From: Balanoglossus misakiensis
Taxonomy: Eukaryota; Animalia; Hemichordata
Assembly (NCBI GenBank): GCA_040954595.2
Contig: CM082576.2
Coordinates: forward strand, 10,047,129 to 10,111,128
Reading direction: 5' to 3'
Length of the DNA: 64,000 bases
Shown here: one piece after another, positions 1 to 64,000 of the stretch
How positions within the stretch are numbered: the first letter of the stretch is position 1
How the letters are laid out: every line of letters starts with the position of its first letter
The notes under the pieces: generated by a model
The model's input: the letters and a program-made list of their open reading frames with translations, nothing else
Database searches by the model: none
What the model was told of the DNA's origin: nothing
Position numbers and translations under genes: made by a program

Positions 1-52
1 TATGCACATTAAATGCCCAACAGAACTTGACAGCCCAGATTCTTCTCATCAG

Positions 53-293
53 ATGTTGGATGCAGTCGCTGATGGCATGACGTTTGGTGCATTGGAGCGT
101 TGTCCGGAGTGCAAAGGTGGCCAGCTGGTAATACGCAGCGACGGCTACCACTGCACTGGAAATCTAACTAGTTGGACCAAATGCATGTACACCAGCACAG
201 AGCCGGCCAAGAAGTCCAGCTGGGTGATACCTGATGACTTCAAGGAGATTAAATTTATGTGAGTAGAATAAGAATGGATTTTAATCAATGGAA

Positions 294-347
<54 letters not shown>

Positions 348-3300
348 CCAGACCAGGAAATATCAAAGCATTCATTTTCTGCATTTCATGTTTATAGGAA
401 AGATTTCAAGTTTAAGCCTTTCAACAAAGGAGTCAGAGTGTTTACAGAGGTGGCACCAGTTCCGTCAACATCTTCAGCAGCAGTGTAAGTTTTCCATCGA
501 TGGACATTTTTCTTCTTGATCCTCTAAGTTGAAGAAAGGGATGAGCAAGTAACTTTGAAAACAGATGAAAATGTGATATAGAGTGAAACTTCAGAAAGAT
601 TTGTACATTTTGTAATTGCCCTCTCTGTGATCATAGGCTAGGGGAGAGCACCCTCAATAATGGCTTTTTAAATATAAGAGCTAAAATCTCTGTTTCCTCA
701 TTTTGTAAAGTTTGATGCGAAATTCCTCTCTGCCTTGTGCAAATGGATTAATAGACTGTATATACTGTAACAGCCATGACATCTCAATAAAGAAACCGCA
801 ATGAATGTTCATCATTTTTTTAATCCCACTGCAGAGCTGCACCACCACCAGATAAACCACTGCAGAATGTCAAGGTTGGTCTGATCGGCAAACTGAGTAA
901 AACAAATAAAAATGTCACTAAGGAGATCAAAGACCTCGGCGGGGAAGTGGTAACCAAAGTTGATTCAACAGTTGCCTGCTGCATTAGCACTCAGGGTTGG
1001 TATTATTGCATTTTGAAGACATAATGGGAGGAAAAGTAACATTTTGATTCTGCTATTAATTAGAGGGACGAAAAGGCAAATCAGTATGAGAAAGTGTCCT
1101 CAACAGCTGTAAAAAGGCACACAAGTTTGTAACGGACCATAAAATTAAATTGAGTTTATCCAGTCAATTTTCACAGTACTGTATATAAAAAGTAACATTG
1201 AATCAGCATACCCTTCTCACCAAAGAAAGGACCAATTTATAATCCTCTTTTATGATAGCTGAAGTCAAGAAAATGGCCAAGAAGATGAAGGATGCAAAGT
1301 CAGCGGATGTCCACATCGTCTCAGAAGATTTCTTGGAGAACATCAAGAAGGGAGGGGCTGCTCTTATGATTGCTAAACACAGCATTGCATCATGGGGCGC
1401 AGATGTAAGTACATGTACTCCCCAAAATGAAAAGGGAAAAGCACCGTCTGGTTTGAAGATTTAATTTGAAATTTCCGAGCAGACAATAGTCTGTGTGGTC
1501 TTTCCTGATCAAGTTCCATGGCTGGATGTCAATTATCTTTGGTACAGGATTCATGAATGGAGAACGACCAGACAGCTTAAGGTTTTGTGACAGAAAAATC
1601 AGCTGGTCTCGAGTCGGTATCAAGTATTTCAAAATTGGCGTAATCTTGAATGACTTTTCTTTTCAGCCTGCTGCTAGAATTAACAGCAACATGACTCAAG
1701 TGGATGCTGGGCCAAGCAAGGATGACTGTATGTTCCATTTATTTTTCATTTCATAGAACGTTGTAGAGATTTTTCATAAGAGTCAGTGACTGTCGATGCA
1801 AAATTCTACTCTGTTATCTGTGCTAACTTATTCTTTACTATTGTTTGATCACAGTGGAAGAACTGAAATACAAGAAGGACGTTGATACGCTGAAGATGAT
1901 GGTGAAGGGCGGGGCTGCTGTGGACCCAGACTCTGGTATGTCAACAAATAAATCAAGTGGTCTTAACCCTTTCACCCCCCAGTTCCCTCTTTAGAGGTCC
2001 AACCTTACCATAGAAAACAACATGGGTTTGGACTGAACAATGGTGGTGAAAGGGTTAAGGTATAGTAGTTGCCTCCTGGACTGAAAACCTTTATTGTTTG
2101 TCATGCTGATGTGAAATATATGCATCATCATGGCATTGACAAATGTAATCTCTTTTACTCTTTTCAGGCATACAGGATACTGCACATGTTTATAACATTA
2201 AAGATCTAATATACAATGCTACATTAGGAATGGTGGACATCATGAGGGGCACAAACTCATTTTATAAACTACAGCTTCTTGAACATGACAATGGAAACCA
2301 GTGAGTGGAAATTCTTGTGTGACCTACATGTACATGTATGTGTGTGTGTGTGCATGCCCGTGTGTGTCTCCAGCCTTCCAAACAAATGAATATTCTCTTC
2401 CTCCTTTCAGTGGAAAAAATCACAACTTAATTCGATTTACAGGTCTGGAATGAAGCAGTTTATAGCAGATTTATTCATGGGATGCGTTGACATATATAAA
2501 ACAGAAAAGTGACAATTTGCTGTGACTTGGATATTTTCTCATTGTGTGTTTCTGTGTATAAACTGCAGTTTCAGCTGACAATTTAACCTGTGATATGAAT
2601 TTTTATCTGGTTTGTTTTTACCCAAACTCTAGGTGGTATTTGTTCCGTTCCTGGGGTCGCGTTGGTACAACAATCGGCGGAAACAAACTGGAAAAATTTA
2701 GCATTCTAACCGACGCCACAGCACAGTTCCAGTTCGTCTACAAAGAAAAAACTGGCAATGATTTTAGGGCCAAGGAGTTCAAAAAATATCCCAATAAATT
2801 TTTCCCGCTGGAAATTGATTATGGAGAGGTGAGTTAATTTGCTTCTTCAGTTTTGTGGAATTTTAGGCAAGTTTAACACATAAAACACCTAGAATACAGA
2901 AACAATTAGTGAAATATCAAACATGTATTGCCATAGAAACAGACTTACTGATTGGTTGTTTGTCTGATTGATTGATTGATTGATTGATTGACAGGATGAA
3001 GATCAGCAGGTAGACACATTGAAAGCAGGTTCTGGATCTCTGCTGCCACGAGCAGTTCAAGATCTGATGGTGATGATCTTTGACATTGACACAATGAAGA
3101 AAACTATGGTGGAATTTGAGGTAAAAATGTGAAGATGTTGTTATCTGATATTTGCAAGTGACGTACACTACTATTTTTTACTTGCTGTGTTGGCACTTTG
3201 CTGAAGAAATTCCAGAGCTAGTCTGTTTATGACTGATAGCAGTTATTTATGTCTTTCTTTTACAGATTGATTTGAAGAAGATGCCCCTGGGCAAGTTATC

Positions 3301-5770
3301 CAAGCGTCAAATAGAGAGTGCTTACTCTGTTCTCAGCGAGGCACTAAAGGTGAAGGAGCATATCTGAATCTGTCCAACTTGGCCAACTTTAGGTGTCAGT
3401 TTAGTTTGTAAGAATATAATTTTGTTGTTCTGCCAGCTGAAATGTGTTGAAATGGAAATTACAAATATGCAAAAGTAATATGTGGTACATATAGCTTAAC
3501 CCTGAGAATTTATCAACTTGTTCACAATATTTTTGTTTTTCTTTTCAGCTGATGGAAGGTGGTGGCAACACCAAGGCAGCCATCTTGGACTGCTCCAATC
3601 GATTCTACACGTTGATACCACACGACTTTGGACTGAAGAAACCAAAGATGCTGGACGATGTAGAACTCATCAAGGTGACCTTATTATTTCGCTTGACTTG
3701 ACAAAACTAAGATGCAAAAGTAGGATTATAGTTGTAGTGGATTATAGTTCCAAACCCACCTTCTCTGTACTCATATACCATATGAAACAAAAAAAATGGG
3801 ATGAAAAGATTTCCTTTGAATTTGTCTTCCCGTTTCCAGTCCAAGACCCAGATGCTGGATAATTTACTAGACATTGAAGTGGCCTACAGTCTTCTCAAAG
3901 GTGGAAGTAAAAAAGGAAAGGATCCAATTGATGCAAATTACGAAAAACTGAGATGCAGCATCAATGTAAGTCACTATTGCTTCAAGTCTGCAGAGTATTT
4001 CAATATAAAGGGATTTAGTCCGGGATGTTTCAGAGATTTAAGTAGAAGGCGATACAGTGATTAATCAAATGTAATAAATGATGATGGTAATAATTGTGTC
4101 CAGTACAAATATAGCTTCATAATTTGTTTAATGTGTGAATTAGAAGTGAATTTTCTCATAAATATGGAAAGGTAGGCTGTAGGGTAAAATCATTCACTCT
4201 TGCTAATCTGGGGACAATCTTTTCCTTCTTGTAGCCTGTGGGTAAAAAAAGCGCAGACTTCAAGATGGTGGAGAAATTCATCTCAAACTCAAATGATGCC
4301 AAGAGTTCGTTGGACTTGGAAGTACTGGATGTAAGTAAAAGTTGTACTGTCATTTTATGGAATGAGTTCTCGTAGGAGAATTTAATTATTTGAATTATTT
4401 GTATTGTTTTGTATTGTATTGCATTGCATTGCATTGCATTGCATTGCGTTGAAGTGTAGTGTAGTGAATTGTAGTGTACCATACTGAACTGTTTTCGATT
4501 TGCTTTTAGGATACTGTTGAGTCATTATATACATGTAGCAAATCTGCTTCACACAACAGGTGTTCGAAATTGAGCGTGAAGATGAACCAAAGAAGTTCAA
4601 ATCATTACACAACCGTCGCTTGTTATGGCACGGATCACGTGTGTCAAACTTTGCTGGTATTCTGTCTCAAGGGTTGCGTATCGCTCCCCCAGAAGCACCA
4701 CAGGTAAATGATGGTCATAATGTTTCAAGCTTATGTTATTGGTTTTTATGTGTATTTTCATCACTCTGGTCATTTATATTTTTATTCAGGGTAAGACATG
4801 ACTGTAAAACCATTTTTCCCTTACTTGTGTGTGCAGTGTTTTAAGATGATACTGGCATTACTGTTCCTGAAGTATGAAAATCGTTGTTCAGATTTTAGTA
4901 ATATTGACGACACCAAACAAGACTATAGTCTGCTGAAATTTCAGCCCATGAGGTGATTAACAATTGTAAAACGGATTTGATTCTTGCATGGTTTCTTTTG
5001 AATCTCGCAGTCTGGCTATCTGTTTGGGAAGGGCATTTACTTTGCTGACATGGTGGCCAAGAGTATGTGGTACTGCCGCACCAGCAAGTCTGACAATGTG
5101 GGACTGATGCTGTTGTGTGATGTTGCCCTTGGCGACATGTATGAAATCCCGCATACTGAATACATGGATAAAGCACCGTCCGGAAAACACAGCACCAGGG
5201 GTAAGTTCAGTCATTTGGACTACACGTACATTGGATTCTGGAAAAAAAAAATTCATGATCCATTCCCAGTCTCTGATCAAACTCCTGTTCCATTTCTCTT
5301 GCAGGTATCGGCAGGGTAGAACCAGATCCCAAACAGAGCTTGAAGAAAGACGGCTATGTGGTGCCCTATGGCAAACCTAAGAGTACAGGCGTTGGCAGAA
5401 GCTACAATGAGTATCCTTTCTTAGTCACCTCTGCAGAATTAATAAGATCTAGAATTTATCAATTCTGGGAGGAAATTTTTGTTAATTATTTTCGCATTTT
5501 GGTATTTTCCAATCTGTTGAAGTCATGAATAATATTGTGTCATTCATCTTCCGAAATCACATCGAAATTTGATTTGTGGGTTGAGTGGGGTTATTCACTG
5601 TTAAGAGATGTGCCAAGTTCACACATTATAAGTTTGATGCAAAGTGTATTTGGAACGCAAAGAAGATGAAAAAGCTTTCCTTAACTACTCTCTACAGATT
5701 CATCGTCTATGATATCACTCAGGTACAGATGAAGTACTTGATCAAGATCGACTTTAAGCACAGGTATTAA
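53..5770 (+). CDS. PARP1: Poly(ADP-ribose) polymerase 1-like (5' partial; Zn3/PADR1-BRCT-WGR-regulatory-catalytic)
   Basis: Exons ~53-258, 398-484, 835-995, 1259-1404, 1667-1727, 1855-1935, 2168-2300, 2633-2828, 2995-3120, 3266-3349, 3549-3674, 3840-3965, 4235-4330, 4560-4703, 5011-5200, 5305-5410, 5698-5770, all GT-AG and in phase. Motifs: [26 protein letters not shown] (Zn3), [24 protein letters not shown] (WGR), [49 protein letters not shown]. May be a divergent paralog rather than the ortholog. Confidence 0.93.
297..347. repeat. (GAT)17 microsatellite in a PARP intron
   Basis: Perfect trinucleotide run. It produces the poly-D/M/H ORFs in the track. Confidence 0.95.
1967..2054. mobile_element. 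88-bp piggyBac-like MITE
   Basis: TTAA|CCCTTTCACC...GGTGAAAGGG|TTAA: terminal inverted repeats with CCCT/AGGG ends and TTAA on both flanks (1963-1966, 2055-2058), inside a PARP intron. Confidence 0.7.
2965..2991. repeat. (TGAT)n tetranucleotide microsatellite
   Basis: About 6-7 copies immediately before the acceptor AG at 2993-2994. Confidence 0.85.
4399..4478. repeat. Compound pentanucleotide microsatellite (TTGTA/TTGCA/GTGTA)
   Basis: About 16 degenerate 5-bp units in a PARP intron. Confidence 0.85.
5411..5697 (+). other. U12-type (minor spliceosome) GT-AG intron in PARP1-like gene
   Basis: 5' site GTATCCTTT, branch point TTTCCTTAAC at 5676-5685, short spacer to the AG at 5696-5697. It splits the GA|A Glu codon of YNE. 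Confidence 0.92.
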
Positions 5771-8096
5771 AGAGAAAACTTGGATAGATACCGACTTTTT
5801 TTACAAAAGACAGAACTATCAGATAAACCAATGTTTCATTGTGAATCTCTTTAAAACTCACTTGGATTAAATACACCAAAAGTGTCTTTTTATACAAATT
5901 TTAATGAATCGTATTTCGACCAAAATTTGACAGGGTGTAGATAAATGTTTATGCACCTTGAAAATTGGTGTTTTAAAAGTTTTCCTGGTCAGTTCATACT
6001 AGTCAAAGCTTTAGTCTGACTAAGTAATTTCAACATGGCGGTATTCTCTCGTATCCTCATCTGTGCATTCATTATGACATGATCAAAGGATTGTACAATG
6101 TACCGGTAAACCATAAATCATTGATACAGGGTCATTGAAATTGGCTGAATCTGAATCTATACCCAAATATCATACTTTGTAGATATTTGTCTCTGCTTTT
6201 AGAAGTACCAGTTTTTAAAGCAATAGTTTTATATCAATATAGAATATATTTATGGCAGAATCTATGCAGAATAGTGGAAATATTTACAATGGAAAAAGTG
6301 TGTGTGTCTAGTTTCTTGTGGCATTTTAGAGGTTTTATCACTCAAAAAATGAATTTTTATCAGTCTTTGTTCTTTTCATATCTGTATTTCTGCTGAAGAA
6401 TGATTATTTTTTTCAAGAGTACAATATGGTTGCTTACTTTGAAAATATTTGTGTATGTGTGTCAAAATGAAATACAACCTTTTTGCCAAGTAAGCGTGTT
6501 TCGAATGAGATATCAACTTTTTACAAGAGACTTCCACTGTCAATGTTACAATTTTTTTGGGGGGGACACAATGTCAAGTATGTGGTTTTTAACACAGTCA
6601 TCAATGGTTTGGGACATAATCATGGCAATGATGTATTCATTACCCACTTTCATTTGTTGGAGTTTTAACGTTTGACGAGTAACGTGCCTTTAAAAATAAA
6701 CCGATACAGGCAATGCTTCTGCATTGTAATAGACTACCGCATCAAAAGGGATAACAAATTAAGAATCCGGTACTCGGTCGCGGGGTGGCGCCCGTCAGTA
6801 CAATTCGGGGTCATTCAAGGTCATCCGATGTTGTTATTTACAAGCAGGCGTGAACTATACTACGAACCCGTCATACCACATAATACCAGTCTTCAGACGC
6901 TGAACGCTTATCTTGTTATAATATTTCCTACAGAGGAACGGTAAGTTTACATCAAAATTTGATGCCATTCATTCAAAATTTTGAACGTTCCCTGTCACTA
7001 CTAAAGTCTATTCGACAGTCGACACTAGTCACTACCACATACAAACTGTAGTACAGGGATTATGGATAGGTCCTAACCTTAGTCCTTATGTACAAGCCAC
7101 AAAACCTGTGCTTGTAGTCGTAGGAACATACACATATCTCACATGGACTGAATAAGCGATCATTTATTTCAGTGTATACTGAAATGTTGGTATGATTTTA
7201 AGGTCAACATTTTCAACGTAATAATATTAACATGAATGCTACGAAAATGGGTCAGGGCCATCGAAAAATTAGGCTATACTATACAGTCCACACCTAGCCT
7301 ACTACATGTACATTGTACACTTAGTGATTGTTGTCACACATTGAGGTTTACTTGAGTTTGGTGTGCGACATATTACGAGTTCTTGTGGTTATTTTGGTAA
7401 CCTTGATTTTTTCCTCGACAATGTCAATGCCAAAGCATGTTTGCATTCAATCAAACATCGACATAGGCCCTATATTCGATTGTTGGATCTGTGCCAATCG
7501 GCCTTGCGTCTTTGGGCCTACCAGTCTTCATTTTTGGGGGCTAGTTGTTTACACACCTCAACTCCGTTTTCATGACGTGTGGCTTTGTGATAAAAGAACA
7601 CGTTGGAACCACTATTTATAGAACAAGCAAAGTCATAATAACCTTTTCTTGAACTCCGTGCCTCCGTACTTAGAAAGTAGGTTTGTGATCATGATAATGA
7701 CACTTATATTCCATGCAAACCCTGTAGGCATACTGATATTTTCTCCTGAAAAACAGCAATTTCATCAGATTTCCGATGTTTCTATCGTTGATCCTTTATA
7801 CCGATGCAGTCCAATATCGTACATCGATCAGAAACATCCGTAAATGCGGTCTTGCCCAGGATTCTTCATCGAGAAGTAATCTGATTCTCCGTAATGCAAT
7901 ATGACCTAGAGAATCACCAATAAAATGGTGAGTATATAAATATGCCAATCTTGAGAAATCGAACAATGCTTGTACCGTGATTCGATTTGGACCATAACTT
8001 CACGCGTTATCAACCTCTCGACACCGATCTCTATGATTAGGCTTAGAGTGTACATCGTTGGGAGAAAAGTTATATTCTCTCTCTCGACGTGAAAAG

Positions 8097-11000
8097 ATGG
8101 TAACTGACACATATATCGCTGTATCAGCCGTGTGTGTGTAAATTCTTATTTGTTGTCAACTTTTTTTATATTAATGCAGGACAACTACAAAGAGCAACTG
8201 TATGAAGCAATAACGACAAGAAAATTACAAGACGTTGAAGATTTGTTGGTCGGTGGACACTGTGACATCAATGAATGCAATCTGGGAGTGGTAAGCATAA
8301 AATATTTTGTATGAGTCCACAGAAAATGGTATAATTTATTGTGTGTATTTATACCCCAAGTAAGTGGATCGCAACTTGCATGTTTTTAAAAACACCGTAA
8401 TCAATAGTGTGTCGTAAAATTTCCATGTAGAAGTCTTCAAGTATTCGACTTTCATTCCGATCGTTTCTTTCCCGATGCACGTAAACCATCATCACTGCGT
8501 TCCGTCCTTTCTTTCGTATGTTAATTTATTAGAATGCTAGTTCTCCACTACATCTGGCGATAGACTATGACTTCAAAGAGTTGATAGTCTTTCTGCTGGA
8601 CAGACAGGTTGATCTGGAAGCTAAGAACAAGGTATAGTGTACAGCTTGTAACTACATGTAATGTTCTTTCCGTGAAGCGTAGCTTGTTCATTACGTAAAC
8701 GATGTCTCGGAAGGTAGCGATTTGTCTTCGAAAATCACTGCTACGACGCATCTAAGCTACTTCGTGGAGTGACCGTGCACACAGTTGACGAATAAATCTG
8801 ATATGTAACTTTCTAGTTTATAAATAAACGATAAAAGGAATTACAACATTGGGGAAGCTTTTCAAAAGTTTGAGTATCGTAAGTAATAGTATGGCTGCGG
8901 TGCGTTCACACCTGAAAATGAACTAAATTATTTTTTTCTCAGTATGACCAGACGGCCCTGGATGTTGCGGCGGGACTCGGCTGCAAAGACTTAGTGAAAC
9001 TACTTGTTGACGCAGGGGCTGACGTCAACTGTGAACGAAAGGTAATTTGGACCAAGGCTCCGCATGCAAAGTTTGCGATCGTTTATACACTCAAGACAAA
9101 AATGGCTATTACAACTTTACTGTATTCTATCTTCAAAAATGTCGCTCGTTGCCGCAAAGTGGTATTGCGTATTAACCATCATTTAACGCTTTAAAAGCAA
9201 ACTGGTGAAAATAAAAGTAACTTATTAGAGAATGCATTAAAATGTGTTTATAAATCCCCTATAAACTCGGTCAAACGTGTAACGGGCTGGGGATAGGCCC
9301 TCTGAGAATGTGACGTGAGTAGAGCACGAACGACGAACTTTGAAAACCAACGCCTGCATGGATACGTCAACTGCCAACTTGACTGCATCTCTCTCCCATA
9401 CAGGACGGTACTGGGCCTTTATACATGGCCGCACAGGAAGGTAACACGGACATCGTGCAGTCGCTTATTGAAGCCGGTGCCGATGTGGACAAAGGAACGA
9501 CCGTAAGTGTTTTGCAGGTCATGACGTCACCGACAGGGTTACATTTTACGTGCGATCATTTCTGTTTCTTTGCAACTACGAGTATGCAATGTGTTTTGGT
9601 GTGAAACTTTCGAGGATGAGTTGATAACTCGGTACGCGATCAATTCAACTTTCTCTTTTCCACACACAATCGTGCAATGTGGACCGAGTGCGTTTAGAAA
9701 TGCATCGTAGCTGGTCTTTAAAAAGAAATTTTAAGAATCTGACTTCGACTCGCGTCGCTTTTGCAGGACGGAGACACGTCACTGCACGCTGCTGCAAGAC
9801 ACGGTCACGTTGAAACGATGGATTGTCTGCGTCAGGCCGGTGCCGACATTTACCGTGAGACTGTGGTAAGCATGGCAACCGATAATCACAATCTTTTCGG
9901 CGTTTGCAGATTACTGTCAGACTCCCATCAATCCAGGCCAGGTCCACTGATTATTCTCTGCAGAAAATCAGCACGATTGAAACGATATTACGTCACGTGA
10001 CACGGCCTCACAAGCGAGATGGGTAAACCATTGAACGGAATGAAGAATTTTATGTACTAGGGAGGGATGGTCAATAAATTTTCACCACACGCATATTCTC
10101 AGTGAATAAACTACAGAATACTTTTTATTCATAGTTAGGTGCGACGCCATTAGATACTGCGAGCTTTAACGGTCACAACGACGCAGTCCTGTTTCTCTTG
10201 AATGCTGGGGCTATTGTGGACTCGAAAAGGAAGGTAAAAAAATAAATTCTAGAGAAACTCTGTTTTACAAGAAGTGATTGGAATCCGTTATTAGTTACAG
10301 CACAGTCGCTGTATGGGACTGTGGTTATGCTAGTCGCGCTAAAACGATCGGTCGCCGCGTTGCGTTGACCACGTTGCGTACCCCACCCCATCTTCTTTCC
10401 CTCGCGAGGCGATGTGCGACTGTCATTGTTCTTTCGTTCCAACTGTAATTTTGTTTTCATGCTCACAAATTTATCCACGCGTGTTTTTTTGTTGCACCAA
10501 CAAGGACGACACGACACCTTTGTACGTTGCAGCCCAACAAGGCCACGCAAAAGTTATGAAGACGCTGATCGATTCCGGTGCTGACATCAATAGTCGGGAT
10601 AAGGTAACACGAAGATTCACTCTCAGAGGCCAAATCCTGTCTGTTTAACTTTCTTCTTCTTCAAAAGAGTATTCTCTCCAAGTAATCAGTCTACAGGCTG
10701 GGGTAACCCGATCAAAGCTGAACCTTTTTTATACAAAATCGACCTGATACGGTGTTTTGTCCGTGATTTGTACTTTCGTTTCTTTAATCATGTCCGATTT
10801 TTTATATTAGAATGGGGCGACGCCGTTGTACGTAGCTGCCCAGGAGGGCCATTCAGAAGCAACTCAGTTGTTGTTGGCCGAAGGAGCCGATCCCTTCATA
10901 GCCAAAGAGGTAAACCAACAATCTTTATAGAATTTATATGTACATGTACCATTTTGTGTCTGTTTTGCACCGAATAACCGATCCGTTCGTCACATTCTCT

Positions 11001-12897
11001 GATATGGTGAACTACTAAAGGTTTTCGCAACGTTCATAAAGTGTGCATTTTCTTTTCAGGGCAAGTGGACACCCTTGCATATCGCGAAGTTGAACAAAAA
11101 GCCGGAGATCGTTTCTTTGCTCGTTCACAGTAACGCGGTAACTACCTCTTCTACAACTTATGCACTGTAATTGTCGTTCGAGTCTGGTGGTCGCTTGAAT
11201 TTGTAAAAGAAACAGTTTGGTCGGTCCGGAACGATCAAATAAATTTAGTCTCAACGAGAGTTAGAACTCGTTTGGCATCATCTAGCTAACGTTGACAACT
11301 AATAGTTTCAATTCTTCCGTGACTTTGAAACGCGGGATTGCAAATTTACTTTGAAATTTTGCCGTCTTTTCACAGAACGGACACAGTGAAACAACTGACA
11401 GCAAGCCGCCGTCTAAGAGTGCAAGTACTGGCACACCAAAAAACGATGTAAGTTCTTGGGCGACGATCATCATCTTCATTTTTAACCCCCCCCCCCTCAA
11501 AAAAAAGAGATCAAATATATTCAAGCGAGTTCAATGAATAATTCTATTTTCTGTACATGATGTATTGTTCGTTTGTGTTTCTTTTTACAGCAGCAGGTAG
11601 GATCGCCGCGATCGGGTAAAATCCCCGTGACACGGAAAGAAGCCCTGACAACCCTACCATTAGAGAAGGATAGGGTAAGTATTAATGACGATATGAAAGG
11701 GTAACAACAAACGTACAATGTGCAAATTTAGCCACAGTTACCATGGCAAGTTGATATCTAACCGATGGCAGATTTTCACGGGGTCCGGGTGACTACCTGA
11801 AAAAGAGCGCAGTCTATTAAATTCGGTTGAGAGTTTTTCTCAATATCATGTGCAAACTAATAATGTTTTGGAAACATGTTAATATGTGGACAAACGATTG
11901 AATGATGACTTCACTGTTCCTTTGAGTTCATTACTAAACGTTGGCTGTTCTGTCACTGATACTTACTCCCCCGCTTTTTTCAAAGGACGTGCCGTCTTCT
12001 CTACTCTGGGCGGTCAGACTTGGCGATCTCACCACTGTCCAGTGTGTCTTGATGAGAAAGTGTGACGTCAACTACATGAAATACGAGGTAGGATGTGGGC
12101 ATTAGAAAATGAACGTGTTTATAATATATATGCATCACAATTTCAGCAGAAGAACGATTTGACATTTTTGGTGACATTATTTGTGAGAATGTGTTCAAGT
12201 GTACATGCGAACATTTCCAGGGTCAGGCTGCATATGACGAGGCAGTACTCAGAGGGCGTCCTGACATGGCGGAAGTCATAGTAGAGAGATGCAAGGTACG
12301 GGTACATCCACTTTATACAGTATTTGATCAACTTTGTTGACATAGAGTGAAAACAGACAGGTGTCATGCCATATTGTCGTGGATAGTATAGTGGAAATCT
12401 TTAGTTTCGACGCACCGATATTGAAAGTCTGATGAAAACCGATTGATATCGGCTGGATACAAATGGGTTTTCGCAATATTTTCGTTAAATTTTGTTCGAT
12501 AAATTTTAGACTCGAGTAAAGTTTCCCGGATTGTCCTCTACAGAGGGGAAAGGCGGATAAGATGTTTTGTGAATATATAATTGTTTGTATGGTAACCGTT
12601 GAAGCCTGTGTGTGTCTCTCTCTTCCCGTAAAATCAAAGGAAGTACTGCGCGAATACTTAAAAGGCGAGAGTCGACGATGTTACCCGTACTGGAGAGTCA
12701 TTGCCAGGCACCTCAATGTAAATTACGATGACGTAGAGGAAGAAATCCTGGACGAGGATGACGGTGACGTTGCTACGGGCAACATCCGTGAATTGATGTG
12801 TTACAAAGTCTTCCTGCGATGGATCAATAACCAGTATCATTGGCCTGACATTGTCGGACTCAGAAAAGTCGTGGATGAAATCGAAGACGCCATATAA
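8097..12897 (+). CDS. Ankyrin-repeat protein with C-terminal death-fold-like domain
   Basis: Putative ATG at 8097-8099 followed by a GT donor. Exons 8180-8290; seven 99-nt phase-0 ankyrin exons (8533-8631, 8943-9041, 9404-9502, 9767-9865, 10135-10233, 10505-10603, 10811-10909); then 11060-11137, 11376-11447, 11591-11674, 11986-12087, 12221-12295, 12640-12897. TPLH/TPLY..A..G..GADVN motifs. The last exon WRVIARHLNV..DVEEEI..CYKVFLRW resembles a death domain. The start exon is uncertain. Confidence 0.85.
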
Positions 12898-13371
12898 ACC
12901 AGAGGTGTTTGTAAATGTTGAGATTCGCCCACCCTGTACTGTCTACCGACAACTTTGGTTTCTTTCTATCAAGATTAAACGTTGATTTATAAAATTAAAA
13001 CTGTAGAACTAATTACCAAACTAATGACATATCAGTCCCACCTTATAATATTTGTATGATGTTGCTTCCATCTGAGTATACGTTTTTTTTTAATTTTTAA
13101 TTCTTAAAATTGTTATCAAATTTCTATTTTATAAGACTGAATCAAGAGCATGTATTTATTTTGTACATTATATATTTTTTATATGTAAGAACGATGTATT
13201 CAATCATAATTCTTGTTAGGGTGAAAATTTCGGCTCCACCGTCCCTGAATTTAAAGTTCTTTTAGCCTGCATGTACGTAAAAAAAAACCTTTCTAGTCTA
13301 TAATACTGTCAAAAAGTAGGATGGTTAACTCAGGAAATAAAAGAGGCATTTTTTCGCGTTTTGTGATGACG

Positions 13372-14954
13372 TTATGTGTATTTGAGGGCTTCCCGTTTAC
13401 TCAGAGACGAGAGTTCGTCTTCGTTTTCTTCAACGAACGCCTTCACATCTTTTGGATTGACTTTCGAATATTGTCTCAGAGACCAACCAATCGCCTTCCG
13501 GATGAAAAAATCTTCCTCCTGAGCACACTGTCGGCAGAATCTGCAGAAATAAGGACGATGTTTGTGTCACAGTCGGGAGGGGAAAAGGGAGGCGGGGGAG
13601 TTGGCTTCATGATATTGAGGAAAGTCATCAACTTTTCACATTGTTTCCGTAATTTTGGTTGAATTGTTTTCTGATTATGAAATATACTTATTACAGCACT
13701 AGTCTTCATTTTCAGCTCGCTGGGTTGAACATACGTATTCGCAATATTATATAGAAAAAGATTCAGGTTGGCTTATAAATATGTAAGCAATGCATAACTA
13801 CATGTATATGATTTTATTAAAATTTATATTACAATAAACAAGTTAACTTTAAAACGTGGCCTTTTATCTATTCAATAACTATAAATATTCCTGAGGTATT
13901 GAAAAATCCGAGCCCATCTCTACATTATGATTTAATTCAGATTGCGATGCAATTATCTTACCGGAACAGTTTTTCTTTATCCGTGTTTTCTTTGTAACTG
14001 AGTTGGTGCAATATGGCGACACGACGCACCCACATGTTTTCATCATTGATCCATTTCTCCATGACGGGACCCATGACGTCAGCACGTGACTGGGCCAGTG
14101 AACCAACCACTGCAAAGTGATCAGAAAGAAAACATGGAAAATGTGAGGATTAATGAATAAAAAGACGGACTTGAAAACTATTTTCAATGGGCACGACAAA
14201 CCTAATGCAATGCAGCCAAGTGAAGTATATTAACAATCCATTTTTACTTTTAAAGTTATACGAAACGTCTCTCCGTCTGATGTAGACCTCGGATTCATAT
14301 CAATTGTATAAAAACGTCAAGTACTCGACATGCAGCACAATAATAGACCCCTTCAACTCACCGCCAGCTAGGGCGTCCACCGTGTCCCACCAGCTCTTCG
14401 TTGTTATCAGTTTTTTCAACAACCGCGTAGTGGTCAAGTACTCTTCCTTCGATGCCCCACACAAGGACAGAGTCTTATCATTGGCCATATCTAGTCCCAG
14501 GTACTGGTATTCTCTCTCATTCTGTTGCCATAGTAATTCGAGGATCTCTCTGATGGTAGGAGGTTCGACTTGGCGGAGCTGCTTGAAAACCTACGGGATG
14601 GTGTGTTTACGTGAAGTTTTGAACAGGTGGTTATTGTCCGGGGTTCAACGTTCCTTAACGTGGATACAATACAATAACTGCAACTTTACTAACCTCTTTG
14701 CTGATAACTCTTCTGGGTTGACTCTGAATACCGAAAAATTCAAACTGATCCCTCATATACTTCTTCATATCAACCGCTTTCCTCGGGTCAGCTGCGGCTC
14801 GGTACAGCTTGGTGACTTTGGCCAAAAAGTCTGCCACAGCGCCACCACGCATCGATCCAGAGATATCAGCAACACTTTGTTTTACGGCTTTTTTCTCGGG
14901 AGGATCGTTGTCTGCCTCACATGCGCGGCGTCTACTTCTTCTTGTCTTCGGCAT
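13372..14954 (-). CDS. alkD: AlkD-family HEAT-like-repeat DNA alkylation repair glycosylase (PF08713-type)
   Basis: Four in-phase exons 14954-14694, 14590-14362, 14109-13962, 13540-13372. Protein motifs MKKYMRDQFEFFGIQSQPRR, LWQQNEREYQY, TKSWWDTVDALA, WINDENMWVRRVAILHQLSYK, EDFFIRKAIGWSLRQYSK, LSKREALKY match Bacillus AlkD as I recall it. Confidence 0.9.
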
Positions 14955-16232
14955 ATCACAAAATTATATATATTCTGTTATCCTGTCAAATAAATGAAAT
15001 GATAGTTATTCCCTCTGAAAACAAAACTGAACAACAAAACTTTCCCCGTGCAGTTTTGGCCGCATCTTCGCGTTAACTCTTTTTTTCCCACATTACAGTG
15101 TCAGGAAACGAGTGAAACACTGAATGGTTCTGTGAATGTCTGTCGACTTACTCTTTCGCAAAATCACCAGGAGGCATTTTACAACGGAGAAAAAATCCCG
15201 AGGATATAACTGCGATACCGAGTATACCAGCATAGGGTTCGAGCAGGTCGTCATGGTTACAACGCGTTTGCGATGGCTTTCACGAAGCTGGATCAATAAG
15301 GATTCCTTCTGCGATGAAAGAGTACCGCAACTACATTTTGTAGCCCTAACTAATCATGACAAGCATTGACCTTTGTGAAAATTGAATTCCAATATTGCCT
15401 GCAGTCACGAAACTCTGATGGTGTCCGAAGTAAGATAGGCCCAGGCCCTGAATCCAGAATTTACGGTTCATGTACATGTACAATTCCGAGGATTGTGGCC
15501 TCAGGGAGGTTCAAGGTTTAACAAAGTGCTATGGGGATGGAGGTGGCCACATTATACATGACCAACACGCAAGCCCCAAACTTCTCCGACCCACCCCATA
15601 ATAATTGCAAACTCCTTATATCGCGTGCTCAGATTGTGTCGGCAAAAAAATCATACACGCGATGTACTGTTCCTTCGTCGTAGATTCTATGCATAGGTAA
15701 GCCCTATAATGTTGACGGAAATCTCTATTTAAAAGAGAGAATACATATCTTTTGCAATCATGGATAGCGTTTGGGAGAAGAGGGTGTGATTACTGTTACA
15801 TCTGATGTGAAGAAGATAGCGTTTAGTCATCACGAGCTCTACGCATGACAATTCACCCCGGAGGGTGTATGCTCAGTAAGAGGAACATCTACAGGATCTC
15901 CTCCAGCGCTGTCAAAATTCGCATCGTGAAATATTTAGTTTGAGGAAAAAACTGCACGTTTGCGGTGGTACCCTGGATTTCGGAGTCTCGACCGATGCAA
16001 CATTTATGAAATTCAGTGCAGTAGTTGCAATTCTGTGACGCGTGTTTTGATTCAGGGCGGCTGATTCGCGGTGGATGTTCGGGGGCTTGACTGGGCTTAT
16101 AGATTACAATCACTCTGTTTGGAATCCGTCAACTTCAGTAAAGTGTCTACTGTCTACCACGTTGTAGCTTGCAGTCAGCCGCGCGGCCTTGGTGTATATT
16201 TCCGATTTGTTTCTGAATCTGCCTCAGCCATC

Positions 16233-19200
16233 ATGGGTGGACTTTTCAGCAGGAAGAAAAACTACAATGTGACCGATAAGGCGGAGAAGGATAAAGTCGA
16301 CGACGAACCTGTAGCAGACGCCACGGAAGTGAAAAAGAGCGATGACCAGGTCGAAGTGAAGAATGGCGCTGAGCCCGCAGCAGCAGCAGCGACGGAGGCA
16401 GGGGCCACCGCACAGGAACAGGACAAGAAAGATGTCAAAACTCTAGAGAGGGAAAACAAGAAGAAGGAGGAGGCGAAAAAGAAAGAGGAAAAAGAAAAGA
16501 AAAAGAAGGAGGAAGCCAGGAAGAAAGAGGAGGCCAAAAAAGAAAAATTGTCCAGGAAAGATTCGAAGAAGGAAGAGAAGAAGAAGGAAAAAGAAGCGAA
16601 GGCCGCGAAAACTGTGGAGGGTGCCCCTAAGGCGGAATCCAAGGAGGCGAAGAAAGAAGAAACCGTAACAGAAACCAAGACAACAGAAGTCACAGTTGTG
16701 AAAGTCGAAGGAAAGGAAGAAGTCGTTACCGTTACAGAGAAAAAAGTCATCACTAAGGAGGAGGTAAGCGATACTGTTATAATGTACGGAATTCCGTTCG
16801 ATCGGATATCATGTGTCGTGTCTGTCACATGGTATTCGAGTCGCTCAAATGTCATCATCGGTCAGAAGTTCGTACACTAGTCGACGAAGAAATTGGTAGA
16901 TATGTGAAAACAATATTCACACCGTATTAGTTCGCAAGGAATATATACTATTTCATACAAAAGCGAATTATGATAGGATCATTAGATTTGATCCATTGCT
17001 GATTCGCATTTCAAATATGTCTACACTTAACTTCTGATTATTTATTGATACTTGACATTAAAATTGACACATTTTATTACATTTATAAACGTTGCCTTGC
17101 TTCTTTTTTTATTGCGTTACGTCATATGGACGTGATCGGAGCAGATAATTGGCTTACAATACAATTCTTTCATATAAAAGGTCTCACCGCAGACGGGTCT
17201 GTTCATTGTTTCCTCTCAAAGGAAACAAATCATAGACTTCCACCACTCGAAGGAAACAACGGCTTTACTTTTTTCAGAGACACACCAAAAGTCAGTGGCC
17301 CGTGGTTTGGCGCCAAATTTCGGCCAAGCCAATGCGTCCGGGTTGCTCCTGCCCAACCCTTGAATGTGGGTTGGGAAGGAGGACCTGCACGTAGTGCTAG
17401 ATGCCGATGACCAGCGTTGACATTCAAAACTGTTGTCGTTCTGTCTGTCCACAAGACAACACAGCCTGCCCAAGTTTTGTCGGCAACCTTCAAAAGGACG
17501 AATGTTTTGTGCAGCCGATGGTCTGTGAACCGTATGTGGGGCACGTCTACATGCATTATTATAGCGTTGGGATGGGCTTTGTTCGCCTTCCATGATGCTC
17601 AAAGCAGACACCCCAGGCGAACCCTTGTATTTGCATAACATAACATAGACTCCCCAATGAAAAACAAAAAATATTTCTTTATGTCATTGTTATGTAAATA
17701 TATGATGTAGTCATATTATGTTTTGTATTATTTTTACTAATTTTCTGCCTTTGGTAGATTTTGAAATTATACAATTTTGAAACCAATGCCTCCAAGTCGA
17801 ATAGCAACATTAAATGCCATGTTTTAATGTGGGGACATTTTAATTTTTGTGTGATAATTACTTTTTTTCGAGGCTGCATCTTATAAATTTCACTGAAATA
17901 CGTAATGAGAATGCACAAAAGGCAACTTTCTTTAAATTCTGACACATTTTGCAAACATTCATAGGTGAACTATCACATTATATCACTCACAAAGTCAAAT
18001 CATAGTTTTGATTTTAAGTTAATTATGGAGCAATTAGTTATTCAAGATATTCATTAGGTGCATTTGTATATTGTAAGTGCCATCATGTTTAATCATCTGG
18101 TCATTTCCATAGTGCATGTAGTCTAAATATAGCCTTGCCTACCAATACGTTGTTTATGGTCAAAGGGGCATGGTTGAAAACTATGGTATTTGAAAGATAG
18201 GCCGAGGAATGTGCAGATCGATGCAGAGGCCACCCCAGTTTCATTGTGCAGGACTCTCTGTATGCATAAGTTTCCTGAAAGACTGTTAAAAACGTTTTTG
18301 TAGTTACAATTTTATGCAGAACTGGAGTTTCCTTTATTTCGTCTTTTGCAATCCACCCCCCCCCCCCCCAAACCAAAAGATCATAGTAGTTGATCACTGA
18401 ACATGCGCTGGTTCCAGATTGTATTGAATAGAGTTAGAGATGTGTCCAGCCTGTGTTTCTCAAATCCATTAGTGTTCATAGTATTACGATACCTGACATT
18501 TGAATAGACCCCGGTACAAACAAAACCACGTGCGCAAACAAAATACAGAAATAAATGTGTTCCTATGTACATATTTCGTGTTTGCAATGCCACTATCACA
18601 GGACTTCAGTGAGTGTCTGCTTGTTTTCTACAGAACACTGCATCCATGCAACATTTTATTGCAGAGCAGGCCTATTATCAGTGGCAGTCTTTGTCAAGAG
18701 ACCTCTGCTATCAGACAAATACTGATCAGGATTTAAGGAGCAAATTGCCTGAGCTATAGAACATGTTTCCCTTTACAACACGTGAAAGTTTGCGTAGGAT
18801 AAACAGCTCATCAACGGAATGGTATCTTTTTGTGCCAGTAGCATTTTGGGTGTTGTTTTTAGCTTCCATTTGGTATGTGTAATCTATACCACTGGTTACA
18901 AAATAGGAGCTGGAGTTTACACAGAATATTTCTGCAATTCTCAGCATGCTCAAAGTAAATTGAGCCGCCAACTTTCTGTTTTAGGACTGTTTTTATAGTC
19001 TTCTAATTTTTTCACTGTCTTCAACAAAGTAACAATTGTGACAGATATATGTACCAGTGATACCAGAGATCACTTATTGTCACCGTTAAAAATATATTAT
19101 TTTTGCGTGAAATTTCACTCGATCTCAATAACCACTGGTCTGACCTTACAGATGCCACCACGAGTCCACCAAAGCTGCACTCCCACAGCTAATAAGCCCA

Positions 19201-22200
19201 CTAGTCTCTTTGATTGATCAGGTTAATTTGTGTTGGTCATGGAGCAGGTTTGTGTTGGACATCGATGAATAAAAGACCAAATATCACCGTTTAAAGGAAA
19301 TATCACGCTTGAATATGATCAAAGTGGAGCACAGTGTCCTTGACGCTATTATCGTCCAGTGGGAGGGGGTGTCTCTCAATGAAATGTCCCAGGATGCCAG
19401 AGATTGACCTCGAAACCCAATTGCAGGCTGGAAACCTCTTTGTCATGTTAACCCAAATAATCCTTTCAACTTGTAGCAAACAGAAAGTCAATGTGTAAGT
19501 GACCAGCAGGACAGCGTGCCACATTCAAGGTTTCTACTGTTCAGGCAAAAATGCAGCCAATGCAGAAGGCCTTCAGTGTATAACGATAAGATGCAAATAT
19601 TATGTCTAATTTCTTTCCTCTTTAAATGAGGGAGATTTTGAGGCAAAAACTTTATTGAATTCTCATCTACATGTGAATTTGAGACCAGAGAAGATATCCA
19701 TATTTGATGATGAATGTCATTTTGTAAAATGGGCACTGGGTTCGACGTAGGCAATCTCTTATGCATCACAAGGGGAAATACAACAGCACTGGTATGTGTA
19801 TTTGCCCTAAAAGTACACACAGGAAGTAGCACATTGGAAATAACTGTATGTTGGTTTTTAATGAGTGATTAATTGGGGGAACAGTTTTATTTTGTAGTGT
19901 TGAATCAGCCAAGTTTGTGTTAAACATTCACAAACTGGCGTCAGCAAACCACAATACATAGGGGGACATGGTGTGGACTTTGCTAGTTGAAATTGATCAA
20001 ACATCACTTCCATGGTTAAATTTTAAAAGATAAAAATCACAGCTCACATAACTCCGCAGCTTTGATTGAAACAAATCATTTGAATTCATCTGTAATTAGC
20101 AAATTGGAACTACAGAGATGGCAGTCAGTGATATCGAAAGTTTCACTTCCATGTTTCATGATCCAGTTATTCACAATGTGTGTTTTTGATAACAGGAATT
20201 TCATAGCCTGGTTTTAAGGTGTATCTGTGTTGTGACGTGTCATTGAAATGTGGAGACTCAGCGAAGAGATTTGTTTTGTGTGACTGCAAAACAGGTAGTG
20301 TTGTCAGACAGGACATAAATAAGGCCTCAATTAAACAATTCAGTGTGAATCTGAATTGTTTACACAAGTTTTATTGATTAACCCAGGGAAGGCCAGTGAA
20401 AGCACGGAAGACCTTGGCTTCAATGACTACCTGTTTTTTTGTGTGTGCATGTGCTTGTTTTACAACAAAAAATCTCATGCCGTCTTTCATCCAAGTATCC
20501 TTGCAATTATTTATAATCCGGCCAATTGTTCAAATATAAAGTGATGGTTTAAGCTGTATTGATGAAAAATGAATAAATATCCTTGGGTGTATTGGCATAT
20601 TCTATTCAGAAAATTATAACAGTGGCTTTTTACTTTGTTCAAAAATTTCGGCTTTGCAGTTGAAATATCAATAGTGTGATAAGCTCACTGCTGAATTTTA
20701 AAGACTTTACTGACATCACAAAGCACTTTAAAAATGTGGTTTTTGGCCAGTAATGTCCTGTGTAACCAGGTTTGGATGTTTGACATAAGTCTGAGGAAAG
20801 CTGAAATTTTCATAGTGATCATGAAAGTATAAATTCTGTAACAAATTTCCATGTTCTAAACTTCAAACATGTTTTCTCAGTCATACAACAAGACTGTTCA
20901 TTGAAGCTACACAATTGTTTCTGGGATATTGTCTAACAAAGTTTATAACTATTGTGGAAGTGAATAGGACTGTTAATCATGTAACGATGAAGACATAAAG
21001 TTAACGTTTACTTGACAGATTTTTCATGGACATATAAGTTTACAATGTTCATGTTATAAAAAAATTTAGACTTCGAAGTGATAAAAATATCAAGATATTA
21101 GTGACCAGTTTTCAGGTAGTAAAAACATTAATGGTAGCCAGTTTAAATTTACAGCTTTCATTTGGACTAAAGTAGTTATATTCATTAGTTTTGTTGTCTC
21201 AGTGGAAGGCTTATTTTGAATTGTTTGGCTTCTTCAGACATATTTAAACACTGGTTAAAAGTGTGCAACTTTTACAGGGTTGCAGAGAGAGCTGATTTAC
21301 ATGAAATTTTAAGAATGTGATGACATAATTTCTACAAATAAACCGTTATCTCTACATTATGCAACACAGTAAGAAACATCAGGTAAATGAATATGATGGT
21401 TATGAAAAATTAAAGGTACTGTCACCAATGCAAATTTAGCCAATCATGGCTTTTCATGGTGTGGCCACGTGAAAAAAAATGCACCAACAAAAGTGCCATT
21501 TGAATACGTAGACACACACTTTTAATCATACGTAGGCACATAATTGTAAATTACATGCACATGTGATTATATTTTCTGTCGACATATAAAGTTTCCCACT
21601 TTTAGATATTTTTATTTGAACTGAAGAATTACTCTGCCAGATTGGGTCTTTTATAATCAAGTTTTGGTCATTTGCATATGGGGTGAATGACCCTTGAGAA
21701 CACGTTGCTCCTGTTGTGACTGGTTTCAAAATAGTGAAGCACGTAATGTCTCACAGTGTCTGGTCTTTCATTTATGTTTGTTTAGGCCCACTTTCAGTCA
21801 CCAGTGAACTAACCACTTATGTAATTCCTTCAGTAGTATCAGTTGCAGTAAAAGTGGCAAGCCTGACAAAAATGCCAGGATCGTGCTATTGTTCTTTCAT
21901 CATCTTCCTGCTCAGTGGCTACTGTCTGCTGAACTTTGACCTCTGGTAGCGCCGTATTTTCTAACTGCAGCAATGGGCTGTAATGTTCATTTGATCAACA
22001 GCACAACAGCAACGCACATCCTAAACCAGCATATCCAATGTAAGCTAGGGTGTTATAGTTAGATAGAACTAATAGACATAGCTGGTGACTGTCTTTTCTC
22101 TCAGGCCCTTATGAGCACAGACATTCAGCCATGCAACTGCCTCCGTTTAATAGGTAGCCAATGCAAATGGACATTTTTGGAAATCAATAGCATGATATGA

Positions 22201-25200
22201 TCTGTGCAAATACAATCTGGCATCTTTGATGCAATTGGATGCATTTTAATGAGAATTAACTGAACTGATGATGCCTAGTGATGTGGAAAGGTTGCACTCA
22301 GTGGGTCTCTTGAGATATAATCCAGGGCAGCGCAGTTACTGAATATCTCAGACATGCCATGTTTCTTTGTCAAGGATCGATAGAAGTGTGACAAGTGTGT
22401 GATTGCATCACATAAATACGAGTGTTTCGATGACCACTTTTCACAATGTTTCTATGGTACCCTCCAATATAATGTCATAGTGTACTGTGATATATAGTGT
22501 TCCTGTTGAAGTCTGAAATGGTTGGTGCAAATATTTTTTTTTGAAACACTCAGGTAATACGGAAAACCCTATTTAATTTTGAAATAAAGTTTTCAGCAAG
22601 TTTCAATAAAGGTGTGTTGAAATTACTGTTGACATGTGTAGTACTTGGTGTGCAGCGGAAATTCCCTGAATAGTGTTATTTTACAATCCATTGATGGGGA
22701 CGACAGAGAGCCCTTGTAAGAACATCTGGGCCCAGTTGCTCTGAGTTGGGGCCGCCATAAAGCTTTCCGTTGTGTGGCCTGAGGTCAGGTGATTGATGAA
22801 TGAAGTATTTTCCGTTTGATTCAGACGCAGTTGTCGGACGGGAGGTGGGAAAAGTCTCAAGAGTTGGTAGTGGAGCAAACAGCTGAACAAAGATACGTAA
22901 ACACTAGCTTCCCATGAATGTTATGCGGTATCGCTGCTGTCCACACGTGTTTGTGGAGTCAGGAAGGAAATTTGCCATTGTGTAGTAGAGGGATAGTTGG
23001 ATGCGGGAGGATGTGAGGTTCCTGTGTAGAGAAAGCTATCATCACACTTTTCTCTGCTCAGATTTCCCTTCCTGGTTGTGTGACATAAATACTGTCATCC
23101 TCTTTGTCTGTCGCGCCGTCTTCGGATGGCTTGGGCGAAAGGGGTGTATTCCTTAGAATCCACCTGGGAATGGCTTAAGGACATGATTATCCAATTTGAA
23201 TCACATCAAGCCAGTCTGTATTCAGAGACCGTGTCACCTGATAACTGATAGTGAAAGGGTGGACGGCAGGGCGAATTGCTTTTTCTTCACACAGAGATTT
23301 GTTACAGACAGCAAAGGTCACACCACCCCAGTTTTCAACTTGCCCGTTTCAAGTTCGTCAACATCAATGTATGAGTAATTGAGAATTTTAAGGCCCGAGG
23401 CTTTAGAGTAGGTTATGAAGTCAAGTAACGGAATAGAATTTAGATCAAAACAAGATCAACTGTTTAATGATACAGGACAGTACTGTAGTCCCATTTGTGT
23501 GGAGAGGATATGAAATGGAACAAATCGTATCATCATGAGATACTTATCGACATTATATGGGCTAGTGATGTGCTCAGTGTGGGATAATTTCATCTCTGCG
23601 TTTTGGATTGCAGGAGATAATACCTTGGTCCAGTGCCAAGTACTGCTGTCTACCCCTTCTTTCATTTTCAAATCACATGGTTTATTGCCTTAACCTTTTT
23701 GCTGTTGTCCTAAGTCATTTAATCCATTCAGCTTAATCATATTCACTAATGTGGTTGGGAAAAATGGAGGAAACAGGTTTTATGTCTGATGCGAAAATAC
23801 TGGTAATAGCTCAGACTAGTATTTGACAAAATTGCTATTTTTTCCCTTTCTGTGAAGCTTAAATGTGGTGTTAACCAAATTTTAAAATAAGGCCACTTGT
23901 CACAAAACAAGCAAGTTCTGTCATTATCATTGTTGTAGCTATCTAATTCCCTTTGCTTCATTCCAGTGGTTACAATACCAGCATAGGTAGATTAGACTTT
24001 GACAGTGATATCATTTGGACATTGATATTGTCAATTTCACTGAATACACTGCAGTCAAGTGGCAATTACACTCCGACATTGACGAGAGAGTAATCAGAGA
24101 GGCTGGCTTAGTAATGATGGTGACATATGGCTATTGAATTCCATTAAGTGGCAATGATTGATAAAATGAAGTCAATTTTGAACTCCACTTATGTCGTTGA
24201 AGTATTGTTATAATTTCCTGAGGTGGAATTTCTTTTCTTTTGTAATGAGGTATCTCAAAGTCTCATTGTTGCAAGTAGAGCTTTCTCGTCAACAAATCAG
24301 GCTCTCCTGGGGGATCCTATCAAACATTTAAAATAGACTGTTTGCTTAGGGTGACATTGAGGTATTCAGTTTATCTGATGCTCAGACCTCTGCAGCCCAG
24401 ACTAAATGGAGAATTGGTTTCTGAAAGATTTTACGATATTTTACTTGTCAGCGCTGTTTCTGTGCAGAGTGTAAATTAAATTAATTTTGAGGTATAAAAG
24501 CTGACATCCTCTGGAGGAGTGTTTTTGACAGCCACAGTCATTAATGCGACCAGGAAGTGAGCATCACCGAAACAGTGTTCATGGCAAAATGGTTTTGCTT
24601 GGCATTGAATAAAATATTTACATACACCCACACTGAATGTCAGAGTTAGATTTGTATTTGAGATGCTGATGAAAGAGATATGTGATGAATACGTCAGTTA
24701 TAGAATTGTATTGCCTCCCTTGCTGATGCAATCACCAACATCGTGACATGGGGAGAAATTGTTTAATTACTGATAGTAGCTTCAGTTGCATTGTGGTGGT
24801 ACGTCAGACATGTATGCATCATGACACGCATAAAATTTTATATTTAGTAAACTATGATATGATTTTTTGAAGGTTAGAAAAAAATTAACGAAATTTATTT
24901 TAGGTGTGATTTCAGCAAAAATGTCCGTTTGTGTATTGTCTGTCTCGTGTGCTCGGAAAAAAATCTGACTATGATGCAAGACAATATGAATGTTCTAGGC
25001 TTTCAATGAATGAGTCACTGTAGTCAGAAACCCTTAACCTCTGTTGACCTGCCATTTCAATGTTTGTGGGTTTTGAATCACCTCTCTGAGTCTAAAAATA
25101 AAAGATTAATTGTTCCCATGTATGGTGGTAAAAAAGTTCTTTTCTGTTCAGTTCCAATCCTGTCCTAATTATAATTGGATGTCGAATGCATACATGGAAT

Positions 25201-28200
25201 CTTCTGAGTGGACATAGATTAAATGTTACTGATATATTAAGTATAAATCATGTAATATTCATGTATCGGGCAGGGTTTGCTTACTATTTTCAAAACAACT
25301 AATATCACTGCTTGGTCTTTTTGCAAATGAGAAAGACATTAATCTAGAATCTGGGGAAAGTGGGGATGAAATTAGTTAAGGAAGGCAGAAAAGGCAAGGC
25401 TGGTCGGTAGTCATTCTTTTCTGCAAGACAGACTTCACAGTGCCAATGAGGACACAGGCATCCACTCAGGCAAACAGTCTGTGAACATGTAGATCACTGG
25501 TGGGTTTATCTCATGGCCTTCCAAGTTGGAAGGACTTCTCTGAGATTAGGATATAGCAGCTACATTTGTAGTCCATCAATGAAGGTACCAGTAATCTGGT
25601 GTACAGAATCATTATGTAATTCTGTCAATCTTACCTCCCTACCATGTGGATGGGTGTGGTCACATAAAATGATCCATAATTTCATACGTGTCAAATATCA
25701 TTCCTCTGAACACAATAGGAATATTGAAAAAAATAGGAATATTCCACTGAATCACTAACATATTACATTCTATGAAATCACCAGCATCGCGAAACGACAA
25801 AGAATCACCTGAATCACAAAAATATATTCTACAGAATCTCTAGAATCATCGTTTCAATCACAATGATTTATATCTTACAAAATCACCAGAACCACAGATA
25901 TGAAGATATAGTCTGCATAATTACCAGAATATTTTATATACATTGTAGCCTACAGAATTAACAGCATCACAAGTTTATATTCTCTGGAATCACAAGAATC
26001 CAAATGATATTATGTTTATACTAGGTTCATTTAAAAAATTCATCATTGCCATTTTCCTGGTCACTTCTCCAATTGTAATCATCATCTACATGTAACTGCA
26101 TTCAGAATAAATGGTGAATTATATGAACCACATAAGTCTTGATGGTTTTAAAATATGTTGCAGCAGATATCATTGTTTGGTGGTATTTTTAGACTTGTTG
26201 TAAAAATAGGAGGTACCTATGAGAGGCCAATGACTGTCATACCTAATAATAAAGCATTTTCAAACCAGCTGTACAATATGTTGTTAACCACTCTCGGTCT
26301 CAAAATATTATAAACAGCTCTAAACTTTGTGTAACCTTGTCTGATACAGAGATCTAAACTTAACAAGGCATTAAGTACTGCACAAATGAGCATGCAATGT
26401 ACACAAAATAATTATTTTAGATATGAAAGAAATCTATTTATATGTCTGCAATGGCAACATATCTGATCCAATATAAATATTACATAAAGTATACTGGCTA
26501 ATATTTTCTTTCGATAAATGATGAGGAACGAAATTGGAGATGTCAAGTTTGAACTTTGAACTCTTTGTCCACTTAAGGACCGAACCATGCAGGCAGGGGT
26601 TGGCAGGTCCACTGGTGATGTACCCCATCAAGTCACTGAAATGGGAAATATGTATTCAATGTGCTGAGTTAAAACTGTCCTTGGTTGCTGTGCTGGGAAG
26701 CGTTGGCCTTCCCTCTGATTGCACATCCTATCAGATAATGAGATGTGGGGATTTTCGAGTCTCAGATTCTCATGCGGAGGTGTTAGGCAAATTGTCCTGT
26801 GAGATGAAAAAGCAATATTGAGCTGAAGAAAGTTTTAGTCCCAGGAGCACGTTTCACATATGTGCTGTAACTGATACAAAACTGAAGGTGGAATGTAGTT
26901 AATTTAAAAACGGGAGTTTAATACCGTGGGACCTTGAAACCAAATATTCTGAAATAACAGCCCAGAACATTTTCAGATCTTTCTTGCTCTTTCAGTTTTT
27001 GTTAGTGACAGCCTCAGCTGAATAAGCAGCATATTTGTAGATAGACTTCACACACTAGTGTGGGAGTTGCAAGTCTGAGAATAAAGGTACATTTTGTATA
27101 TAATTGGCCTACTTTGAATGGCGCTTGGTTACAGGGTCAAAAGTTTACCAGATCTATTTTGTCTGAAATTCGTCTGTTTTGCTGGTATGAGATCAGTGGT
27201 TTGCATAGGATCGGGGGTAGTAATAAGCCGCGTCACAAAATGGCATGACACAGGGAGCTACGTGGAATCTGAGGTATTAAAAAAATTACCACGACTGCGA
27301 AGCTCTTAGTCTGATGTCAACAACATCGTGGATCACATTAGTCATGGTGGGCTTGTGATGTCATCAACTTCACGAATGGGCCTCTGTGGATCACAGTGTG
27401 TTGAATGACCAGACAGTACATCAGATTGAAAGGCCAGTGCCCTGGCCAGTGGGTGCCACCCCCAAATGCAACACACTGTCTGCCATAGCCTCGTAGTCTC
27501 ACAGATAGATAAAACAAGGTTATCAATCATAAACAGTGGTACTTTCTCACACACCCACCTTAGAATACTTTTATTGATTTCCCAGGATGCCCTTTGGGCT
27601 AGCAAAACATCTTTTTTTTTCTCCAGCCATTAATTGTTGTATGGCTGTATTGTATGACGTATCCAGGCAATACTTATTATTATAGATTTTCATTGATAAT
27701 ACATGCTGGCCCACACTGCATTGTTAGCACTCAAGTACAGCTTCCTTTGACAAAGTTTTCGATGTCTTACATAAACACCAGCGCATCTATTCACAGCAGA
27801 ATGCAATTGTGCACCTCTGTTGCAAAACTTGTAAGCATTCTTGCGTATATGGGCATGGGAAAGTAGGTTAGATCGCAACTCTTGCGTTTTCTTGCATTGG
27901 TGTCTATGCAAAGACACACCCCTTTCTTACTTTGATAGCTATTAATCTGAATTTCTCTCTATCGCTGGAATGAGTTTATAAGGTCGGTTCATATTGGGAT
28001 TCCTCAGACTGATCAGGCCGCCTGTCTCTGTAGAGTTTACCGTGGGATTGCGGTGACCCCTTTATCTGACCTTGTGTGTAGAGATAGCCGTAATATTCCC
28101 TGCATTGATCTGCTGGTCAGATTGTTCCATAGCAACCCATTCTGACGTAAGAGAATTTGTAGTGGACCAGATCATTCGCTGTCAGCCAGCTGATGAAAGG

Positions 28201-31200
28201 GGGATGTGCTTTTTTCAAACACACTATCTTGAGATTGTACTTCTGGAGACATTGTGACCCCAAAAAAGCATATAGCCAAAAATCTTATCTTTTCAGAGTT
28301 GAGAACTTACTCACTTAACTGCATGTACCCTTCAACAGTTATCTAACTTGCTAATTCTCCTTGAAGTGACATATGTGAAGGTACTGTCAGTGGTAGCTGT
28401 ATGTGCATGCTATGGCTACATCCATTATTTATAGTTGAAGACAGAGTCAATCTAACATGGTAGCTGAGTTTCTTTATCATATCCTCACAGAGAAACGAAA
28501 ATTGATGTGATACCATCATTAGCCACAACAATCTCCCTACTTTTTGCTGCCAGAAAGTTTTGTGATTATAGCTAGCACCTACATTGTATGTGCTGAGATT
28601 ATCTGAGACCCCCACGTACACCAACTCTGTGACTTATTTTTTGGCTTCTGATAATTTTTCTGAATAATGCAGTGTCTGTGCTGTGTGACATCATGTGTCC
28701 AGCATGCGAAGCACCAATGGATTCTGAGAAAACAACCAGTGCAACATGTGATCAAACTGTTTGTATTATAGCTGATATGTAGCAATTAAGACAGCTAGCA
28801 GCCCAGTGAAGTGATCAACTTCAGATGTCAACCGTGTAGTACTATACAACCAACAACTATTCAGAGCCAAATCAAGTCAAGAGTTCAACATCCTGTACTA
28901 TGAACCATCTCTGTTGTTATTGTCCCATAGTCACCCCACCCGTTCATCGTAACCGTAGAAACCTGTTTCCCAATATGATTTTATGCACAAACCGAGTAGT
29001 GATAAGGTTAACTTGAAGAAACAGGCTACCAATTCATCTAATTAATTGCAATTTCCTCCTGGTCTAGTATAATCTTTAAAATCAACCCAGTAGGTCACCA
29101 ACCAGCTGATCCATTCAAATCATCAGCCAATTAAAAATATTAATATTTATGATATTGCAATCAAGTCAGTATATTCAACAGCCAAAATTAATTACTCGCC
29201 CCACCCCCTCTCTCTCTCTCTCACCAACCAAACTGCATCACACTGACTAGTATAGCCGTACCAGATAATGCATCAACAAATCTGATATCATATGTGTCAG
29301 TCTATCAAACTTCCTTCTTACATAATTCACTCCCAGCCATCAGTTGAGATAAGCCTGTATTTCATAATCGCACATCACCAAGTGTTTAAACAACAGACAT
29401 ACCAGCTCTTCTGGCTTAGCTGTCAGGCACATTAACTTGATATCAACATGTTTGTTCAATTACTCAAGAGCTAATTGACTTTTCTTCACTGATTTACTTG
29501 AGTCAAGCGAAATAATTGACTCACTTAGGTGTGTCTAATGAGAATTGATGAGATGATTGCTGGTCTCTTGGTAGCCATTTACAATGCAGTAGCAGAGTAA
29601 TTACAGGCATGGCAGACACTGCCTATTCTGGGCTCTGCCAAAACAGACAGCCTTTGCACTAGGCATTGAACTTGCAGGCTATATGGTGACGTGATACCCC
29701 TCTGGTGAAAAGTGTGATGTAGCTGGACCCCCTTGATATAAGTCTGTTTGTATTTTGCTACTGGTTATTAGACAAATAGGGGTAATATTGCAAATGTAAT
29801 TAGGCCCGTTTTGACTATATAACTGTATATCCAGTCAAGAGAGGATTATAGATAATGTGATTAACTTCACAGTAACATTAGCTTTCTCAGCAGGGGTATC
29901 ATGCTTTTGGCTTGGAAGTTCAATGGTGCAGGCTTGGCTGTTCTTTTGGCATAGCCAGGAAAAGACAATAACCAGCCTATGCTAGAAATTATTGGCATAC
30001 GTACATTAAGCATTGTCAGTTCCTTTGATTTCAGAACTTTTTTTGTATTTGCCAATAGTCTGCATTATTTTCTCACAATTTCACAAGTTGTTCATTTTAT
30101 TTGTTACAGGCTCTTATTAAAAAGGTTCTTCAACTTTGCTTTGGTTTTAATTTGTTTACTGTTCACATGCAGTATTTGTTTTCCTGGGGATAATCATTCT
30201 CTAGCAAAACACTTTAGGGCAACATACTGTCGATTTAGTGCAACATACTGTCTGGGAATAACTGTCTGGGCCGTGGCAAACATAATGCAAACTGTCTGAG
30301 TAAATATTTAGTTTGACTTCACTCTGAGCACAGTGTGTGTTGGGCAAACATATTGAAACCATCAGCAGATCAGTGTGTGTGTGGACAATGCAGTAAGCTT
30401 TGGCTGACAGGAGTTCTCAACAGTAGCATTTAACAGTGATATCCCTGCAGACAACTGTATATTCAGCAATCCCCAGATGTGCCACTGTTTGATGTAGTGA
30501 TTTGAAAGAAAAAAAAAACATCCCTCTCATCACAGAATATAAAATTAGCAGATAATGGCTGTGAAGAATTAACAGTGTGTGCCAGGGCCTTTATTCAATG
30601 CAGACATTTCTGTTGAGTTTGTGTAAATGTCAAGCTTCTTGTATTCACCATGGATAATACTTGTCACAACCAGAGAAGTGATGGTCATATGACTAGCTGT
30701 TGTGATGTGAATGTTAAGTACTTTTCTGCATGAAGTCAAGAAAAACCAAGTTATTAGCTGTGATTGCCACCTTATGCAATACAAGCACTGATTTCCACTG
30801 AGATTATGCAATATCACTATTTAACTTGAATATAATCCGTAGATTGGCCAAAAAACAGCTGTTCCTGGTGTAATTTTACATTTTGAGTGGTAAATGTAGC
30901 AGCTTTATCATTTCCAAAAATATGACCAGTGGGGGCGCTGTTCATCTTGACAAAGATTTCATCAGAGCAAGGAAACTGATGAACAAAACTCAGCACTGTG
31001 TTTTAATCGACAGGATTATCGCAAAAATTCCCCAACATATTTTGTTTATACTGCAATTTTAACCAACAGAACACAAACCCTGCCATTATTTTCTTTTATC
31101 CGCAAATTACTGCTATCAGATAGAATGCTGTGAAATATTTATGGTGTACATGCAGATGTTTTAAAGTGTGGATATAAGTATTGCGTGATGAAACCCAGAG

Positions 31201-33405
31201 CAAATTAAACAACACAGTCATATTAAGTAATGGATTAGGTTAATATGTTGTTAGTAGATCTTTAATACTGAAAAGCAAATTGGAAGCATTACAGGTGTAC
31301 TTTTTACACTTTTTTTTCGTGACAAACAACATTTTATTCCCTATACATCATCAATTGTGATGTTTTTGTTTGAGCCATAAGCTTTTATTAGTGTGACATA
31401 CAAACAGTAGATTTATGAGGTACACAGTGAAGCAAAGAGTGAATATGTAGGGTGGTGTATTGGTATTTGGCTCTATGCAAGGGGCACGTACGTCCTTGGC
31501 AAATTTATCACTGACTGCTGCAGTTCATTATCCAGTGACCTGGTAACTCCCAGAGCAAGGATGATGAGAGAGAGACTCGTGAACATATGCTGGCAGTATG
31601 TTTTTGACAATAAAATGGGAAGTGATAAGAGAAGTTATTTGTCAGAAATTGATCATTTAACTCGTGATCGGAATCGTATGGTGACGCATCTGCGGTTTAC
31701 AAATCATGCGTTATCTGCTGGCTTTTCTCCAGAAAGCTGGTGCAGACGTGCAAAAAACGGCAACTCTTTCATTGAGGAAAACAATGCAGGCGGGATGCCA
31801 ATGCGTATCTGCGTATACCGCATCCTTGAGACGTGATTGCAGGAACTGCGTGCTTACGCTATGACACATTTTCTCGTGGATTCTCATGTTTCCCCACTTG
31901 TCTGAAGGGCGCTAGGGCCTCTCAGAGCCGAACAGAGCTACTTCCACTGGTATGCGTGGCATGCTGACCAGGGAATGCTGATAGTAGTTTTCACCAGTTT
32001 TGTAGTAAAAAAAAAACGATTATGAGAAGTGGTGACAATTTGGACACTGCATCAACAACCACTCCACCACTTTATGGCAGGCAGGTGGACAACACTTTCA
32101 AATAGCCAATGGATTCAGCCTAAAATTGAATTATTTGTATTCCATATTCTGGTTTATAGGATGTTAGTTTTGGATTTTTTAGCTGAATGAAATTGCCAAG
32201 AGAAAAGTCTTCATCAGTGATGTACTAGCTACTATATTCCGCTTGGTGATACATGGCTGGAATTTTAACGTCATTGTTCATGTAAGTCGCAACATCAATA
32301 AAGTGCACACGACTTAAGTCCAGATGCACTTGTATACTTAAATTGTATGTAATAAAAGCTCAAATTATACAAATAACAGAGATGCCTAATAATGCCAATT
32401 GACGAGAAATGGTTTAGTCTATGCATGGTGTCCCCTGAAAACTAAGGAGGCCAGTGTTTATATTTGCCTGCAGCTGTATCAGAGAAGGGGGGGGGGGGGT
32501 GCACTGGTACATGTGCATGAGCAGAGAAGTGTATACATGTACCAATGTTGATGGAAACCATACCATTGAATTAGAGCATAACTTTGACGGTCAGACCACT
32601 GATAGCCACCCAGGTTGTTTCCAATATCAAGGCTGTGGGAGAGTGTGAGAAAAGTACAGGGAAAGTGCCTGATTATCATGCAATAAAGACTGCATCTAAA
32701 TCTATCTGTTGGAGAACTTTGGTACAGATACTGCGGACTTTTCAGGGAGCAATCGTCCCTGATGTGTAACACTGTGTGGCGGGGTTCTCTTGAACAATGA
32801 GAGATACTATAGTTCCCCATCATTCTCCATATACAAAATGTACGTTCAAATCTTCTTGAATGTTGTGGTTCACAGATTCCTGAAGTCAAAAGGAGAGATT
32901 CTGTGTCACATGGGGTCTCGACCCTTGCATACAGGCTCAGCCTATTCCCTCCAGACATGATGTACATTTGTAAGACTTGCTAAATTGACCAACATTCAAC
33001 CAAGCAAGTAGCCAAGTCCATAATCTTAAAGTTTGCACGTCTGACGCAAACATTAACTTGATGAGATACTTCGTAGAAGTTGAGATTTATTCATAGGGAG
33101 CTGTGGTAAAGCCGAGGCTGGTACATAAGAATAAGCTACCTCCCGTGGGTGTTGGTTGTCAGCAATGTAAATTTGCCATACCAGTGAAGTCACATGGGTG
33201 ATAATGGTCATGGCATCAGGCCAATAATTGTCATTCATCAATTATGTGACAATAAAATGAAAATCATCAGATGCGCCTAGCTGGTGGTATTTGAAAGGGA
33301 TATAGCTCTTGGCTGAGAGATCAGCCAGCTTGGATCATAGGTTAGTCTGTGATTGTGAAAACAAACACTTTGGTATGTTTGAAAACACTTGTGGAAAATA
33401 CACCG

Positions 33406-33439
<34 letters not shown>

Positions 33440-35028
33440 AATGATGTACTGTTAATATAATTATTGTCGATGAACCAAAACTTTCCTTCTAACAAGTCTA
33501 TACCATGTGTGAAATTTGTGCAAGTCTTTATTGGTTTTCAGCTAAGATTGCTACAAATGGAATAACAGTCTCGTCCCTGACCATTAATCTGTATTTATGG
33601 GGAAAGTGTCAAAGGATGATCACATGATCTGACACAGCTGCATTTCACCAAGAATTATTGGTTTTGTTCTGAGTTCCCCCTGTAAATAAACTTTAATAGT
33701 CTGGGTGTTAGCCTTTTTGCGTGATACGTACAACAACATACTTAACAGGCAGACTGTTGAATTTCTGCAGCCTTTTGTTGAATTTACAAATTTAGCTGAA
33801 GATGGGAACAGTAATACCTAGAACGTGTGTGATGATGCATGGCGATTCACTAAGGTTATTAGGTCAGTGTAGGTCAGGTTACTATGCAACCTCTTGCTGT
33901 TATGATTGAAGGGAGGGGGAACTCTAATTTTATGCAAAAAGATACTGTGACAGTTCCCATATACTATAAATTATAGTCAAGTCAGAATGATGTCTTTTTT
34001 TCACTCAAATAGATGATTAATTCATAACTTCCATTGTTATCTTCACTTTCACTGCTCTTCCAGTTACACTCTTGAATTACTGTCCTTGCAGTGACAAGAC
34101 ATATCACACAATCTCTCTCCCCCCCCCCCCCCCCCCACAACAATACTGACCTTGCAGTTGCTGTAAAGTGTTGTCTTGTTTGATGTTTTTTGGGAAAAAT
34201 AAAATTCACAATGTCAGAAAAACATAGCTAATGATACCCTAAAATATTTATAGATCCTGTTTATAAACCCAAATCAAAATAAAACAGATTGGTATTTCTA
34301 ATTGGGGTCAGAGTGGTACCTGCTGATTGTCAAGGCTGCAATTTATTTACTGAATCTATAAATGGACGAATAATCTGGTCACATGTGTAACAGGTGTCTT
34401 TATCATTTCCATAATCATAATCCTATTTGTATGACTCATTCCGTAATTTTGCCAATCATGCACTTTTGGTGTCCAGTAAACTACCAAGAAAAATATATCT
34501 TGGGGAGAAACCGGTTTGGGCAAGATTCATTTCAAGGCCTCTTTCCGTCTTGGCAAATGACGCGGTGCATGTTTTCTTTGATGTGAAGTCTTACACGTAC
34601 ATAGCAGTGGCCATCCTTTTGTTGATTAAACTCAGTTGACCAGGAACGGTCAGTTTTATCATTATATTACTTCTGCGTTATTTTCACTGAGCATGCTTTC
34701 ATATGATGTTCAAATTTTTATATGAAACTTGACATCAGCACCCATACATATGAATTAAGACTTTGATTAACTGTGTGCAACATTTGAGGAGATTCAAAAG
34801 TGAAATTAATCAGATTTACTTTTTATCAAAATTGACACTGATGCATTCATATGCAAATAGCAGAAATCCAGGGTCTTGTGTGGTCAGGTGATAATGATTA
34901 AATTATTTGCATGAAGCTATTGCCCTGGGGATTCCAGGTGGATAATGTCAAATAGGTCACAGGATGTATCACAAGCAAAATCTGTGTGTTCGTTTAATGA
35001 TGGATGCTGCTGCTGATGATGATGATGG

Positions 35029-35081
<53 letters not shown>

Positions 35082-35111
35082 GTGGTGGTGATGATGATGG
35101 TGATGATGATG

Positions 35112-35167
<56 letters not shown>

Positions 35168-38100
35168 GATGGTGGTGGTGGTGGAGGTGGTGATGATGAT
35201 GATGATGATGATGAAGGTGGTGGAGGTGGTGATGATGATGATGATGATGATGATGATGGTGGTGGTGGGGATGATGATGATGATGATGGACACATGTAAA
35301 TTAGAGGTGATTCACTGTGTAATTTTAATATCAGGCATTATATTTTTGGATGACTTGTAGATAAGCAATCATCGACATGAATGCTGTAACAGGTGTCCGA
35401 TCTCTCCAACCACCATATAAATCTTTGATGCATCAAAATAGATGTTGCCCTTGCCTAGTGTTTCTTGTGGATAAGATGAATTGCTGAAATATCAGCAACG
35501 TCTCATGCTTAAACCATTGTCAGCAGTATTTTATGAGATACGAAGTCAGTCTGTCTGATATTCAAATTATTTTCTGTTTGATGGTCGTGGAGTCATGGCC
35601 TCTGGAAGATAGGTCAGGCCATTTCAATAAGAGTTATTAAACTATCATATTTTATTGTAATATCAAATCATATCCAATTTCAAAGCAACCGACGAATTAT
35701 ATCGAAAATGGCTAGGTTTCGACAACAGAGAATCAGAAACTCTAGAGAAAGATGAAAGTGTGACTTGGAAAAAGGAATGAATGAAATCACCTCAGATATG
35801 TTTAGTGTTGGTCTTTTATCAAACCCAGCAAAGTATGGGCTGCCAAAAGCAACAAACTCCATCTGTTAGTCACCACAAGCAAACAATGTATGGTAGTTTG
35901 CTCACGTAATGGTTGTTGTGTATTATGAAACAAGTATTTCAATAATTTGAGGACATGGCCAACACACGCAAGTTGAGACGTCATGTCTGCATGTATTGCA
36001 AATTTGCTACATGTCGTCACAGTGTAATCACTCGTATTCTGCTTGCCAAAAAATAAAGTTGGTCACGTTGTTAAAACTGTTCGACTACGTGGCAATTCTA
36101 GAGTTGTTTTATAGCTGCATGGCTTCATGCAGTGGGTGTGTTTGTGGGAGGACTGGTAGGTGTGTCCTGCTATCGAGCTTCTCTCCTGCACATGTTAAAA
36201 TCCTCTTGTTTTGTCGAATCGACATTTCTTGGTTTTTGCTCCCTCCTGAGTCCTGATGTGTATAAAGTCTGATTATGACTTCAAATTATGTTGCGTCATA
36301 CAAATGCTATTTTCTTCCCATTATTTTTACTGCTCCCCAGTCGTCAAAGAACTCTGCTTTCCAAGATCGTCTGCGTGCCATTTCATCCCCGCCCTGACTG
36401 TGAGATGAGGGGGGAGGTCTCAGTTACTACCGGGGTAAACCGGCTGATGATGATGATGATGATGATGACATCATTCATTAAAGATATGGATAATAATAGA
36501 ACAGAATTCCAGCCAATGATGGCTCTGTCGTGTGATGTATGGTAATCTGTTTACACGTTGGACGTCCAATTGCAACAAACAAAAATTACCATATAAAAGC
36601 AAACGACAAAACTCCATCATGTGATAGAAGTTAAATACAGGACAGTAAAAACTTGTTCAGAACAGATCGCTGTCATCAGCTGCTACTGAAATCGTCGAGT
36701 GGATACGCTGGGTGGATATATACCCTAACACTGGGAACAATCATCGTTAAAAAAAAGCTGTGAATTTAGTTGCCTCAGAAATGGAAGCTCAGGAGGACAT
36801 TGTGTCCGTCATCGGTGTATTACAGCGCGCCATTGAAGACTTGGCAAGTCGAGTGTCAAGGATCGAAGAACTCCTACAAGGTCAAAAACAGACAAATGTG
36901 GGCACAGAAACAACCCCGGAGACGGTTAGAATTCATGCTTTGGTATTCCTTTGATTTCCAACATGTTTTTCTCCCTCTTTAAATGATACGCTTTTTGTGG
37001 AGTTTTAACTTTTTTGAAAAAATTTTCTCCCCAAAAAAATCTTGATCCGGTGGTGATACTTGGAAAGTGCTGGAGTTGCGTTGCTCGGCGTGGCGGCTTC
37101 TACATATAGCTAGAACGTGTAATGTATTCACATTGAAGACATAGTTGTCATACTTGCATGAGGCTGGGGTATCACTCGTGTCTCTACGCCGCTTTGCAAC
37201 ATCCCGCCCAGCTGTCTGTCATCAAAACTGAAGTGGTGGTCGTGGCGCGTCCTTGACATTCTGAAAGCTGGACAGCGATAATTTTCACTCCGAACGAGGC
37301 ACAGACACTGGTCGCTTTGAAAAGGGGAAAAGTTTCTTCCACCGGACAGAGGGAGAGAGGGAAACTCGATGGGCTGTACGCTGGGAAAGAACGATGATGT
37401 ACGAAGATGGCAGTTCTATATATATTCTTGAGAGAGAGAGCTAGGCTGTTATGTCACAGATTTGCCGCAGGGCTACACTCGGAATGTTGCCCATCCCAAG
37501 TACAATTTCACTCTGCATTTCAAATTTGCCAGTGTGTGTCATTTGATGTGCTTGCAATATGCCATACTTGATTTAAAGCGTTTATTAATTAGATTGATAA
37601 CATTTATATAAAGCATGTAAATATTTTGGGAGCGTATGTCGGCACATATGGCTGAGCCTTTTGTTTCATCATATTTATGGTAGATGGATCCTGGCACCAA
37701 ATGGCATACAGCTTATACTCAGTCATTTATTTTGTAGCAGGAATAACGCATGCGTTTGGCCAATCTCGGTAACAGTACTATCACCCCAGCTCTTGGAGAG
37801 CTTTCACAGGGGTCTCTATTTTAAGACCAACATAAATACGGTACCGCTGAGCAGAGGAGAGGTATACTTTCTCCAAAATGCCAACACGGTTAATTAGGCT
37901 TTGCCGATATATATTGCCGGGCATGTTTCTTGCATTAACGTAATGTGCCACACAGTGATATGTGAAGTATGAGCAAATCTGGGTCACTTGTTAGTTCAGG
38001 GAATCAGAAACATGCTGGACTGGACAGCTGATGAAAACTTTGTTGTGCTGTACGTGTCATGTGACTAAGCTTTCAATGTCTGTGGTACATGTATTTGGAA

Positions 38101-41100
38101 AAAAAATGTCAGCTTCTCACTTTTTTTCATACACAATCTGTGTTTCTGCACTAAAAACCTAAAGTTCTACAATCTTTCTGGTTAGTAGATTAAGAGTGTA
38201 TCCCAGTGCATGCTAAAAGTTTTATGTGTGATCATATCAATTAAGCCATATATGATACTTTAATATACAGATATTACATTTTGGTGGGTTGCGAGAGTAA
38301 TGTTTAAAGGCAGTTTCACTTAAATCTTAATTGGGCGTAACAGTTTAAACTCAACATTGAGACTTTGGTAACATGCTATGGACAGGTCATTGCCCTCATA
38401 TTCTGGGTAATCTTTACTTCACCTTACATGTAAGGTAGATATAGCTATGCTGTATGGCTTCATGTACGGTATAAACTGATAGTTTTATGCACGTTTTGGT
38501 AAAATACTGAGAATGATATATCACTTTCATATAATCCATCACTGCTTTCAAATGAAACATATCATGTCAACGGACATATGTTACCTGTACATGTCTGATG
38601 GTTTGGGTCACAGTAAACCATCTGTTAATATAAAAGAAATCTGTGTCCAGTCAATGGTCATGAAACCCTGAATCACCCTGTGCTCAAGTGGTCCCAACAT
38701 AGAAGACAGTATGTGCGCTATCTTTTCGGCACCATGCAAATAAGTATCTGTTGATTTTTGCCAGTCGATTCACAAAACGTGTTTCATTCTGTTTCATTCC
38801 AGGTTCCATCAGAGCCCCCGAAAGAAGAGCCCAAACCGACAGTTGAGGAGCAACCCGCCCCTCTTGCTGCAGATGAGGTGAAAGAGGAAGATGCGGCTGC
38901 AGCGCCAGTGGAGGAGGCAGCGAAGGAGGAGAAACCGGAGGAACCTGTTGCAGAGCCCCCCAAAGAGGTGAAGTCTCATTTATGACAACCAACAATTGTA
39001 TCGGTTCAGAAGTAAAATTAACTAATTTTTCGCAAGACACAAATAACTTTACCATATGACAGCCTTGCATATCAACTGACATTGGTGAAGATCTACCACG
39101 CTTCCATTCCATGGGAATCAGACACTTTTTTCTCTGGGGTGGCAGTTACAGTGTTATCGTTCGCCATGGCTATTAAATGATTTGAACCATCGTCATTTCT
39201 GTTCAATATAAAATGAAGGGAGCAGTCCTGTAAAAAGGGGTGCAGTGCCATAAACTCTGCAATATGTTTCCAAGATATACGACCACATATGCAGAAAATA
39301 ACTTCTCAAACAAGGTCAGCGAGAGACTTGGAGACCAAATGCGTATATGCTGACTCACATTCCTTTATGACTAGACGTAGAACATTTGATATGTTTCAAA
39401 AGGCTTACCCTGATGCAACCTCTCACTTGTGAACTTTTTACAGTGACATAAAAATGTTTTATGCTGTATTTGAAGATGACTTGCTCAATATAAGACATAC
39501 ACGCTATCCCAAGTTGTACCGTGAAATGCACAATGACTTCTGTGCAGGAAATAAATTTAAGTACAATGTATCTGTGATATTTTTATAATTAAAATATATC
39601 CCTCTAAAATATTCAATAGAATCTATAAAATAGGCACTAAACTTTCAACACAATCTAAACTTCAATCTGTAATTTTTTTGTAGGACTATTTTTGTGTTTT
39701 AGATACCACTTTCACTGAATGAATTTTTAAAATCTTTTTTGATTGACAGCCTGAAAAAGAACCTGAAGCAAAAGAAGAGCCTGCCCCTGCCGCTGCTCCA
39801 GCCGCAGTAGCTGTAGCAGCTGCAGTTGCTGCAGCAGTAGTTGCTGAGGAGACCCCAAAAGCAGAGGAGCCTGAAGCAGCAAAGGTTGAAGAAGCGGCAC
39901 CTGCTGAACCGGAGAAGGAAGTAGAGCCAGCGGCTGCGGTGGAAGAGAAAGCAGCCGAAGAACCGGCTGTGCAGGAAGAAACACCGGCAGAAGAGCAACC
40001 GGCCGAGGAGGAGGTCAAGCCGGCCGAGGAAGCGCCGCAGCCTGAGGTGCAGAAAGCCGAAGATGAAGTCGTCGAGGCAGCACCTGCAGTTGCGGAGGAG
40101 GAAAAGCCGGCCGAGGAAGCGCCGCAGCCTGAGGTGCAGAAAGCCGAAGATGAAGTCGTCGAGGCAGCACCTGCAGCTGCGGAGGAGGAAAAGCCGGCCG
40201 AGGAAGAGAAGCCTGCAGAAGAGGCGGCCGCCCCCACCGAGGTTGTCACGGAAAAGCAAGATGAAGAACCGGCAGAAGAAGTCAAGGAAGCCCCCGTAGA
40301 GGAGGCGAAAACAGAGGAACCCGAGCAAGAAGCGGCCCCAGCCGCCGCTGCGGAAGAACCCACCCCGGAAGTCGAAGCCACTCCAGAGGCACCGGTCGCC
40401 GTGGAGACTCAGGGAGAGAAAGTGGAAGCCGAAACGACGGAAGAGAAACCAGCCGTGGCAGAAGAGGCACCCGCAGAGGCAGAAACGGCGGCGCCAGTTG
40501 AGGCCGCGCCAGTAGAACAGGCAGAGGCAGCCGAAACAGAAGCAGAAGCGCCTGCAGAGGCAGAAAAACCAGCAGAACCAGAACCAGAGCCACAAGCAGA
40601 GGCCGCCGTTGTCGAACCCGTGCTGGAACAGAAAGAAGAAGCGGCCGCAGAGTCGGCACCGACGGAGTCCGGACCGACAGAGGAAGCGGAGGCAACCGTG
40701 GCAGAACCGGAAACAGCAGCGGAAACGCCGGCCGAGGTGCAACCGGAGCAGAAGGAGGAGGAAGAAGCAGTAGCAGAGTCGGCACCATCAGAAGAGGCGC
40801 CACCAGCAGAAGCGGTCGTTGAAGCACCAGAACCAGAAGCTCCGGCTGAACAGAAGGAAGAATCGACGGAGGCCGCCCCGGCTGAGGAGGAGGAGCCCAA
40901 ACAGACGGAAGAACCCGCAGCAGAACAGAAAGAGGAGGCAGCAGTGGAGTCTGCTCCCGTCGAAGAGGCCCCGGCTGCAGCAGAACCGGAAGCACCTTCG
41001 GAAGAAGCAGCGCCAGAGCCAACAGAGCAGCAAGAAGCCCCGGCAGCAGAACCCGAGAAAACAGAACAAGCTGAAGTTGCAGCGACAGAACCGGAGACGG

Positions 41101-44100
41101 AAGAACAGCCGGAAGGTCCAGCGGCGGCCGAGCCAGAGCAAACAGAGCAACCGGCAGCAGAAGCCACCGAGACAACAGAAACTCCAGCAGCAGAACCGGA
41201 ACAACAACCGGAAGCGCCCGCGGAGACACCAGCTGAACCAGAAAGCAAAGCTGAAGATTCTGCCCCTTCTGAAGAGGGGAAAATTCCAGTCGTCTTCTCA
41301 TGGTCTCATGGCGGCAAAGAAGTGTCAGTAGCGGGAACTTTCAGCGACTGGCAACAAGTTCCTTTGACAGAGAAGTAAGTCACAGTTACCAACACCATTG
41401 TCATATTTCTACATATGCAAGCAAACATGATACTTTTCTTTATGCATTCAAATTATGAGCACTTCCAATCCCATATTTTATGAGAAAATAGTGAATCCAC
41501 TGATAAAAATAAAGTGTGATTTCATATCCCACCACTGTTCATCAACTCCTTTGTGTATAACCAGGTAAAATCTATGTGCACTGTGTTCTTCAAGCATGTA
41601 TCTAATGTAATAGCTTTCTTGAGTGGTTGATGAGAAATTGAGCAACAGCTAGTCCCAAGACTAACAGATATATGTGTTGCATGCAATGGGCAGAACTCAC
41701 ATTCATAATCAGCTGCTACTATATACTGACTAAACTAAAAGGCAGCTGCTAAAATATCCTTGGATGAAGTTATTATAACGATAAGTTTTTCTTGTGATGA
41801 ATTTAGATCATGAAATCAGAATTCATTGGGTCTGTGCAGGCCTGCCTGTCAAATGTGTAAACCTCTGAAACACCGAAAACAAGCACAATTTTTTTGGCTT
41901 CAATCTTTTGAACTGTTCTGGAATGTGTAAAGTGTGGTTTTACATTGACCAGGTAGCCAGATTTTAAAATAAAAGCACTTATAATCTTTATATGAAAAAA
42001 CTGTAAAAATAATGTAATGTTGTGTCAGAGTTCTACACTAACATGAGCATGGCTATATTTAATGCATGTTATTCTCAAAATGTTATATCTGCTGTCACTG
42101 TCATTGTGTTTTTTTTCTGTTTTCTCTGTTTCTGATCAATTTCACCCGGCAACAAATAACTTCATTGGAATGGCCTAAAAAAATTTCACCCATGCGTCTG
42201 AGCAGCAATGGCAGTTTTACGTCAAGGCTAGAGCTTGATGAGGGCAAATATCAGTTCAAGTATGTGGTTGATGGCCAGTGGGTTATCGACGAGAGCCAGG
42301 TAAAATCATGCTTTTTTCTAGGAGAGGGAGTTTTCCCATCTTGCTGTGTGTGTAGGGGCTGTGAACACTTCATAGATTGTGACTCCTGTCTGTTGAGATT
42401 GTGAAATTTTGTTCCTCTCATAATTATTACCAGTGTTCATGATAAATTTTATCTTATATCACTTTGGACACCGGAATTGCTATAAAAGCAATTAAAATAT
42501 AATTGAAAGTGGAAACATTCTTCAAGCTTTCTCTGCGTTCTTCAGTATCTGCGAGTCACTTCTGAGCAGTTCACAGTTTCTATACCCAGAGTATTTTTCA
42601 TTGTCTGTGTGATGTTTAACGACCATGCAAATGTTGTGTTCCCATTGATTGATGCATACAGTGACGGTGAATTCAGTGTAAGTCTTGAGTTAACCGAGGG
42701 CCAGCACCAGTTTAATTTTATGGTGGATGGTGAACAAAAGCTCAGTTCTGCATACAAGGTAAATGACAACCTCAAGTAATACATACGTTCAGATAACGTT
42801 TGATTTCTTCGTGTTCACACACCAAGTGCCAACTGGCCACCTACATTATACAGTCACCATGACGACATTCACACACTTTGCGTTTACAGCTGGGAGCAAA
42901 GAAGAGTGACTAATAATCAAGTAAAGAATTTTGCATTCTGTCAACACGTTATCAAACATGATAAAATGTGTTGGTGAAATTGCATGTAGAATTTGATATG
43001 ACCGCCACAAACTGCCTTTGAAATACGAGGAAGGCTTTTCGAAAATATATGTCAACACGTAATATGTGGGGGTCATGACTTAATTTTGTATGCATGTCAG
43101 AGTGATCATTGTGGTGACAAATACAGCATGGGTCAACTTTGTAAAAAAAATTCCAGCTAATGAAAGATACACTAAAAAGTGATAAAAGTGGTTGATTAAT
43201 ATACTAACCTATAAAAAAAACTTCAATTTTATCAAAAGGAATTGATATATAAAATGGACAAATACAATGTACAACTAATAAAACAACCCAAAATACATCA
43301 CTTGCATATTAAACATTTATGTTCTTCATGTAGCATGTTCCCACGAATACATCTCAGTGGGGAAAAATGCCCTGATAACAAAAGCAAAACTCAGGATTGT
43401 CTGTGGATGGCGAATAGCTGGCAGCTGGAATAAATGATTCAAAATTCCTTGCATGTGTCATGCCCATCTGTCTGCAATAAAATCCCTGTCATCTATTATT
43501 ACTTTATTGTGACACAAGTGATTGGGTTAGTACAACAAGGCTCAAAATAATACTGTTACTGCTGTCCCCAATCAGTCTATATGAAAAAAGGAATGATTTT
43601 TCATTGAACAAAAAAAGGAATGATTTTCCATAGAATACAATGTATGGAAATGGTATGTTTAAAAGTGCTGGCAATTTTTTTAAAAAACTCAACCGTGCAA
43701 TACTTTCCAGAGTATGCCCCCCCCCCCCCTAAATTAGTCCACTCCAAACTTTCTTCCATGGGAACCACATCAAGACCGGAGTAGGGACCCTCTGCTGTTT
43801 GAGACTCTCAATTTCTGTTATGTTTAATAGCTGGCCACCATTTGACACAGTTCTCTGTGCCGCTCAGGACCACCACTTGGCACACCGGGAGCTCCATGTA
43901 GTTCTCACCAAGCCAGACTGAAAACAAGGGCATGATGTACATGCACAAGCAGAGCAAAACATAAATGCCGGCCAATACCCAAATTACTGTCTGATCACAG
44001 TCCACATTATGTGTGCTCCGGTTGTTCAAAATAATTGGCATGGGGATGGGCGATGTTTGACCTGACCTGCTTTTCTGATGTCTTGCCTGACCTAAAAATA

Positions 44101-44807
44101 CTAACTTGAAGATTGGAAATCTGATGACCAATTAACACATGGGCTTACACATTGCAATGTTTTGTAATAAATAAAAACGGGTATCATTAATTTATGCAAA
44201 ACCAGTGAATTATAATGTGTTTTTAATATAAGCAATTTACAATTTGTTGAAGTAACCTCCCTTAATCTTATTGATCAGTTGGGGAAGAGCGTCAGGAAAT
44301 GAGTCCCTGAAGTAAAAAAAAAAACACTGCAAATTTAAAGGGGAGGCTCAGTGCGGCTGATGTGCTAGCTTTGGGTTCAGTTATTCAGAAAAGGGCCTTT
44401 TTCACCATCTCTACCAGACAAAAGCAGTGGCGCAGGTTGCATTCTAGGGCTTCATCAACTTTGGATCTTGGGGAAAAGGCACACAAGCTTGATGCCTCGG
44501 TCACATTAGATATCTGGGACCATCTTGCAATGAATATGAGCATCACTGATTACTATGGTCCCGCATTGTTTATACTCGCATCCTGGCAAGAACGTGGGTG
44601 AGTTAACAATTCCATGGCAAAAATAGCTTTTCCTGAATAACTGAACCCAAAGCTAGCACATAATAATAAAAAAAATAGCCAGACTGAACTTCCCCTTTAA
44701 ATACACGTGATTGCGTTATTAAGTTATCTCCGTGTGTTATCTTTCCTCAGGAAACCGTTGGTACAGACATGGGCCCAAACAACATCGTTGAAGTGAAGAG
44801 GTCCTAA
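16233..44807 (+). CDS. Predicted N-myristoylated, Glu/Ala/Pro-rich disordered protein with C-terminal AMPK-beta-type CBM48 glycogen-binding domain
   Basis: Exons 16233-16763 (MGGLFSRKK.., K/E-rich), 38803-38967, 39750-41374, either 42206-42299 or 42662-42758, and 44751-44807. Phases are compatible (0,0,2,0). C-terminus PVVFSWSHGGKEVSVAGTFSDWQQVPL..LELDEGKYQFKYVVDGQW..GPNNIVEVKRS*. Joining exon 1 across the 22-kb intron is inferred from phase and composition. Confidence 0.78.
25748..26000. repeat. Degenerate minisatellite built on GAATCAC / TATATTCTACAGAATCACCAGAATCAC-like units
   Basis: Repeated gaatcac, aatcaccag and tatattct motifs at roughly 30-bp spacing. Confidence 0.5.
33407..33445. 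repeat. (GAT)n microsatellite
   Basis: About 11-13 copies, intronic. Confidence 0.9.
35015..35287. repeat. Long compound (GAT)n/(GGT)n microsatellite
   Basis: About 270 bp of GAT interspersed with GGT/GGA triplets, intronic, no splice sites. Confidence 0.95.
36566..36598 (+). promoter_or_regulatory. Candidate internal promoter (CCAAT + TATAAAA)
   Basis: CCAAT at 36566-36570 and TATAAAA at 36592-36598, about 190 bp upstream of the ATG at 36781. Confidence 0.4.
36781..36924 (+). CDS. Candidate alternative first coding exon of the CBM48 gene (short coiled coil)
   Basis: GAAATGG Kozak context. Encodes MEAQEDIVSVIGVLQRAIEDLASRVSRIEELLQGQKQTNVGTETTPET, then a phase-0 donor ACG|GTTAGA compatible with the exon at 38803. 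Confidence 0.65.
40017..40207 (+). repeat. 87-bp coding tandem duplication (29 aa KPAEEAPQPEVQKAEDEVVEAAPA(V/A)AEEE, ~2.2 copies)
   Basis: Units start at 40017, 40104 and 40191 and are almost identical at DNA level. Confidence 0.9.
42206..42299 (+). CDS. CBM48 mutually exclusive exon A
   Basis: CAG|C AAT GGC.. NGSFTSRLELDEGKYQFKYVVDGQWVIDESQ |GTAAAA; phase 2 in, phase 0 out. Confidence 0.8.
42662..42758 (+). CDS. CBM48 mutually exclusive exon B
   Basis: CAG|T GAC GGT.. DGEFSVSLELTEGQHQFNFMVDGEQKLSSAYK |GTAAAT; phase 2 in, phase 0 out; paralogous to exon A. Confidence 0.75.
44339..44696. mobile_element. ~358-bp non-autonomous DNA transposon (Kolobok-like MITE)
   Basis: TTAA|AGGGGAGGCTCAGT...ACTGAACTTCCCCT|TTAA, plus a subterminal inverted repeat TGTGCTAGCTTTGGGTTCAGTTATTCAG / CTGAATAACTGAACCCAAAGCTAGCACA. 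AG..CT termini with TTAA flanks. Confidence 0.8.
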
Positions 44808-47800
44808 ACTCGTTGCAGCTGTTCCATTGGTGCTTTGTTGATGATATTCCACTTGAGGTCGCATATCGGTCCGCTGCGTTACATTTACGTTTACGTTGCG
44901 GTTTCGGTTGCGACATTGACTCTGACGAATCAAGCCACTGCATGCCCAGATTTGCTCCGCTCTAGGAGCGTGCCTTTTGTCATGTAGTCGAACGTAGATG
45001 TGTAGCGCTTTAGCCAAAGTATTTATAGCAAATAGAGTATCTTTTTAGTCCGAGCATTTCGTGAGATTCGTAGGTTTAGACAAATTTGATACATACCGGT
45101 AATGATGGTGCAACTGCTACGAGTTGTAATTTTCGATTTTTTTTTATTTTAACGGCTTTGATCTGGGCGGTATTTTTTCCCATTTTGACAAAAGCCATTT
45201 GGGACGTGTAATGTGTGTCCATACTGTGTGCCGTGGATGGACAGGGATGTTTCTCGGTGATCATGATTTGACAGGGAAGACTCGCCTGTTCAGCAGAATA
45301 ACAAAAAAGAAATAGTTTTTCATCTGCCATGTTTCTGAAGCTAACCATGCATCCAAATGAAACTAATTCCTATATTCAACTGTACAGACTGTAATTTTGT
45401 CGTTTTCCTGTCTCAGACTAGGCGCATTCTCACCATAATTGGGTTGGCGTACTGCAATAAATTCGACGGTGCAATGGTGAAAAATGACCAAAAGTAATAA
45501 AAAAAAATGGAAAAATTGGATGTACATTTTTCTAAAAGAAAATTGAGAAGGATTCATTTGAATGTCATGGGTGCTTGGTAACTGGCAGATAAAAATGTTG
45601 CATGGTTATTTGTGGAAAGTTTCTTTTATTTTTATCACAATGGCACATTCTATGTTCAGGGCCTCAACTTTTGCATTTAGAGGTAGTTGTTAAGGCACTC
45701 ATACGATACACTGGTACATTTTCACAAATGATTTCTGATGTGATTTTATATAATAATTTCTTGTGAGATTAGTAAATAAATGCAACAATTTCTGTCAAAA
45801 AGCAAGATAGAATCATGATAAATCTTGTAGATGTACTGGCTGTCTTCCCTCTAAACTAAAGTGGTTGGCCTCTGAATTGACTGGTCCCAGTTTAGCCACT
45901 TCCAAAGTAATGTCTTCAGCTTAAAGGTCCACTGGCTGTAACTTTTCAAGGGTTTTTGTTTTGGTCCTACTACCAGTACTAAGTTAATCTGCCCACCGTT
46001 GTGTTTGTCAACATGGCCTGTTGTGACAACCATGGTTGGCAAATGAAGTCAAATCCTTGCTCAACAATGGCAATGCTAATTGTTCTCAAGTAGGCTGTGT
46101 TGATAACAGATTTTTGCCAAGGAACGGCAGTAGGGTGATGCACAGAATAAAGGTTACAGCTAGTGGACCTCTGATGCGAAGTGTACGAGAACATGCATTC
46201 TCCCTATGGTTTAGCAGAAATCTCATAAAATGACCATGAAATTTATTCAGTAATCCAAGTCGTTAATGTTCTGCAATTCATTAATGAGTGGAACCACATT
46301 TTAGAGAAAACCCAGATCTGAGTGTGGCACTTTTATGTAGGAAAGAACCTGTAATAAAAGTTTCAACAGCAAATTTGCTTATTTCTTTATGTCTGTGCGA
46401 TTTTGCTTTAAATTTGTTCGAACTTCATTTGAAATTTTGAGTATGGTTTTCCATTCAACACAATTCATTGCGATTTCATGCATAAATATTTTGTTCTTTA
46501 AACGTTAAATTTCTTCTTAAAATACGTTTGATGTGGCCAGTTTATACATAGAACAAAAAATTCTGGGGGAAAAATTATTAAAAAAATAGAAACATCAGCA
46601 ATATTAATCCGACTAACGTTTGGAAAGATAGAGATGCTTTTCAAGATATGCGACCAGACTGACTAACATTATAGACTGAAAACAAGTTTGTTTTGCAATA
46701 AATCGCTTTAATCACTGTGGTAGACCAAAAATTTTGTACTCACTGAAAGATGGGTGAGTGCTTGTTGCTACACACCTGTACAACAAAAAACGTATAAGTA
46801 AATTATTTGACAAAGGTTTGTTGTAAGAAGCCATTTTGTAATACAACAGCCAGATAGTTGTGTTGTGCAGTATTGAGGGCGCTGTCTTAATCACTCTTTG
46901 CCTATGTTTGGTGGATATGTCATCACCGACATAGCTTAAAGAAAATGCATATAAAACTCACTGGGGCTTCAGTAGTACACAACTAAATCCTGTCAAAGTC
47001 GGACTGAGTATAGCTACTGATTTGAATAAAATTCTATAATCAGAATTAGCCTGATCGGTACTCTGCACGACTCAAACTGTTTTTTATGATTTCACTATGG
47101 TGCTAGACAATAATGTTTTATCAATCACGTATGCTAACAACTTATCTATTTAATATGTTTTTGTCTGAGATTTCTTTTATGTATCACATTTTTTTTGCTC
47201 AAGACCGGGGTTTACCTCTACCAATTATTACTACAGTACACCCTTTTCTATCAGAAAATATGCCTCTGTGCAATCAGCAATAAAATAGTTTTATCTGTGA
47301 TGATTTGTCGTGTGCCATCCTGTAAAAAAACATTCCTTTTTAAATAGGTTGTGTTTTAATTCAAAAATATTTTTTGTTGGGGGATGCGATGTGATTGTGT
47401 AAGACTTTTACTAGCTCATAAATTCAAAAAGTATAAACTTACAGTGTTTTAAATTAGTAGTTTGTTAGAATAGTATAGTTGTGTGAGGGAGCACAATTCT
47501 TTTAATTACATGAATAAATGTTATTAGTTGAGAGGTTAAGGAACCCAGAATCTACTGAAAGAACAATCTGTTGTCAGGTTATGATAATGTGTCAATCTGA
47601 GCATATTGCTCAGTTTTGGTCTCACTTCGCAGAATTAATTTGGATTTAAACAGATGTACAATTTGTACTTGGAAGAGTTTGATTGAATGACAAAAATCAG
47701 AGAAAAAAAGGAACCAATTTCATCAACTTTAACTCGTCTTCCTTGGATGTGCTTAACAAGCATGAGGACGTCCATGCCATTCAAAGATTGCAGAGGAGGG

Positions 47801-49457
47801 AAAAAAAACTTGCTGTAGCACTTGGATAAAATGATATCGCAGATGAAATGTACCAAAGATTGGTACACCAGATGTGCCAACAACACAGTTTTTAAAATAT
47901 GACAATATATTTTATACACACATTCAAAAACCTTTCAATTTTAATGTTAACAAAAGTAGGGTACAATACACACATTTACACTGTGTAAAGTCTGGCCAAC
48001 ATTTATTCAGGCTGCCTTGAAATAATTTACAGTGGTATGTTTTACTCGATGACATCAGAGAGTGATGGTGGTGCCTCCCCTCCATTAGTGGTTGTGAGTT
48101 TGACCACCAAGTGAGTAACAATACCAGGTCAAAGTTGACATTAAGTTCAGTCTGCTTGCAGTTTGGTTTGGCTGTAGAATGTGGTTCTCTGACACAGAAG
48201 GCATCATTTATCAGTCTTTTTGTTTTGTCTGTCACCACTGAAATACTAGCTCAGTGATGTCATGCAGTCTGGCCTCAGTGTATAAGGTTGGCACTTTTCG
48301 ACAGCACATCCCAATTAAAAGATTTATGTGCAGCGGGGCAAAGTACACAGTAGAAGTAGTCAATCTGTTTGATAGCTGTGAATCAAGACCAAGTGTAGTC
48401 CATTTTATTTCACAAAGCGTATCATATTCCAATAGTTTGCAGATCATGTAATCAGCGCCGGCCTCCTGAGTTCAGTATGAACCAATTGACAGTTTAGATG
48501 ACGCTTTTATACAACTCAAAACTGATGGAAAAGATTTATGTTTGCAGTTTGCAAATTGAATTTTATACACTAACAAACTAACTTATGCCATGGTATTCTT
48601 GACAATGATCTTGATCTATCATTTAATTGTTGAACACCAAGAGTCTTTCCTTCCAATGTGTTACAACTCAGATGAATTGCAAATCAATATGAGAGGCAGT
48701 AAAAAAAACTTAATTTCCATTGCCTTTTCTTTCAGTAGCAGTGTACCAAGGGTATTTAAGTATGATAATTTGCTAGCCAAGTATACTTTGCCTGCTGAGA
48801 GGTATAGAATAGAAATGTAATAATTATGATAATGATAGATAGCAAGCAGCTCGGATTTCACACTTATTACAGACATAATGAATAAAGCAGTTGTTGATGG
48901 AAAGTATTGCAAATTTGTCCGATATGTTTTATTTACCCATCCCGCCACCCCCATCAGCTTCAAAACTCACTGTGATTGGTGATGCTATTACTACTCAATA
49001 ATTTCTATTCTGATGAAAGAGAAATGTTGGCAAACAGTGATGTCATAATTTGACCCATTTTTGTGCAGAATGATATATTTGGATGCAATGGTGTAATGCG
49101 ATATGTTGTGTGTACTTTCCTATAGGAGATTCATCGGGGGTTACCAAGTGTGTACTACTGGATCTGGCCCAGTTGGTATTATGTCATCTTAGTACATATA
49201 GCAAAGAAACACTTGCAGTTCATGTGAATTGCTCAAAGCCAGAGCTGCCAAACTTGTACTTCTGATACCATTGTATCGTTGGTAATTGGTTGAATAAGCG
49301 GTTTCCATGGGTGATGCGAACAAGCCTCATAAAAACAGTTTTTGCATAGTTTTGTTGTGAATCTAGTAGTGTTGTGCAACTTCTGGTTTGAATTTATTGA
49401 CCCAATACTGCAGAATTGCCACAAAACAAATGTTAACTTGGCAAGTACATCACGAGT

Positions 49458-49577
49458 CACGTGATATAAACTTTTTCTGACATTGCGCCACCACGTGGCC
49501 ACATTCGGTCAAATGTTTACATTATTTACGCATGCGCATTCGAAGGGAAGTGTTTGGCGGGGAATTCGCAGGAAGTG
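49458..49577 (+). promoter_or_regulatory. POLA2 proximal promoter with E-box, NRF1-like, E2F-like and ETS-like sites
   Basis: CACGTG at 49458 and 49492; ACGCATGCGCA at 49528-49538; TTTGGCGG at 49553-49560; CAGGAAGTG at ~49569; locally CpG-rich, 55-175 bp upstream of the ATG. Confidence 0.6.
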
Positions 49578-49632
49578 TCTTGTGTACGACTGTGTATGTT
49601 ATTGTCGTAGTTATCCTGTATTTGAGGTGAAA

Positions 49633-52600
49633 ATGAGTACTGTGGTGACCCCCGAAGATCTTGCTGAAGATTTCTCGATGTTTGACATCGAATTAACGGA
49701 CCCTGAAACAGTCGAAAAATGTAAGTGTGGCGGTTGCGAGTTTCAAGTGTCCTGATCCAGCCTCCTCGGGTTTGTCTTGTCATTTGCCTTTCACTGATAC
49801 ATATATCTGATGTACATTTCATTTGCATAACCATAATTCTTGACTTTTATCAATAATCGTATTGTTGATTTGATTTGATTGACAGTTTTCTTATACAAAT
49901 GTACTTCATTATTTTACTTTATTTAATTGCCATCATAGTGCAAGAATTATGCACAATATTTCGACAAGACAGTTCTTCCCTGGTGGACGAATGGATTGCG
50001 TTTTCACAAACCCACAAAAAGGTATCACTCTCCATGGACTCTCTTGAACAGTTTGAGAGAGAGGTAAGTCACTCCCTGAAGAATTGCCAGGTTTATCACT
50101 TCTCTTATAGTCTGTCTTGCTGTTTACAGTCCATCACGTTTTAATTATTTGTTCAATCAAAACTTTTGTTTGAGTGTTGCCAGAAATATGCCATCATCTT
50201 TATGTCATGCACTTCCCCTTACAGAGATTTTTACCTGAAATGATGGATCCAATACCAATGAAAATGCCAGGGTGTAAATTAATAAAAATAGCAAAAGTTC
50301 AACCTGGAATGTTATACCCTATTCCATCATTTATTTTACCTGTACCTCTGATTGATAGACAACTCTGAACATGCTTTGTTTTTTCAGTGGATGAATAGGA
50401 AATCACAGAAAAGCAAGACACCACTCGTAAAGAGAGAGAAACAAAGAGTCTATGATGTCACTGCAGTTGGAGACATGTATCCTTTGGTTTACATCAGGAG
50501 TGATCTACAACAGCTAAGTTTTTGGGCGAGCGGAAATATACACAATGCTAGGAGGGGGAAATATACCATAGTTTTAGCCTGTCTGAATACTGCATTTCGT
50601 TGATTACATGTTCCCGGACTACTACATGTATGTACATTCCTTACATGATTTGTATTACACAGTATTGATGATGATGACAATGATGATCTCTTCAATGCGT
50701 ATTCTACACCTGCAGCAAAGGTAACATTTGTGATGAGGATTGAAGATCTTTGGATAGGGGGGGGGGATACTATGTATGTGAAGTGCAAAAGAAAGCACTA
50801 TTCTCATATCCATGGATTATGAATTTTGAATTTGTCTTTCATATGATATTTATGAGGGATCTCATCGTCTTTCGATATTCTCATGTGGACTTTTCCTAGG
50901 GTAAGAATAAAAGACTTCACACAACACCGGAAAATATATCCAATAAAAGAGTGACTTCTCTCGGGAAAAGTCCTTCCATTCCGTATTCACCAGGATCTTT
51001 GCCGTCACCAGTGTAAGTAAAACCTATGCTGCATGCACTGTTAAAATACAGAGCGACGAATAAAGATACATTTGACCAGTTCTGGTAATGTTACAAAATG
51101 TAGCGTTACAATATTGCTGTTGTTTTAACTTTGTAGTGTTTTCCAGACCAGCCATTCAACTAATTTATTACTGTATCAATACAGATGTTTTATAGTTGAA
51201 ACAACAAGCCCATACGAACTACTGTATGTGCATGATGAAAAATTTGATTTGCACTTGCATTTTCAGAGGCACTCCTTCCCAGAAATATTCAAGTCGTACA
51301 AACAGAGGAGAAGCTGTTGCGAAGTATGGAGACCAGACAGAAACCAAGTGGCATGGCAGTGGTCCACAAGGCTGTATGATAGAGCTGTACGACAAGGACA
51401 ATGCGATCACAGGCAACATCAACTACATGTTCCAGAAATGGACTGATAAAGCACATGGTAAGAAGAGTATTGTAATACACTGCTTGTCAGTTTTGCTGCA
51501 ACATGGTTGATGTAGAAGGAATCTAGTTACCGGTACATATACAGACCTCTGTATAAACTTGAAAACCTGAACATCTCTGTGTATGGTATACTTATCAGTA
51601 CTGACAAACATATTACTTTCACTTTCAGTTTTGAATGATATCATAGAAGACCTTGGTTGTGAATTGCAGAATTGTCATGTGATTGAAAACTTGTGCCATG
51701 TTGCCATCCCCATACAGGTAAGGAGTTAGGACCTAGGAAGCGGATAATCCTAATCAACTACTCTACCTCCTGTGTCAGTTTTTGAAAAATGCAAACCAAA
51801 CGAACCACATGCATGATTGACAATGGTGGCATCAATGTGTTGCTTTGAGTTTGGAGCAACTTCCTTCAGAAAAGATGCTGTGTACTTGATCCAGAATAAA
51901 CTGTCACACACTAAGGACTATGTGGGCCACATTTCTCCTAATTTCTCTTTGTCAATTCAACAGGAAAGCATGACAGTGGCTGGGCGCATCTGCTGCGACA
52001 GCAACGGCAAGATGAATTCCCAGTCGGTGATGCTGGAAGGATCGGTGGGAACGTCTCGTGGCAGGAGAGTCCCTCTACTCCTGAAAAACCTCAAGGAATA
52101 TTCCCTCTTCCCCGGTCAGATTGTCCTCATGGATGGTATCAACAGCACTGGAACAAAATTGGTGGTCAATAAAATGCATGAAGTAAGTTATTATGAGTCA
52201 GACAAATTTGTCGCTTCTTACGGTTTTTCCTATACATGTACATGTATGTGGGTCCAGCTAAGCGATCAGAAACATTGAGGTTAAGCCAAGATAATTTGAA
52301 AGCTAATAGGTTTAACACGCCACACATTGATTCTGCCTACTAACTCACACAGAGTAATATGTTGCCATTGAACAAGTTGTATACTTTTCTGTACAGGGTG
52401 TCATTTTGCCATTCAATGAGGGCGAGAGTGATGCCACCGGACCTACGTCAGTGCTGACTGCAGCTGGTCCGTACTTCACATCAGACAACCTCGGTTTTGA
52501 ACCTCTGAACGATCTCATACAAGTCATACAGAAAGAGAAGCCTGATGTCTGTATTCTGGTGAGTTCTGACAGATCTTTGCACGGTATGGAATATAGACTC

Positions 52601-54372
52601 TCATTCATCCCCATTTTCTAGTGCACAGTCCAACCATACCACTTTCATAGAGTGAATTGGGTACAGGAAAAATACCCTCGTTCATGACAACATGCTGAAA
52701 TAAGTCCCTATATGAATATTTCTCTCTCTTTACAGTTTGGACCATTCCTGGACAGCAGGCATGAACTAATTGCAGTAAGTACAACTCTCACAGATGCTGT
52801 TATAACCTTCAGTGTAACAGATCTTCCTCTGGCACTGTACATTTTCATGGAGGTCAACTTTATTAAACACGTCATGTTACAGACGGCTAAGGTGTCGAGG
52901 GGGGTATCAACATAGCTTACAAGAAACGTCTTAAAGTTTCATGGCAATGTGAACCAGTTGTTCATTACTTTCAATCTATTACATGAAATGCTGATTTACT
53001 GATTTTGAAAAATCCTCGCTTTCCCTTTCAGAACGGAATGGATGGAATGGATATGACATTTGAAGAACTTTTCACTTGCTTGCTATCTACTATTATAGAA
53101 AAAACTAAATCGTAAGTTGTTTGCTTTGTGTTTCAATGCTTACTTTTGCCAGCAAGTCTGTGTTTCTCTGAGTACCATACATCTTCCTCTTTATATAGAA
53201 GTCTTTAAAAACTTGGGCAAATGAAGATAACACTGCAAATTTTCTGAAATCTCTCATTTCTTGCCTTCTATTGCCAGTACATCAACCCATTTAGTGTTTG
53301 TCCCCTCACAGAGGGATGTCCACCATGAATATGTGTACCCACAACCACCCTTTCAAGTCCCAGATTCAAATTTACTGAAACACGAGGTGAGATAGGAGTT
53401 TCATTGTTAATATCAATCTGTGCACTGCTGTCACATTCTGAGAACATATCATTGGGGGAAAAAACGTATTTCTGGAAATATTCTTAACAACCATTTGACT
53501 TATTTCAGCTTCACAGGGTCCATTTTGTATCTGATCCAAGCACACTCAACATCAACGGTTTAATATTTGGAGTGACCTCATCAGATATTTTATTCCATCT
53601 TGGAGCTGAGGAGATCTCCTGGTAAGTATCCATTTATGAAGTCCTGGAAAAATGGTTTTGGTAGTTTTCAAGGTCGAGCAAAGCCCTGCCAAGTCCTTAA
53701 CTGTGCCATGGCATACACTCTACATCTAGGTCGTTGTGTTCTCACTTCTCACAGGCCAGTAGCCGCATCTGACAGACTAGCCAGGCTGTGCAAACACATC
53801 CTAATGCAGCACAACTACTACCCCCTCTTTCCTCCGGCTGAAGAGATGAACATCGATTATGAATATTTTGAAGAGTATGCCAAGATGCAGATCACTCCAG
53901 ATGTCCTCATTCTTCCGTCCGATCTCAGGTTCTTCATCAAGGTGGGTTTGTAACTTCGGATGTTATGTCTGTTTGACAAGCTGAAAGAAGCAACAGTGTT
54001 CAACGTGTGGACTTTCTAAAACGTGGTCATATTTTTGTGGCCAGTACTGCAGTTTTCTTTCTGTAGAAGATTATTGCAGTAAAAAAAATACATTTATCTA
54101 TATTGACAAAACCTGTCTGTTTAGTGTGTGGATAGCGGGAATTTGCATTGATAACTGTGGAGATTGTGAAACGTTTCTTAATGCAAAGTGATGTTTTTTT
54201 TCTTGGAACTTAGGATGTTGCTGGCTGCATCTGTGTCAATCCGGGTCGCATAACAAAAGGTCAAGTCGGAGGCACATACTGCAGAATGGTCATCAATGCC
54301 AAAACCAAGGAGGACAAGACAAGCAGCGGTGGTGTGGTGCGACGGACGAGGGCACAGATTCTTAAATTATAA
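49633..54372 (+). CDS. POLA2: DNA polymerase alpha subunit B
   Basis: Exons 49633-49720, 49939-50063, 50388-50476, 50663-50720, 50900-51012, 51267-51457, 51629-51717, 51964-52182, 52397-52558, 52736-52774, 53032-53111, 53278-53386, 53509-53621, 53755-53941, 54214-54372. Motifs TPSQKYSSRTNRG, GRICCDSNGK, YSLFPGQIV, AAGPY, PDVCILFGPFLD, VYPQPPF, YYPLFPP, TPDVLILPSDLRFFIK, VNPGR. Confidence 0.95.
50477..50662 (+). other. Probable U12-type GT-AG intron in POLA2
   Basis: 5' site GTATCCTTT; branch-like TTCCTTACA at 50637-50645; no real polypyrimidine tract before the AG at 50661-50662; frame preserved. Confidence 0.8.
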
Positions 54373-55046
54373 CAATGGACCTGTCACATTTACCATGATG
54401 TAATGCTTGTGTGCATAAGTCATGGTGTTGATTCCTGGTCCTACAGAAATTCAAGTCACAATTCTGAACCAGGTGTTGTGGGCGGAAAATATTTTTCATG
54501 ATCAACTGGAAATTGTTTGATTTGTAAACCTTGAGATTATTATTGCGTCAGATGTTTCTACTTACCACTACATGTATATACAATATCTGTAGTAAATGTG
54601 CTCATTTAATAATATAAAAATATAATAAAGCCATACTGATCTTGCTATATCTGTGTACTAGATCAATTTGTGTGGTGTTTCTTTGTTCTCAAAGAGTATT
54701 CATTTCGGACCGCTTTGGTGTACGTAGTGAATCAACGTGGTGTTGTTTTAGACAGTCTTAGGTGGTTAATCTGCGCATGAACTTTATTTATACCGAGCTA
54801 GAAGGTCTGAATCTAGGACGCTATGTCGTCCCTACGTCTCCGGGGGCTAACGCCTCTGAGGACTTTTGCCTGTAATTGATATAACAGTGATTCAGTCTGA
54901 TTTACTTTTACGTGTAATAAAATTTAGTCAATGGTGTAAATACGTGTTAAGTTTAACATTATTCGTATCTATCCGAAAACGTGGTGTATTTTGTAACATA
55001 CGACTTCTCCTTGTGTGGCAACGTATGCGCCCCCGGGATATTCAAG

Positions 55047-58000
55047 ATGGACGACGCCAATCTGACAAAGCTACAAGTGTCTCCAGGCACTTTGTCGCCG
55101 AAATTTAACAAGGATGTCACTGAATACAGTATTACGGTTGCCAGCGATGTCGAGAAGGTTAATTTTAGCTGTATGACCAGTGACAGCGGTGCTTCCTACC
55201 AAATATTGGTGAGTCTTGTGTCAGGATGTCGTGAGCCACTCTGCAGAAAATGATCGATCGGTCAACCAGAGGTTACATTTTTTCGACTGTCGAGTGATTG
55301 TAATATTTAAACTGCAAGGCAAGCGCCAGGACTCTAGCCACATGCGCAGGTTTCACTGACTGTGACAGCAGCTTGATTCAAGCTGTTACATGTATCGCAG
55401 CCGATGACTGACTCTTGTCTGTACAAACAAATGATGACACTTTGAAGGTGGGCGGGGCTAATAATTTTCCAAGTCGTCAATGTTCTTGGGGAAACTGCCA
55501 TAACACTACAGTGGGATGACCAACGTCATCATCTTTTCAGGGAAGTGGTGGCAGTAAGAGCATCGCAGTCAAATCAGGTGATGTCACCGTTATTAAGATA
55601 GAAGTAACATCAGAGGATGGTACAACAAAACTTTACCAAGTGAATGCCAAGAGGTTATCGGCAAAAGATGCGTCGTTGACTTCACTACAGTTGTCTGTGG
55701 GAGTGTTAGAACCAGAGTTTGCAATTGACACTTTGAGTTATGCATGTAAGTACACATAATAAAATTATGGTTAATTAGCCCATAATAAATGTAGTTTTAT
55801 AATTCTTACTAATATAACTTTATGCCCATATTAAAAAGACAACAAAAAAGAGCCATTCCTCCATTCATCTTTCTTATATCAGGTGTTGTACCATTTTATG
55901 CAAGTTCTGTCACTGTGAAAGCTGTGGCTCCTGATAAGAAGAATGTTGTCAAAGTGTGCGGAGGCGATCCTTCTGCAGCGATTTCACTGAATGTTGGAGA
56001 GACCCCCATTGAAATTGCAGTGACATCAGCAGATGGATCCAATACAGGGGTATGTGTGTTCATGATAGAGACATGTTTCCACAATACAATACAATACAGT
56101 GTATAATATACATTTCAGTGAAATATTAAAAGAAAACCTAACAAACCACTTCTTTGATCCACAATTTCCTCCTACACACAGGTCTACAAAGTAGCAGTGA
56201 CAAGGAAGCAACTGACAAGAGCTGTACGGTTTGTAGACAATCAGAAAGCTGCAAAGTATGAGTGTCCAATCTGTCTTGGACCGTTCTACTGTCCGATCAG
56301 TATCAAGGGATCCGAACCAAAGCATGTGTTCTGTGCACCTTGCATCAGTGAGTTGACCAGAACCTCCAAGTTTGACCCTCTTGATGAGACACCCCTTGAG
56401 TTGGAATGGAAGGTTCCTGAGAGTGGTCTGGACAAGGAGATGTCATCGGCTATGGTGCATAGTTTGTATGCATATGCAGGTGAGCAGTGGATATGTGGAA
56501 TCTGTGATTGCATATCAAATCATGAGATACACATGTAGAAGAGTGTTTGACAGTATTATGCTCACACAAAATCAATACAAGTTGCTCGAAATTGTACTTC
56601 TTGTATTTAGTGGGTTACTATATGAAGAAAAAAGTCTCATTTTGCAAAAGCTAATTTTGTGCATGTTTCTCGGTGAAAACAGTTTGCTCTGATTGAACTG
56701 TTGTAAGTGTATCTTTTGTGGACATGGCCTTTTTATTAGTTGATGTCTTTTTCAAATGTGAAATGTATGTGAATGAAAACACTGATGTATGCAAATTCTT
56801 GTATTCACAGGAGCTGAAGAAAAAGTCAAGTATGGTGAGTTAGGAACTCATGCCAAAGAAAGCAGTCACAAACCGAAGCTAGATAAAGAGGTAAGGGTTT
56901 GTACAGTTAATTGTGCCATTGTAGTATAGAATCAAACATCACTGAGTGAAGCAGTGTCGTCATTGCTCAACAAGTGTTGTTTTGTTTAGTAATGACACAT
57001 GACTCCACATATTCGTGATTTTTTATCTTAATTCTAAAGTCACCAGTTTTGAAGTTGTATGCCTGACATAATGAGTCTTCTCTATAACATGGCTGTATGT
57101 TTGTCCCACAGGAAAATGGCGAGTCGTGCGGTGACTGCAGCAGGAAAATACCCAAGGGAGAAATGGAGTGGCACAAAGCCAAACTCTGCACAGCGAAGCA
57201 CACCAACAGAGATACAAAACATTCAGCTCAGGTAGAACATTATATAGAAAAGACATTAAATGTATTTCTTTTGTATTCTTTGGACAATCACTGGAGCTTT
57301 GTCATTTGGGTCAGTTTTTCTTCCCAAGAGAAAGCTGACTATATGCATGTGTAATTTATTTTAAAGGTCAGAGGTTGGGAGAAGAAGATGCAGCAAGTAC
57401 TTGGCGAAAGCAGTGTGGATAAACTGGTGAAAAATGCACAAGATCTTCTCAAGAAGTACAAGCAAAACCTACCAACACACGGCAAGTAGTGAACTCATTG
57501 TAGTACTCACTGTAAAACTGCTATCCTTCAACTGTTGTTTATATTTTGGCAAAGTTTATGAGCAACATTAACTACACAATGAAAAAAATACCAGACTCAT
57601 AGACTGTTCTGAACCTTGAAATTTTCATGCCAAAAGTTTGTAATCTTTGTGGTCATCCGCTGTTTACTCTGTGTCGTACAGGTAGGGCCGGTTCCCACGA
57701 GGAAGGTCAGTCACCTCTAGATTTCCTGACCACTGCATCACACAACTTGGCCAGTGCCATCAAAATCAAGGGTAAAGATGGAGAGTTACACTATCAGCTG
57801 GGTTTGGTTCTGGAAGAGCAATACTATGCGGCTGATATGTATGGATTGAAGAAGGAGAAAGATGTAAGTGGGGGAGGGTTGGAGGGAGTTGTGAGGGAGG
57901 GAGGGAGGGGGTGGGTGAAGGAGGGACAGACAGACAGAATGAAGACAGAGAGAGAGAGAAAAACAACCAGATCCTCATTGCTGTGAATTATAACACATGC

Positions 58001-61000
58001 AGATTGAAATCAATGTGACACCTTTTGGATTTCAATTCTTCAGGACATGGAAGACAGCTTTGCTGCCCTCAACGTCGGCTCCAAACACGAGACCACCGAA
58101 GAGGAAGACATCCGAGCATTGTGTCAGCAGAGGGGGGTAGGCGCTAATGCCCCTCTATCAAGGATTTTACAAGCTATTGATGAGGAACTCAGGTACCTGA
58201 AGGATTCGGGGCAATCTGCAAAGGCTGATTATGTCCAAACACTGTACATGCTGAAATCCAAAGAGGCGACACAGGTAAAAGTCATTTTGTAAATCAAATA
58301 CATCGGCCTGAAATAAACGTGCACACTTCAGCCAAAATATAAATACATGTATATAAATTTCATGAACATTTACTTGTTAGTTTTACAGTGCATTTTTGCA
58401 AGAATAAAACTTACTATACAAATGTATCCATGTTTATAAATTATAAATTGCTCTTTCTGGTGTCTGTACAGTACAGACTGGTGTATTTTCTATCAACAAC
58501 TTCTCTTGCTAACGTTACAGGGCGGCAAGACTGCACAGGCAGCATCCAGCGAGGAGACATCACTAGGCCAAGCTCATCTGAAATTCATGGATGCCGTGTC
58601 AGTTAGTCAGAACAACGCCGTGTACAACCTGCATGCTGGGAGACTTCTGTTGCTGCAAGGCAAAGTGGAAGACGCTCTGCAACGTCTTGAAGTGGCTGTT
58701 GGGTTGAAGCCGTGCCTTCCAATTGCAAGGTGATGTGTGGTGTGGTGTCCTTCATTGAAAATGACTGATCGTAAACGCATATTACTATCAATTGAATTTG
58801 AATATCTTACTGTATCTTGGCAGTGTTGAACTGGGAAGCCCTGAAGTCGGCATTTCATTGATTGTCACAATTATGATGTTTATTCCTCAAATAAATGACA
58901 TAAAATTCAAATTCATATTCAAATGGAGCAGTGAATCTTATTTCTATTAAATGTAAACATGATTTGATTTATAAATGTGTTTTGAAGGGTAATGTAGAAA
59001 TACATGGTAACTGCTTACTCACGGTGGCCATTCTCTGTTTCTGTAGATTTTACCTGGGATTGGCGATAGCAAGTCAGCCGAACGGTGCTGGCAGTAGAAC
59101 CAAGGAAGCAATCACTTATCTACATGATGGAGTGGAGTACATGCTGGAACAGTGTACGGTGGCTGCCAATGCTGACAAAGATAAGAAGTAAGAATGGCAG
59201 CCATTTTTTTGAAAATAAAAAATTGTGTCAACACCCCCCTCACAAATGAGAATCCAAAAATCGGCAATTAAAAGAATGATTGTACATGTACTTTCAACTG
59301 TAGCAATCATACATCATACATAATTACAGCGATACCAATCATTCTAACACTGACTGTTTTGCCTTATTAGAGATAGCCCATCCCTACATTCAGAAGATGT
59401 ATGGCGTAGCTCCAATGTTCAGCTGCTCAGGGGTCTCGTAGAGTGTGGGAAGCTTCTGAGTAAGTCGCCGCAAGAAAAATGTCTGACGCCTGAAGAGATG
59501 TTCCACAGGTAAGTGAGATAATTTGGAATGTGGAAATCATCCATTAGTTATTCAGTATTAAAACTACAGCCAGTTAATCAAGCAGAGAGAGATAGGTTGT
59601 CTCTGTTTTAATGTTTTTTTTTTTTATTGGACATACATGTATTGCATCTGAATTTAATTCCATTCCCATCCCTACAGTGCCGCCAAGATAGCGGCCCACA
59701 ACATCTGTACACTGGTGTCTCGTGGTGATATCTACCAATCTATGGAGTGGGTCCTCTTAGACAGCCACTCTTCGTTGTTGGAGCTGATGCTGGCCAAGAA
59801 GGCAGATCCTGGCCAGATAGCAGAGAGATGCCAGCGACTCTCGGCTCTCATCAAATCATCCACCGTACCCCAGAGTGTACAGATCTTACAACTACAACAG
59901 AAGGTAATGTGTGTGTGATGTCAGTAGATTTTAATGTTGTCTAGGTTTATTCTGTGGTGTCTATTCTGACCTGCTTTACTTGTGTGTACTGGAATGAAAG
60001 TGTGTGTGAAAATGATTAAAAAATACTAGTTGCTTGAAGTACACTGTAAGGCGCAGTAAAAGTTTATTCAAGTTACAGGGCTGTAGGCTTAATCACCAGC
60101 CCATTCTGCTGTTGTGTCATCAGGCACTGACAATTCTTAAATGAAGCCAACCTTTTTAGCAATTATTTCCTTTTCTGCACAGACCTGCGAGACAGGAGTG
60201 ATTATCCAGCCATGTAACAGTCGCAGTCTGTATCTACTGGGCAATGCACAGCTGGCCATGCATGAGAACGAACCCACCTCAGAGAAGGGCAAGAAAGCTT
60301 TGGAAGACGCCCAGTTGTCATTTAGAGCCAGCATTGAATTGGAAGGGAAGCCTGGTGCGGGAGATCCACCTCCACAGTTAGCCAGTAAGTAATCACTAGC
60401 ACTGCTTTTAAGTTCCTTTTTTGTGATTGTACATGCATTTTACAGATTTGGTCCTCGCTTCTGTCCTTTTGTACACAACCTTTTGGATAGGTAAAATGCT
60501 TACCCGGTTTCTTGGCATTTAAAGGGCAGATTAAATAAAGTGCCATAGATATGTCCAAATATAAACAAACATGGAGCTCATCTTATACTTATGGAAATTT
60601 GAATTGACCCCACCTTCAGAACAGCAATGGTGGGTCGACAGAATCAAGAAAGAAGAGGAAGAAAAAAAAGCAGCGGAGGAGAAAGCTAAAGCAGCACAGG
60701 CACCTGCCAAGGGAACTGCACCAGCAAGGGGCGGCGCTGCAGCCAGAGGCGGTCCTGCTGCCAGGGGTGGCGCTGCGGCAAGGGGTACGTGTTTACACTG
60801 TCATTTTTTCCTTCTATTATTAGAATGTAATTTGATTTTGTGAAAGTCACTGCATTTGTACTAGCCTCCTAAATTTCAACAGGATGAGTTTTTGCAATCT
60901 CAGCGGCTACGGCAAATGAACTACAGTGTACATGTATGTAACTGATTTCTCTGCTACCCCATTTTCAGGTGGTCGTGGTGGTGCTGCGGCTGGCCGCGGT

Positions 61001-62847
61001 GCCCCCGCAGCGAGGGGAGGTGCAGCTCGTGGTGGTGCTGCCAGGGGAGGTGCTGCCGCAAAGGGTGCACCTGCAGCAAGGGGAGGTGCAGCACGAGGTG
61101 GCGCTGCAGCAGCGAAACCAGCTGCAGGAAAAGCTGCAGTGCCCGCAAAGCAACCTGCAGCAGCCCCACCAAAGGCGGATGCGAAATCACCAGGTGAGTG
61201 TTAACCTGCAGCTGTGTGTAGCAGTTATGGCAAAACACATAATGTGTTGAGTTGTCACTGTTTTGTTAACGTGGCCATCTTGATGCCATAGTTATGTTGA
61301 CACCAGGAGAATGGCAGTTATTTTTCGTGCAAGTTAACCAAGTAAATCCACTTTGTCAGTTTCCATGAATCCTGCAACTTTCAATGATTTTTCAACAACT
61401 ACATTATGTACAAATTAAATGTAAAATTAGTTTTGATCATTAATAATGTTTTTTTTTTCAAATCACTAAAGAAAAATAGTTGAGTATGTGCCATCTTACA
61501 TTCTGACAAACTTCGTGTTGTTGCAGAACCCCCGAAGGAGGAAGCAAAACCAAAAGCAGAAAGCAAACCAGTGCCAGCCAATGTACCATTGAACAAAATG
61601 AGTCATCTGGCCAGATTGGGACTGGCTAGGGTTCTGGTGAAGGACCCCAGCAGTGCCGAGGAGGGTCACATGCTTTATCAGGACGTGATTACAATGGCGC
61701 CTGGGGTAGGTGGAGATATGCAGGGTCTGTTGAAACATTCTGAAATCGTGTGTATTGCTTGATGGTCAGTTATCTGGTTGTTATAGGACTATTCACGCTC
61801 TCTTGGGATTTCTGATGTAATGCATGAATATACTGATGAAAATTTGTGGTGTATTAAGTCATCAAGATATTCCCATGTTATGCTATGGTCGGATTTTGAG
61901 TAGGGCTTGAACTACTGTAGTGCAAAGTTCTGTAAGTAGAGCAGTGCAAGTGATTTTGCAATGAAATTTTAAAAATCTTGGTAGTGCTAAAACGGTTGTG
62001 AATTTGCCCCCTTTAAAGTTAACATGTTGGAGAAATTCTCACTGCATAATGATCTGACCACATCTCTGTTAGGTGCACGATGCTTACATCGAACTGGGTG
62101 AATTGTTGGTGAAGACGGACCCTCTCAAGGCCGTGGATGTCTACGCCAAGTTTCCCTTCCCGGAGGGAGAGCCTTCCTTCGACGACGCCTACATCCACGG
62201 CGAGATTGTGCGGCTGCTGATGAAGAAGGAACAGTTCGATGACCCCAGACTGGAGAAGTACATGATTGCCTGGGGGAGAGTCATGGGTATCGGTGAGTTG
62301 GGGCAGGCTGCTTCTACACCTGTCACTGCCACAGTTTGGTGTGATCCCGTTGTTTTCACTGTGCATGGATCAATCCATTGACAGAGATATGAGGGTGGAA
62401 GGGGCTACGAATGAGATGGAATCTTTAAAAAGAACGTGAATGCACTGCATGTTATGATACTGTTCAGAAGTGACAATACTGATTATGAACTATCACATGT
62501 AGTATTCTATAACTTTTCATGGAATTAATGCAATACAGCAAGATTGTTTCATATGATTGCCCAAAAATTGAAACCAGTTCAAGTAAGAATTCAACAGTTT
62601 ATATGAAATTAAGGTTTGTTTACTCAATTGGAAATATGAACACAGTTGGGCCATATCGCAGTGCACCAGTCTGTGAATCTTATATCTTGCTGTCTTTTTT
62701 CCATCAGGTGCTCTTGAGAAGTATGTTGACATTCTGGATTCCAAGTTCAAGAGCAAGCTACTGATGAATGTCTATGCCGGGGTCAACAACAAAAGCCGTG
62801 ATGATTCAGACATGCAGGCCTTCTTCAAATTTAAGATGTGGTTATGA
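55047..62847 (+). CDS. Uncharacterised multidomain protein: 2x cadherin-like beta-sandwich (PF12733-type), degenerate RING, TRAF-type zinc fingers, TPR-like helices, RGG repeats
   Basis: Exons ~55047-55208, 55541-55745, 55883-56049, 56182-56479, 56811-56890, 57112-57231, 57367-57481, 57682-57863, 58044-58274, 58521-58729, 59047-59187, 59371-59508, 59678-59903, 60183-60384, 60620-60784, 60969-61193, 61527-61705, 62073-62292, 62708-62847, in phase through to TGA. Motifs DANL..L..LSPKF....EYSITV / IEVTSEDGTTKLYQV (twice), CPIC..HVFCAPC, CGDC..H..C, YQLGLVLE, YLLGNAQL. Confidence 0.85.
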
Positions 62848-64000
62848 AGTGACCATGTCTTCGCTCTGAAGAGAGCGTCTTGAATCTGTCGTTAACAGCA
62901 GAAATTGTGTGTTTATAACTAAGAATATTAACATGTGCAGATATGAGTGTGCTGTAGGGACGTACCATGTCCAGATTAGAGTGAGGTGTGAAGATTATTG
63001 GTCCATGACAGTCTCGTCTCTCCCTAGAGATTGATGTAGCCATGCCGAGATCGCAGAGTAGCGCGTAACTGAGATCAAGAAATGGTTATGCTGTCTATTA
63101 CCGATAAATATGCAGGTGTGGGGTGATTGCAGAGCCACATTCAAACTTTTTCTTGATCTGCACGAGTGGACATAAACATGCTAATGTGTGGCTGAAATTC
63201 ATCAGTGGGGGTCACTTTTGCAGAAGTATGCAAATACTAACTGATGAATTATTCAGGCTGTAGTTGAAAGGGGCGCGTGTTCTATGCATGCATGCGTAGG
63301 TAAAGAAGCAACATAATACAGATTTCTGTACTGCATGTTCTTGACAAGATGTACACAGGCTCCAGACGTACACAGGCCCTCATGGATGAAAAAATGACCA
63401 CTCGAACTAATGCTGCTCACAGATCCTGATATTGTAGCATAGTGGACATCTCATTTCTGACAAAAATAGAGATGTATGTACATGACATTACACATGTCAA
63501 CAAATGCTAGGCAAATGGCTGCAATTTCTGGAACTGCTTACAAACTTTCAAATTTCAAAATTGTGCGCCTCTGAAAGCCTCAAACTATGCAAATTATTTA
63601 CTATTAATTATTGTCAAGGAACATAACCTATACAATTTCTGATAAGAATTGATTGATGACCTCTGGTAAAGTATTCTTGTTTTCAATTTTCCGTCCAATT
63701 GACTTAGTGTGGTTGAAAATTGTTTCCGTTCAATAATTTAATGTAGAGGAATAACTTTCGATGAGATACACAAATGAAGCAAAAGTTTCTGAACATTCCA
63801 ATGAACTCAAGCAAGAACAAGTGATGTAGATTTCTATTTTAATACATTTAACATTGCTCAAGTTTTACTGAATACAGTTATTTTGTGTGTGCTCTCTCAG
63901 TTCTGACTAAAAATGTTGAATCATCCACGACTATACCGCCTCATAAACTTAAAGATAAACCACAAAAAGGCCTTTGATTGATGCCTGTGTGCAAGTATTA

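Follow-up and report, generated by a model that had tools for sequence, protein, structure and literature searches.

The window, that is, the whole stretch of 64 kb of Balanoglossus misakiensis DNA analysed here, carries on its plus strand a gene predicted to code for an acidic protein of 768 residues, with a single CBM48 at its C-terminal end. Its coding exons and main contact residues, numbered as in AMPK beta1, are as follows.

16233..16763, plus strand: likely first coding exon (177 aa), ending in phase 0, with a donor above 25/30 local donors
39750..41374, plus strand: large shared exon, coding for a Glu/Ala/Pro-rich linker followed by the initial third of the CBM48, ending in phase 2
41349-41351, plus strand: W100 equivalent, inside the large shared exon
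42206..42299, plus strand: exon A, 94 nt, equivalent to beta1 residues 109-139, keeping K126, W133 and D136
42258-42260 and 42279-42281, plus strand: K126 and W133 equivalents of exon A, respectively
42662..42758, plus strand: exon B, 97 nt, a duplicate of A that is one codon longer, with N126, M128, Q133 and S136
42714-42716 and 42735-42737, plus strand: N126 and Q133 of exon B, respectively
44751..44807, plus strand: last coding exon, whose 18 aa include the N150 equivalent, followed by the stop at 44805-44807

We infer that exon 1 (ending at 16763) is joined to the 39750 exon across 23 kb, since the phases match and no strong phase 0-0 exon was found in between. The predicted protein starts with Met-Gly and has a Ser at position 6, which we take to be an N-myristoylation motif (predicted site). 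The sole Pfam match of first-exon residues 1-40 is a weak one of the first 32 residues to the first 33 positions of BASP1 (PF05466, E 0.02), with scores of 15.6 bits for residues 1-40 and 10.3 bits for residues 1-177, both under the cut-off of 25; a 186-aa query gave no Pfam match to BASP1 at E 1, and a PDB search with the BASP1-like part gave no match. This weak, sub-cut-off match at the start and the acidic Glu/Ala/Pro body are reminiscent of BASP1/NAP-22, and the host protein is predicted to be membrane-tethered and myristoylated, with a BASP1-like start. BASP1 itself is not known to carry a CBM. STBD1 combines a membrane anchor, a linker and a glycogen module, the anchor being transmembrane and the module a CBM20. 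The layout of the host protein recalls this organisation, with a predicted myristoylation site as anchor and a CBM48 as module.

With regard to the module itself, the CBM48 of AMPK-beta (PF16561; 1Z0M, 1Z0N, 4YEF, 4Y0G) is the best PDB match for the shared exon, A and B. Form A, containing exon A, resembles AMPK-beta in its W100, K126, W133 and N150 equivalents, and the Met-Gly start is a further likeness. Moreover, the intron phases (0, 2, 0) and the 94-nt middle exon are presumably those of vertebrate PRKAB1. In contrast to AMPK-beta, the host protein ends with the CBM, which follows about 680 acidic residues, the T148 loop is altered and the middle exon is duplicated. It also lacks the ASC (AMPKBI) domain, which was matched by none of the 74 plus-strand frames of at least 30 aa between 41375 and 49500 at E 0.1, and the encoded protein is therefore, on its predicted domain content, not an AMPK beta subunit.

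Word-based protein searches with the end of the shared exon, A and B, a weak method for 40-residue queries, returned no match. A full-library search with an A+B profile yielded 377 matches at E 0.001, the best 150 of the 377 all being multi-module proteins, and no gene resembling the host was present among the 23 profile-search matches examined. A metagenome scan gave 32 loci, with matching splice boundaries in 0 of the 30 where the module was located, and the atlas clusters for the domain were generic CBM48 ones only, with none for exon 1. None of these searches returned an orthologue.

The original prediction had described A and B as duplicated exons encoding the same part of the CBM48 fold, and on recheck its coordinates, the two lengths (94 nt for A, 97 nt for B), the AG/GT ends and the peptides it quoted all proved correct. 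Both exons are open and, as had been claimed, are entered in phase 2 and left in phase 0; they occupy the same portion of the Pfam AMPK1_CBM profile (positions 34-62 for A and 34-61 for B). The scores of the shared exon, A and B (28.0, 31.6 and 27.7 bits, respectively) all pass the cut-off of 26.8, and A and B share 39% identity. Either exon alone joins 41374 to 44751 in frame, and inclusion of neither shifts the frame. Inclusion of both was likewise rightly predicted to break the frame: the first codon of B becomes a TGA, 94 nt before the last junction, and because of this position such transcripts would be removed by nonsense-mediated decay. Sites that might keep both exons in frame were, by eye, only poor or domain-breaking, and this option was rejected. 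The flanking exons each occur only once in the 64-kb window, so only the middle exon is duplicated, and a tandem second CBM domain was rejected on the same ground. No homology was detected between the introns flanking the two exon copies. Taken together, the gene structure supports A and B being built like mutually exclusive tandem duplicated exons.

Over codons 1-24, A and B differ at saturated synonymous sites (pS 0.88 vs pN 0.30), and 12 of the 24 residues are identical, 7 of them with different codons. In simulations of a neutrally decaying copy of A (20,000 runs for each of six distances), the same pattern never arose in more than 0.14% of the runs. The family fit of these codons, position 126 left aside, is 37.4 bits for A and 33.8 bits for B, a score reached by 5% of neutral copies at distance 0.1, 0.3% at 0.2, 0.04% at 0.3 and none from 0.5. 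These values support a protein-level constraint on B, as judged from a comparison of the A-B pair that is blind to recent loss. In codons 25-31, no residue out of 7 is common with A vs 12/24 before (p 0.026), and most codons of this 3' part are 2-3 bases away from A. B thus appears to be an old duplicate that does not look decayed, with a remodelled last third. That B worked for a long time and is now relaxed or dead, the loss of K126 and W133 being decay and A alone being used, seems improbable to us: its 3' third indeed lacks the family features W133 and D136 and its acceptor is weak, but the changes are not scattered, codons 1-24 being family-like and the 3' part different, with frame, phase and donor intact. 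Furthermore, the acceptor of A is weaker than that of B, and a predicted 17-bp helix and a second partner, described below, flank B. Exon B is likely used in mRNA.

Exon A residues 3-30 correspond to residues 111-138 of full-length human AMPK beta1 (4zhx_B), and this alignment identifies its Lys as 126 and its Trp as 133, the shared Trp being likewise placed at 100. Form A has equivalents of W100, K126, W133, D136, G147 and N150. As the original prediction had it, the Trp100 and Asn150 equivalents lie in shared exons, and form B keeps these two but not K126 and W133, replaced by Asn126 and Gln133; N150 was assigned through an NN motif and its spacing, the last exon alone having no PDB match. 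A feature overlooked at that stage is that the shared last exon reads Gly-Pro-Asn where beta1 has G147-T148-x-N150, so that the T148 contact is missing from both forms. The distance from position 133 to N150 is 16 residues in form A vs 17 in beta1, a spacing restored by the extra codon of B. In family modules, the Gly stands two before the Asn in 17/199 and three before it in 124/199.

Over the whole domain, B scores 48.2 vs 65.8 bits for A. It has no aromatic residue within three positions of 133 and has lost D136, which is present in 92% of 260 canonical modules. Among 349 natural modules, a set defined as matches to the A+B profile, mostly microbial and mutually non-independent, K126 and W133 are both lost in 17 and both kept in 298 (odds ratio 21); of the 13 proteins that have a module lacking both, 11 also carry a canonical one. 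The ending of B as a known family variant was rejected, being matched in 1 of the 349 modules. In two studies of AMPK beta1 (PMC6274970, PMC2642990), K126Q abolishes glycogen binding, W133L causes a partial loss, W133A and K126A markedly reduce binding, and mutation of T148 weakens it (PMC6274970 / PMC2642990). However, AKINbeta2 still binds starch without K126 and N150 (PMC4032982). This last case, the partial effect of W133L, the retention of W100 and N150 in B, and its codons 25-32, which are wholly unlike A, with one codon more and a restored spacing of 17, are what could be expected if B were a used exon with no simple off state, having instead another glycan preference or a protein-binding surface. 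We consider this unlikely, given the loss of both K126 and W133 without a nearby aromatic, and the abolition of binding by K126Q alone in beta1.

The reading that we favour, with a likelihood slightly better than even, is that A and B are spliced one or the other, A gripping glycogen and B doing so weakly or not at all. In detail, form A probably binds alpha-glucan, and form B very probably binds it much less than A; the protein would then be a tether between glycogen and membrane, with splicing switching the tethering. Splicing as a glycogen on/off switch, as originally proposed, thus stands with regard to the anatomy of the exon pair, the constraint on B and the importance of the lost residues, but the altered T148 loop of A itself weakens it. 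If true, the locus would offer the same glycogen-binding module in natural on and off versions that differ solely in a 31-residue segment, and hence a clean test of the contacts required by CBM48.

For the splice signals around the pair, 30 introns from two genes nearby served as the reference. Exon A displays the following 3' splice-site features.

42038..42205, plus strand: extended 3' splice region of exon A, with a 160-nt AG-free zone and a weak NAGNAG acceptor
42038, 42059 and 42132, plus strand: candidate distant branch points of exon A, with a pyrimidine tract at about 42100-42135

The donors of B and A score above 17/30 and 9/30 local introns, respectively. Their acceptors are weak (above 0/30 for A and 1/30 for B), whereas those of the shared exons on either side are strong (above 22/30 and 25/30). 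The AG-free zone of exon A exceeds those of all 30 local introns (longest 101). Plain steric exclusion was rejected in view of the 362-nt A-B intron and the positions of the B branch candidates (-46, -17 and -13). Compared with the U12 donor consensus, none of the three donors shows a U12 pattern, and U2/U12 incompatibility was also rejected.

Three intronic segments might account for the choice between the exons.

42342..42369, plus strand: element X, a predicted docking element that begins 43 nt and ends 70 nt past exon A
42569..42593, plus strand: element Y, partner of X within the A-B intron
42811..42854, plus strand: element Z, a second predicted partner of X, split and lying 3' of B

The predicted X:Y helix comprises 17 contiguous bp (42350-42366 with 42569-42585) and closes the A-B intron, whose folding z is -2.67, into one stem; pairing of X with Z would leave B in the loop. 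When 3192 windows of the 64 kb are ranked as partners of X, Z and Y take the first two places, and X in turn ranks first for Y, and for the 3' half of Z, among 3191 windows. Two such helices on one 30-mer occurred in 1 of 677 same-geometry controls and in 0 of 615 with GC under 45%, the downstream window of this control having been narrowed after Z was seen. X is thus predicted to have two mutually exclusive partners flanking B, beyond chance. Partners of X upstream of A, whose pairing would place A in the loop, come no higher than 71st and 113th among the 3192 windows, close to chance. In complementarity tests four of six region pairs were at chance, and on this basis we rejected Dscam-type upstream docking as well as any pairing between the downstream intron and either exon A or the acceptor of A. 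Y and Z overlap no splice site and have no detectable similarity to each other, and an Rfam search of 41300-49500 gave no match. Of note, conserved pairings in fly Rdl were predicted and then proved non-functional (PMC13762713).

We give an even chance to A/B choice being steered by X, where X:Z would loop out B and lead to form A, and X:Y would collapse the A-B intron, leave B exposed and lead to form B. With X:Y formed, the effective A-B distance is about 55-70 nt, borderline vs the steric threshold of about 50-60, and at equilibrium X:Y is favoured by 8-11 kcal/mol, the probability of X:Z being about 0. This favoured helix draws the A donor towards the B acceptor, and A+B transcripts run at once into the TGA that lies 94 nt ahead of the last junction, as might be expected if B were mainly a poison exon setting dosage; the shared last exon, without T148 and with a shortened loop, would also suit a real pair of which neither form binds glycogen well. 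Both variants appear improbable, since a poison exon could do without an open CBM-like frame, yet B is constrained in the phase used when replacing A, and since A keeps all of W100, K126, W133, D136, G147 and N150.

The one-or-other switch that we favour belongs to a class already described. In OGDH (PMC7969005), exons 4a and 4b likewise stem from an ancient duplication, with a ligand motif in one only acting as an on/off switch, and likewise show a long AG-free zone and distant branch points. That ligand is Ca2+, however, and exclusivity is there attributed to a distance of 25-41 nt between the upstream donor and the branch points; moreover, the AG-free zone precedes the second exon in OGDH but the first exon here, with a 362-nt A-B intron. 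Alternative exons of the NALCN pore (PMC3557258) also swap key residues, in invertebrates including non-chordate deuterostomes, but these residues form an ion selectivity filter and transcripts were seen in many species. No paper on CBM48 with mutually exclusive exons was found in a search with subscription journals mostly outside it. The earlier statement that no example is known therefore holds for CBM48, for which we found no precedent, but not for the class of ligand-site-switching either-or exons, of which OGDH and NALCN are members.

An inter-exon element with two competing partners is likewise reported for ATE1 exons 7a/7b (PMC7797038) and docking-selector clusters (PMC6071210). In ATE1, each of the two exons has one of the partners, R1 or R4, immediately upstream; R1 and R4 resemble each other and overlap splice sites, whereas both strong partners predicted here flank the second exon. 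We tentatively entertain, as a rather doubtful extension of the favoured reading, a new invertebrate protein combining a truncated AMPK-beta CBM with a BASP1-like anchor, a glycogen-to-membrane tether whose tethering would be switched through the choice between the two exons, itself governed by a competing RNA structure of three elements, with the non-binding form as the thermodynamic default; as part of this extension, the X/Y/Z layout, with both partners flanking the second exon, would be without counterpart in the literature examined. If true, an undescribed animal protein could tie glycogen to membranes under splicing control. X, Y and Z lie within 520 nt, and so compact an arrangement would make it simple to test, with a minigene, whether RNA structure drives exon choice in an animal group that has received little study.

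The CBM48 gene carries two duplicate exons, A (42206-42299, 94 nt) and B (42662-42758, 97 nt), which encode the same segment of the module and form a real pair. As the original prediction held, both are flanked by AG and GT, begin in phase 2, end in phase 0 and have open frames, and either one alone keeps the frame from the shared upstream exon (39750-41374) into the last coding exon (44751-44807). Inclusion of both indeed breaks the frame, a TGA being the first codon of B, 94 nt ahead of the last junction. Each exon separately passes the Pfam AMPK1_CBM cut-off, at identical profile positions. Alignment also bore out the predicted residues: exon A corresponds to residues 109-139 of full-length human AMPK beta1, including K126 and W133, the W100 equivalent lies in the shared upstream exon, and exon B has N126 and Q133 in place of K126/W133, together with M128 and S136. 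No second copy of the flanking exons was found within the window. Skipping of both exons (41374>44751) shifts the frame and removes most of the CBM; because its stop falls within the last exon, this transcript would escape NMD, and its product is a possible third, domain-less form.

Several sequence features suggest that exon B is maintained. Over codons 1-24, A and B differ with a pS of 0.88 and a pN of 0.30, in a comparison of two copies in which a recent death of B would not show, and 7 of the 12 identical residues are encoded by different codons. When the neutral decay of A was simulated (20,000 runs at each distance), no more than 0.14% of runs combined an open frame with 12 identities and 7 synonymous changes. 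With position 126 removed, A scores 37.4 bits over the same codons against 260 canonical modules of the family, and B scores 33.8, a value reached by 5% of neutral copies at distance 0.1, 0.3% at 0.2, 0.04% at 0.3 and none at 0.5 or more. Against maintenance, B agrees with A at 0 of 7 residues in its last third, where D136 is also lost and no common variant of the family is matched. In a splice-site model built on 30 introns from two genes nearby, both with open joined frames, the donor of B is stronger than 17 of the 30 and that of A than 9; the acceptors of A and B are weak (above none and one, respectively), those of the shared exons are strong, and the AG-free zone at A (160 nt) exceeds all 30. 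Alternative exons under regulation show this pattern, and B is probably used in mRNA.

With regard to glycogen binding, the literature reports that K126Q abolishes and W133L partly disrupts binding by AMPK beta1 (PMC6274970), that Ala or Gly at W100, K126, W133, L146 or T148 markedly lowers it (PMC2642990), and that AKINbeta2 binds starch although it lacks K126 and N150 (PMC4032982). A profile search with A and B yielded 349 distinct modules from 137 of 150 retrieved proteins (the best 150 of 377); in this mostly microbial sample, biased by the query, K126 and a Trp at 133-135 are both kept in 298, both absent in 17, and one or the other is absent in 24 and 10. Loss of both recurs in this set, mostly in proteins that also have a canonical module (11 of 13). 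T148 is missing from the shared last exon, and this leaves form A (the protein spliced with exon A) one residue short ahead of N150. Given the mutants and module counts, tempered by the AKINbeta2 and T148 cautions, form A would likely bind glycogen, and form B would likely bind it weakly or not at all. Overall, we slightly favour a binding switch by A/B choice. No CBM48 example appeared among the papers listed in the literature search; switching of a ligand site by either-or exons is already known, as described for OGDH 4a/4b, where duplicated exons switch a Ca2+ ligand site (PMC7969005), and for the NALCN pores (PMC3557258). One Epulonipiscium protein carries a tandem series of about 17 CBM48-like modules, all of which lack Trp133, and one of them shows Asn126/Met128 as in exon B.

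As to how the choice might be made, 2 of 6 region pairs tested for complementarity beat all 40 shuffles, the other 4 being at chance, and both include X (42342-42369), an intronic element 3' of A. X pairs with Y (42569-42593, upstream of B) in a helix of 17 contiguous pairs, 4 of them G-U (-32.5 kcal/mol), and with Z (42811-42854, downstream of B) in a split pairing (-34.7 kcal/mol). Y and Z are the two best partners of X among 3192 windows; reciprocally, X ranks first for Y and for the 3' half of Z, and seventh for whole Z. Only 1 of 677 same-geometry controls (363 plus-strand, 314 minus-strand) equals the two helices of X, and none of 615 does so once 62 with a GC content of at least 45% are removed (best, -29.1). 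The A-B intron folds with a z of -2.67. X:Z pairing would loop out B, as downstream docking does in described clusters (PMC6071210); X:Y pairing would turn the A-B intron into one stem, leaving B free and bringing the donor of A to about 55-70 nt from the likely branch point of B. Several points speak against such a mechanism. Because X:Y is preferred at equilibrium by 8-11 kcal/mol, X:Z would need assistance from kinetics or a protein. A partner of X that loops out A was not found at a significant level. In ATE1 (PMC7797038), repression of the second exon is the effect of the helix inside the intron, opposite in sign to X:Y here, and predicted pairings in Rdl are described as non-functional (PMC13762713). 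NMD of transcripts with both exons would on paper be a sufficient backstop; among human clusters, 60% have lengths that are not multiples of three (PMC5740500). We regard an RNA mechanism of exon choice as evenly balanced. In the last intron, a long MITE-like inverted repeat (44333-44702), whose arms are 26 and 43 nt in length and complementary at 85-88%, ends 48 nt short of the acceptor of the last exon.

The host gene likely begins with the following exon, which fits the 1625-nt exon 39750-41374:
16233-16763, + strand, candidate first exon, phase 0
A search for phase 0-0 pairs found no strong exon of this kind in the 23 kb between 16763 and 39750. The predicted protein of 768 or 769 residues is rich in Glu (27%), Ala (20%) and Pro (11%), with a net charge of about -142, and has a Met-Gly start with Ser at position 6, which we take to be a myristoylation pattern. 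The sole Pfam match of its first 32 residues (16233-16352, + strand) is BASP1, to the first 33 profile positions, at an E-value of 0.02, below the cut-off; convergence or a distant link between BASP1-type anchors and this protein may lie behind it. The protein ends directly after the CBM, and none of 74 downstream frames matches the AMPK-beta ASC domain, so it is not an AMPK subunit; the intron phases are presumably those of PRKAB1.

Two introns of neighbouring genes start with GTATCCTT, the U12-type donor:
5411-5697, + strand, intron of a PARP1-like gene
50477-50662, + strand, intron of a POLA2-like gene
These donors suggest that the minor spliceosome is likely retained in the animal. Head to head with the CBM48 gene lies an intron-split gene (14300-14963, - strand) matching the DNA alkylation repair enzyme family PF08713 (E-values 1e-11 and 2e-7), which is mostly bacterial. 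A further gene (54957-63000, + strand) matches a cadherin-like beta-sandwich and a RING finger, after which come helical repeats and a stretch rich in Gly, Ala and Arg.
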